A stretch of DNA of 64,000 bases, filler included, from Basidioascus undulatus (GCA_000826855.1; 3 parts of 3 records of this genome joined end to end with filler, not necessarily neighbours in it), one strand, 5' to 3'. Counted from the first letter of the whole stretch, positions 1-64,000 are shown. Numbers and translations are program-made. The notes: a model not told the origin generated them from the sequence alone.

Positions 1-113
1 TCTTACTAACTGCGTTCCACCAACCCTTCTTCCTCCCTTTCATCACTCTTCGCCTTCCCCTCTTCACCCCATATTCCCATTTCCCGCGCTAAACTCGCCC
101 TACGAGCACACAG

Positions 114-324
114 CGTCCAATTCCTACGCGACTTGCGCGACTTCTCCGGTGTGACGTTCAAGATTCGCGCGCTCGACTCGCGCCTCCCCGCCCCCTCTTC
201 CGGCGCCCAGTCGAACGTGGACGAGGATGGGGAAGGGGAGGCGGAGAGGCAGGAGAGGGAGAGGGGCGAAGTGATGCTCTCTTGTGTGGGGATTGGGTTT
301 GTTGGGCAGAGGAAGGTCGGCTGA
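114..324 (+). CDS. RCL1: Terminal exon of RNA 3'-terminal phosphate cyclase-like protein (18S rRNA biogenesis); rest of gene lies upstream of the window
   Basis: After acceptor CACACAG (ends 113) reads VQFLRDLRDFSGVTFKI...VMLSCVGIGFVGQRKVG*, matching the recalled Rcl1 C-terminal pattern (QFLR.LK.FF...FKI ... L.CVGIGF). Confidence 0.85.
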
Positions 325-906
325 GGGAGGGCGCGCGGCGGAGGAGGGGAGGACGCATTTCATGGGCTTGCTTCTTCTGGACGCGCACGATGGGTGTGGC
401 TGCGCTCTCTCTCCCCTCACTACGGAGCGTTCACACGTCGGACGCAATCTCGCGACCCGCAAAAGTTTATCCTCGGCACCCTGAGCTGCAGTGCGTACAC
501 CTGGGCTCCTAGGCGTCTGCAATCGAAAGGGATGATGAGGACGTGGGCGTGAGTTTGAATCGGGGGCTCCTGTCTGTCTCGCCTGTGGATGATGCCCAGC
601 GGCTGCTTTAATGTTGTTAGGACCTGGGATTTGTCTGCCAGCCTGTAACCTGGCGATATAATTAAGGTCTGCATACGAGAAATGCAGTGCACTTGCAGAA
701 CCCAGTGCAGTGCCGGCTTCAGGCGACTTCAGTTGGACTTCAGGCTTAGCCGAGCGTCCGGCACGACGAGTTGCCGGCTTGCTGCTCGGAAGGTTCCCCC
801 TTCAGGCACGCTTTCCTTCCTGCCCCTTCTTGCCTTCTCTTCCAATCTGACTCTCCTTCTGTCCGACGCATCCTACACCTCACTCTCTTGGATACCCGTA
901 GCACTC

Positions 907-2651
907 ATGCCCCTAGACGAAGCCGCCGCGCCTATCCACTCCATCATATCGCTTGATGAGCTCGAGGCGAAAACGTCGGTCCCCCTTCGTCTTACCGCGA
1001 TTTCGCGCAGCCCATGTAGAAGACGCTCTCGAGTCTGACGGTTGTGTTCTCCGACAGGTATCGCTCCAAAACTGTCTTGCCGCGCTTTCCTGGGGCGCGG
1101 GGGATCTATGGTGGGACGGTGCGTCTGCGAGGGGGGCACTTGGACCTAGAGTACATGGGAGGCTGATAGTGCCGGGGCGGGGGAGGGGGAAAGGTGATCT
1201 CCCAGGCTGCGTGGGCTGCGACGCTGGTGGTTGGGGATGAGAGATACGGGCTGCATGTGAGTGTTTGGAGGTGGTTGGAGGGATGGATGGAAGTGAAGAG
1301 GGTTCAGGCTGATGTGTCCGACCGCGGCACGGACGCAGTCGCTTCATGCGTACTTCTTGATTGCTGGGGATGACGCTGTGGTACGTCGCATTATCTTTCG
1401 GCTAACAAATTAAGCCATTGTGACACTCAAATCCCCACCTTCCTGCAGCCAATAACGTACACCGTCGAGGAGCTCCGCAGCGGTGCGCCCTTCGCAGCTG
1501 CATCCTCCTCGTCCCCGACGCTCACTCCGCGCTCCCCCACAGGCAAGTCCTACCGGACCTACCTCGTGCGCGCTTCGCAGCGCTCGCGCCCCATCCTCGT
1601 CCTCAGCTGCTCCTTTTCCCTCCCGGAGCCGCACCAGCCGCACTGGCAGATCGCACCCGCCGCCGTCTCCGCCTTCCCCGTCGACGTGCGCCCGCCCGAA
1701 GCGCTCAAGACGCAGGTCGAGTTCTACGCGCGCGTGCTGCGCAACCCGGCGGTCCACGGACGGAGGAGAAGGTTCTTCGAGATGCTGATTAAGGTGCGGG
1801 TTTAGTGTTGAGGAAGGGGGGAGGGCGGAGCATGAGGGATGGCTGATCCGATGGTAGGGTGGGATAGGGTAGAGAAAAGGGCCCGTTTGAGATCAAGACG
1901 GCCAATTTGGACGAGCTGTGGACGGAGGAAGGGGTGGAGAAGCAGAGCACACGGGCGATGTACTGGATCAGGTGCGTAACACTCGCAGTGTTGCGCTCAC
2001 GAAGAAATAAAATGACAGTGGCTTTGTAAATATAGATACAAGGGCAAAATTGATCCCTCTCCTGCGTTCCTGAGAGTAAGAAAGCTGTTCGCGCGAATGC
2101 CCGCTAGGTCGCTGCGTCTGACTGAAGGCATGGCTGCAGATCGCCATCGCCTACGCTTCGGACGACTGGTAAGCCGGAAATGACATGCGAATGTTGAGGA
2201 ATAATCAGGGTGGCTGATTGTCTCTTTCTTTGCTCAGGTTCATCGGCACCGCTGCATCGGCGCTGAACCTGCAGCGGGTGGGCGGTGAGTCGCCTCTGGC
2301 CATGCTCGCTTCGATCGACCACACGCTCTGGTTCTAGTGAGTCAGATCTCCAAAATCATCTGCATCTCCCAGATCTAATGATACTGGCGTGTTCAGTGAT
2401 GTTGCAGACATGGGCGAAGCCGGGGACTGGCTTCTCTTCACTGTCCGTCTCTGCTCCCCCTCTCCCCCAAGATCAAGCTGACGCTCGAGTATTGACAGAG
2501 CGACGCATTGCGCACCGGCCACGGGCGCGCAACCGTCCAGGGGCGGGTGTGGACGCGGAGCGGACAGCTGCTCGCGCTGGTGCAGCAGGAGGGTGTCTGC
2601 CGCACGACTGATCCAGGTCGGATTGGGGGTGCGAAAGACGCCAAACTGTGA
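907..2651 (+). CDS. TES1: Peroxisomal acyl-CoA thioesterase II (TesB/Tes1/ACOT8 family), about 12 exons
   Basis: Spliced GT-AG exons give GARGIYGGT-VISQAAWAAT...LH-SLHAYFLIAGD...GKSYRTYLVRASQ...IAYASD...MLASIDHTLWFY...GRVWTRSGQLLALVQQEGV and end in the PTS1 tripeptide AKL*. Confidence 0.9.
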
Positions 2652-4169
2652 TAGATCAGATAGGAGGCTTGGGAGATGGGATTTTGGGCAGGTCGGAACA
2701 TAGGGTGGAGGTGTTGGCGGTGTTGCTTGAATGCGGTTAGAGGTGCACTGTGAGGAATAATATTGAAGATGGCATGAGGCGTCCCTTCAGCACGTGGATC
2801 GTATCAGGCTGTAAATGAGAAGCGAGATGTTTTCGAAGGTTCAGTTACGCACCGCTTCATCTGTAGCGAGTTGTAGACCTATGGGTAGTTGAGGGTCACG
2901 AAGACCTGTTAGGAAGCTCAGTCGTGCAACTGCTGGAGCAGTATCTTCAACGTGCAGAGGGATAAAATTTCCATAAAGTAGTTCCGATAAACCCCTAGAG
3001 TCCATGGGTCAGGGCTAGGAGAAGGGGCCAGAAGTTAAGCCACAAATCCGCACAAAGCCCTGTTTGTAAGGTGTTTGCAGTGGACGCAGTTGACGGGGCA
3101 GAAGACAAACCAACCTGTGTTGACCGTTTTTGTCCTCCTCGCCTTCGGCAGGTTGATACCTATGATGAAGTGATTGAAAAAGGTGGAAAGCGGGAGTGCT
3201 GTAAGTTCATTGTGAGTGTGATCCTCATGCGACAGTCCTCATATCCTGCTGTTCTTGCTTCATGAACCGACACAGCCAGACACAGCCAGCGGCAGCCTCT
3301 GCAGTTGAGCTAGGCAACACGCCTTCGTCTGCTAGCAGATCTTACAGTTAACCCTGCTAGAGATACGCTGTATAACTTTCTCATGAGAAACTCCTTACGG
3401 AGAGACTCATGCACATCTGCCCTCCCCAAATCAAGTGCTCGCATTGCAGGCAAGGACTGAGCGACCGCGACCACTGGCATGGTACTCTTCTTCGCCTCCG
3501 CCTCCCCAGATCTTTTGACAATAATACTCTTGCACCACACCATACACATGGGCATCTCATACACCGAAATGTTGTCCGTTGTTTTTTATGCTGGTCTCCG
3601 CTCTGCTCGGCGGGGGACATACAGCTGGCCGGTGATTCGGAGCCACAATGCAAGAATCTTGCTCGGATGTGACTGAATTCTTTCAATTATAGACGTTCAA
3701 GCTCACCTTGGTTTCCTCAAACAACTGTCATGAAAGGATCGGGGAGAAGCAGTTGTTAAAGGTGACCGGAAGGAGTGACGAGTAAGAGCGTATGTTCAGC
3801 AGGCCATGTGAGGCTAATCGTGTTAAGGTGATTTATTTCTTATCGGAATTACCGCTGCATCAAACATAAAGAAATGTAGTGTCATGGAAGAGAAGCGAAA
3901 GAAAGCACACTGCGTGAAATGTATAGCACCGTTGCAATGAATTCACGGCAAGGCTAGCGGCGGACTCGAGACCATTTGGACGCGACGCGACAAGCGACGC
4001 GCCTGCTCCTTCTCCGCCACCGGCCCACATCTTTTGCTACTCATCCACCGCTCTTGGCCAGCAACCACCATCATCTATCTGTACATTCTTAGTACATCCC
4101 CCGTAAAATCATCATCCGCTCGCATCGCTCGTCGCCGTATCGCCGCCACGGGAATCTTTCGATTTCGCC

Positions 4170-7100
4170 ATGTCCGGGATCGAGCTCTCCGTCTCGCAGT
4201 TCGAGGAGCGCACCTCAAAGCTGCTGAAGGCGTGGAAGGTGGGCAAATTGAACACAGTGGCATGAGGCGGCGGCAGGGTGTTAGGTGGGATGTAGACGGG
4301 TGTCCTGATCGGCTGCCTTTCGGGCCTCCAGAACGCTCAGCAAGATGAGGAGCTGCAGTCGCTTGTCGGCGTCGACGCGGTCACGATTGTGGTGGGGGAC
4401 CTGGACGAGGCGATCACCTATCGCAAGAGCACGGCTCTTCAGGTGCGTCTGTTACTATGGCATGGGTTAGCTCTGTATCGGGCGCTCATCAGGATCCGGA
4501 CCCCTTGCCAGACGTGGCTGCTTGGCTACGAGTTCCCGTCGACCATCATGATCTTCCTTCCCGAAAAGGTCATCTTCATCGCTAGCAGTGCCAAGGGTGC
4601 GTTGCTTTTGCTGCAGATTGCAGTATGTGGACACAGCGCTGATCCGCCATCTGACACGATAGCCAAGCTGCTGAAGCAACTGAGCGGCTCAAGCGTCCCC
4701 GTCGAGGTCGTGACCAAGTCGAAGGACGCCGCGGCGAATGCCGACGCGCTCAAGGCCGTCGTGAAGCAGATCTCGCAGTCGCAGGAGGGAAAGCGTATCG
4801 CGACGCTGCCGAAGGACCAGTTCTCGGGCAAGACGGTCGACGAGTGGGCGGCGGCCGTCAAGGCCGCCTCGGAGGAGGAGGGGCGCACGTTCGACGAGGT
4901 CGACGCCGCGCCCGCTTTGGCGAAAATCATGGCTCCGAAGGACGAGGAGGAACTTGTGCGTCTTTGCCTTGATTCGGCGCTTCCGAGCGCTGCCACTGAC
5001 CGCTTTTGGTCGTCTGCAGAAAACACACCGCCAAGCGTCCCGGCTGACCTCCCACCTTCTGAGCCACTTCGTCGACCGCGTGACGGGCTACATCGATGCG
5101 GAGAAGAAGGTCACGCACGAGCAGCTGGCCGACATGGTCGAGCGCAAGCTCGAGAAGAACGAGGACGAGACGGGGCCAAAGGACAAGGCGTTCTGGTCCA
5201 AGATGAAGGGTTGGAATGAGGTGCGCTCATATCGCCACGCTGTCTTTTAGACGTGCTCTCTGATGGGTGCTTCGTCTGCGCGACGCAGACCGAGTTCGGC
5301 CTCGCGGACATCGTTTACTCGCCGATCATCCAATCGGGCGGCACGTACGATTTGCGGACGTCGGCGGAGTCTAACGGGAAGAACCTCCAGCCGGGCGTCA
5401 TCACGGCGAGCCTCGGTGTGCGCTACAAGAACTACTGCTCGAACGTCGGTCGCACGATCTGCATCGACCCGCACAAGGTGCGTTTTGCCCATGCTTCTCT
5501 GACTTTATCAGGAGGCGCCGTACTTACTCGGACGGCATGGCGACATGGATACAGGAGCAAGAAGCGAACTACAAGTTCCTTCTCGAGCTGCAGAACGAGG
5601 TCCTTGCCAAGCTCACGCCCGGCACGCCATTGCGCGACGTTCACGCGGCCGCGGTCAAGTTCATCAAGGCGAAGAAGCCGGAGCTCGAAAGCCACCTCAC
5701 CAAGAACTTGGGCTTTGCGGTGGGTATTCATCACTTTCTCAGAGGGTTTCATGGGACCAAGCGCTGATCTCGTTCCATGTCAGAGTGGGATCGAGTTCCG
5801 CGAGTCGGCGTACCTCATTAGCGGAAAGACGACGCGCACGGTGCAGGCCGGCATGGTCTTCAACGTCGCTGTCGGCTTTGCGGATCTCAAGGACCCGGTC
5901 AAGAAGGGGAAGACGTACGTCCCATCGCTCTTTGCGTTCAATGCAAGAGGCTTAACTGAACTTTTGTCAACAGCTACGCCCTCTCGCTCATCGACACCGT
6001 CAAGGTCGTTCCTTCTGGTCCTGCCGTCTGCCTGACGGAGGGCAACAAGTCGCCCAACGATGTCATGCTCTTCATCAAAGTATCGTTTCCGGCACTGGTT
6101 ATCCCCGCGCACGACTGCGACTTATGAGGCTGTTTTTGTCGCCAGGACGAAGTCGAGGAGGTTCCGAAGAAGTCGAAGGCCGCCTCACCGAACAAGTCTG
6201 CGCAGCGCAAGTCGACGTCCGGCGCCGCGAACGGCAAGGTTGCGGGCACGAAGGTGCTCAGGACCAAGACGCGCAACGAGGGCCGCGAATTGGACGACAC
6301 GCTCGTGAACAAGATCAAGGAGCACCAAAAGATCCTGCACGCAGCGAAGCAGGAGGAGGGCCTGAAGCGCTTCGCCGGCGGCGGCGACGGCAAGGGCGAG
6401 GACAACGACAAAGTCTTCCGCAAGTTTGAGGCATACAAGCGCGAGAACCAGCTGCCCGTCAACAAGGATCTTCGCGTATGCTAACGCTCAAGGTTCTCAT
6501 TCTGGAGTAGACTGACTGACGCGACTCCCGGTTCCCAGATCGCCGTCGACCACCGCAACCAGGCGCTCATCCTGCCGATGTACGGATTCGCCGTGCCGTT
6601 CCACGTCTCGACGATCAAGAACGCGAGCAAGACGGAGGAAGGCGAGTACACGTCGCTGCGCATCAACTTCATCACGCCCGGTCAGATCGTCGGAAAGAAG
6701 GAGGAGACGGTGCGTCGAGCGGGTTGTGACCCTCGCAGTCGATTGTGGTTCACGAGGGAATCCGCTTGCCATGCAGCCCTTCGAGGACCCGAACTCGACC
6801 TTCATTCGCTCCGTCACCTTCCGCTCGACCGATAGTCACCGCTTCTCCGAGCTGCACAAGGACATCACCGAGCTGAAGAAGACGGCGACGAAGCGCGCGG
6901 CGGAGAAGAAGGAGATGGCAGACGTCATCCAGCAGGAGAAGTTGCAAGAGATCAAGGGTGCGCTCAAGTGCAGGCTGCATGCAGATGGACATGTGCACTG
7001 ACGCTTTGCAACAGGTCGTCGGCCGCTGAAGCTTCCCGAGGTCTTCGTCCGTCCCGGCCCCGAGGGCAAGCGTGTTCCGGGCGACCTCGAGATCCACAGC

Positions 7101-8617
7101 AACGGTATCCGGTACACTTCGCCTCACCGCGACCAGCGGATAGGTGCGTCTTTTCTTTTGCCATCGTGCTGCGCTGTGCGTGGCTGACATTTTCAACAGA
7201 CCTCTTGTTCAGCAACATCAAGCACCTCTTCTTCCAACCTTGCGAGGGCGAGCTCATCGTCCTCATCCACGTCCACCTCAAGGCGCCGATCATGATCGGC
7301 AAGAAGAAGGCGAAGGTACGCGCAGCACATCCCAGAATCAACGCACGAGTGTGGCTAACATTCATGTCCTTATAGGATGTGCAATTCTACCGCGAGGCGT
7401 CCGACGTGCAGTTCGACGAGACGGGGAACCGCAAGCGCAAGTACCGCTACGGCGACGAGGACGAGATCGAGCTCGAGCAGGAGGAGCGCAAGCGGAGGCA
7501 GGCGCTCAATCGCGAGTTCAAGGCGTTTGCGGAGAAGATTGCTGAGGCGGTGTGTTTCCTTCGCCTGACCTTCCCGACTTCTCCGGCTCACTCCATCCTT
7601 GTGCGGGATGTAAGAGCGACGACCGCTTCGAGGTGGACATTCCTTTCCGTAAGTTCTGCACCTGAATGCGGCGCTCGCCCGCTGTTCCGCCGCTGACCAA
7701 AGGTTCAACCGCAGGCGAGCTTGGCTTCCAGGGCGTGCCGCACCGCACGAACGTCCTGCTCCAGCCTACGACCGACTGCCTCGTCCACCTCTCCGACACG
7801 CCGTTCACCGTCGTCACGCTCTCCGAAGTCGAGATCGCGCACCTCGAGCGTGTTTCGTTCGGCGTCAAGACGTTCGACCTTATCCTCGTCTTCAGCGACT
7901 TCACGAAGCCGCCACTGCACATCAACGTCATCCACGCCGCGCAACTCGACAATGTCAAGGAGTGGCTGGACTCGGTCGAGGTGCGTTGTCCTTTCCCGCA
8001 ATTTCCTGCTTTCAACCCGGAAACTTACGCAGATCCATGGCTAGATCCCTCTCTCGGAAGGTCCTGTGAACCTCAACTGGTCGGCCATCATGAAGAGTGC
8101 GTATCGGATAATGATGTGGTTTGATGGTTTAACGCTGACGAGCAGCTTCTTTGCAGCCGTCAACGAGGACCCCAAGGCGTTCTTCGAGGAGGGCGGCTGG
8201 GGTTTCTTGGGCGGTGGCGAGTCCGACGTACGTCCTTTTTCGCGCCGTGACTTCCCTTACACAATAGCTCACGTCGGCTGCGCTCTGGGCAGGCCGGGAG
8301 CGAGGAGGAGTCCGAAGAAGGAAGCGCGTTCTCCGGGGAGAGCGACGTGTTCGAGGACGAAAGCTCGGATGAGGAGTCCGACTTCTCTGACGCGTCCAAT
8401 GACGAGAGCGAGAGCGAGGCCAGCAGCATCGAGTCCGGCGAAGACTGGGTAAGTCTCGCACACTCTCGCGCTATCTTCACACGCGATGGCTAACCTATGC
8501 GTGCAACAGGATGAGCTGGAGCGTAAGGCGGAGAAGGCCGACCGGAAGAAGGCGGAGGAGCGCGGCGATCTTAGCGACGATGACCGCGGTAAGAAGAAGG
8601 GCAAGGGAAGGCGTTGA
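4170..8617 (+). CDS. SPT16: FACT complex subunit Spt16/Cdc68, about 20 exons
   Basis: Motifs [115 protein letters not shown] and an acidic C-terminal tail. All introns read are GT-AG. Confidence 0.97.
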
Positions 8618-9357
8618 GAGTGTAGCTGTATTTGTTTTCGTGCTACTTGGTCCATTCCACGACGTCTTGTACGCATCTCCGAGCGTAGCGGTGTGCGTTT
8701 GTTGTATGGCGCATGGCCAATCCCGCATCTGCGGGACCTACCTTTCCGGGCTGTGCAGTGGAGGAGGATGTGTCTTCGTATCGCCGTCCGTGAAGTAGCA
8801 AGAGGCAACATCGTGTTACGTCGAACTATGTGGAGACCTTCAACGCCGTTCGGCAAGCTTTTACAGCAGCTATTGGCTTGTAGCGGTTCGCAGCGCCTCG
8901 AGCCGTCTCGAAGAACCTGCCGAAACCGCGCCGTTCATCTTGATTCGCCTCAAAATTGTCTGAAGTTGTCAGCCGAACTTCTTCCGGGAACTGCATTCGA
9001 GATGTTCTCCGTGTCGCTGTCCTTCGGAGACTCATGGCAAGACGGTGCCACTGTTCATTGTGCTAACTTATGCGAGCCTGATGTTCAGAGAGGAATACAG
9101 CTTTCCACCTATAAAGCCTCGCATTACTTGTGCTCTAAAACATTCGAGACGCATACGATGTTCATCGCGCATCTCGTTGTCCGCTTTCCTCTCATCCGTC
9201 CACTCCGGCTGGGACACCCCTGCAGCGACGTCCTCATACTCTTTCGATCATCTCTGCCCCCCAAAATATCGGAGAATCATCTCTATCAAGACTGTATATC
9301 GCCCGCAAGGTGATGTGCAACTGCCGGAGAAAGGCGTAGCGAGGCTAGAGCACATGC

Positions 9358-10226
9358 GGAGCTTGTCGAAGTGGTCGAGGAATGGATAGAGTGCGTCTAT
9401 ACCCTTTTCTTTTTATTTTCTGCGAGTTCAAAATGGTCTCACCCGATGTTCTCTCTCGCAGCTTCTTCGACTCGCCCGACCTGCTTCAGCTCCAGCTCTT
9501 TCACCAGCTCGCCCTTGCTCCAGCACTTTCAATGGTCCCCACTCATCCTGAATGCCGTCGACCGCTCGCTCCCGCTCTTTTGTCCCTCGTGCTCCCCTCA
9601 CCCCCGCTCTCCACCATGCTCGCCCCCGTCCCCGCGCCCGAGCCCTTCGCAGACGTCCTCGCGATGCACCTCCGGCGAGGCGACTTCGCCTGGCACTGCA
9701 CCAATCTCGCGAAGTGACGCTCGGGATTCACGCTCTTGAACTCTCTCCCCGAATTGCCAGTTCGTTTTGAGCCGCCTGCGGAGGCGGACGAGGCGCGTCG
9801 TCGCGAAACGTACCGCTCGCATTGCTACCCAATACGGACCAACTCGTGCTCAAAGCACGCGAGGCCAACCGCGCATTTGGCGATGCGGACCGTCTTTCTG
9901 TTGACGAACGGCGACGATGCATGCATGGGTGGAAGAGGTGCGGGCGGGGTTGAAGAAGGATGGTAAAGGCTGGGAACGTGTCGCTGTCAGCGCCGACGTA
10001 CAGGAGTGAGAGCGAAGCTGCTGGATATCGCGAGGCGGGCAGCGGTGTTCGTTGGGAATGGGGTGCGTGTCAGGGTTTCCTACAACTAGGGTCGTCAGGC
10101 TGAATGGGCGAGACCATGGCTGACGTTATTTTCTCATCCTCTGTAACAGTTTTCGAACATGCCGGCGAACATCGTCCTCCTTCGGCTGCGTGACGGGCTC
10201 CAAACAGTAGCAGTCGCTTTTGGTAG
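9358..10226 (+). pseudogene. Decayed fragment of a fungal GDP-fucose O-fucosyltransferase-like (GT-B) gene
   Basis: Family-like blocks FQWSPLILNAV, VLAMHLRRGDFAWHCTNLAK*, HCYP, VFLLTNGD, LDIARRAAVFVGNG|FSNMPANIVLLR lie in different frames with an in-frame TGA. Two GT-AG introns remain recognisable; no 5' half is seen. Confidence 0.7.
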
Positions 10227-10535
10227 CTCTTACACATTCCAATTCTTTAATTTTGAGGGTGTGTTGAGAGGTTCATCTTGTCATTGTTTGCATTGAGAAA
10301 GAGCAGATGCGGAGTAGCCGAGTTGTGACTGTGCGGTCGAGGGCATCAGACGATGCGTCGAGCGCTGACGACTTAAATTAAACGAACTGCCTTGGGTCTC
10401 TACCAAGTCTTTACGATTCTATTCACCTTGAGCCACCTTTCAAATCTGCCAAGACAAAACAAAGCCTGCTACATACGGTCTGTGGCGCAAGTGTGCTGCC
10501 CTGTTCGGTCCAACCCGAGGTTGGAAAAGCAAAAC

Positions 10536-10615
10536 TAGTCGCGCCCGGGATCGAACCGGGAACCTTCTCTGTCCTCGATGTGAAAGAGAAATCATAACCA
10601 TTAGAACACGCAACT
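10536..10615 (-). tRNA. tRNA-Val(CAC) with 7-nt intron (10572-10578)
   Basis: Minus strand reads AGTTGCG-TG-TTCTAATGGTTATGAT-T-TCTCT-TT-CAC-A-[TCGAGGA]-C-AGAGA-AGGTT-CCCGG-TTCGATC-CCGGG-CGCGACT-A, followed by a TTTT Pol III terminator. Confidence 0.88.
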
Positions 10616-12196
10616 GTTGTGTCTATTGATAGGATAGTTTTATTCTCATAGCAGAACAGTTGCGGTACTCTTTTGTTGGCGCGCACTGCTCGTCAACCGT
10701 CATCCCAATCTCTTTTATATTTAAAGAGTACAGACGAGAATTGTAGAAGTTGTTGCCTCCTTGTTCCAATAGATTGTCATTCGGTTTCATCAGATCGTCA
10801 TAGAGACCACCAGCGATAGCGAGCGGCAGTGGTCCGCTGAGGCCTTCTCATTGTGCGCTTGGTTTAAAAATCCCAATATCCCGACCTGAATATAATCCAT
10901 ATACGTAGAATCAACAATAATTAAGCATCGAAAGACATTCACATAATCCATCAGTGATGATTGCGACCCTGTTGCATCAGGGCGCGGCAGGGTCCAGGGG
11001 CCTTGCAGTGCACTGCAGCAGGCGGCCACTGCCGCAGTGCGCCGGCGGTGACACCGCCGCGGGCAGACCGACAGTACGAACCGGTCCATGGCACAATGCC
11101 TTGGAAGTATCTGCTGTTGTGCGTGCCCATTGATGTTTCCCACTTGTATACTTCGGGACAGTGCTTGAAAAGCGGGTAGTCGCGACTGTTAGAAAAGGTG
11201 TCAGCGAACTGCCTGCTAATACGCATGCGTTTCTGAGCCAATGGTCAAACCAATCGAGGCTAATTGAATCAAAATGTCCTTGGCAATTGCAGGGAATCAA
11301 TCAAGTGAACAGTAGTATGTCAAGCGTGTTGTTCATGGCGACGCGTTACGGGATGCTGGTTGTTGAAAAGTGTTGTTGAGTTCAGGTCCCGCTGCAGCGG
11401 AGGTTGCCCAGGAACAGCCGCGACAGGTGACGTGTCTCAAAGTTGAGGTCAATAGCACTGCTGGAGCTTGAGAGGACGACACTTGGAGGTCGATGGTGTA
11501 CCTTGAGCATTTCTTGCTTGACAGGCAGCGAGTACGGGGTTTCTAGACGGATTTGACATCGGAGTTCGCTGTGGCTAAAGTGCGAGGCCGGCGAAGCGGC
11601 ACCTTTCATTTTATGACTGAGCCGGCGGCGCACCCGCCTTGGTTCAGGACTTGCAAGGTACCAGCTCTGCACGTTCTTATAGATTCGCCTTCTTGTGGTC
11701 GTCCGGTATCTCATGGCCTCTGCAGGATTTTGCACAGGCAGAAGGTAGCTGGTGCTCAATGGTGTGAAGGAAACGATCACGAAAAATATGCATTTCATGC
11801 CCGAACTTCAGGGTCACTGGGAGCCAGACGTGACGGCGCCGGAGGCTTGTGGCACCTGCCGCGCTCTTGCCTGCCTCGCGCATTCTCCGTCGTCCACCTC
11901 CATCTCCACCTCCTCCTCCCAGCTGCTTCTCCTCCTGAGCACCTAAGTCTTCGCCGCCGGCTCCCCGATTATACGCCCAATTCCGTTCCTTTAGCGTCGC
12001 CTCAGGATCCGGGATCGGCCAGCGACGGGCGTGCCTGTCTGCAGCGGACCCCGCCTCTTCACCCCGCCAGCGCCCCGCCCTCTCGCTATCGCGGGTCTTC
12101 TTCTCGCGCTCGCCTTGCCCCCCGCCCTTTCCGCCTCCCCACATAGTCCACTTGTCCTCTACATCATCGGTCGACCGGTTCCACCGCGCCCGCACC

Positions 12197-15100
12197 ATGG
12201 CGCATCACCGCCGCCCGTTCACATCCTCCTCATCTTCCTCGACCCAGTCTGTCCCGCGCCCCCCGACGTCTGCCTCCTCCCGACAGCCAGCGGGTTACCC
12301 GCCCGCCCAGGACTACTACCCTCCATCGCAGTATCAGCGCTCAAATACTGCCGGCTCAGCCGAGTCGTACGAGTCCGAAACCGACGCCGACGTCTTTGCG
12401 TACGGCCCGCCCTCAACCGCGAATGGCGGGCGCGGCGACTTTCCGCCCACGTCCCCGTACGGCCTCGAGGGCGACAAGTACATCGCATACCCCGAGTCCG
12501 CGCGCCCGCGAACAGCAGCCACAGGCCTGCAAAGCCTGGGGTACACGAGTGCGGGAGGCGGGAAGCGCTGGAGTGATGGGGAGGGGTACTACGAGTCGTA
12601 CGCCGAGACGTACGAGGACGAGTTCAGCTCGGGCGCGGGCGAGATCGCGCTGCATCGGCCGGGGACGCAGGACGGGCTGGACAAGGTCGCGCTCGAGCTC
12701 GAGCTCGAGGAGGACTCGCCGTACCCGGAGGTGCGCGCGAGCGTGAGCAACACGGACGACCCCGACATACCCGTCATGACCTTCCGCATGTGGCTCATCG
12801 GTGGCGTCTTCTGCGCCATTGCTGGTGCGATCAACACCATCTTCAATTTCCGCTATCCCGCTCCGGGCGTTACCCCGATCGTCATCCAGTGCGTTGCTTC
12901 TTCTGGGACAGACTGGCTGGATCGAAACACGTGTGGCTGAAGGATGCATGGGCAATTCACCTCAGGCTCATGACCTACCCTGTCGGCAAGCTTCTTGCCT
13001 ACATCCTCCCCATGGACGTGTATACCGTTCCCCGCTGGTTAGGCGGATGGACCTTCACCCTCAATCCGGGTCCGTTCAACATCAAGGTACGCCCGCGTCC
13101 TCCTTGTCTTGCCCCGTATCACCCGCATCACCCGCATCGCAGCCAGACTTATAAGAGGACTGCAGGAGCACACTTTGATAACGATCATGGCGAACGTGTC
13201 GGTGTCGCCGGCGTATGCACTCAACGTCACGGTCGTCTCCGAGCTGTTCTACGGGCACACGCTCGGCATCGCGTGCGACATCCTCCTCCTCACCTCGTCG
13301 CAATGTATCGGTTTCGGTATGGCCGGTTTCTGTCGTCGCTTCGTCGTATGTCTTCCCGCTTGCATCCTCTACCTTTCACTCAGTGCGCTCATCTCCGCTC
13401 AACAGGTCTGGCCCGCGTCGATGCTCTGGCCCCAGTGTCTCGTCGTCTGCACCCTCCTCAACACGTTCCACGCCGAGGACGATGGACACGACGGCTCGAT
13501 GACGCGCTTCAAGTTCTTCTTCATCATCGGCTCGTCCGCGGTCATATGGTACTTCGTGCCCGGCTTCTTCTTCAAGGCGCTGTCGTGGTTCTCGTGGGTG
13601 TGCTGGATATGGCCGAGTTCGTCTTTCTGCCTCACGTCTCCCTCGTGCAAATTTTACTCAAACGGTGGATGCACCCAGGGAGCCCAACGGTTAATCAGCT
13701 GTTCGGCACCTTTTCCGGGCTGGGAATGGGCTGCATTACGTTCGACTGGTCCCAGATCGCCTACATTGGCTCACCGCTCGTCATGCCGTGGTGGGCCGAG
13801 TGCAACGTCGCCATCGGCTTCCTCGTTTTCTACTGGATAATCGCTCCTATTCTGTACTACACCAACGTACGTCTTTCATCCGGACTGTTTTTCGTTTCGC
13901 TTTGCCCATATCCTTCTCTGACCGCTCCGCCCACAGGTCTACTCGTATGGCTACATGCCCATGTCGGACTCGAACCCCTACGACCGCTACGGCCAGCAGT
14001 ATAACATCACGCGCGTCGTGACCGAGGCGAACGAGTTCAACGCGACCGCGTACGCCGAGTACTCGCCGCTGTATCTCAGCGTCACGTACAGCATGGTCTA
14101 CCTCCTCGCGTACATGCTCACGACTGCCGTGCTCACCCACACCGCGCTCTACCACGGCAAGGCGATCTGGGACGGGATCCGCAACGTGAAGAACGAGGAC
14201 GACGACATCCACGCGAAGCTGATGAGGGCGTATCCGGAGGTACGTCGATGACGCGCTTCATTCTCTGAGGGGGATCGGCGTGGGCTGACAGTGAGGTCGC
14301 TGTGGCAGGTGCCGAATTGGTGGTACCTCGCATTCCTGGTGTCATCCATCGCGCTGGCGATCGGCGCTGTCGGGGTGGGTCTTTATCTACGATGCGAGTG
14401 CCGCTGCGGCTGCTGACGATGAGTTGAATGTGTGTGTGCAGGGATGGGATCTCCAGATGCCCATCTGGGGCCTGCTCATCGCCCTTCTCATCCCCGCCGT
14501 CTATCTTCTGCCGGCCGCATTCATCTATGCTATGACGGGCCAGGAGGTGCGTTGCTGCATTTTCAAACACACCCGATACGCCGGAGCTGACACGCCCGCG
14601 TTTCGCAGCTTGCGATCAACCTTGTTGCCGAGGTCGTGCCCGGGTATCTGTTCCCAGGGCGCCCTATCGCCAACATGGTGCGTGCTGATTGAGAAGAAGG
14701 TGGAGAACGGGCGCGTAGCTGACGCACAGTATGCGCGCGACGCAGGTTTTCAAGTCGTACGCTGTCCAAACTATGGGGGAGGGCCTTTCGTTCACTCAAG
14801 ATCTCAAGCTCGGTGCGTCGTCCGAACGCTCACGCACGCCAGTTGGTCTAGCCCGGCGGTTGACGTGTTCGCAATCGGGATTACAGGCCACTACATCAAA
14901 ATTCCTCCGCGTGCGACGTTCACCGTCCAGTGCTTGGGCACGTTCGTCTCGGCCGTCATCCAGGTCGGCGTCCGCCACTGGATCTTCAACAGCATCCCCG
15001 GCATCTGCAGCCCTCGGCAAACCAACAACTTTACGTGCCCCTCCAATCGCGTCTACTATACCTCTAGCGTCATCTGGTCCGTGCTGGGTTCTGCGCTTCC

Positions 15101-15921
15101 TCTCTCCCGCTCCCGCCGCCCATCTGGGCGCAACAACTGAAGCACTGCGCTTTTTGAACAGGGGTCTAATCGGGCCCGACAAGATGTTCGGCCAAGGCGC
15201 TCTATACCACTACCAGCTCTGGTTTCTCCTTGTCGGCGCGCTCCTTCCCGTCCCCGTCTTCCTCTGGATCCGTCGCCGCCCGCGCTCGATTTTCCGCAAC
15301 CTCAACTGGCCCGTCCTCCTCACCGGCCCGACGTGGATCCCGCCCGCGACAGGCATCAACTACTCGAGTTGGATTATCGTCGGCTTCATTTTCCGTGAGC
15401 AGCGCTCGTTCTTGTCAGCCGGCTGCAAGTGTGTGTATTCTTACGAAGCGCTTTGCATCGGCAGAATACCTGCTGCGCAGGACGCACTTCGCCTGGTGGT
15501 CGAAGTACAACTTCATTCTTTCCGCTGCTCTAGACACCGGTACGCCTCATCAGTGGAATGCCTTTTGACGACATGTATCAATTCGCTTACCGTCGCGCAT
15601 GACAGGCACCGTCGTTGGCATTATCCTCGTCTTCCTCCTTCTACAACTGCCCAAACATGGGACAGTTGCGTTGCGTTGGTGGGGCAACACGGTATGGGAA
15701 CCCCGCTTACTTCGACCCGCTGGACCAACAAACTTACGAGGGTTTCCACGGGATTCGGTGCAGGTGTTCACAAACACCGCAGATTATCTGGGCATGCCAT
15801 CAAGAACGCCACCGAGTACGGGATTCGGATCTGATACGGTGCGCGCGCTCTCGCCGCGAACAGATACTCAATGACAAGACGGAGCTGACTTGCGCTATCC
15901 CGCCCGCAGTGGAAATCGTGA
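12197..15921 (+). CDS. OPT-family oligopeptide/glutathione transporter, about 16 exons
   Basis: Motifs DSPYPEVRASVSNTDDP..PVMTFRMW, LNPGPFNIK-EHTLITIMANV, FDWSQIAYIGSPL..PWWA, DDIHAKLMRAYPEVPNWWY, QDLKLGHYIKIPPR, WWSKYNFILSAALDTG. Confidence 0.95.
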
Positions 15922-16411
15922 TTTCACAAGGGACTTTCGTTTTCTCTTATTTTGGGTTTCCTCTTGCTGTTTGTTCTTGTTTATTTTACCTCCCCCCGTC
16001 TGCATATACTCGCTGCCTACCCTGCCCTCCCTACCCTCCTTATCGTCACTGTTCAAGAGACGTTCTCTCCCGCCTTCTTTGCACAGCGCGCACTGCGCGT
16101 GGCGCTCCATCCTCCACCATGGGGACCTTCGCTCGGACATGCCATTTGCACTTTACACATCCACACTGTCGCACGTTTACCTTCTCTGGTTCACTTTATG
16201 TTGTCACTTTTACAGCATCTCGAATCCTGTTTCGAGCGAACATCTCACAGCCGCTCTAGACTGGACGTCGGACTGCTTTGTTCACTGCCGTTGCCCTGCC
16301 AACTTGCATAAGTGTGCGAGGAATATAATGAACAAATGTCAAATACAAGGCGGTCGTAGGAAGCCGAACAACGAGAATGCGAACAAGTCCATCCAATCCG
16401 TCCATCCACGC

Positions 16412-19400
16412 TCACGCACTCTCCGTCGCCGGAGGCTTAGCTGCGTCAGTCGTGCCGGACTCGACGGGCGGCTCCGGCGGCGCAGGGAAGAGCTCCTCGA
16501 GGAAACCGGGTAGGAACTGTCCAACGCGATCGGCAGTGCGGTCCCAAAGTTCGACCGCCGCGGCGTCGCGGTCGGGGTGAGAGGGTGGAAGGAGGTAGTC
16601 CGACGCGTTCATGACGAGCACGACGTTCTTGAGCGACTCGGGAATGGCCTCGTACTGTGCGTGTGCAATTGTCAGCCGCGCTGAACCTGATGGAAATTGA
16701 GCAGCACATCAGACACACCAGCTGATCCCGTTGGCCGCTGTTCATGAACCGGTCGAGGAAGTCGAGGACCTTCAGCCAAAGGTTGAGAAGCAGCACCTGG
16801 TCTTCAGCGAGCTTCGCGAGGTAGTTGAGCAGGATGCGGCAGAGGAGCGCCGACGCGCGCAGCCGCGTCTCGCGCATCCCCACGGGATCCCGTTGGAAAA
16901 CCTCGGGCTTGAGGAGCTCGACAAGCATCGGGAAGAGGATCTTGTCGAAGACGATCAAGAGCTTGATGTCGGCGCCGCCAGCAGAGATCTCGGGCGAAAG
17001 AAGCTCCTTCTGCAGGTGACCGAGCGCGAGCTGCCGAACTTCTCGCGAGCGGTTGACGCACTGGCCGGCGAGAGCGCAGAGCGGCGGCAGCCAGAACGAC
17101 TTCCAGGCTGTGGATGCAGGTAATGGAAGGTCAGCACGTTTCAAAATTGGGATGCGTTTTGAGAGTCTTCTCACCTTGATCCTTGTCCGAGGTGGACTGC
17201 TCGATGAGGGGCGGTACAGCAGTCCGAAGCTCGTAAAGGAGTTCCACGGCTTTGAGACCGCGTTCGACTGTCGGTTCACTGTGTACCGCGGTCGACCGAG
17301 GTCAGTGGTGTCCGGAATCCTGCCAACGAAGGGAAGTGTACGTACGAAGCCACGTCAACCGGTGTCTTGGACGATCCGCGGCGCTGGCGCTGCTGCCGAC
17401 TTGACGCACTCGAGCCCGCGGCGCTGGCGAAGTCGTTGAGCGTTGAAATGATAGCCGAGAAGTTGTCAGGCGTAATGCCGTTGCCGAGCTGGTTGGTCGC
17501 GACGCGAACGAGCACGTTGAACGAGGCGCCCGCGGCTTCGGGATGCCGTGTGGTGGCGCTGAAGAGCGAGAGCAGCAGACCCCATTCGGTCGACGACCTG
17601 CGATGGACGAGTAAGCGCCCGGCACTGTAGAGGGCCATCGGCAAACTGCTCACTGAATGGTTGCAGCGTGCTGCTCGATGAGCTTGACGACCCCGGCAAT
17701 GAGCTGCTCGGCGACGGCGTTGAGCACCGGCGGGCTGAGCGTCCGCAGGATGTCGATCGAAACGTAGACTTGATCCCGAAGCTCGGGCTGGAGCGAAATG
17801 GGATCAGCTCGGCTTCAGTAAGGATCGCAATCAGTCGTCGCACCTTATCCGCGATTACCTGAGTCAGTCGCAGGAGGCCGACGACGGCCCGCTCGATGAG
17901 CAGGATGCTGTAGTCCTGCGCCGAAGATAGCAGCGCCGACAGGTGGTCGAAAACGATCGGCCTGTAAGAATATGCGTGGTGAGCCAAGCTCGCGTCGGGA
18001 TACGCCGGATCACCTACCAGTTCTCGACGATATGCTCCGGCGACCGGCTGACCACGCTGACCATCGTTTCGAGGAGGAACAGCGCGGCGCGATCGTACGG
18101 CAACGGCGGATTCCGACGCGACGAGTTCGGCGCCTCGCCGTTGCCGTAAGGAGACGAAGGCGGTTTCTGTCGCGCGGCGAGACGGTCCACCGTCCTTCGA
18201 TCGGCGAGCGCCCGCAGCGCCTGCACGGCGGCGATGAAGGCGTCGCCCTCCAACGACCTGTATGAGCAGCGATGGAGCCTGTCAAGAACAGGCGCGAGGA
18301 AGGCTATCACAGGAAATGAAACCGTACGTGATTTGAGAGTATAGCTCTTCGATCTTGCAGGACGTGATGCAGTCGACGGTGCAGAGCGTGCTCTCGACAT
18401 CGTCCTCCGTCGCCTCGGGAACGACCGCTTCAGCGCTCGAGCTGTACGGTGACAAGAGATATGAGGACAGGGTCGAGAGCAGGCCGGTTTCGGACGGCCG
18501 GCGCCGCTCTTCTTCCTGGACCTCGAGGGGGCTGCCGCTCAGCGGGATGAGCGTCGCGCCACCGAGGAAGTCTTCCATCTGCAGCAGCGGTTGAGGAAGA
18601 AGGGAGTTGATGAACAGCGTCTGGAGCATCTCGAAGATCTGGGTGGCCGGACAAGCTCAGCAAAGAAGCGAGAGGCCTAGATTTGGTAAGCATGATCCTC
18701 ACCTGCGTCCAGCCGCTGCGGATAGCGTTGCCGTTGCCATTCGCGATGTTGAACAGGACGACGGCCGCGAGCTGGCCGCGCAGGTTCGTGCCGAAGTTGA
18801 CCGACAAGCTCGAGACCCTGAGGCTCTGCCCCTCGACTTCCACGATGGGGTTCGCGCACGCGTCCGTCGCGGACGTGTCGTCCACCAGGAGCCCCGTCGC
18901 GCGGCTGAGGCTCATGACGATGAAGTCGAAGACCTCGGGCAGGCTGAACTGCTTGGCGAGCGTCGCGCACTGGCGGAAGCCGGCGATCGCGCGCTGGAGC
19001 AGGTACTCGTCCTGGAACGTCGTGAACGCGTACGAGAGGGCGGAGATAACGGGCTTCCACGCGAGCTCGAACATCTGGCGGTCGAAGATCGGCGTGTCAC
19101 ACGCGATGAGGGAACCTGCGACAGAACGTCAGCGGGTATGGAAGGGAGATCGCCATTGAAGTGTGCCTCACCCGCTTTGACCGACCTGCGCAGCATCTCC
19201 TTCCAGGCGTACTCGAAGCCGAGCTGGCCGTGGTGCTCCTCGGGCATGACGATCTCGCGCTTACGGATGGAGTTGTAGATGGCCGACTGAAAGCCCCAAT
19301 CAATCAGCAAAGAGTGCCTGCGCCTGAGCTGGCTACTAAGCGTCTACGCACCAGGTATTCAGGCGGGAAGTCGGAGCCGTCGTTGACACCGCGCAGATTG

Positions 19401-21624
19401 CGCTTGTAGTCGTCGACCGCCATGCGTCTCTACACACCGCACAAGCTCATTAAATAACCGAGAGGGCTGGAAGAACGATTCGGAAAGACCCACGGCGCGA
19501 TTTTGCGGGTTGTGCAAATCGGTGTTGAGCATGATGACCGAGTACGCAAGGACGTAGGCCGCATCCTGCGACTTGATCTCGGCTGCAGGCGAAATTGTGT
19601 CGTAAGCGTGCGTCGTCCAGCAACAAACGAGAACAAGGAGACTTGCGCGGCTCGGAGGCAAAGTAGCGTTCGGCGAAGGTTTCGGTGATGCGAGCGATCT
19701 GCTGCGCCTCTCCCGGCAACCTGAACGTCTCGAGCACCTCACGCATGCCCTCGGCGATCGTTTTCTGCCCGGAAGCCCCCCAAAACGTCAGCATCTGCAA
19801 CCGCATCCAGGGATTCCACATCGAAAGACAAACTCACGCCCTTGAAGTCGAATGTCGCCAGGAAGGCATTGAGGACCTCGACGTTGTCCGGGCGGGAGAT
19901 GTAGTCGCCAAGGAGGCGCTTGTCGAGGCGGGGGCAGCTCTTGAGGAAGGCCGCGAGCGTGCGCGGCTTGCCCGCCTCGATGATGCCGTGCTCCTCGAGG
20001 TAGGCGAGCCCGAGCTTCGGCTTCGTATTGAACCGCGCGGCGCCGTCGAGCAGGATCCGCTTGCGCGTCTTGATCTGCTGCAAGTGCTCCGGGCTCGGGT
20101 TGTTCTGGAGGCTATACATCAGTTGGGAGCGCCCGCATGATGCAACGGGACAGCGTACGGAAGGCCATGCTCCGACTCCCTCCTGCAAGGATACGTGTTT
20201 CAGCCGAAGTTTGCGTGAGGCTGCGGATTAAGAGTGGACGCACCGTTTCAAGACGAGACGACATGTGGCTGACGAACGCGAGAACTGCGTCAAGACACAA
20301 AACCTGCGCGTTCTCTTGGAGGTTACCAGGGACGTTGCCGCTGGGGAAGACACCCTGCCGACAAAGCATTCAGCGTCTGTGCGCTCGGCGCCCCGTATCA
20401 CGCGTTCAAAGCCAACATACCCTGCTCAAGAACCAGATCATCTTCTCGAAAAGATCCTCGCAGTCGAGATCCGAGTCGTAGTTGACCCACAGGTCGGGCA
20501 TGAACCCGGACCTCCGCGCGAGGTACCCCAGCGATTCGAGCATGAGCTCGCGCGTCTCTCCGTGCGCGGGCTGCGCGGCGCGCGCGGGCGGGAGCGGGGG
20601 CGTGGCGGAGCCGTCCAGGCTGGCGGACCAGGCCAGGAGCGGGTCAGACTCGGTCTCCTGCGAGAGGCCCGAGGCGGCGTCGGCGGGCGTGCCGGGCCGC
20701 GTGGGCGTGAGGACTGCGCCCGCGGACGGGTTGTGCGAGCGCAGAGAAGCGGTGGAAGCAGGCGTGACGCGGTCGATAAGGAAGGAGAGGAAGAGCTCTT
20801 GCTGGAGCTTGAGGTGCGCGCGGAGGGTGTCAAAGAGGGCGTTGATGACGCGGAGAGTGAGGGTGAGGATCGTGGGCGACTCGGAGCGGGCGAGCTGTAG
20901 TCGAAGGGTCAGTCAGCGATCTGCGAGCAGCACAGTGAATTTGACGCACCTGGAACAAGAACTTGCACCCGCCGTCGCACAACATCTTGCGCAGCTCCTC
21001 CCAGTCCACAATGCTCCGCCCGCCAGTGGTAAGCGCGACGTCCAAGATGCCGAGCGCAGCGAGTCGCATCGTGTCCGTGTGCTTGGCGTTGTGCGGGTCC
21101 AGCAGGGAGATGAGCACGCGTAGGAGCTCCGTCACGCTCGGCAGGCCGTACGGCACGAGGGTCGGCTCGCCGTCTTCGGCAACGTCCTGGGGCGCCTGGG
21201 CGGGTGCAGTGCGCGCTGCGGGCACGCCGCGCGAGCGCGGGTCGGGCGCGGCGACGCGCAGGGCGGCCGGGCCGCCGTCGTCCGAGGATGAGGGGTCCTC
21301 GTCGGCGGGGAGAGAGGGAACGGCGGAGAGCGAGGGAGGAGACAGCGTTTTAAGGCGCTCAAAGACGCGGCGTACCATCGCTTGCATCGTGTGCTCGGCG
21401 GATCGGCGGAGCATCTCTGCGGACAGGAAACCCATCAACTGCGTTGCCGGCCCACAGGGTAACCCTACTGTACGTACCACTCAGTCGCATCTGGCAGCAC
21501 ATGCTGAGCCCCGTCTCCATCATCTCGCAGACCGCCTCGTCCGTACATGCCTCGCCGACCTCGCTGCACAGCAGGCGCTCGATGACGCCCAGGATGCGGA
21601 GCAGGACCGCCTCGTCCGACGCGC
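16412..21624 (-). CDS. GEA2: Large Sec7-domain ARF guanine-nucleotide exchange factor, GBF1/Gea1-Gea2 type; 5' part cut by contig end
   Basis: Motifs PYGLPSVTELLRVLISLLDP, DLWVNYDSD, LETFRLPGEAQQIARITETF, YVLAYSVIMLNTDLHNPQ, IVMPEEHHGQLGFEYAWKE, LKNVVLVMNAS. One GC-AG intron near 19583-19648. Confidence 0.93.
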
Positions 21625-21724
21625 NNNNNNNNNNNNNNNNNNNNNNNNNNNNNNNNNNNNNNNNNNNNTTAATTAATTAANNNNNNNNNNNNNNNNNNNN
21701 NNNNNNNNNNNNNNNNNNNNNNNN
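21625..21724. other. Artificial contig-joining spacer (N44-TTAATTAATTAA-N44)
   Basis: 100-nt N run containing a 12-mer with stops in all six frames; the gene on the left is cut and unrelated sequence resumes on the right. Confidence 0.97.
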
Positions 21725-21792
21725 CTTCCGTGGATTGAACACGGTACCTTCAGGACTTCAATCTGACGCTCTCCCAGATGAGCTAAAGAACC
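21725..21792 (-). tRNA. tRNA-Phe(GAA), intronless, last acceptor-stem bases lost at the contig end
   Basis: Minus strand reads GGTTCTT-TA-GCTC-ATCTGGGA-GAGC-G-TCAGA-TT-GAA-GT-CCTGA-AGGTA-CCGTG-TTCAATC-CACGG-AAG then Ns; colinear with the canonical yeast tRNA-Phe layout. Confidence 0.85.
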
Positions 21793-22007
21793 ATGGATGG
21801 TCGCCCAACACCATGTATTCTCATCACATTTGACAGTAACTTGGCACTCGTCATTCAGAATTGTAGAATTGTTTGAAGTATGAAGTGCACGAACTGACTC
21901 AACATAGAAAAAACTTGACTCTGTGTGTAATGCATGCTACCAAGACTCGCACGACACCACGCCCGCGAGAGACACGAACGTAGGCAGAACTTGCTAGCTG
22001 AAGAGAC

Positions 22008-22666
22008 TCACACAGTCTGTCGAACAGCACGGACGACCTCCCCCAGCGTCACGCCCTCCTCGTTCTGTATGCGCACAGCCACAGCGCCCTGGGCGCCGCG
22101 CGTTCCGACCATGCGCGCAAGTGATACTCGTCCACTACCGGATAGGTTGCAAATGCACCGAGAAAGGGCGAGCTTGCCCACTGGTCCAGGCTCGACGAGG
22201 TCGAGGACGGCTCCGAAAGCACGGGGTGTTGCCAGAGCTGGATGCAGTGCGCCGCGATCTGCGAGGCGGTATAGATCCCCTGCGGCGGGAGATACGGAGA
22301 GGTCGGCAGGACGAGCGGTGTGGGAAAGTCGACGAAGCCTGAATTGCCAAGTCCTCCATCGTCATGTGAGCCAGCGAGAGACGACGGGAAGATGCGGCCC
22401 GAGTACGCACGCTGCATGAATGCTTTCACGTCCACACCGACGTTGTCCTCACCCCGCGCCGCCCAGGTCGCAGCTTCGCGCCAGCTCTGTTTCCTCTCAT
22501 GGCGGCCATACCCCGCCGCCCAGCATGCAGTGCGCCACTGCCGGTCGCTGAAGCACGCTGCGAGTGCGCGCCCAGTGTTCGCAAGCGCAAGACGCGTGCG
22601 GACGTCCGAGGCGGCCAGGAGGGACACGATCTCAAGGATGAGCTCAGGAGGAAGGCGGTCCAGCAT
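22008..22666 (-). CDS. Small F-box protein, with an apparent frameshift near 22085-22120 (possible pseudogene)
   Basis: N-terminus MLDRLPPELILEIVSLL is an F-box-like start. Later blocks LWQHPVL, AFATYPVV and, in a shifted frame, VRIQNEEGVTLGEVVRAV. Confidence 0.6.
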
Positions 22667-23614
22667 TGTTGTCTTGGTGACATTTGGGATGATGGAGAGA
22701 GGGAGAGAGTGGAGAGAGAGAGGAGGCAGGTGGACGGAGGTGATGACTGTTCTCGTGGACATTGCAGTCTCGGCGGACGACTAGCAGTTTAGCACGGCTT
22801 CGGACGACGTTCGTACATAGTTGAGCACTATGTAGAGCTGCAGCAATCTGCAGCAAGCTGCAGGGGATAATGACTGGATTATGCCTCTGATCACCGATCA
22901 CCATGCGGTGTATTATTTTCTTTGTGGGGTAGTGGGAGGTCTACGTGAAACAAGTGCTTAAAGGTTGCTTGGTCCGGGGACGCCCGGCCCAGTACTGCAG
23001 GTTGCCTCGTTGAATTGACTCGCGGCTCTGGAGACCCCGATTGAGCTGCGTATGTTGCGAGAATAAGAATATAAAGCAGTATCGCATATGAAAGTTTAAT
23101 TCAAGAGGCCATACTGAGGCTTACAGCAGGTCAAAATGACGGTAGTCCGGCAGCATGCGCACACACGAGGTGCCGTTTATTGCAATTCGTTGCTAACCAA
23201 GGACAGGTAGTGCGAGAAGGGGAATGATTCATATACGATAGATTAAGGTAAAATACCGGTTGCTCAATGCAAGGGAATGACTACCTCAGAAAATCATCAC
23301 ACGAACGAGCGTTTCTCGCACCGTAGTGGCTCTTGGGAGGCTTGACTGTCCAAGGTGGGTTTCCTTGTATAGTTGATGCATTCAGCTGATATGTTGTTAA
23401 GTGCATTATTTCAAATAGCGACTCTTGGAAGAAGACAACCACTATGGTCTTCGGTTTATCTTAAAGAAAAGCAAGTATTTCGATGCCCTCGGTTTGACCG
23501 ATCTGGGATCTGGGATCTGAGAGTACATTCCTTTCCAAGGCTCTCCATGACCATGGCACCTGCTGATGAGTGCTCGGTTGACCAGTCACAACAGCTTCAA
23601 CCCTTCCCCCCATA

Positions 23615-23954
23615 AACGTGTTGAGTGATCGCTACAGGCACCAGGGCCAGGCACTGGAGGATACGACTCAAGCGAAGTCTGCCATAAATAACCGTCCTTC
23701 TTGGCGTTTCTAAACGCACAGACTGCAACGCATGAGCGTGAAGTTGTGCGACAGCAAGTCGGAGTATTTCATGCTCCCCTCCAGCCAATAGCAGTGCAGC
23801 CGAAAGCACGTTTCCTTTGTGGCACGACCGACAGTGCACTGCAAGACACAGCTCCCAACAGCTCTCCCGTGCGTCTCCACGGCAGTCCGACATGTTGCCC
23901 GTCCTTCTTGCCCCCGCTCTTGCCGCATTTTCAGGTGGTGCTCTTGGGCACGTT
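23615..23954. promoter_or_regulatory. Three candidate Pho4 (bHLH) CACGTT sites upstream of the phosphate symporter
   Basis: AACGTG at 23615-23620, and CACGTT at 23807-23812 and 23949-23954 (both in GCACGTTT context), within about 570 nt of the ATG at 24182. TATA-like TTTATAA near 24094. Confidence 0.55.
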
Positions 23955-24181
23955 TTCCTGATGGAGCCCTGTGCGGCCAGATACTCGAGGTCGCATCTTC
24001 ATCCCCGCATGCATGACATTTCTTGGCTACCAGGGCGCACGACGGGGAAGATGGAGGTGTAGAAGCGGTCTTCTCCTGCAGCTCGCTCTCCCCTTTATAA
24101 TCTACAGCGTTCTCCAAGGGACGAGCCTTTTTGCCCAGACTCTTCCTTGTCCACCAAGCCCTTCGAGCTGAGCTGATCGAA

Positions 24182-27100
24182 ATGGGCTACGTGAGTGCCC
24201 CTTTACAGTGCCAGTGCTATTCGGGACTGATGCAGTAAGAACTTTCTACAGTTGCATCAATACGACTACATCTTCGCCCTTGGCCTAAGAAAGTTCCTCC
24301 TCCGCTCTGCAATCCCTTCAAGAGACTAACCTGGGGGAGGGCCAACAGTCGGCGCGTTCGCGGACGCTTTCGGGTGTGTTACTCCACACACAGCTACACA
24401 TTCAATCCCTCTGGCCGCGAATCTGACAGTCCACCCTTCACTCCCCTCCTCAGCAACGGTGCAAACGATGTTGCCAACAGCTTCGCGACCTCGGTCTCGT
24501 CCCGAAGCTTGACCCTCTTCCAAGCTTGCTGCCTCGCGGTAGTCTGCGAGTTCCTCGGTGCAATTTTAGTACGTTTGGGCAGTGAATATTCCGTGGTGGT
24601 CAAAGACTATAGATTAGAGGCTGATGGGGAGGAGACTGCAGGTCGGCAGCCGCGTTTCTGATGCGATCCGGAAGAAGATCATCAAGCTGGCGCTGTTCGA
24701 GGAGGACCCTGCTGTCTTGGTGAGGCTGTCCCTTAAGTTGAGTTAGTGGCTCCCACTCATCTAAGATTTATCTCTTTTAGATGCTGGGCATGGCTTGTGC
24801 GGTTATCGGCTCGTCGACCTTCGTCATCCTCGCCACGCGCTACAAGTTCCCGGTGTCTTCCACCCACTCCATGTGAGTCACTCAGTGCTCAACCGTGTCC
24901 TGTCTACTAAGTGAAACTGGGATTTAGCGTTGGCGCGCTTTGCGGAGTCGGTATCGCCGCGGGCGGAGGGAACGAGGTCGTCTGGGGCTGGTCGGGCATG
25001 GCCCAGGTCTTCGTGCGTGCTTACTTCCATTGATGTATTGTGGTGTTGTTTTCCTGACTTTACAATTTGGTGACACAGGCTGCATGGGGCGTTGCGCCTG
25101 CCATCGGAGGAGGTTTCTCCCTCGTCATCTACCTGTGCGTCCGCTCAGTTTTCTCTTTCCACACCTTGCAGCTAACGGGTCCTTGTCTCCTCCCTTGTCG
25201 GGATGCAGCATCACCAAGTACGCGATCCTGACCCGCCAGAACTCCACCACGCTGGCAATCTGGTCCATCCCGGTGTACTTCTTCGTTTCCGTGGCGGTCC
25301 TTACGATGGCTATTATCTGGTGCGCATCGTTGCCTTCCCCCATCCCTCTCGTCCATTCCATCTGAATCCCTCTGTGTAGGAACGGAGCACCCCGTCTTGG
25401 TCTAGACAAGCTCAGCCAGGGCGCGACCATCGGGGGGATTCTGGGCACCGCTGCCGTCGCGGCTATCCTGGCTGCGCTCTTCCTGGTCCCGTACGTCCGC
25501 CATGTGGGAGCACCTTGCGTTTCGGGTGATTGACCTCGTGCCGGGAACAGCTATGTTTACGCTCGTGCTATCCGGGGAGACTACACCGTTCGCTGGTACC
25601 ACCTTGCCATCGGTCCCCTGCTCTGGTGGCGCCAGCCGCCCGCCGACGCGGGCAAGTACACTGCTCCGGACGCTGTCCCGGACTACTACAAGGGTGCGCG
25701 ACTGCTCTTCACCTTTCCCTCACCGCTCTCCAAACTTTAACTCCCCTTTCAATCCCAGGCTACCGCGAGGAAGCCGGCGACCTCGCCGAGGGCCTCGACC
25801 CCGTTAACCCCGAAGCAGTCCTCACTGGGGAGAAGACGTCGCATGAGAAGACGTCCGAGCCCGTCTCTGAGGTGGGCCACGACTTGAACAAGGACTCGAA
25901 GCTGGCGGAGGCGGAGCACAAGGATCTTCCGCTCCGGATGAAGATTTTCAAGTTCATTTGCAAGACTGTGCGTAGCCTCACCTCTCATTACACATGGTGT
26001 ATCTGACGGAAACGCGCACGGCTGTCGCAGCCCCTCGGCGGGCCCTTTGTTGATGTCCTCGAGACGCAGCTCAAGGGCAAGGGCGGCACGAAGGAGGAGG
26101 AGCGCATTCGCGCCATGCACCAGCGGGCGGTTCAGTAGTGCGTTTTCTTTCCTTCAGGGCCCTGCTCGTCTCGTACCAATAAAGCTAACACACAATTTTT
26201 TTTAACCGCAGCGACAACAAAACGGAGCTCGCGTACTCGTTCATGCAGGTCCTGACGGCTTGCACTATGTCGTGCGTATCTCTGGCTCGCAATGCTTGTT
26301 TAGGACACGCAGCTCACTTCCCGGCACGCTGTACAGATTCGCCCACGTACGACCGCCTTCCCAACGTGATCCTGACATCCCTGGGAACTGAGAGCCTATT
26401 TCAATTCACAGGGCAGTAACGACATAGCCAACTCCGTCGGGCCCACGGCCACGATGTCAGTCTTACTGCTTGTTTCAGAGCGCGTGCTGTCGCTCACCTT
26501 CTCCCTTCAGGTATCTCATCTGGTCCACAGGAACGCTCGCCAAAAAGGCCGACATCCCTATCTGGATTCTCGCTTTCTGTGCCGCCTCCCTCTGTATCGG
26601 TCTCTGGACTTGTGCGTGCTCCCCGTCCCCGTCCCCGCCTCCTCATTCCCTCCTCCCCCTTCTGCACTCTACTTTTCTTCCCACAACACCCCTTTCTCCC
26701 CTTCTATCCTGCTTCTCTCCCTCTCACGCCGCTTCTTATCTTTTATAACCGAAAGGTACTGACCACGCCCCCTTACCAGACGGCTACAACATCATGCGCG
26801 TCCTCGGGAACAGGATTACTCTCCACTCTCCCTCGCGCGGCTTCTCGATGGAGCTCGGCTCCGCAATCACAGTGATCATTGCCTCGCGCCTCGCGCTCCC
26901 CGTCTCGACGACGCAGATCCTCTGCGGCTCGACCGTCGCGGTCGGGCTTGCCAGCGGGGGGAAGGCGATCAATTGGGGGATGGTCGTGTGAGATTCCCCT
27001 TTCCCCTCACCTCCCTCCTTTAAGCAAGCTGACCACTGATCGCGGGCGTTCGATGACCAGATGGATCATCCTGGGCTGGGTGCTGACGGTGCCCATTGCG

Positions 27101-27253
27101 GGGCTGTTCGCGGGTCTGCCGTTCGCTATCATGTAAGTCCCAGCGTTCGATGGGTGTGTACCATATCGGACCTGAACTCACGACACACACACGCACACGC
27201 GCCCGGTTTCAACCTGCAGCATCAACGCGCCGCGCTTCGGCTACTCTTCTTAA
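24182..27253 (+). CDS. PHO89: PiT-family Na+/phosphate symporter (Pho89-like), about 21 exons
   Basis: Motifs LHQYDYIFA, NGANDVANSFATSVSSRSL, PVSSTHS, SFAHGSNDIANSVGP, YNIMRVLGNRITLHSPSRGFSMELGSAIT, LPVSTTQ, WVLTVPIAG. Confidence 0.95.
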
Positions 27254-28229
27254 GAGAGCAAGGGCATTTCCGAAATTTTTGGCTTGTTTCTATGCATCAC
27301 ATTCCCTTATCGCAGACTTGGGAATTTCTGGAATGGTTTGATTTGTATGTCTTGGTCTCCGAGCTTGGAGGTATGTCAGCGAGCGTACATCGCCAGGACA
27401 ACGTCTCCAGCAACAACAGACTCTCAAGAGAAAGCAGTGTGACCGTGATGCGATAGATGGGATATAGCTATACCATTAACAGGCCATGTTTACGATTCCG
27501 CCAAAGAATTTCAAGCTTTAAAGAGCTTTCTGTCACGCATGCCGGTTCTTGAAACGGAACTGCGTGCCCGTCTTCGGCATTCCTTGCCAGGCAGGAACAG
27601 CGAGGATGCCCATGAAGTAGAGTGGCTTTATTGAGGTTCCCAAAAATTGTGCAAACTTTTTCGATTCCCAATCAGCACCAGTGGTCCATTCGAAGAAACC
27701 ATTCAGCAGCTTCCTGTGCAGTGGACGCCGGAGCGTTGGTGGCCGTCGACCTCCCGGAGGGCATGATCTTGAACGTTCCGTACCAAAAATTGTCAAACTC
27801 AATGTACAGACCGGCTTTTCCTTTCAGTATTATGATGCAAAAAGATCAGTCCCAGTGCAACGACGCCCCGCCGCCGTTGCGTGACCGTTGCTGGGGACCG
27901 ACACGGCGACGACGCGAGACTTTACAGCGATCTATATACTGCATTTGAACTCTTAACCGAGGATGTATTCAGGCCGGATTCCGCCTCCATTTCTCTGTCT
28001 CTGGCGGGCGGCGGCACAGCTGAAGCGGCTGAAGTAGTCACTAGTCCTGCAAAAGGCCGCCACTGCGCGAAACGCACACACCACCTTCTCTGGCAGTAGA
28101 AGAGCGGAAGCAGTCTCTTATCCTGTTCAAAGTGAAGGTATCATGTCCAAACCCATCATTCTTGCACCCTCGACACTCCCCCAGCACCGTAAAGTCCATT
28201 CCGCCCCCTACCCCGCCCTCTCCGCGCCC

Positions 28230-29732
28230 TCAGAGCTTGTGCTTCCTTTCCTTCCTCATGATCGCCTGTATCCCTCCCCTTCAGTATTAGCGCAGACTTC
28301 CCGTCCTTCAAACAGCAGCAGCAACAGTTCCCGACGCACCCCGAAAGCCTCTGCCGGCCGGCCGGTCGCGAACGACTCGGCCTGGGAGTACGTCTCGCGC
28401 AGGTTGACCGCGTCCGGGTCGCGGTTCCCCCTGAGCCCTGCTTGGATGAGGTTCTTGATTCGGAGGAGCGACGCGCGGTCGAGGCCGTCGAAGGAGATGC
28501 GCAGGTCGGTCAGGAGCGCGGGGAGGAAGGCGGAGTGCGAGGGGTCGGAGGGGTAGAGCTTGCTTTGTGGGGGGGGAATGGACAGGGGAGGGTGAGCAGA
28601 TCGAAAGGAGGTTGTGGAGATAGGGAGGGGTGCGGGAGGGGACGCACTTTATGAATCCCACGCTGTGAAGCTCGGAGGCGGACATCTTCTTCCCGAGGAT
28701 GAGGGCTTCGTTGGCCTTCGCGAGACCTAACTCACGAGAAGAAACCAGCAGTCCGTCAGATATTTCATACTCAGACGCTCGACGATCAGCAATGGGGATG
28801 GTTGACGTACCCATGCGGTTCACAAACGTCACCGACGACCCGCCCTCGGCGACGATCGATAGGGACGAGAACGGCGTAAGGAGCCAGGCGTCCTCGACGG
28901 CATAGATAAAGTCAAAGTGGCCGAGGAAGGCTGTGCGTGGAGTTCACATTGGCAAATCAGAATGGTGCCTCACTGGCGGAAGCCGAACCTGGGTATGGGC
29001 AGGAACGGAAGACCCACCGGCAGTGATCCCTGCCACCCGTACGCAAGCCGAGCTTTCAGCATCACTTCCACACTCGCATCTGGATAAGAGCGGCGGCGCA
29101 CCAACGACAGGCCCATTCAGCGCGGCAATGAGCAGCTTCGGGTGGTTTGCCAGCGCGCGGCCTTCCTCGCGACCCCGCTCACGTTAGTCAGCGAGTGTAC
29201 CGCCTTCGTCCCGAGCCTCCTCCGGCGCTACGCACCGACGTCCGTATTTCCTAGCACCAGCCCCATGAGGTACTGCCTCCGCATCTCCGAACTACCCACA
29301 GCGACGCCCGCGGGCGGCGCCTTCTGGTGCGAGACGTCCGTGCCGGCGCTGAAGAAGCGGCCTTGGCCTGTCACGACGGTGGCGAACACTGCCATTGTGT
29401 CTCCCCGTAAGCTTCGGCAGCATGGGGAAACATATTACTGCTCTGAGCTGCGGAGGTAGGCCAGCTTACCGTCCTCCCGTTCTGCAACCTCCAGAAGAAG
29501 CTCCGCCCAGCGCGCGTAATCTGAGTTCCACCGCCAGTCAGTCATCAGTTCGAGTGTCTTTCCTCTTTCCCCCACTCGAGCGAGAGGTCCAAATATTATA
29601 TGTGAGGAGAGAGGGTGAGGTACCCCAAGGTTTGAGTCCATTGAGCGTCTTCGGGCGCGCGAAGGTGATGATGGCGATGCCGTCCTCAACAGTGAGGAGG
29701 ACGCCGTCCCGGCGGTCTTGGTAAGTAGTCAT
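28230..29732 (-). CDS. ECI1: Peroxisomal delta3,delta2-enoyl-CoA isomerase (crotonase superfamily)
   Basis: Motifs GIAIITFARPKTLNGL, VVTGQGRFFSAGTDV, HPKLLIAALNGPVVG-ITA-AFLGHFDFIY, AEGGSSVTFVNRMG, NLRETYSQ and a C-terminal KHKL* PTS1. Confidence 0.9.
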
Positions 29733-30090
29733 GATGAGAGTTTGTTCGAAGGTTAGCACAAATTGTGACTGAGGAGATGATGGTTCGATCGAAGGTGAAG
29801 TGCAGGCGCACACGATATGGGGGGCAGGTCATGAAGCGAGCGAGGACCGGGTCGGCAAGAGTGTCGAGCCGTTTCGCGTCTGCGGCCGGGAGGGAGTTGC
29901 CGGCGACGTTACAGCCAGCTCGACTGCTTCCTCTTCCTATGACTATGTACCACCTTTTTCGTTGGCTTCTCTTTCCTAGCTGTAAGCAGCAGTCCCGCAA
30001 ACCCCCAACTACCGACCAGGCGCATCTGTATCACGAAGTCATCCAGACCCATCCCCGTCCCCCAATCCGCATTTAAAAAGAAACAAACAA

Positions 30091-33000
30091 ATGCACATCG
30101 CCTCGGAACACAGACACAGAAGGAAGGAGAAGCAAGCGCAGCAGATAGAGTGGGAAATCAGGCCTCGCAGTACAACGGCATGCCTCCTTTGCCGGAGGAA
30201 AAAGGTCCGCTGCGATGGAGCGAAGCCGACTTGCGCTGGCTGTGCGGTACGTTCCAGGTTAAGAGCGCAGGCGATGAAGGACGCTTGACTGAAAAAGAGG
30301 GATGTGGTCGTAGCTGAGTGGGCAGCTGTGTTCGTGGGATACTGAGGGCGATAGACGAAAGTGCGTCAAGTCCCACAACCTCTGTCGTCCCAGGGTTTAC
30401 TCACTTCCCACTTGCAGACCTTTTACCAAGAAGGTGCATCGACACGCCCTAGCCGCTCTGCTGAGTATTTCAAACTCACTGAGGACTTCGTAATTTGCCT
30501 GGTTCCTTGTGCGACAGATCCGAGATGCACTCGAGCTGCGGATAGCGACGCTCGAGTCCGAGCTCAACCAACTGCGCAACCCTCCCTCCCTTCCGCCGAC
30601 ACGTCCCTCCTCCCCAAGTATGCATACACCACCGACACACGCCCCCGCTCCATCAGCCTTCTGCGGCGGGCTGGCCTTCAACTCACACCGCGAGCTCCGC
30701 TTCGCGGGGCCGACGTCCGACCTTCCCCCGCACCTCGCTCCCCTCTCGTCCGTCCCCGCCCAGCTGCTCACGCACGCGCCCGACCCGTCCACAACGCCCT
30801 TGCCCGTCCCGCCTGGCATCCCGCGCGAGCTGCTCGACCGCATCCTCTGCCTCGCGTTCGACCACGGCCTGGCGTTCGCACGCCTTGTCCCCCGCAAGGC
30901 GTTCTTCGAGAACCTCCTCGCACGCCCGAATGAGCGCACGCACCACTACTCACCCTTCCTCCTTAACGCTATCCTTGCGATAGGGTGCAGGTACCTGGAC
31001 GAGGACGAGACGCTGAGCGAGGTCTGCAAGGAGGACGGCGGGTGGGACACACGAGGGGATGTGTTCAGCGAGAGGGCGCTGGCGATGCTCGTTGATGAGC
31101 ACATGAAGTGCGTGCATCTCCCGCTTGCTCTACATATGCGCTTATTGACCGCCGTGCCGCTCCAACAGCCCTTTGATATCCACCATCCGCGCACTGCTCA
31201 TCCTCGCCGTCTATGCAACGTCTTCGGGAAGAGAGTACGTGCCGCAAGCCGTTTCGATTCAATACAAAGACGCTAACTTTGATGTCCGTCACAGAGGACC
31301 AGGCTGGTTCTATGCAGGTAGAGGCTCTTCCTCTTTCGTTGACCCCCCTGCGTTCGTGACACATTCTCCCCACTGCGTCTGCAAGGCATGTCGATCCGCC
31401 TCGCTCTAGCGTGTAAGTTTTACACTCGTCCACATTCGTATTTTTATCTATGCTCACGACGCGTGTCCTCCGCTCAGTCGGCATGCAGCTCGGCATCCAC
31501 CGCCTCGCAGAGGGTGTCGGCGGCGTCGACGGCGAGCTGATCGAGGCGCGCAAGATCTGCTTCTGGTCCATCTTCATTATCGACGTTCTCCTCTCGATGC
31601 GGCACGGGCGCACAGGCTCTTTCCCCGCGGAGCACATCGACGTGGAGCTCCCAACTGTCTCGCCCGAGGTCGACGCGTCGTGGCCCTCGAACGTCGTCCG
31701 TAAACATCTCTCTTGACCCCTTGTTCAGTTGCGGTCTGACTGGGGAGAACGTTTGCTCATTGTGGTATGGGCGTTTCAGACCTCAGCATTTCGCGCAGAG
31801 AGCAAGCTAATGTTAATTGGGGCGCGCATCGTAAGTTGTCGGACTGCTGCCGGAGGTTGTACCTGCTCATGGTGTTCTCGCGACTTGACGTAGATGGCCG
31901 CTATTTACACACCTGACAAGAGCGTCAGTGTGCGCACGCGAGCGAAAGCTCTACCAGAGCTTAACCTCGAGCTGGAACGCTGGTGCGTCCACCTGCGACC
32001 TTGTCCGGAATAGCAAGTAACGCGACCGGGACAACAGGTACCACGACCTCCCTTCTCATCTACGCGCATTCACGCACTCTCCTGGCGAGGCGCCCGAAAG
32101 TCACATCATCTGCCTCAACGCAACATACTACATGTACGGCCGTCTCCCGTCGCTCGCTCGCATAGGATGTCCTGACAACTGATAATGTTCGGGCTGAGAA
32201 CAGGATGATGATCCTCCTGCACCGGCCTTTCATCCGTCGCGACGCGCTGGCATCCGATACGCACAAGTGCGTCGTCGCCGTGCGCGAGATCGTGCGGCTC
32301 GTGAAGCTTCAGAAGAGTAGTGCCGGGCTCGCATGCGTTCCGCCGCATATTCACCAGTGTGTCCTTCGTGTGCTTTGCCCCACAGGACGGTGCCGTTTTG
32401 ATCATTGTATGGCAGACCGCTCTTGACGGCCGGCACGTTTCTCGCGCTCCTGGCGTTCTCGGACGTGGCGCAGCCTCCGGCGAGCGAGGAGGCGCGCTTG
32501 CGCCGCGAGCAGGCTGAACGAGATCTCAGGCTCATAATCGATGCGCTAAAGGAGATCGGACAGAGGGTGTGGAGAACCGCGAGCACGGGAGCGGACATCT
32601 TGGAGGGTGCGTCTCATGGTTGCTGATCGGTCTCAGAGTAAGCCGGGAGAATACTGCTGACGAGAGTGGGGCTTGCGGCAGGGTTGGTCAAGCAGTGGGG
32701 TGGAAAGCAGCCGTCGTCGTCAGTGCCATCGACGCAGAAACATGCACAACGACAGGATCGATCGCAGCAGGAGCATTCAGCTTCTGTGCCTTTCCCCCCC
32801 GAGGCAGCCGACGCCGTCACGCCCACGTCCTCCGTTGCTTATTCTTCCGACACCATGTCCTCCATGCCGTCCGAATCCGTCGACCCGTTCCCCATCCACC
32901 ACCCACCCGCGTCCTTCCCTTCCACCACCTTTGCCACCCCCTACGCCCCCGCACCCTCGTTCACTGCTGCGCCTGCGCCAGCCGGGACGGCCAACTTGTT

Positions 33001-33139
33001 CCAGCTCTTCCCGTTGTGGGACTACGCGCTCGGTGCGGAGTACGACATCGGCGGGGTTCTTGATGGGGTAGGCGCAGAGTTCGGTGCCGGCGGTGGAGCC
33101 ATGAGCTTTGCGGGGCTGCTAAATGGGCTTCCAGGATAG
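30091..33139 (+). CDS. Zn(II)2Cys6 transcription factor with fungal-specific TF (middle homology) domain
   Basis: ACLLCRRKKVRCDGAKPTCAGC..C; YSPFLLNAILAIG; GWFYAG-MSIRLA; EARKICFWSIFIID; ILLHRPF. Confidence 0.9.
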
Positions 33140-34606
33140 GTTGTGGGGGCTATCGGGGGACGAGGGACTACTTTCTGTCACACCCAGGATGGGCGAGACA
33201 TTCATCTGACGAAGACTCCAAGTAGGAATCTGTGCGGTTGTGTGCGGCATCGTCCGTTTGCCTTGATGCGAGAAAATGTAGAAAGCGCTTGGCCAGTTAA
33301 GTACTCCGACGTGCACGAGCGCCTTATGCTGGGTGTGAGCGTGGCCATGCCCGGGGTTTCGTTTGCTTTGTTGGAATGACTTCTCAGCTTCATGCCGGTG
33401 CCGACATTGGTGCAGCAGGATGCGGGCGGCTATGCGGGCGACGCATGAGGCAGTGAAATCCGCAATGGGGTTCCAACGACCTCAAAAGCTGCCGCAATAG
33501 TCCTTAGGAGATACTCTTAGGAGTTGTTGAGGGGGAGAGAGTTATGAAAATTTCCAACCCAGCTCCCGGTTGAGGTGTCAGAGGATGCTTTATTGGGCGC
33601 TGGTGGGAGCACATGGCCGTCGCCTCTCTTTGGCTGCAGGCACTCAGCTTTGAGCCGACGTGTCCGCTCTCCATTTGAACCTAGAACATTTTCCTTAGGA
33701 TTTTGGACCGCAAATCAAGATGGAAACGTCTCCAATTGATGCTGTTGCGAGTAAGTACCGTCAAACGCCTGCAGTACTCCAAGATGGGATTCCCGACCTA
33801 CAATTGAGATAGTACTGTCTGGTTTCGACCTACTGACTAATCTCGGCGTACTTGCAGATAAAACGCAGCAGCTCTGGTTACTCGGGTCCGGTCCTCCTTG
33901 CAGAAGACTCTAGACAAGGTGTTTCTGCGCGTGGATGGAGTGCCGGTCGCTGTCCGCAGCTTCTGATCCTCGCTGTACAGAGCAATGCGTTCCAGGTACC
34001 TACCCTCTGGACTCAAGATGTCGGAAAACTTATGTACTTTACTTTATTTCCGCCAACCACAACTTCGGCACTCTTACTACACAAAGTTGGAGTATCGGTT
34101 GTCATCGGTTTCAGAGGACAGTCTGGCCACGTTGACCTTTTTGGAAGTGCTCACTTCCATTCCAACCTTTCCTTTTGTTCCTCCTGGTGTATGCATAGCA
34201 CAAGAGAACCGCAAGTCACTCTGAGGACTCAGGTCATGGGTCTCGATCCTGGGTTTGAAAGAGAAAGCCCGCAGAACAGCGTCCGACCCGCGACGGACCG
34301 CTCGCTTCCGCCATATGGCTGCCTCCAACCTGAGGACCTTCGATGCGTCGCTACAAACCCTTATGCATTGTAATCAGAGCGCTTCAGACTGCGTTGTAGT
34401 TGATGGGTTGCTGGTTGTTGCAGCAAACGTAATAAGCTCCTACAGGTTGCTGCTCCGATAGTGAAACTTTATATGAAAAATACATATCACAAGAGCGCAA
34501 CGCCGCACGTGACTGGCTGCTCCGCGTCTTCGAAGGCGAAGACGCGTCTTTGTGACTTGCCTTCCGCTCATCATCATCACGATCGCTCTATTTTCTCTTA
34601 TTGCCA

Positions 34607-37600
34607 ATGCCATCCCCGCCATCAGCGACAGCGATGTACGGACACTCGCTGCCGCTGCAGCCGGAACATTCAGCCTGGATTCCGCCGTCGACGAGCAGCA
34701 GCGCGCCGGTGCCTGCTCTGCCCCTGCCCGCTTCCGCGTCTTCGTCTGCCGGCTCGCCGACCTCAGCGCTCCCACCCGCTTCCACCAACGCGAAGGCGAA
34801 GGGTCAAAGGAATTCCAAGGCCTGCCTGGAATGTCGCTCCCAAAAGGCGAAGTGAGCGCGAATGCCAGGTGCCGATAGTCAACTCCCGGCTGATCCACGT
34901 CTTCTTCGGTATTCCCAGATGTACTGGAGGAGATCCGTGTCCGCGTTGCGAAAAGAAGGGCATCGAATGTGTCTACGATGATTTCATGTGCGTTCAAGTT
35001 CGTCTCTTTTGTTCCTGCTGGATGCTGGCTGAGGGACGTGGATTGTTTACCCAGTCGAAGACGAGGTCCGGACCGGAAACCCCGCATCGTTCCGAAGCGT
35101 AAGCCGCTCAAAAACGGCGAGCCCGGTCCTAAGGTTATGAAGGAGAAAGCGGCGCGGAAAGCGAAGGAGGAGGCCGTCGGGTCGGGTGGGAGCAGTGCGT
35201 TGTTCACGACGAGCGCGGGGAGGCGAAGAAGCAGCGTCCAGGTGCGTGGTGCTCTCGCACTTGCTTCAGGAGACGGATATTCTCAACCTCGGTCGCCAAA
35301 TACAGACGTCTCCATCTCAACTTGCACCGACATCCCCGCCATTCCAGCATGCCGAGTCAACCACCGTCTCTGTCGTCTCACCGCGCCGCCGATCCTCCCT
35401 TGCTCTCTCTCCTCATTCGACCCCCACATCTTCTTCCTCCGCGCACCTGCAAATGCCTCCCTCATCCTCGAGCAATACAATGCTTCCACCTCACTCCTCG
35501 TCCGCCGCCTATACCGACAGTGCTTCACCTCTCTACGCCGACAACGCTTCGACCTCCTACGTCACCAAGCCTTTATATTCATATGCCGACGGCACGTCTC
35601 CGCCCTACGCCGAAGGCGCCTCACCCTCCTTCTCGAGCGGCGCTTCTCCGCCTTACGTCGACGGCACGTCTCCGTCTGTCCTCCATACCGCCACCTCATC
35701 AGCCGTCGGCTGCGCGTACCCCGCTGCTCAGCAGCAACAGCCGCCGCAGCGGGTTGACACATGGCTTGTGGCCACTGCGGCGCAGGCCGCTGGCGCATGG
35801 GACATGGGCTATGCCTACTCGTCCGATGCCTCGCAATCCGTACCTCCCTTCTCTGCTTCCTCCAGCACCTCCTCCTACTCAATACCAGCCGCCTCCGTAC
35901 CGACCCAGCCCTTTTACCTTGATCTCTCCTCGCTCTCGACCCCCGCCCCACCAACGCTCGCGCACATCAGCCCGCCGCTCCCGCATCCGGCACCGTCTCT
36001 CCCGGATGTGTCCTGGGAAAGAAAGACGTATTGGGACATGCTCCTGGCCGAGCAGGGCATCAGCGATCGCTCTATTGCGCTCAGACAGATTGTGAACGAC
36101 ATCTGGATCGTGTTCTCCCGAGGAGGTAAATCCGCACGGGGGAAGCGGAAAAGTGATGGCAAGAAGACAAGAGCTGACTGTATGTCCTGGTAGAATTCGC
36201 TGCGAGTCTCTTCCACATTCGGTGCGCAACTTCCATCCCGGCCACGCCACGCCCTGAGGTGTTCTCACATCACACGTCCTCAGGCTTTTCTTCGAAGCCA
36301 TCTCCCGCCCTGAAACCCGCGTCGCGATACCCCCGTCTCTAATATACGCAAATCTCGCGGTCTCCTACGCCGTCCAGTCTCGCCCAGACTTGCCCCACTC
36401 CGCAGTCATGTGGGCGCGCGCACAGAGCATGCGCGAGCGCGCGCAGACCGCGCTCGAGGCTGCGATCAACGCCGGCGCGTTCGAGCTGGGCGTCGCGCAG
36501 GCCGCGTACATCCTCGCTTATTATGAGTTCTTGAGCATCCCGACGTCGACCTTCACGCGCATTGAAGCAGCGTACATTATTTCTCGACTATGCTGCTGAC
36601 CTCGTTACTCCTCCGCGAAGGGTTGAGGCTGACATGCTGCGATCACTTCCAGTGTTGGCCTTTGCGATATGGTCATTCGCGTGATGGGCTTGACGCGCCA
36701 GGACGCCGACCAGTTCGTATCTGCTGCTCAAATATTCTTCCTTCGTATCGTTGACTGAGAACGATTTGGCGCGCGACAACAGAAACTGCCTTCTCTTCAA
36801 CGACGATGGCATTCCGCTGAACAAGCCTGCCCGCTCGCTCGCAAGCGAATCATCGTTTGCCGCGCCAGATTGCACCTGTGACGAGTGGTCTGTCGCGAGC
36901 ATTGAGAACCGGCCGGTCGGTCCTCGGTTCAAGAGTGCGTATCTTTACATTCGCCGCGTACTTAGGAGCGGAGTAGCTGACGGCAAAGTAACTTAGCAGA
37001 TATTCCGGGATTCGCACAGGAGTGGACTCTCGCAGACATCCAGAAGGACGAGGCGAGAAGGCATGTTCAAGTATTCCGCAGTCCAGTGACGAGCAGAACG
37101 CTTACTGTAGTGCTGCCCCCAGACTCGTGTGGAGCATGGCGATGAAGGCGTGGTATCTTCAGATGCTCGGATCCGTCTCCACGCCCTTGCACGTCACAAA
37201 CCCGCCGAACTTCGGCCTCTTCCTTACCTCCGAAGCGCTCGCATTTTCTCTTCCGCCTTCTGTCCGGGTCCGCCACCCTTTCATCGTGCGCCGTTTTGTG
37301 GCATGAGCTGACTGGTAAACTGCAGACTTTGCGATACCGGCATTACTCGCTCTGGGCGTGCCACGACCGGCTCGTCCTCCTCTGTCTCGCCGCCTTCCGT
37401 CTCTCCCGCTCGCTCGCAGAACCCGAGCGCCGGCGTCGCGCAGACGCCATCGCCGCAGAGATCGAGGCGATCGAGGTGTGCCTGAACTGGAACCACCAAT
37501 GCGAAGGCGGAATGCACCTGTGGAGCGCTGCGAACATTGCATTCATGTGAGTGCCAGCCCCGGGTGCGGATCGCATAGGTCCACCAAGCGGCTAATGGGT

Positions 37601-38302
37601 CGAACGTCGAACGGAACAGTACCAGGATGATCTTGACGGCGAAAATGCAGGGCGCCCGCGCAGGGCTGGGCAGGTGCGCGAACCGCGCTTCGCGACGTTC
37701 CATAGATTGCGTTGCTGACATGTTGGCATTCGCAGCCCCGCCACATCGCCGTACTTTACGCGCCAACGCGTCGACGAGTGGCTCGATGCGCACGCGCATG
37801 TCTTCAAGCTGGTCCGTGTTCTATACCCTAATCTTTATGGAGACCGCATACTCAACAGCCGGTTCCACGAACCAGTATATTTTGCTCGGCGGCCTGAAAG
37901 AGTCGCCCTACCTGACCGCTGGGCTCCTCATCCAGGCGCAGCGATGCTTGGTGGGTTTGCGCCACGGGGACTCGTTCATCCGACTCGCCGCTGATAATAA
38001 CAATGGCGCTCAGGACCTCTACCAACTCGAGACCAGCTTCCCGCGCGCACTCCCGGTCGCGCGCAAGATCCTCAAAAGCGCCAAGATTCAGCTCGAGTTT
38101 TGGCCTTCCGGATGTGCGTGCTCAACTGCTCACTTCCAAACGCTCCAACCTAACGGGCGCTCATTCCACCATCACAGGTGGGTCGTGCCGCTACAACGAG
38201 CTCGCCAAGCTGTGCGAAAGTCTCGAAGCGCACGCGTCCGTCAATCCTCTGCCGCCGCCGCCGCACCCGCGACCGTATCCCGCCCCATCCGTTCTGGCTT
38301 GA
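34607..38302 (+). CDS. Zn(II)2Cys6 transcription factor with long Ser/Pro-rich linker
   Basis: SKACLECRSQKAK-CTGGDPCPRCEKKGIECVYD, RRRGPDRKP, QAAYILAYYEF, EARRLVWS; about 13 exons, including one GC-AG intron near 37061. Confidence 0.85.
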
Positions 38303-38835
38303 CGCAGCACGTCCGAGGTCTCTCTTGTTGTTTCTCTTCCCCGCATATTCTTGCTTCGCAGAGGCTTTGGACATCGTGGGAACCTTGTCGCCGGCCGTAT
38401 CGAGCTTGACTCTCAGCAACCTACTCCCCTTCTTGGACTTTACATTGTGCTACTGTCCGCATCCTTCTTTCGGTCCGTCTCGCATAAGCATGTCGTTGTA
38501 TTACTTTTTGTTCTCTGCACAACACCATGTAGCATTGTTTTATTCCAGTGGTCAGCGCACTCGCATGTCATTAAGCTGGCGGCCGTCTGCTCTGCACGAC
38601 CACGCCGCGCCGAATCAGGAAATTTGTGTTGGTATTGCATCGCATGAACATTGACCCGCTCGACGCGTGGTGAGTATAGCACAGGGCGATCCGAATGCTA
38701 CAAGGTGTGGCAAGGCAAGCAAGTAAATAAACAGAAAAAGGAACTTGCAGTGCGAGCGTGATGCAAAGAAGGCGGATGAAAGAGAAGAATGAAGGATGCC
38801 CGCGACGCTGGCGAAGGATTCACATAGTGGCGGAC

Positions 38836-41456
38836 TTAGCGGCCGGCACTCTGCGAGTCGGAAGATTAAGTAAGATAGATATCGAAGGACTGCAATCGAC
38901 TAGGGCGAGGAGCACGGACCTTGGGTGCTCTTGACGTGTCCAAGGGAGGCAGTACCCAGCCGTTTTTGCGCAGCGCAATGAGGTCCTGCGGGGGGATTTG
39001 CAATGAGCAATTGGTACTGGATTTGCCATGGGAAAGACATCCCACCTGGACCTTCAACCTCGTGCTGGCGCCCAACCTCGGTTCGTCCGCCTCGCTCTTC
39101 AGCCTCTCGAGGTACGCGTCCACCGCGTGGGCGTCCTGCGGCGTGTCGAGAAAGCTCCCCGCCGTGCCGAGGAGCATGACGAGCGCCCCGATGTCCTTGT
39201 CCGCTAGCCTGCGCGGGGCGCGGTCGGGACCGAGGATGCGCTCGATCACGAGCCGGCAGAAGCGCGCGCTCAGGAGCTGCAGGCGGCAGGCGTAGCCGAA
39301 GAAGCACATCAGGCCGAGGCCGTCGTCCTTCGGTGCGGAGGAGGGGCGGGAGGAGGTGTTTGCGGGGAGGGGCCATCGCGCGTCCAGAGCGAGAGTCGCT
39401 TCGGCTAGGAGGTACTTGCGGAGGAGGACGCCTTCGGCGAGCGGGTTGCCGGCTGCGTCGAGGTGCGCCGGATCCTCGATCGCGCGAGGGAGGACGGCGG
39501 AGAGGTCGGAGGTGAGGGTCTGCCGGGCGAAGGGTGGTGAGCACGAGGAGCTGGAGATCGTTCAGACAGCCGCCGCGCTCGACTCACAGCGTAGAGGTCG
39601 ACGTTCGGCAAGTCCGCGCACGCGCGCTCGATGACGAGCCGGACGAACTCGCGCAGCGGCCAGGGGTCGGGGACGAGGACGGACACGAAGGACGCGATCT
39701 GCTCGAGGACCCAGGACTGCTGCTGGTGGGGGCTTGTCGGGGGCATAGCGAGGCACCATCAGCGCAGGTCGAAGTGTGATGCGAAACAGGAGAAACTTAC
39801 AGCACCCCCAGGAGCTTGCTGATTGCCGCCGTCACGCGCGTCGGGATCGGGCGCGTGTCCTCCCCGTCGGGCGGGGCGAACGGCGTCTCGGATCCGCCGT
39901 TTGTCCGTGCGGCGCGGGCGTGGCGGTGGTGCTGATGGTGATGGAGGTGGTGATGGTGGCGGCACCCAGCGTGGTCGTGCGCGTCCGCCTCCCCATCCAT
40001 CATCTCCTCGTCCTCATCCTCCTCGTCCGCGACGTCCTCCTCCTCTTCATACTCCTCGCTCTCCCCATCGCCCATGCTCTCCTCGTCCGTGAAAGTCGTG
40101 ACGAGCTCCCCGCCGACCTCGCTCCCCTGCGCCTCGCGCACGCTGATCTCCGCGGGCGTGCGGAGGTGGAACGGCGCGAGGCTCCGGAGCGGGAGGGCCC
40201 ACGCGCGCGCGCGCGCGAGCACGCAGTCCATGAGCATCAGGCGCGCGCGCATACCCATCTCGGGCCGCTTCGCAAGGAGCTTCATGCTCGCGACGACGGC
40301 GTCGAACGTCTCGCGCGCGGGCGGGTGCTCGGACGCGGGATGGTCGAGCCGCGGCCCGAGCTGCGCGAATAGCCCGCAGAGGACCTCGATGTCGTCGGGG
40401 GAGGGGTCGGGCAGGTCTGCGAGCGAGCGCAGCGCGTCGAGGATCGCAGGGTGCGGGACGAGGTTGACCTTGTGCAGGGCGTCTAGGAGCCAGAACACGC
40501 CGTGGCGCATGCGCACGGGCGCGGCGAGCCCCTTCCACCCGAGCTCCGGGGGCGCGCGAGACGGGCCCATGGGCCGCAGCCGGAAGCAGATCACGAGCGT
40601 GTCGTTCTCGTGGAAGCCGGCGATGAGCTCCTGGTGGAAGAGCTCGTCCGCGGCCTCGTCCGAGCCCTCGACGGCGCCCCAAATTTCGGCGCGGATGCGC
40701 GCGGCGAGGAGGATGTACGCGTCCGCGTGCGCGAGACGCGGGCCCTCGTCTACCGCGCGCGCCCAGATCTCGCGCGCGGTGTTGCGGATCGTGTGCGCGC
40801 CCGGCTCGAGCTCCGCGGACGCGTTGAGGAGCTCGACCACGCGCGGCGCGAGCACGCTCCAGTTGTCCATCGTCAGCCGGTTCAGGAGGCTGCGCACGTT
40901 GCGCGTAAGGTACCGCGGCGAGAGCGGGGGCGTCTCGAACGCCTCGACGAGGTGGGGCGGGATGGACTGCGTGAGCCCGAGCGCGTGCGGGACAAAGCCG
41001 CACAGCGTCGGAACGAACGTCGCGATCTGCCGCGCGGGGCCGTCGCTGGAGGAGTGGGCGGAGGGGGAGGCGGACGGCGGGGAGGGGAGTGCCCCGGAGG
41101 GCGGCGGGAGGGAGTGCCCGTTCAGGAGGACCGGCGGCTGCGCGGGGTCGAGCGTCCAGTGCGCGTACGCCTGTGCCGACGCGGGCGGCAGGGGCTCGCG
41201 CGGGGAGAGCGAGTCCGGCACGGGCACGACATGCCCATTCGTTTGCTGTTCTGGGTGCATCTGGCGAGACAACAATGTCATCATGAGAAAAGCTGCTGCT
41301 GGTGGGACGCGTCTGAAGGAGGGCAAGAACGGGCGAACCTCGAGCACGCCCTCATCCTCGCGCACCCTTCCGTCCTGGTCGAACGCGACCGGCCCGCCAT
41401 CCAGCGCGCTCAGATGTTGCGGGACGTGGACGTTGTTGGTGGTGGTGTCGCTCTGT
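38836..41456 (-). CDS. Tandem eIF4G-like MIF4G-domain coding region (probably the 3' half of a fusion gene with the upstream LRR region)
   Basis: Domain 1: RNVRSLLNRLTMDNW...IWARAVDE...DIEVLCGLFAQLGPRLD...RARLMLMDCVLARARAW. Domain 2: FVRLVIERAC..PNVDLYA...GLMCFFG...DIGALVMLLGTAGSFLD...RLKVQ-DLIALRKNGWV. Confidence 0.8.
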
Positions 41457-41656
41457 CTGAGAAGGAGACGAGAAGGAGGGATTTCGCCGCCGGCACACAC
41501 CAACCAACACCATCATGCATCAGCGATACGGCGCCCATCATTGATGCGTGGAGGATAAAGAAGAAAAATGAAGCGTGCGAGCGAGCGAGAGAGCATGCCA
41601 TCCCTCCCCGCGCCCCACCCTCACAATCCGTGTGCCCACTCTCCCCCCACCCCCCT

Positions 41657-41672
41657 CGCGCGCGCGCGCGCG
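41657..41672. repeat. (CG)8 alternating tract inside a G-rich putative intron
   Basis: cgcgcgcgcgcgcgcg flanked by C-runs (G-runs on the minus strand). Confidence 0.9.
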
Positions 41673-41699
41673 CCGCCCCGAAAGGGAGGGAACGACTAC

Positions 41700-43317
41700 T
41701 CACCCCCCCACCGTCAAGCCCTCCACGCCCCGTCGCACATCCTCCATCGACCCCTGGCTCTGGCTCGGGACCTGGACCTGCTGCTGCTGGGCGCGGACGC
41801 CCCCGCGCCGGACGAACTCGCGCATGCGCCGGACCTCCTCCTCGACGCGGTCGAGGACGATCCCGCAGAAGGCCTCGCCGTCGCGCAGGAGGTCGCCGTC
41901 CGCTGCGGGCGGGGCGGCGAAGGCGGCTTCGAGCGAGCGCGTCGTGGACTCTTGCAGGGAGGCGAAGAGCTTGGCGGTGCTTCGGCGGAGGGCGGAGGAG
42001 GCTGGGAGGGGAAGGCTGGATGCGAGGAGGCGGTCAGCGCCTTGTGGGAGGGGAAAATGAGGAGACACCCACGTCTCGGTCGCGGCGGGTTCGGAGGAGT
42101 CGTGCGACTCGTCCAGCATCTCCTGATCTTGATCCTGATCCAGCTCCTCGTCTTCGCCCTCGCTCTCCTCCTCCTCGTCCAGGGGCTCGGCGTCCGATAC
42201 CCATACCCACTTGCCCCCCTCCGCCATTACCCACTCCCGATCCTCCTCGATGCCCCCCTCGCCTTCGCTGGCGCCGGGCCTCCACGCCTCCTCGACCTCC
42301 CACCTCTGCCAGTCGCTCGGCGGGCCGACGTCCGCGCCGAGCCCGAGCACCTCGACGAGGCCCAGCCCGTCGCGCTCCTTGCCCCAGGACTTGCCGTCGA
42401 TCTCGAGGCGGGAGAGGTGGGGAAAGAGGGGCAGGAAGTGCATAAAGTACGCGCGGAAGGGCATGCTCGTCGCGTCGTCCGCGCCGTCCGCGGGCGGGGC
42501 GAGGCGCGGATGGCGCGCGGGCGGGAAGGAGCCGGTGAGGAGGAGGGTGTGGAGGTTGCGGGAGGGGTGGATGAGGTGGAAGAGGCCGTGCGGGGACGTG
42601 GGCGGGGTGTTCTTGATTTCCACGGAGCGTAGCTCGGCGAGGGAGACGGTGCAGGACGAGAGGAACGCCTCGCCCTCTGCGGGCGAGCACTCACCCAGGG
42701 AGACGGAGACGAGGCGGAGATGTTGCAGCGCGGGGTTGCGCGAGAGGAGGTGCGAGAGCGAGCGCGCGGAGAAGGAGGGGAGGTGCGTGAGCGTGAGGGA
42801 CGTTAGGAGCGTTAGGTGCGTGGCTGCAGGTGGGTGCAGGGAGGCACCTATGAATCGCCAGGAGAGATGGGAGAGGGATAGGTGCGAGAGCGTTGGGGGC
42901 AGTTTTTGGAAGAGCGAGGGGGGGAGGTAGATGGATGGCAGGGAGAGCTGGGGGGTGGGGGTCAGCGACATTCACGCTTTTACCCATCCAGGTACCACAA
43001 CCCCGGAAAAGACACTCACATCCAGTCCTCTGAGCCCGCTTGCCCGCTCCACACACCTCCCAATGAGCCGTCCAAGCCGGCCATCGCCCCGTCCGCCTAC
43101 GCTGGCCTCGCCTCGCCAATGGCTAGCCTCTGTCCAGTCCCCCTCGACCTTGAACCACTTGAGCGCCTGCGCAGGCGTCCAGTCGCGCTCGAGGTATTCT
43201 GCGTACGCGACTACCGCGGCGAGGGTGGGGAGGTGGAGGGCGACGGGGGGCGGAGTCGTGCGGTAGAGGGAGGAGGAGGAGGAGGTGAGGGAGATGGGGA
43301 GAGATGCATGAGAGGAA
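41700..43317 (-). CDS. RNI-like leucine-rich-repeat coding region (F-box/LRR-type), 5' end lost at contig end
   Basis: Repeats LRGLD-LSL, LPPTLSHLSLSHL, LTSLTLTHL, NPALQHLRLVSV, LRSVEI, LHTLLLTG, FPHLSRLEI, followed by an acidic tract. Confidence 0.7.
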
Positions 43318-43331
43318 CTGGAAAAAGTATT

Positions 43332-43431
43332 NNNNNNNNNNNNNNNNNNNNNNNNNNNNNNNNNNNNNNNNNNNNTTAATTAATTAANNNNNNNNNNNNN
43401 NNNNNNNNNNNNNNNNNNNNNNNNNNNNNNN
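43332..43431. other. Artificial contig-joining spacer (N44-TTAATTAATTAA-N44)
   Basis: Same 100-nt linker as at 21625. Confidence 0.97.
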
Positions 43432-43842
43432 GGCGGAGACTCGCCTGCGATCCCGAAGAAGTCGCTCGAGTCCGCGCCCGCAGAATCCGAGGCGGAGGCA
43501 GCGCCCACGACGCCGCCTCCCGCAGCGACCGAGGAGGCCGAGGCGGAGGCGTACCACTCGACAAACCCGACGCCCGTCAACTCGCCCATCGCGTTCAAGC
43601 TGCGCCCGCTCAACCCCGAGGGGGACGCACCCGAGCGCGAGCCTGCCGCGCCCGGCGCGGCGCAGTACGCTGCCGAGGAGGACGAGAGCGAGACGGTCAT
43701 CGGCCGCGCTGCGGAGATCGTCAGCACCGCACGCGACCTCATGAACGCGCTGTGGAGCGTCGGGATGGGCGGTGGGGCGGAGCGGAGTACGGGTCCCGCT
43801 CCTGCGGCGGCCGCGGCCGCGGCCGCGGCTGAGAAGGAGTAA
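43432..43842 (+). CDS. 3' end of an unidentified gene cut by contig start
   Basis: Open, GC3-rich frame GDSPAIPKKS...VIGRAAEIVSTARDLMNALWSVGMG...AAAAEKE*, followed by pyrimidine-rich 3'UTR-like sequence. Confidence 0.65.
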   Translation, partial: GGDSPAIPKKSLESAPAESEAEAAPTTPPPAATEEAEAEAYHSTNPTPVNSPIAFKLRPLNPEGDAPEREPAAPGAAQYAAEEDESETVIGRAAEIVSTARDLMNALWSVGMGGGAERSTGPAPAAAAAAAAAEKE

Positions 43843-45440
43843 TGAGGGATTGGGACTGCAGCTGGGATTCGGGGTGGGGGATCGCGTTGGCACTGGTTTG
43901 GCATCGGCTTTATTTCCTTTCTGCTTTCTCCTCATTTTGCCTCTGCTCTCCTCATCGTCACCCGCAGTACTTTCTTCCTTCTTCGGGCCTTGAGTTAACT
44001 TCTCTTCGCTTTGAAGTGTGCTTGTTGATCATTCTTTTGCTCGTTCTCATTACTATCATCCATTACTGCTGTCATGATGCTATGGCCTATGGGAACGTCG
44101 GACGAGTGCGAAGCGGTTCGAGATGATGGCTGCTGCCCAAGCAGAGGGGTCCTGCGAGGTCGTGAATTTTGGGGTGTGGTACCATTTCGGTAATCAATGG
44201 CAGGGTAGGTCCTTGCAGAAAAGGAGGCTGTTGCACAAAAAGAATGCTCAAGGTCACGGTTGCGTTACGAATCCGCGCACGCAGCCCAGTACTGACCATC
44301 GGCAAGACTGACCATCGGCACGTCAGCAAGTCTGCGCAGTGCCAACGATGCCAACGACCCTGCCTCATCATCACTTGACGTCCTCAACAAGATATAACAT
44401 CTTAGTCGGAGAACCCTTGTTGATGGAACAGATGCGGCTGCTAGTTAAGTGTCAACGGCCCGGCTCATGAAGAGGTGTACGACACCCTCAGGCTTCAAGC
44501 CGAAGCGTTGACAGCCGTGACCCTCATCGCACATACTTAAGGTAGATTTGCTTTGTACAAGTATGAGATTTGCTTTATCATAAGCATGAGATTGTCGCAG
44601 GTACCTTGTTTCATTCGTGTTCATTCGTATCCAGCGTCCACACGCACCAGAATGAAGGATCCCGGTTCGAAGGTGACTGTGTGCCCTGCTCCATGAAAGA
44701 AACATCTTCCGCCTTCTGGTTTAAAAGATAGACCAAACTTATTCTCTAGGTTTATTTGTGAGAAACACCGTACACGGAAAGTGTGGACCGCTGCAGCTCA
44801 TGCCAACCGGTGGGCGAAAGTAGGTGGAAGGCCCATCTGATTTTGCGATCTTGGGGAAGCACCGTCTTCTGTCGTACATCTGCGGTTATCGGTACTTTTG
44901 GGAAACATATGCTCCGAATGTTGGGCAGATCCCCACGGTGTGCTCACGATGCTTCAGGAAAACAAGAGCTCCGGTGAAACTTGTAAGAGAAATTTGCGCA
45001 AATGCGGCAAGATCCCGCGCCATCCATAAACCGCGCATCTCCGGGCCGTTCCCCACAGGACCCCGCTCACACCCCACGGAGGCCCAAGAAAGAGCAACAC
45101 TATTTTTGTGCATTGTACTCTCCGGAGTACGGACCGGCCAGCTTCCGCTTTCATTTCGCTGCGTTTCGCGGTGTGAGATGGCTTTGCCCGATGGCCAAGG
45201 GCGGTTATAACCGTTATCCCTTGCTCTCCCTGCGAACATACTAGTAGGTGGAAAAGGTTTGCGATGCTCAGCAGATTGAGTGGGCCTCCGCACTGCCCCT
45301 GACGAAATGGAGAGAAAGCCGGACCACCCGGATCGGAGATGAACCTCTCGAAGCAATGCGAAGTCGTCAGAAAGCAGCTTGCCTCTCTTATTCTCCCCGC
45401 CCAGCTTCTCTCTGCTTGTTCTTTGTACGACCCCAACGCC

Positions 45441-48400
45441 ATGCACCACGTCAAGGACACGCCGACGAAGAGCGAGTTGGCTCAGCAAGAACTTGGACCT
45501 GGCGACACGCTCGACCTAGAAAACTACGACCCGTATGCAGAGTTCGGCGGAGAGGAGGAGAGGAGGAAGCTAGAGAAGCGCTTGCTGCTCAAGTTGGACC
45601 TGCGGTGAGTTCTCGGACGTTGATAGAGCCCCGGCTTTGATATGCTAAACTCCTGCCAAACAGCATGTCCATCCTCATCATCAGTGCGTGACCTCGTCGC
45701 GACATTGCGAACCTATCGCTGGACACCGAGGTTGACTTGTTACTTGGTGAATAGTTTACATCCTCAAGTAAGTATAATGAGAGACCATAGTTTAAAAAAA
45801 TGACTGACTTGAAATCCCCAGTTACATTGACCGGAAGTGCGTATCGTGGATAATCACCGCCAGAGGAAGTCTGCGGCTGACCGTGGCCGCCTCGCTACAG
45901 CAACGCCTCTGCCGCTCGTCTGCGGGGCTTCGAGACGGACCTCGGACTGAAGGGGGAGCAGTTTGCGACAATTTTAAGTATTCTCTATGTTGGATACATC
46001 CTGATGTAAGTCTTCTGGCCTCTATGCTGGTGCAAGTGAGCTGATGTCGTTCGCCTTCCCCCTCAGGCAAGTGCCTTCGAACATGCTCCTCGCATGGATG
46101 GGCAAGCCGTCACTATACTTGCCGTACATCTTTAATCGGTTAGCCGGGCATACTTTCAATCGCTAATAAATATCATTTTAGGATCTGCGTCGCAATCTGG
46201 GGCACCATCAGGTCAGTGTCCGCTGCCGTTCGCAGTCGTCGCCTTGTGCTGATGTCGCGGTGCAGCATCCTGACTGGCATAACTCAAAATTTCGTCGGAG
46301 CTTTGTTGACGGTTTGTCTGGGTCAAGATTTCATAAACAGTTACTAATTTCGGATTCCTGATGCAGCGCTTTATGTTGGGTTTCGTCGAGGCGGCCTTCT
46401 TCCCCGGGTATCCTTCACGCAAAGTCCGCCATGCTTTCCGCCATCGTGCTGACAGCTCCACTCGCGGGAACAGAGCATTGTTCTTGTTGAGCAAGTGGTA
46501 CAAGCGAGAGGTAAGGGTCATTTGAGTGATTTGGGAGCAACCGCTGATGGTGTACGGTCCAGGAACTTGGTCTTCGTACCGCGCTGTTGTACTGTGGAAA
46601 CTTGATCTCAAAGTGAGTTGTACATGTAGTTTTATCGTCCCTTGACAACACTAATGATCATGCTCTTCACCCCAGCGCTTTTGGTCCACTTATTGCGTAG
46701 GATTTCTCGGTTTCGTGTTCAAGGCTCTGGTGTTGCTGATGGGACGCCCACGCAGTGCCGGCATCCTCGACACGATGGAGGGGAAGCTTGGCAACCGAGC
46801 ATGGAGGTACATCATACCTGCCTTTTCCGTCATCTCAGGTCAAGCTGAACCGATTCAACAGATGGCTGTTCTTCATCGAGGGTGCCATGACGGTTTTCGT
46901 AGCCATTCTTGCGATTGCTATTCTCCCGGACTTCCCGTACGCCCCTTTTTCCCTGATATTTCACAAGTCGTTTGGTGATCTTGATTCTGGATCTATTGCA
47001 GTGAAACTGTGAGCCATTCCTCCTCACGTCCGGTGAGGTAATTAACGCTAACATGCTGTGACCCAGTCACGCTTCCTGAGCCCCGCTGGTAGGTGGACAT
47101 TACCCACGCGCTCATACCCTTGGCTGACATTCTTTTCCAGAGCGGAAGCTGGCTATCCTGCGGATGGCCGAGGACACTGGAAAGACGGACCAGCAGGCAG
47201 TCGGGGAAGGTGTATTCGTGGGGTTCAAACTTGCCATGTTGGACAACAAGGTGAGAGCGCGTACGACGGCGCAGTCTGCTTCAAGAACACTGACCAAGTT
47301 TGTCCTGCAGGTTTGGATGCTTGCTCTTGGATGTACGGGAAGCTTTCCCCCTTCACTTCGATATTTGACTCACCTCTTACATACAGTGACTGCGCAGGTT
47401 GTCGGCCTGAGCTTCAACGCGTAAGTGTTGTCCATTTTTGCGAACGTGGTCCAAACGTTGAGCAAGGTGGTCTCCTGACAGCTATTTCCCGACCCTCACG
47501 TCGACGTTGGGGTACTCTCGTACCATTTCTCTCCTCCTTTGCGCCCCGCGTGCGTGCGCTTCTGGTCGTTCTGTCGGTCCAACTGCTGATTCGACAGCGC
47601 CTATTCAGCTTGGTTCTTCGCTACCATCTGCGCCTTCGTGTGGGCACGCCACTCTGACAAGACGTAAGAACATCGTGATTCTCTGCTTCTCACAGCAATC
47701 CTAACCTTGCCTGGCTCTCAGGCTCGAGCGCACCTGGCACATCACAGCGTCTCTCTGCATCGGCCTTGTTGGCTTTATTATTGGAATGTCCACGCAAATC
47801 ACTGGCGCCCGCTACGTTGCGCTTTTCCTTCAGGCCCAAAGCTATTCGTATGTGGCCCTCCTTTTTGATTGCTTCGCAGTTTCTAACAACGTAGGAACAC
47901 AGTGGCTTCATTTGCTACTTCGCGTGGAGTGAGTTATCCCCTGTTGTCTTCCCCTGCTCGATCGCATTGGTCGGCTAACCTGTGTCAACCCCATAGTGTC
48001 GAACTCGATCATCCGTCCGGTCTCGAAGAGAGCGGTCGCCCTAGCCTTCATTAACGCTTTCTCGCAGCTGGGCAACGTTGCAGGGAGCTATGGCACGTTT
48101 GTCCCCGGTGCTTCTCATGTTCCTTTGCTGACATCAGATGCTCAACAGTCTGGTCCGACCACTGGAAACCGTCCTGTACGTACCCTCTCCAAACATTGCT
48201 GTTTCTTGCTCTGAACGGGACTTGCAGTCCTCAACTCATACGCCATAACGACCTCCTGCTTCGGCGCCGCGCTCCTCATCATCTTCAGCTTCCGCCTCGT
48301 CCTCATGCGAATCAACAAGCAGATCGAGGCTATCGAGGCTGTCTACCCTGGTGACCCGTGGGATGCTCCGACTGAGGATGGTGAGCCTCGAGACGAGGCG

Positions 48401-48499
48401 CTGAACGTCAAGCGAGGCTTCCGGTACGTCCTCTTGTTCCTCAGCTGCGTGCTTCCGCGAGCTGAGCAAGATGGGCGGGCCTCCAGCTACGCACTGTGA
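45441..48499 (+). CDS. MFS transporter, anion:cation symporter (Dal5/Tna1-like) family, about 27 exons
   Basis: Motifs LLLKLDLR, YILNYIDRNNASAARL, QVPSNM, RFMLGFVEAAFFPG..LSKWYKRE-ELGLR, WRWLFFIEG, LPDFP, KRAVALAFIN, and terminal GFRYAL*. Confidence 0.93.
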
Positions 48500-49934
48500 T
48501 AGGAAACATTGGAACAGAGATAAATGGGCCTGTGTGATCTTGTTGCGCCTGGTCTGAACGTCGCCCAACGTGCGAGCCCCGACGATTGCGGCAGGGTGCA
48601 AGTTGATATTGCAAGTCAGCGCGATGGTTCATTAGGCTCACTCGGAGCTTGTTTTGTTGAGCAAGATATTTGGACTTGGAATGAAAATTATTCCCATTTG
48701 GAAGCCTTGGACGTCTGGTGAGATGCTGTTCACCAGGGCCGAGGTTTGCCGACGGCATGTTGGTTCGCGGGCTCTCACACTCGCTTAGTGGGCAATAGAC
48801 CTTCAGTCTCACCATTTCGAAAAGGTTTACTTTCCACCTATTCTCTCAGTGACAATCCTCCAGTGGGGAACGGGTCTGGGTCTGCCTTTACAAGAGACTG
48901 TTGTTCGCAAGCTCAGAAGACGCGAACATGCTACTTGGCCAACACGTTCCTTATCTGGGGATTAAAGGCGTCCATTTTAATGACAACAATTGTCTCCTCC
49001 AGAGTTATAGACTCTGAGGTTCCTCCCAATATCGTCAGCGTTCAACGTATTAAGTTGAATGGCACGGTGAACGCGGACGTAGGTCGCGTAACTTTTGGAC
49101 CGATGCAAGTGCCAAGTCGACTTTCTAAAGACTTTCCCGGTCACTTTTTGTGCAGTGACGATGCCTCAGAAGCATCCACTTTCAGATCTGGTGAAAGCGT
49201 TTGTGCATATGCAATCAGGAGCACAGGCCGGCCTGGTCGAATAGCGAACAGCCTGTTGGGGGTAATAAAAGTGGTATCAAGACTAATAGAGAATATGCTA
49301 GGCGCCCCCGGACGTACAGAGCGAAGGTGACTCTGGAGGCAGTGATTAGCACAGCGGAACAGGAACAGGTCAAACAAAACGCCTGCAAAGCATCCCAGCT
49401 GCACCTTCACGTCATCTTTGCTTCCACCGTTTCTTTCACTCAGCTGGCTCAATGATTTTCTGCTACTACGTGTAACATGAGCTTGCACAACCACTCGACC
49501 GGGGCTTTGGGCAGACAGTTCTACGCACGCCAAACGCCGCGTGCGTGCGTGGCCAATCGACCCTCAAACTCGCGGTCCCCCTCCAGCAGTACTTTGCGTG
49601 TCAAAAAGTACACAAAAAGTGGTTCACAAAACACGTGTCCAGGAATTTGAATGTGTTGGTTCAGACGTGCGTGTCTAGGCGGGTGTTTTGATGTTTTGGG
49701 TGGGTGCGACGTGTGCGCCGGACCTGGGACCCAGGGGGCCTTGCCAGCTCGCGGGCGCGCCGTCGTTCCCTCGCCGTTGCGGCTTGACCTCTTCCTCTTT
49801 CTCGCCGCTCGAAACCCCTCCTCGCCCGTCCGCGTATTCTTCCCCGCCCGCACATCCCCTCGATATCCCCCGAGGCGGCCCCCTGAAACCCCCACCTTCG
49901 CACCCGCTCTTTTCCTTCCCCCGACCGCACAACA

Positions 49935-51092
<1,158 letters not shown>

Positions 51093-52009
51093 ACGGCTTG
51101 CCCGGCTCCCTTCTCTTCCTCTTGCCCGTCCCGTCACGACCCTTCCACGTCCCTTGAGAACCTCAACTCCGTCTCGTCCCTCGTCCCTCCGTCTCTCGTT
51201 CCGCATGTTCCGAACAAACGCCCATCACGCTTGCCGCCGCCTAACAACTGTCTTGCGTCGACGCGTCCGGGCTCCTGTACCTACCCCCCTCCCTCAAGCA
51301 TCGTTTCTCGCGTTTACTATTCCCCCCTACAGCTCTTACACACTTATCCTTTAGCTTAGGTGTGGTCGTCTCGATTTTCCTTTCACTTGGTCGTTTCTTT
51401 TTTCAACTCTAAACCTCGTTTCTGCTGCTTCAACAAAATTGCTGTGTCGCTTGAGTAGACGGTTGCTGGCCGCGGCCTTCGCTATACACGGCGCCCAAAC
51501 GCGAGCTGGTGTGCCACTCGCCATCAGAGAATCAGATACCTCGTGACGTCTGTTCTTAGTTTGCACCACAACACTTCCAAAAGTGAGGGGAGCAGTAATA
51601 AGTACTGATGGCTGCCTCGATCAGCTGCTCATCCAGCTGCCCGTCGTATTCCTGTGGGACCTTCAGCTGATCTTGCGTGTGGGACACATCGTGTTAACGT
51701 CCAACACAGATTTGTATCGTCTTTTAATGTCTCTCACACCGGAAGTGCAAGTCTATGGGCTTGGAAGGCGGCATTTGGACCCACGAATCACATCGCCGTC
51801 ACCGTAGAACCTCGTTCTCGCTGCGTCCACCCACAACGCAAATTGTATGCTTCCGCCCGCAGATCACATCGTGCCGTGTTCTTGTGCGCGATAAACGACC
51901 TCTTGCCGTTCTTAACCTGGTTGGCTTTCACACTCCAACGCCACCCGAAGTATCCCTTCACAGTCTGAAAGCGTTGTTCACACCGCCTACATTCTCAAAC
52001 ACATCCACA

Positions 52010-53355
52010 ATGGAGTTCATCGCCGAGCCCCTGCACGATCTTCGTCCCCCATCGAGCGTCGTGACGTCCAAGCCCGTCTTTCGCACGCTCAGCGCCGTCG
52101 AGGCCCGCCTCACGCTCGCCCACCCCGGCGCGATGCAGTCTGCCGCGGCGGGCAGCGGCGGCGGCTTTGGAGCGTCGCTCATGCGCACCCTCAGCCGGGA
52201 GAGCAGCGATGAGGGGGGGTCGGGTGGCGGGGGGAGAAGGAAGAGCGGGGACTGGGGCAGGAGGCACAACAGCGACTGGGGCAAGGAGGCGAAGGAGGGC
52301 GAGGGCAGGTTCCAGATGAGCGGGCATGTGTGGGTCCTCGACGTGAGTGCAGCCTCTGCCTTGGATGGTGACTAAGGAAGGAAAATCTATGCCGAATGCA
52401 CCCACTTTCACCTTTTTAGGATGCCTTCATCTTCGTCCTCGACCCGACCACCAAGCCCCACAATCTCACAGCGGGCTCGGCAACCACCGCCCCCAAGCAG
52501 CGCCGCACCTCGCTCCTCCCGCTCCCGTCCTTCGGCACGAGCGACAAGAAGAAAGCCGCCGAAGCGGAGGAGAGCCCGATCGATGAGGACGCACCCCCGC
52601 CGCCGCTCACCTCGGGCCGCCACCGCAGCTCGCTGCTGCCGTCCATTGGTGGGGGCAAGAAGAAGGAAGAGGCCCTGCAACAGGAGCAGCAGCCGGAGGT
52701 CGGCGCTGGAGCCGCTGAGGGGCAGCCGCCAGCGCAGAAGGGCAGGAGAAGGAGCTCCCTCATCCCGCCTGGGATCGTCAACCTCTTCGGCGGCGGAAAG
52801 AAGGGCGAGCGCGCGGAAACGTCGCAGCAGTCGCAGACGCACCTCGTTTCGAAGGGTCAGGAAGCGGGCGAGCAGGCGGCTGCGCCTGAGGCGAAGGAGC
52901 GGCCTGAGGACAAGGCCTTCCCGCTGTATGTCGACGTGAGCTTTATCTTCCTTTGTGTTTCTTGAACCACCAGACCTATTCTACTGTCGCTTATTCTCTC
53001 ACCCCAACCACAGGACAAGCCCCTTACCGCTGTGAGGATCCCGCACTCGAACATCGGGAGCCTGCGCACGCTCCCGCTGCGCTCCGCAACGGGGCGCAAG
53101 CCGATTCCGCCGCCCGAGTCGCCCAAGCAGGCGCTCGATCCGCGCATGCTCGTCGCCGAGCCCGCTCGCCTCGAGATCGACGCCGTCGCGGGCGAGGCGT
53201 TAAAGCCGGGCGCGCGCACGGGCACGATCCTGTTTGAGTTCTGGGACGCCATCAGCGGGGACGGGGAGAGCAACGTCCTTGCTGAGTACATCCGCCAGGC
53301 CATGGAGAAGGCCGAGCAGGATAGGAAGGAGAGCGGGAAGGAGGGCGGCGCTTGA
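52010..53355 (+). CDS. Uncharacterised 3-exon protein, possibly a split PH/GRAM-like fold with low-complexity insertions
   Basis: ATG in CACAATGG context, GT-AG introns in frame and GC3-biased codons. Beta-like blocks FQMSGHVWVLD-DAFIFVLD, PLTAVRIPHSNI, TILFEFWD and a C-terminal helix. The fold call is inference only. Confidence 0.6.
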
Positions 53356-53875
53356 AAGGGTTGGGCGTTGCTGGTTCGGGTTCGATGCGGTCGTGGTTTC
53401 TGCTTGCTGATGCTTTCTGGGCTTTGCCTGATTTTGTCTTCTTATATCTCTACATGATGTAATTCGTAATACTCGCACACTCGACTGCCCTGCTCTTGAA
53501 CTATCCTTATGTGAAAGCGGTGCACTGGCACTGCACTGGGCTTGACATGCTGCCGGAGGCTGTGACAGACGTCAGACACGTGACCATCGTGCGACACTTC
53601 AACACTTTTCCACCTTCTTGCCTCCTTTTGTTCCTTTCGGTCATCATACCCTCTACCACACCGCTAACGACACCATCAGACGGTGCACTGACGATATTTT
53701 CACGATCGTATACCCTACTCATCCGGGTCTTTCGAACTCTCGTTGTCTTTCTTGGCTGTCGCGGGCGGCCACTTTCCGCCGAGCGACTAGGCTTTCCGAT
53801 ATAGAACCATCGCACCTCGTGCTGTGCATTCACCCCTAGCCATCGCTGTCGTTTTCGCCACCGACACAAGGCTCT

Positions 53876-56800
53876 ATGGGCCTGTTGGGCACCTTGCGCC
53901 GTTCGGCGAAGAGCGAGGATTCAAACGTGTACTACGTTGATTACGACGACGAGTATGCGGCGCCTCCCGCTGAACCATCACCACCTCCGCCGCCCCCGCG
54001 GCCGGCGGTCACCCTCCCGACGCCAGCCATGGATGCGCCCATAACCTCCGTTCCGATCTCTTATGACGCGTTCGACACATTCGAGCATGGACCGGAGTCG
54101 CTCGTGCGCGGCTTGACTTCGGCCCAACTTGTGCGTTTTCCTTTCCCGGCATGCCTGTTTTACTAGGCGGTGCGATTGGCTGAAACACGGGCAAAAAGTC
54201 TATGCTCGCAATCGGCGGAGCAATTGGGTCAGGGCTCGTAATCGACTCAGGCGAAGCTCTACGACAAGGTGATTTCTCTCCCCACCTACACTTCGATATG
54301 CATGCCTGACCTCTGGGTTGCACGTGAAGCTGGTCCGCTTGGGACACTGATCTCCTTCACGCTTATCGGATGGGTGTGCTGGGTGGTGATGTGTAGCTTA
54401 GGTGTGTGCTTGCATGCGCGACAATGCTGCTCTGCGCCTGTGGCTGACCAGGCACGCAGGCGAAATGGCGACTTTGTTGCCGCAGAAGCAAGGTGGGTCA
54501 TGTTGCCTGCGCACCGTCCTTTCAGACGTCTCATTTACGTATCCTGGACAGGCTTTGCGGGATTCGGAACGAGGTCAGTGCGCGCATTTCTCCGTCGTGC
54601 ATAGGGTGCCGTAGCGGATACTGAGATCCGCTAAACGATTCAGATTCGTGGACCCGTGAGTGCTGCCTTTACAGATCGTCCGCATTCTGTAGCTCACATT
54701 ACCTGAGCAGCGCATTCGGTTTCATGACCGATAAGTTTACCTTACTCGTACGGACCGCGACTCTCATACTAACTCAGGACTTCCCGCTTCTCTAAGCTAC
54801 AACTACCTCTTCAAAGTAAGCCATACGCATTTAATACGCCCGTTGGAGCTGACCATCTGCTTGATAGTATCTCATCGTGACGGCACAGAATATAACCGCA
54901 TGCGGCATGGTCGTTCGCGTGCGTAACGAGTCCTCACTGGGCGACCAGTCAAAAGTCAATTGACGGTCTCACTGACACATTTTCGTAGTATTGGACTGAA
55001 GCTCGGGACGAATCAATAGCCGTGTGGCTGACGGTCTTTGTCGGTGAGGATTCCCTTTCTGAAATCAGCTCGTTCTTTGAGCTGACGCCGACCGTCAACA
55101 GTCTCCATTCTGCTGCTCAACCTGCTCGGCGTTCGCTTCTTCGGCCAAGCCGAGTACATTCTGAGTGGGATCAAGTGCGTCTGTCCTTTTTCTTTGTGAC
55201 TGATGTGGCGGAATCTGACCGACCTCGTCATTCTCAAGAGTCTTGACGCTGGTTGGGTGCGTTTGATGCACGCTTGACGCGCAGCGTCGTAACTGACGAT
55301 GTGGCCCCCGGCTGCAATAAAGGCTCATCCTCATGAGTCTCATCTTAACACTAGGAGGTAACCCGCAACACCGGCGCGTCGGGTAAGTCGGTCGGTCGCA
55401 CGTGAAAGCGAAGGAGCGAACGCCATTTTCTGACGGACTTTGACAGATTTCAATACTGGAAGAGTGCGCAACAGGTCAGCCGCGTGTCCCAATCATGCTT
55501 GCTTATGTTGCACTACAGATCCCGGTCCCTTCGCTTGTTATAAGAACTCTCAACAGGACAACGGCGGCTGCGAGGGCGGATCCGCGTTGCGGTCTTTCGC
55601 AGGTGCGTTGAGCACCGTCGCTCTCTTGGGCTGTCTTTGAACCTTTGCTTGCGTAGGCTTTTGGCTCGTCTTAACGCATGCGCTCTTTTCGTGTACGTGG
55701 CACGGGACTCAAGTTGAAGTTCAGGATGATGACGCGTTCTCCCGCCTTGCACAGATAGCGTACGTCCACGACTCATCCTCCGAGAACGTGACAGAGGAGA
55801 GAGTGTTCACTTTTGCGCTGGTATAGGGAACCGAGCTCATAGGCATCTGCATCGGCGAGGTAAGGCATGCTGTCACCCCGCGCGACGTCCTGGTCAAGCT
55901 GACGAGGGTGCATTATTAGAGCATGGATCCACGCAGAAGTGTACCATCGGCAATCAAGCGAAGTAAGGGCAGAGCGGCATCCAGCTCTTCGATGCGATGC
56001 TGACCTTTTTGTCGCGTCTAGCGTTTTGGCGCATCGTTTTGCTCTACTGCGGGAGCGTATTTGTTCTCGGTGCGTTCCTGGTCACCGACGACGGCGACCC
56101 GCGAGCTAAGTTGGCGCGCTCAGGCCTTGTCGTGGCCTCGAACGACCCCGGGCTGTATTTGAAGGGCAAAGACGAGCAACTCACCCTTCAAATAAGTCCT
56201 TTCATCCTCGCAATTTCAAATTTCGGCATCGGGGGGCTCCCGCATGTGGTGAACGCCCTCACGTTGGTGTTCGTTCTGTCTGCGTCAAACAGCGACCTGT
56301 ACGTTGCGATTCTCAAAGTCCGTTGAAGCATGATTACAGATGACATATGAGACTCTGCTCGACAGTTACATCGGGTCCCGGACGCTATACGGCCTGGCTG
56401 CGTTCAAACAGGCATGTACTCTTTGAGCGGACCCGCCGCAAGACGCTGACCACGATTGCTCGTCCACGCAGGCACCACGCATCTTCCTCAGGGTGAACCG
56501 CTTGCACTCGCCTTATATAAGCGTCGTCTTCTGTTGGCTTTTCTGCTTCCTCTCGTTCATGAACGTGAGCGAGTCTGGACCGGCGGTGTGCGCTGTTTCT
56601 ACCTTAAGCTCGTTACGTGTTGCAGTGCTTACTCCTTTCTTCGCAGCTTCAAGGTAATAGTCGTGACCAACGCCCTTGACAATTTGCACTGACCAGGGGA
56701 TCTTCAAATGCAGCGGCTTTTCAACATGTGCGTCGGAGCCCGCCTATTTGATCCACCGCCGCTGACGTCCCGTCGCTCCTCCATCCTAAGGTCTACACTT

Positions 56801-57464
56801 TTCGGAGGTAAGAGCAGCAATTTTGTGGCATCTGCAGGAGCACCATTCGTCCTCACGAGCCACCAGGCCTTACCTGGGCGTCGATCCTCTTCTCTCACAT
56901 TCGCTTCATCCGAGCGCTCGAATTCAAGGGCCGCAGTCGCCACGATTTGCCATACACAGCCCCCTTCGGCCCTTGGGCTAGTTGGCTGTCACTCGCCATT
57001 ATCACCATTGTGATCATTTTCAAAGGGTGAGTAATTCATGTGGATATTCTCAAGATGGACCTCTCGCAACTTACACTGTCCGATCGTAGGTTCGACGCAA
57101 TTCTGAGTCCCTTTGACGTTGGAGGCTTCGTCACTTCGTATATAGGTCCGCTGTAGCTCTACCAGATTGATGTTGCGCTCCAATTCTCAATTATCTCCCG
57201 TAGGCATCCCTATCGCTCTGGCTCTGTACTTGGGGTACAAGTGGGTGTACGGAACACAGGTACGCCGCCACGCTCTCCATCAGGCCGATCAACCAACAGC
57301 AAGCTCATTTCAGCCGCTGTAACTTATCCAAGTTCATCTCCTCTGAGTTCGTTGACCTAACAACAGGCGTACGCGAGTTTGACGAGGACGAGAAGTGGTT
57401 CAAAGAGCACGACATGCAGAAGGGGAAGTCGCGCTGGATGAGGATTTGGGAGCGGGTGACATGA
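53876..57464 (+). CDS. APC-superfamily amino-acid permease (YAT family, Dip5-like), about 30 exons
   Basis: Motifs LVRGLTSAQL-SMLAIGGAIGSGL, AGPLG, LGEMAT, RFVDPAFGF, FSYSGTELIG, FWRIVLLY, SPFILA, LSASNSDLYIGSRTLYGLA, HIRF..A, DLPYTAPF, FVTSYIGIP. Confidence 0.93.
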
Positions 57465-57946
57465 CGATACTGCAACGACTTTGTTTCTTTGATTTCCACG
57501 GGCTCTTTGCTGTCACCGATGGTTCTGTACTTGCGTTGTCGGTGTGGGTAAGTGTGGGCGTGCCGAAGTAGAGTGGTCACCTGTCGCCAACCTGTCGCTT
57601 TGCTATAGACGCGTCTACGGGCGCCGCAGCTGACCTCGCAAATGCGATTATTATTGCCGCGAGAGATCGGATCGGTCAAAGTTGTAAATATACCGCCTAA
57701 AAGTATTGCGAGGCAGTTGACTGAAAAAAGTCCTTGCCCATTACACCGCCGTCGGATGACAGGCGAGCCGAGTCACTCGCGTGCAGCTCGCCTGAGTGTG
57801 TGTTCATTCTCCCAATCGCTCAGCGGCTCTTATCGCGTCTTTTCACTCGCTTACACACTCTTCACTCTTCCATAACTCTCTCACGAGGCTTAATCTAAGC
57901 CTAAGCGCTCCTTCGATCGATCTCGCCTCTAACTCGACGCTTAACC

Positions 57947-59878
57947 ATGTCAAACGATGCCCTCTCCACCCTCTTGTCCGCCGTCGCGTCGCACACGTTG
58001 AGCCACATCGACGCTCTTCCTTCATTGCCCACCATTGCGGTTCCTTCTCTCCTGAGAAATGCCCTCGATAATATTCCTCAACGTCTACCCGAAGAGGGAT
58101 GGGGCGACGAGAAGACGCTACAGTATCTCATTGGGAGCGTTGTTGGCGGGCTCGCACAAGGCCAGTCCGGGCCGCGCTACTTCGGTTTTGTCACAGGTGC
58201 GTATAACCTCCATGTCGCATACATGTCGATTAAACATCATTATTGAATCATTCAACACCAGGCGGCGTTCTTCCGTCTGCTTTGCTGGCAGACCAACTGG
58301 CGACTCTCTACGACCAGGTAACGAGTTCCGGCGTGCATTAGTCATGCCATGCTGCAGCTCACCTTCGAATTGGGAGCAGAACGTCCAAGTTCATCTTCCC
58401 ACCCAGTCCATCTCCACCGTGGTCGAGGCTCGCTCTCTTTCTCTCCTTCTCGACCTCTTGTCCCTCGACCCCTCCGAGTACCCTGGCCGCACACTCACTA
58501 CCGGCGCGACGGCCTCGAACATCCTCGGTCTCGCATGTGCGAGGGAGTACGCACTATCTCGGGCCCATCCGGGCTACAGCGTAGCCGAGGACGGCCTCGC
58601 TGGCAAGGCATGCGACGTCTTCGTGGCCAAAGCCCACGCGAGCGTGGTGAAGGCCGCGTCCGTAGTCGGCATCGGCAGACGCAGCGTGCGAGAGGTTGGC
58701 CTGTCTCCGGAGAAATCGGGGGGCCTGGCGTTTGACCTGAAGGTCTTGGAGGAGCTCATGAAAGATGGAAAAGCGAAGGGCAAGGGGTGCGTACTCGACC
58801 AACCGTAGCTTGCTGCCACACATGCTGAGATCTCCTCCCTATCAGCCTGATTATTGTTGCCGGTTTCGGTGAGGTCAACACGGTGCGTTGCACACATTAA
58901 ACTTGTATTTGCCCGTACCAGACTCAGAGGCTGTGACAACAGGGCGGATACACGCCGGACATCCCGAAGCTACGCCAGCTGTGTGTTTGCTACGGTGCGT
59001 GGCTGCACATTGACGGGGGTACGTATCCCTTGGGACTTGATTTCAGGCACCGATTCTGACAATATCGGGCAGCGTTTGGCGCCTTCGGAACCTTGGTCCC
59101 TGATTTGAAGCCGTTTGTCGAGCATCTCTGTCTCGCGGATAGCATCACCGTCGACGGTAAGTCAGACTCTGATAGTGTAATTTCACCTGCAGCGAACTGA
59201 CTGAGGTACGACCCATACAGCGCACAAGTGGTTGAACGTACCGTACGCTGATTCTGAATTCGTAGAGCGAGACGGATATCTCACCCTTTCTTCTTACGCA
59301 GCTACGACACCGCCGCATTCTTCACTCGGCATGCGCAAATCCTCCCCTCCGTGTTCGGTCCTTCTCCCTCGTCTGGTGGACCAGCATATCTCACCTCGGC
59401 CCCTTCCGTCTCTCCGGCGTATCCTGCACTCGAAGCCGTTCAGTCGATCCCCTCGCCGTTGAACGTCAATCTCGAAAATTCACGCCGCTTCCGCGCACTG
59501 CCACTCTTCGCCGCGCTGCTCTCCCTCGGGCGCGCGGGCTACGCGGAGCTCGTGCAGCGCAACGTCGCGTTCGCGCGCAAGATCGGGGAGTACCTCGATG
59601 CGCACCCGGGATACGAGCTTCTCAACCCCCACATCGAGAGCGCACCGCACAAGGTCTTGCTCAATATTGTCTTGTTCCGCGCGAAGGACGTTGACGCTAC
59701 GGAGCTGGTGAGGCGAATCAACGAGACGGGAAGATGTTATGTGAGCCCGACCAGCTGGGAGGGCCGCGGGGCGGTGAGGATCGCAGTGAGCAACTGGATG
59801 ACGGGGCTCGAGAGGCCGGAGGGTCCGGACGATTGGGAGGTTGTGAAGGAAGTTTTGGAGGAGGCGATGCGTGGTTGA
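57947..59878 (+). CDS. Group II PLP-dependent amino-acid decarboxylase
   Basis: Motifs GPRYFGFVTGG, TTGATASNILGLACARE, AHASVVKAA, GEVNTG, WLHIDGAFG, DSITVDAHKWLNVPYD (PLP lysine), ENSRRFRALP, RIAVSNW. Confidence 0.93.
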
Positions 59879-59940
59879 GGACATCCTGACAGGCACAAGC
59901 TCGATGTACCGGACAGTTTGCGGTACGGTATCAAATCGAG

Positions 59941-61313
59941 TCACATTGCCCATCCGAAGCCCGAGAGCTTCTCATTGAGCCCATCATCGATGTACTTGGC
60001 GAACTCGTCTTTGTACTCCTCGCTCCAACGGCTGAGCGGCGGGCGGCCCTCAACGACGTCGGATGCACTCCAGGCCATTCTTAACTGGTCCAGTCGCTCC
60101 GAGGTGTCGTTGTCAGGGACGATGACGTCTGCAAAATGGAAACCAAGTTGAGTTGCGACTCTCGATAATGAGGGTATAAGCGGGACCAACAGAACCGCTT
60201 CGGATCCTTGGCGATCGCGTTGAACAGGTAGGAGACAGTCTCTTCGGCAGTGAAGGCGCCGGCGGGCTTTTCGGACCCTGTCGATTTGCCAGTCATGTTG
60301 GTCCAGGTCCATCCAGGGCTGAAATCACCGGCAAGGCGTCAGTTTCGGGAAGACTCAGGCGGGGCGCAAAGAACTGAACGCACACGAAGAGAACGGACTG
60401 GACTTTGCAGTCCGGCGTGTTGCGCAGCTCGTGCTGCAGACCTTCCGTCAAGACCTTGACGGCGGCCTGAAGGGCGGCAATCATAGCAGTCAGTACATTG
60501 CATGGAAAGCCTGAGCATTGTCGCGCATCTTCACAACGCACCTTGCTGGTGTTGTACGCGAGGTTGCCGGGCGGGCAGGTGATACCTGCGCGTTTCGTAG
60601 AATCAGTTGAGATAGGAGTACAGGGGAGGATGTAAAGAGATTTCCCCTACCTTGCTTCGAACCGGTGTTGATCACGAGCGAAGGGATCGACTGCTTCTTC
60701 CTGAATATCGAACAAGGCGTCAGCATGAGAGGAGCGCATAGCGCATCGCAAGCATCTCCTACGCACATAGCCGGCACGAAAGTCTGCACGCCGTTAAGCA
60801 CGCCCCCAAAGTTGACACCCAGCGTCTTGTGCCATTGCTCGTAGTTGTCGGTCGCGCCAGCGCGGCCCATGGTGCCGGAGTTGTTGATCAGGACCGATAC
60901 CTGCGTCGGCCGCCCCTTCCTCGTCAGCAAATGCAGGCGCGCGTAAAGCAGACGAGACGGCGATACAGAACCAACGCACGTCGCCGAACTCATCCCGCAC
61001 ATCACGGAACAGGTTCTGCACACTGACGATCTCGCTCACGTCCGTGTGCACGGTCCGGACGTGCGCCGCGCCGTACTTGGCAGCGAGCTCCGAGCCAGCT
61101 TTAGAGAGGCCATCCGAGTCAAGGTCGGCGAGGACGACCTTCATCCCCGCGCTGTTGAGCGTTATATGAGCCTTGGAGTTTTGCGAACAAGCAAGACATG
61201 AACAGGAGGAAGACACACCCAGCGAGGTGGTCGGCGGCAGCGAGGCCAATCGATCCCGCTCCGCCAGTGATAACGGCGACGCGACCGGCTTTAATGGCAG
61301 GGTGGTGAGACAT
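59941..61313 (-). CDS. Short-chain dehydrogenase/reductase (classical SDR), 8 exons
   Basis: GRVAVITGGAGSIG, LINNSG, VNFGGVLNG, INTGSKQGITCPPGNLAYNTSK (YxxxK), PGWTWT, PDND, RPPLSRW. Confidence 0.92.
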
Positions 61314-61962
61314 GGTAACGAGTATTAGGGTTAGGTTAGTGGAAGGAGAAGGAGCAGGCGGTGGAAGAGAAGCAAGGAGATGAACCGGTCTCCTTCACCT
61401 CCTCCGATAACCGCTCGGTGGAGGTCGACATATGACGTAAGATTTCTCATTCGCCTGAATATGCATAGGCTGCAAACATGACTTGCTGCTCTGCTTGGAA
61501 ACGCGGATTGTAGAACTAGATGGGGGGGGGGGGCGGCGGGGACATCGAAAGCAAACGGAACCCACATGCGAGCTAGCCCTGGCTGAGGTGGTTCTGTTGA
61601 ACAACCAGAACGCCCCACCCATGGCAATCGCGCTCTCGAGACTACATCTACTCTTATTCGTGAACCTGGTTCCTCACGAGAACACTTAAGAGTAGCCACG
61701 GTGAAGGCTGGCCGGTCGCTGGAGTGCCAGACCTTACGTCGAACCACCGCGGTCGACTTCAGCGAACCAGCAATCCCAGCGAGCCATCAACCGCAGCGCC
61801 CGAACCCTTCGGAGAATTCGTTATCGAGAAGTCCGAGCGCCATCAACTGCAGCCTCCGAAACGCCTGTCGAGAGAACGACCCAAAGATTCAGTGCAAAGG
61901 AGTTTTTGTGTCTAGACTACACCCCATCCACGCCCTCAAACCCCCTCCGTCCGTCGATACGC

Positions 61963-63975
61963 TCAGTAGATCATGCTGCAGGAGCGGGCAATGACGTGTG
62001 AGACGAACTGTCCGGTGAACAGATAGAGGAAGACGAGAAACTTGCCTGCTCATGTCCGCACGGATGCGGCCGTAATCCAGGAGACCCTCAATGCGACCGT
62101 GAGCAGCGATCGCGATCTGTAAGAGAAACGCAAGGAGCGCATCAGCGACGTCCAAAAGATGCGATAGTACAGCGAAAGAGTCGACTCACGTCCTTGTCCC
62201 ACAGATACTTCTGCGCCACACGCTGGATCTCCGCCGAGGTGACCTTAGCGATCGCCTCCTCGATCTCCTTCGGCGTCGCGCGGCGGCCGGTGGTGACGAG
62301 CTGGCGGCCGATGTCCTCCGCGACGGCGGTGGTGCCGTCGAGGCCGAGGAGGAGGGACGCCTTAAGCTGGGACTTTGCACGCTCGACCTCGCCCTCGGTG
62401 GGCGCGAGGCTCATGCGCGTCCACTCGCGGAGGGTGAAGTGCACGAGGTCATCGATCTGGGACAGGTTCTCGGAGACGAGGTAGATGCCCCAGAGGCCGG
62501 AGTCCGAGTACGACGTCGAGAAAGACATGTAGCTGTTGGCGAGGTTGTTGGAGCTCACGATGTGCGAGAGCCGGCTCGAGAGCAGCGGGCTCGCGCCGAG
62601 CGAGCGGTCCCAGTTGCCGAAGATCGACTGGAGGACGAGGAGCGGGTAGTAGTCAGGCGAGGACCAGCCGGCGCCCTCGACCGCGATCGCGATGTTGGCC
62701 GTGGAGCGGGTGTCGTCGCGGATGCGGACCTCGGAGCCGACGAACTGGGTCTTATTGTCGCCGCGCTGGCCGAGCGGGATCGGGTTCTTGGACGTCGGGA
62801 GGTTGCCGAAGTGCTTCTTGGCGAGCTCGACGAGCTCAGAGTGGGGGATGCCGCCCGCACCGGCGAGCACCATGCGGTCCGCGGTGTAGTTGGTGGAGAT
62901 GTAGGAAGAGAGGTCGTTGCGGGAGATAGACTTGATGTTGGCGGTCGGGCCGAGGATGGTGCGGCCAAGGGGCTGGCCTGTAAGCATCCACCAGCGTGTC
63001 AGCGATCTTCTCCCCGGACGTCCTGTCTCGCCATGGCGAGTGGTTCCCTCCCGAGTGAAGGCCCCTTTTCTGCGCCACAAACATCGATCGACCAGCACTC
63101 ACCCTGGTAAGCGACGGCGTGCAGGTGGTCAAAGACGACCTCCTCGATTTGCTTGTCAACCTCCTCCTGCTCCCGGAGGATAACGTCCCGCTCGCGCTCG
63201 ATGGCGGACTCCTCGAGCTTGGAGTTTTGCAGGATGTCGGAGAGGATGTCTACGGCCTTGGGGACATCGTGGTTGAACGCCTTGGCGTAGTAGACAGTCT
63301 GCTCGCGCGAGGTGTACGCGTTCAGGTGTGCGCCGATCGACTCGACCTCGAGCTCGAGCTGGTGCTGCGAGCGGCGGTTGGTACCCTGCGGGGAAGGTAG
63401 GTGGTGTCAGCGACCGGACTTTCATTGCATGGCTGGGGGATGGACGGGTCAAGGCAGAAAGGAGATCCAGGTATCTTGATCAAGTGATGAGGGTTGGCGT
63501 CCAGCAAGGCAGAAGACCGGGGAGGGTCCCGTCATTTGCCCCTCGCGCGAGGAAGACGCCCCTTGGACGCTCAGATCGCCTTCTTCGCCCAGTTCATCCA
63601 CCCGCTCTTCTTCCTCCTATCCAGCCCGTTTCCTCACCTTGAACGCCATGTGCTCGAGGAAGTGAGCGGTGCCGTTCGTGGCATCGGTCTCAGCGCGGGA
63701 GCCCGAGTCGATCCAGACACCGACGGTCGCGCTCTTCGCGTTGGTAGCCTCGGTCGCGACGGTCAGGCCTGTTCATCCAATTGACCCTCCACCACATCAG
63801 CTACCAGACCACCCCGCATATGGCGATGGGAACCAGGCTCTGCACCGTTGTCCAGGGTGGTGATCTCGGTCTGGGGCCCGTTCACGGCGGTCGCAAAGGA
63901 GCGGGCGGCGAGGGACCGGCGCGCGCCGGCGCTGCGGAGGCCCTGGCGGAGCGAGGGGAGGAAGCGGGACGCCAT
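61963..63975 (-). CDS. MAS1: Mitochondrial processing peptidase beta subunit / complex III core 1 (M16B)
   Basis: Arg-rich presequence [41 protein letters not shown] (HxxEH), [39 protein letters not shown]; the last intron is GC-AG. Confidence 0.96.
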
Positions 63976-64000
63976 GACGAGGCGGGTGGGAGGGACGGGC

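Follow-up and report, generated by a model that had tools for sequence, protein, structure and literature searches.

Adaptors of the F-box/LRR type are defined by an N-terminal F-box. eIF4G proper contains an eIF4E-binding/eIF_4G1 region, with MA3 and W2 domains in many members. Besides, 'armadillo-type' or eIF4G-like proteins of 590-1016 aa, with two or three MIF4G domains per chain, occur in Agaricomycetes (Mycena, Tulasnella, Ceratobasidium, Astraeus, Sanghuangporus), in Entrophospora and in plants. An LRR module and a MIF4G scaffold are found in one complex in CCR4-NOT (LRR domain of CCR4, CAF1, and MIF4G domain of NOT1; PMC3510486 and others), where the LRR and MIF4G domains belong to separate proteins bridged by CAF1. 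The likeness to our locus is one of resemblance only, as it showed homology neither to CCR4 nor to NOT1.

We analyzed a window –the whole stretch of 64,000 nucleotides, filler included– from Basidioascus undulatus (GCA_000826855.1), in which an LRR gene is followed on the same strand by a gene with MIF4G domains (Table 1). We propose that the locus may be one transcription unit with a splice-or-stop choice. With 41703-41457 removed, the LRR frame would continue in phase into exon 41456-41339 and then enter a region of ~760 aa with two eIF4G-type MIF4G domains, giving an LRR-linker-MIF4G-MIF4G protein of ~1250 aa. With the interval retained, translation would stop one codon later and yield the conserved LRR-only protein. 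We infer that the splice occurs and that transcription begins at the promoter of the LRR gene. A possible function would be to tether an LRR interaction module to a HEAT scaffold like the DEAD-box-helicase-binding one of eIF4G. This LRR-MIF4G fusion by splicing, predicted from sequence, is in our judgment plausible if tentative, a little short of an even chance.

Table 1. Features of the LRR-MIF4G locus, in window coordinates and in order of transcription.
Feature	Coordinates	Strand	Details
LRR gene 5' coding exon	43020..43331	-	cut by contig end
LRR intron 1	42948..43019	-	72 nt; GTGAGT; CTGAC 14 nt from 3' splice site
LRR gene main exon	42073..42947	-	predicted LRR repeats and invariant central region
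LRR intron 2	42016..42072	-	57 nt; GTGGGT; CTGAC at 18 nt; in frame
LRR gene last exon	41700..42015	-	includes stop TGA 41702-41700
Candidate intron	41457..41703	-	247 nt; in rival models, 3'UTR/spacer and start of MIF4G gene
Start-less coding exon	41339..41456	-	5' of MIF4G ORF
Probable in-frame intron	41261..41338	-	78 nt; GTTCGC; CTCAT at 23 nt
Main MIF4G exon	39801..41260	-
MIF4G-gene intron	39733..39800	-	68 nt; GTAAGT; phase 2; CTGAT at 26 nt
Exon with beginning of MIF4G domain 2	39588..39732	-	ORF 39405-39758
MIF4G-gene intron	39520..39587	-	68 nt; GTGAGT; CTCAC at 18 nt; from frame shift between ORFs and signals
Remainder of MIF4G domain 2 and gene 3' end	38836..39519	-
Two more probable introns	39045-38986 and 38919-38851	-	inferred from signals only

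By its alignments, the upstream gene is the orthologue of a basidiomycete LRR protein of ~490 aa that stands alone and is highly conserved. Identity is 66-73% along its full length, and long stretches are invariant, when it is compared with three Wallemia proteins: WALSEDRAFT_61498 of W. mellicola (P0122), E3P99_01095 of W. hederae (P0123), and E3P86_00455 of W. ichthyophaga (P0124). All three are annotated as stand-alone, with 485, 510, and 511 aa. Their regions come in the same order as here, and they imply an intron at the same position. Between this GC-rich genome and the orthologues, stretches of 20-35 residues have stayed identical.

The gene model follows the orthologues closely. Residues 20-104 of the 5' coding exon (GC3 0.83-0.93) are 80% identical to P0122 residues 16-100. 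Intron 1 holds an in-frame stop, and the alignment is unbroken across its junction, GLD being followed by LSLPSIY. Intron 2 is a gap in all the Wallemia orthologues and coincides with a dip in GC3; the intron-blind metagenome protein P0125 ends there. The last exon is near-identical to the C-terminal region of the orthologues, and their C-termini align at most one residue from TGA 41702-41700, one of them being shorter by a residue. Since these stand-alone proteins end within one residue of it, the TGA is predicted to be the ancestral stop, and the LRR family to work without a MIF4G tail.

For the LRR family, neither a Pfam domain above threshold nor a solved relative was found, and the name 'RNI-like' is taken from the source records of the Wallemia proteins. 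There was a weak match to Pfam LRR_At5g56370, below cut-off. The AF2 model of P0122, with a mean pLDDT of 52.9, rises to 66-89 only at residues ~95-240, where strand and helix alternate six times. Foldseek with this model gave no matches at E <= 0.001, and all the top matches listed were LRR proteins, weak ones, among them the LRR solenoids of the FBXL adaptors TIR1, COI1, FBXL2, and FBXL17 (E 1e-3 to 1e-2).

FBXL adaptors carry an F-box, whereas the N-terminal exon of the LRR gene and the three orthologues are without it. The first-pass annotation had suggested a ubiquitin-ligase substrate adaptor whose F-box might lie past the contig end, and this was not supported. Searches with Pfam gave no F-box family at E <= 1 in P0122-P0124, nor in the LRR 5' exon in the window, whose first few codons are beyond the contig end. 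In the Wallemia orthologues only ~15 residues precede the conserved N-terminal region, which is already in the window, so that their N-termini have no room for an F-box. The 5' coding exon has no in-frame ATG on the contig. The gap that follows, 43332-43431, consists of N44 + TTAATTAATTAA + N44, and an identical linker recurs at 21625-21724; it is an artificial contig join, and thus the DNA past it need not adjoin the LRR contig.

Searching 1.8 billion representative proteins with the downstream gene, phmmer retrieved 121 relatives at E <= 1e-3, of which 7 were at E <= 1e-10 and the best at 4e-19; the alignments span query residues ~176-430. Pfam MIF4G was far above its cut-off in all 15 of the best relatives scanned. 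By blastp, ORF 38866-39561 matched MIF4G relatives with E down to 3.7e-16; exon 39588..39732 gave only weak matches, to the start of MIF4G domains. The PDB matches of domain 1 were DAP5/eIF4G2 4iul (E 4.5e-5) and yeast eIF4G 2vso. Both halves of the gene align to MIF4G domains of relatives, which bears out the earlier claim of two such domains, and the gene encodes two divergent domains of the eIF4G type. PF02854 scored 19.1 bits for domain 1 (E 0.0011) and 19.3 bits for domain 2 (E 0.00098), neither reaching the cut-off of 30.8; the gene is homologous to the eIF4G MIF4G domain but very divergent.

The main exon runs from a disordered Pro/Ser-rich region through MIF4G domain 1 (~40930-40166) to an acidic, His-rich linker. 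Intron 39733..39800 is required for the frame to reach domain 2; its donor GTAAGT also hides a stop (TAA). The gene stop is 38838-38836, or 38868-38866 if intron 38919-38851 is unused. No piece of the gene matched PF12152 (eIF_4G1), PF02847 (MA3), or W2 at E <= 1; because of this domain content, it is judged not to be an eIF4G orthologue. Nor did the MIF4G half have a close orthologue among the phmmer matches (best, 30% identical). The multi-MIF4G proteins are at most 30% identical to the gene here, which encodes ~760 aa, and none has an LRR part; some of them have the eIF_4G1 domain, unlike this gene.

The Wallemia proteins are stand-alone as annotated, whereas here the stop lies inside a strong donor and the next coding exon lacks a start. 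This exon had been described as coding-like with no ATG of its own, and both statements stood. No in-frame ATG occurs between the upstream stop (41515-41513) and 41284, and codons 41455-41339 have GC1/2/3 of 0.77/0.38/0.87. Their codon log-odds of 10.7 was reached by none of 20,000 shuffles and none of 10,883 presumed non-coding windows; among 883 trusted coding windows it ranks at the 15th percentile. The probable intron after the exon, 41261..41338, scores -8.4. The exon is demonstrably coding and, with no in-frame ATG, needs a coding exon upstream. With residues numbered from the start-less exon, the MIF4G domain would begin at 179, compared with 185-191 in the Agaricomycete proteins P0028 and P0009; this would fit an independent N-terminus near this exon and speaks against the fusion.

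Further in-frame ATGs lie downstream at 41284, 41281, and 41260, the last one immediately 3' of the acceptor of the probable intron 41261..41338. They favor explanations of another kind, namely an assembly indel in 41512-41457 hiding a contiguous start (ATG 41516 or 41541), non-AUG initiation, or a start at ATG 41260 with the upstream exon as a recently lost or untranslated remnant. The draft nature of the assembly, with contigs joined by artificial linkers, points the same way, as does the frame of ATG 41516, open from 41516 to ~41353. However, the score of 41512-41457 in the MIF4G frame is that of non-coding DNA (-5.4), chance falls far short of the codon signal of 41455-41339, and in a leader with that exon ATG 41260 would be preceded by out-of-frame ATGs at 41400 and 41355. 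We consider these other causes, taken as a group, quite improbable.

In the fusion reading, the upstream coding exon would be the last one of the LRR gene. All the sequence features named in the first-pass annotation are present, and the donor strength, polypyrimidine tract, phase, and length of the splice that it put forward would all suit a real intron. The TGA closing LRR-frame ORF 42971-41703 lies inside GG/GTGAGT; the GT occupies 41703-41702, which would make 41704 the final base of the exon. At the other end, the final AG of CCTTCTCGTCTCCTTCTCAG is at 41458-41457 (the 20 nt at this end have a pyrimidine content of 0.95), and the exon would start at 41456. Joining GG + A makes a Gly codon, in phase 2 on both sides of the 247-nt interval, and leads into ORF 41512-39800.

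We scored the splice sites with matrices built from 21 curated introns of the window, real donors being scored leave-one-out. The donor scores 6.8, in the top 0.5% of all GT (real donors 1.6-7.6; 4 of 21 reach 6.8), and the acceptor 4.7 (real acceptors -0.2 to 6.7). A GT scoring as high as this donor overlaps 12 of the 2547 TGA/TAA trinucleotides in the window (0.5%). Introns longer than 200 nt are only 2 of the 21 curated, and they are those cited earlier as precedents of about 250 nt: ARF1 intron 1 (275 nt) and the MPP (M16 peptidase) intron (252 nt).

The branch site speaks against the splice. The branch-like GCTGAT reported before is present, its A 63 nt from the acceptor and no AG between them. 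But this CTGAT is the only consensus branch site of the interval, whereas 20 of the 21 curated introns, both long ones included, have a YTNAY at 11-28 nt. The RNA between candidate branch site and acceptor is not unusually structured (z = -0.09), and no Rfam family matches the interval. The AG-free stretch before the acceptor is 145 nt, a run so long at only 4 of the 8158 AG sites of the window; since the LRR coding sequence also contains runs of 105-144 nt, the depletion is partly a composition effect. Measured against the local introns, 41703-41457 thus has the donor and the acceptor with open frame, and not the branch site at 11-28 nt.

Two ordinary adjacent genes would dispense with this splice, the donor-like context at TGA 41700 being a coincidence and the MIF4G gene having a tiny first exon. 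In one version, ATG 41541/41538 is the start, with exon 41541-41509 and a 56-nt intron (41508-41453); in the other it is ATG 41516/41513, with exon 41516-41509 and a 52-nt intron (41508-41457). Both keep the frame open into the start-less exon, among 256 single-intron models enumerated. Introns of 46-57 nt are found in 4 of the 21 curated cases, and the donor, GTTGGT, conforms to the GTNNGT pattern. Nevertheless, that donor scores only 3.1, with 19 of the 21 real donors above it and 9.7% of all GT doing at least as well, and neither intron has any YTNAY, whereas the one curated intron without a YTNAY at 11-28 nt has CTGAA by eye. In the first version, moreover, splicing would have to pass over the nearer CAG at 41457 and use an AG that lies 4 nt beyond it, and the second has three out-of-frame ATGs within 28 nt upstream.

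Base composition and spacing speak to the same alternative. The 150 nt after the LRR stop are 40% G on the sense strand, with a GC skew of +0.19; the 275-nt ARF1 intron has +0.14, and the 2 3'UTRs and 5 5' leaders examined have -0.32 to -0.60, so that the sequence right after the stop is unlike those 3'UTRs. By contrast, 41599-41550, upstream of ATG 41541, is CT-rich with a skew of -0.46, like the five leaders. Separate genes would be only 158-183 nt apart from stop to ATG, far below the ~640-1000 nt of three other same-strand pairs, a rough figure with gene ends taken from ORF/Pfam maps. They would also leave to chance a top-0.5% donor exactly on the stop and in matching phase. The LRR orthologues do stand alone and end at this stop, and multi-MIF4G proteins stand alone in Agaricomycetes and other taxa. 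On balance, we place the separate genes with a tiny first exon on the unlikely side.

A promoter of the MIF4G gene inside the 3' end of the LRR coding sequence would use the same splice and yield two proteins, and it shares all the splice evidence of the fusion reading. The first MIF4G exon would overlap the last LRR codons in the same frame, starting at an in-frame ATG present 15 codons before the LRR stop (~41749-41747) or at one near 41825; the 247-nt interval would be a long first intron, and LRR mRNAs would end unspliced within or after it. ARF1 shows the same pattern here, an 18-codon first coding exon followed by its 275-nt intron. The LRR protein would stay stand-alone, as in Wallemia, and the N-terminal region of the MIF4G protein would have about the length seen in P0028 and P0009. 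Yet a promoter and a leader would be needed inside highly conserved coding sequence, and the 100 nt before ATG ~41749 look like ordinary coding DNA, whereas a C-rich leader precedes all five other starts. This ATG also has T at -3, against A or G in the five starts read, and the branch distance of 63 nt is the same problem. Taken together, an internal promoter seems clearly unlikely to us.

Returning to the fusion by splicing, it cannot, on the evidence of the alignments, be ancestral, because three orthologues of 485-511 aa stand alone and end within one residue of this TGA. None of the 121 MIF4G relatives was similar to the LRR ORF (no match by blastp at E <= 10). No protein with both LRR and MIF4G parts was found among longer proteins searched with either half, which is weak evidence against a fusion since only ~8000 word-sharing candidates were scored for each half. 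An intron-retained mRNA would carry ~2.8 kb after the stop, and the LRR-only form would thus need polyadenylation inside the intron. We suggest that, in this lineage, the ancestral stop of a normally stand-alone LRR protein may have turned into a 5' splice site, so that one gene could give either the LRR-only protein or an LRR-2xMIF4G chimera. This evolutionary step is credible but doubtful, and we hold it at well under an even chance.

Whichever splice reading holds, the LRR family deserves attention for its extreme conservation with neither a Pfam domain above threshold nor a solved relative. If the splice is not real, the locus would be two ordinary neighbors and a warning for annotation, as ab initio predictors could merge them. 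If it is real, it would be a clean natural case of a donor-embedded stop switching between a conserved protein and a new fusion, with an LRR+MIF4G architecture that has no counterpart among the 121 MIF4G relatives. It would also hint at a link between the partner of the LRR family and the mRNA/translation machinery. In the chimera, if true, an LRR module for recognition and a helicase-docking scaffold like that of eIF4G would be physically joined.

At the splice-site level, direct reading of the minus strand, on which all LRR and MIF4G gene positions lie, confirmed the layout described in the first-pass annotation. The LRR-frame ORF (42971-41703) terminates at a TGA (41702-41700) lying inside the donor GTGAGT: the GT occupies 41703-41702, and positions 2 and 3 of the donor are the T and G of the stop. 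At the other end of the candidate intron, the pyrimidine-rich acceptor tract CCTTCTCGTCTCCTTCTCAG has its final AG at 41458-41457, and a branch-like GCTGAT precedes the acceptor by 63 nt, the space between them being free of AG. Excision of 41703-41457 (247 nt) joins GG and A into a complete Gly codon and restores the MIF4G frame, a 571-codon ORF (41512-39800). The stop-in-donor observation is real and goes beyond what chance readily gives; 12 of 2547 TGA/TAA sites overlap a donor this strong. A stop codon is also hidden in the phase-2 GTAAGT intron of the MIF4G gene (39800-39733), where it is an ordinary consequence of any phase-2 GTRAGT donor.

The two gaps of the window (43332-43431 and 21625-21724) are identical, N44 + TTAATTAATTAA + N44 with stops in all six frames, and the window is therefore an artificial chain of contigs. 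Consequently, genes across a linker need not adjoin in the genome, and the LRR/MIF4G locus sits on a 21.6-kb contig ending at 43331. Across that linker, an ORF at 43432-43842 (+), with a coding-like Ala/Glu/Pro-rich translation and its end at 43842, could represent the 3' terminus of an unrelated gene carried by the following contig. The stretch 39001-43000 is the most GC-rich of the window (0.68-0.72 per kb vs. 0.49-0.66 elsewhere). The LRR and MIF4G genes have long exons and few introns; the neighbours SPT16, OPT, GBF1, and ARF1 have many short exons.

Coordinates of neighbouring genes, LRR introns and alternative MIF4G first-exon models in the window
Feature	Position	Strand	Basis or length
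SPT16/FACT	4100-8600	+	Pfam
OPT oligopeptide transporter	12200-15800	+	Pfam
GBF1-like Sec7 GEF	16400-21500	-	Pfam
PHO4 phosphate transporter	~26750-27000	+	Pfam
Fungal-specific transcription factor	~31400-31700	+	Pfam
LRR intron	42072-42016	-	57 nt, in-frame; gap in all orthologues, intron-blind metagenome protein stops there
LRR intron	43019-42948	-	72 nt; fixed by orthologue match across both exons
Mini-exon model 1	ATG 41541/41538, intron 41508-41453	-	56 nt
Mini-exon model 2	ATG 41516/41513, intron 41508-41457	-	52 nt
ARF1	49935-51092	+	Pfam
Short-chain dehydrogenase	60500-61313	-	Pfam
Mitochondrial-processing-type M16 peptidase	62145-63800	-	Pfam

We compared the candidate intron with 21 introns from ARF1, the LRR gene, the MIF4G gene, SPT16, the GBF1-like Sec7 gene, MPP, the OPT transporter, and SDR, curated by homology or by continuity of Pfam profile coordinates (SPT16a and OPTe were left out as ambiguous). 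They replaced an automatic finder based on flanking coding score, whose 159 candidates were too noisy. The candidate donor has a PWM score of 6.8, which places it in the top 0.5% of GT sites overall, against a leave-one-out range of 1.6 to 7.6; the acceptor has a PWM score of 4.7 against -0.2 to 6.7, and the pyrimidine content of the last 20 nt is 0.95 against 0.25-0.75. Curated lengths run from 46 to 275 nt; the two that exceed 200 nt belong to ARF1 (275 nt) and MPP (252 nt), the genes in which introns of about 250 nt had been noticed before. The branch distance is an outlier: 20 of the curated introns place a YTNAY motif 11-28 nt ahead of the acceptor (the remaining one has CTGAA by eye), vs. 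CTGAT at 63 nt here. RNA folding between this distal site and the acceptor was not more stable than in shuffles (z = -0.09), with no obvious shortening of the distance. The AG-free zone measures 145 nt, equalled at 4 of 8158 AG sites, and AG-free runs of 105-144 nt also occur inside the LRR coding sequence. With G at 36%, a GC skew of +0.15, a 5' half rich in G and a C-rich 3' part, the interval is similar in composition to the long ARF1 intron; GC skew was -0.32 to -0.60 in a comparison set of two 3'UTRs and five 5' leaders. At 41654-41672, within the first 100 nt past the LRR stop, there is a (GC)n microsatellite with G-runs after it. Rfam gave no ncRNA match in the interval, and the sole match at the locus, elsewhere, was a chance mir-598 (E 0.13).

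Downstream of the acceptor, the 39 codons of 41455-41339 have a GC1/2/3 profile of 0.77/0.38/0.87. Their codon log-odds, 10.7, was reached by none of 20,000 shuffles and none of 10,883 presumed non-coding windows; among 883 trusted coding windows it falls at the 15th percentile. No in-frame ATG was found from this exon back to the stop at 41515-41513. Thus, the exon is coding and start-less, as had been proposed, and must join an upstream coding exon. The 78 nt that follow (41338-41261) have a score of -8.4, and they carry intron signals (GTTCGC, and CTCAT at 23 nt), so the ATG at 41260 lies directly 3' of an acceptor. As a simple start, this ATG was rejected as the whole story, the exon upstream being clearly coding.

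Pairing each ATG with one GT-AG intron yielded 256 models in all, of which two with short introns retain the coding exon. In these, the LRR and MIF4G genes would be separate neighbours, the latter starting from a tiny first exon. The 50 nt ahead of ATG 41541 are CT-rich, as in other leaders; a CT-rich tract followed by ATG was not discriminating as a gene-start predictor at the threshold applied. However, both models depend on a donor scoring 3.1, with only two of the 21 real donors lower, and on an intron wholly devoid of a branch motif. Their stop-to-ATG distance would be 158-183 nt, vs. roughly 640-1000 nt in three other same-strand pairs (a rough comparison, with provisional gene ends). 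Moreover, the model from ATG 41541/41538 has to bypass the nearer CAG at 41457, and that from ATG 41516/41513 has three out-of-frame ATGs in the 28 nt upstream. We consider a tiny first exon unlikely.

The downstream gene was examined with phmmer: 41455-39800, translated into 552 residues, was searched against 1.84 billion representatives. This gave 121 matches at E <= 1e-3, seven at E <= 1e-10 and none at 1e-30, the best being 30% identical. All 15 top matches scanned scored far above the Pfam MIF4G threshold, and nine of them had two or three copies. The 20 matches checked by name were Agaricomycete 'armadillo-type' or hypothetical proteins, one from Entrophospora, plant eIF4G-like proteins, and unnamed metagenome proteins, with Wallemia absent. 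The alignments begin where the MIF4G domain of eIF4G canonically starts, and two solved structures match, the MIF4G domains of DAP5/eIF4G2 and of yeast eIF4G. These relatives are also matched by the ORF 39561-38866 (up to E 3.7e-16), which together with exon 39732-39588 makes up a second domain. Therefore, the gene encodes two divergent eIF4G-type MIF4G domains, in agreement with the first-pass annotation. Between them lies an acidic and His-rich linker (39920-40050), an acidic run followed by many H in ~25 residues. Pfam found no eIF_4G1, MA3, or W2 domain in this gene. Use of the last proposed intron (38851-38919) would leave a final exon of four codons ahead of TAA 38838-36; if it is not used, the stop would be at 38868-38866.

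The upstream gene has a different set of relatives. The LRR ORF retrieved four proteins: a 408-aa metagenome protein and three Wallemia orthologues, named RNI-like or hypothetical and matching at E 1e-160 or better, from W. mellicola (485 aa), W. hederae (510 aa), and W. ichthyophaga (511 aa). Aligned with the window gene, the four show 63-73% identity and long invariant runs. Identical runs of ~20-35 residues are common to the window gene (41700-43331; GC3 0.88) and the Wallemia proteins. The 5' exon 43331-43020, which lies before an in-frame stop, shares 80% identity with residues 16-100 of the W. mellicola protein, and the similarity carries on directly into the next LRR exon. The LRR nature of the gene is no more than moderately supported: Pfam LRR_At5g56370 reaches 18.8 bits, below its cut-off of 27; the AF2 model for the W. 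mellicola orthologue (mean pLDDT 52.9) has six strand/helix alternations in the better-predicted residues 95-240; the top Foldseek rows were all LRR proteins (TIR1, TLR8, internalins, FBXL17, COI1), none at E 0.001; and the Atlas position is among RNI-like clusters of 406-513 aa. A PDB sequence search with the orthologue gave nothing at E <= 1. This basidiomycete protein family, under strong constraint, is uncharacterised and has neither an above-threshold Pfam family nor a solved relative.

An F-box, and with it a ubiquitin-ligase role, had been suggested for this protein. This idea is not supported, because the orthologues start only ~15 residues ahead of the conserved region and Pfam detected an F-box at E <= 1 neither in the orthologues nor in the first LRR exon of the window. 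At the other end, the orthologues terminate within one residue of the window TGA (one is a residue shorter), which makes this TGA the ancestral stop of a self-sufficient protein. The same 247-nt splice could also serve a transcript initiated inside the LRR 3' end, using an in-frame ATG 15 codons ahead of the stop. This would keep the LRR and MIF4G proteins separate and would parallel the short first exon and long first intron of ARF1; we regard it as quite improbable.

Fused relatives were not found. Searched by blastp with the LRR ORF, the 121 MIF4G relatives returned no rows at E <= 10, and no fused form was seen among longer proteins of 967-2760 aa with the MIF4G-exon query or of 729-2080 aa with the LRR-ORF query; these last negatives are weak evidence, since only ~8000 word-sharing candidates were scored per search. 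When metagenomes were scanned with the LRR alignment, 292 pattern matches came up, none of them confirmed, and no relative of the LRR gene was found. In the portions of the literature matched on MIF4G/LRR fusion, no LRR-MIF4G protein is described, and the relevant papers all concern CCR4-NOT. The LRR half is ~70% identical to Wallemia, and the MIF4G half lacks a close orthologue anywhere; each half has a history of its own.

Altogether, the balance tips towards use of the junction 41704^41456, which stands from the original interpretation together with the coding start-less exon and the two MIF4G domains. A protein fusing the LRR to both MIF4G domains is the single likeliest model, short of a majority outcome. 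The HEAT scaffold of eIF4G docks DEAD-box helicases. If real, the fusion is lineage-specific and not ancestral; its LRR part would act as an interaction module, and its MIF4G part, by analogy, as a HEAT scaffold like that of eIF4G.
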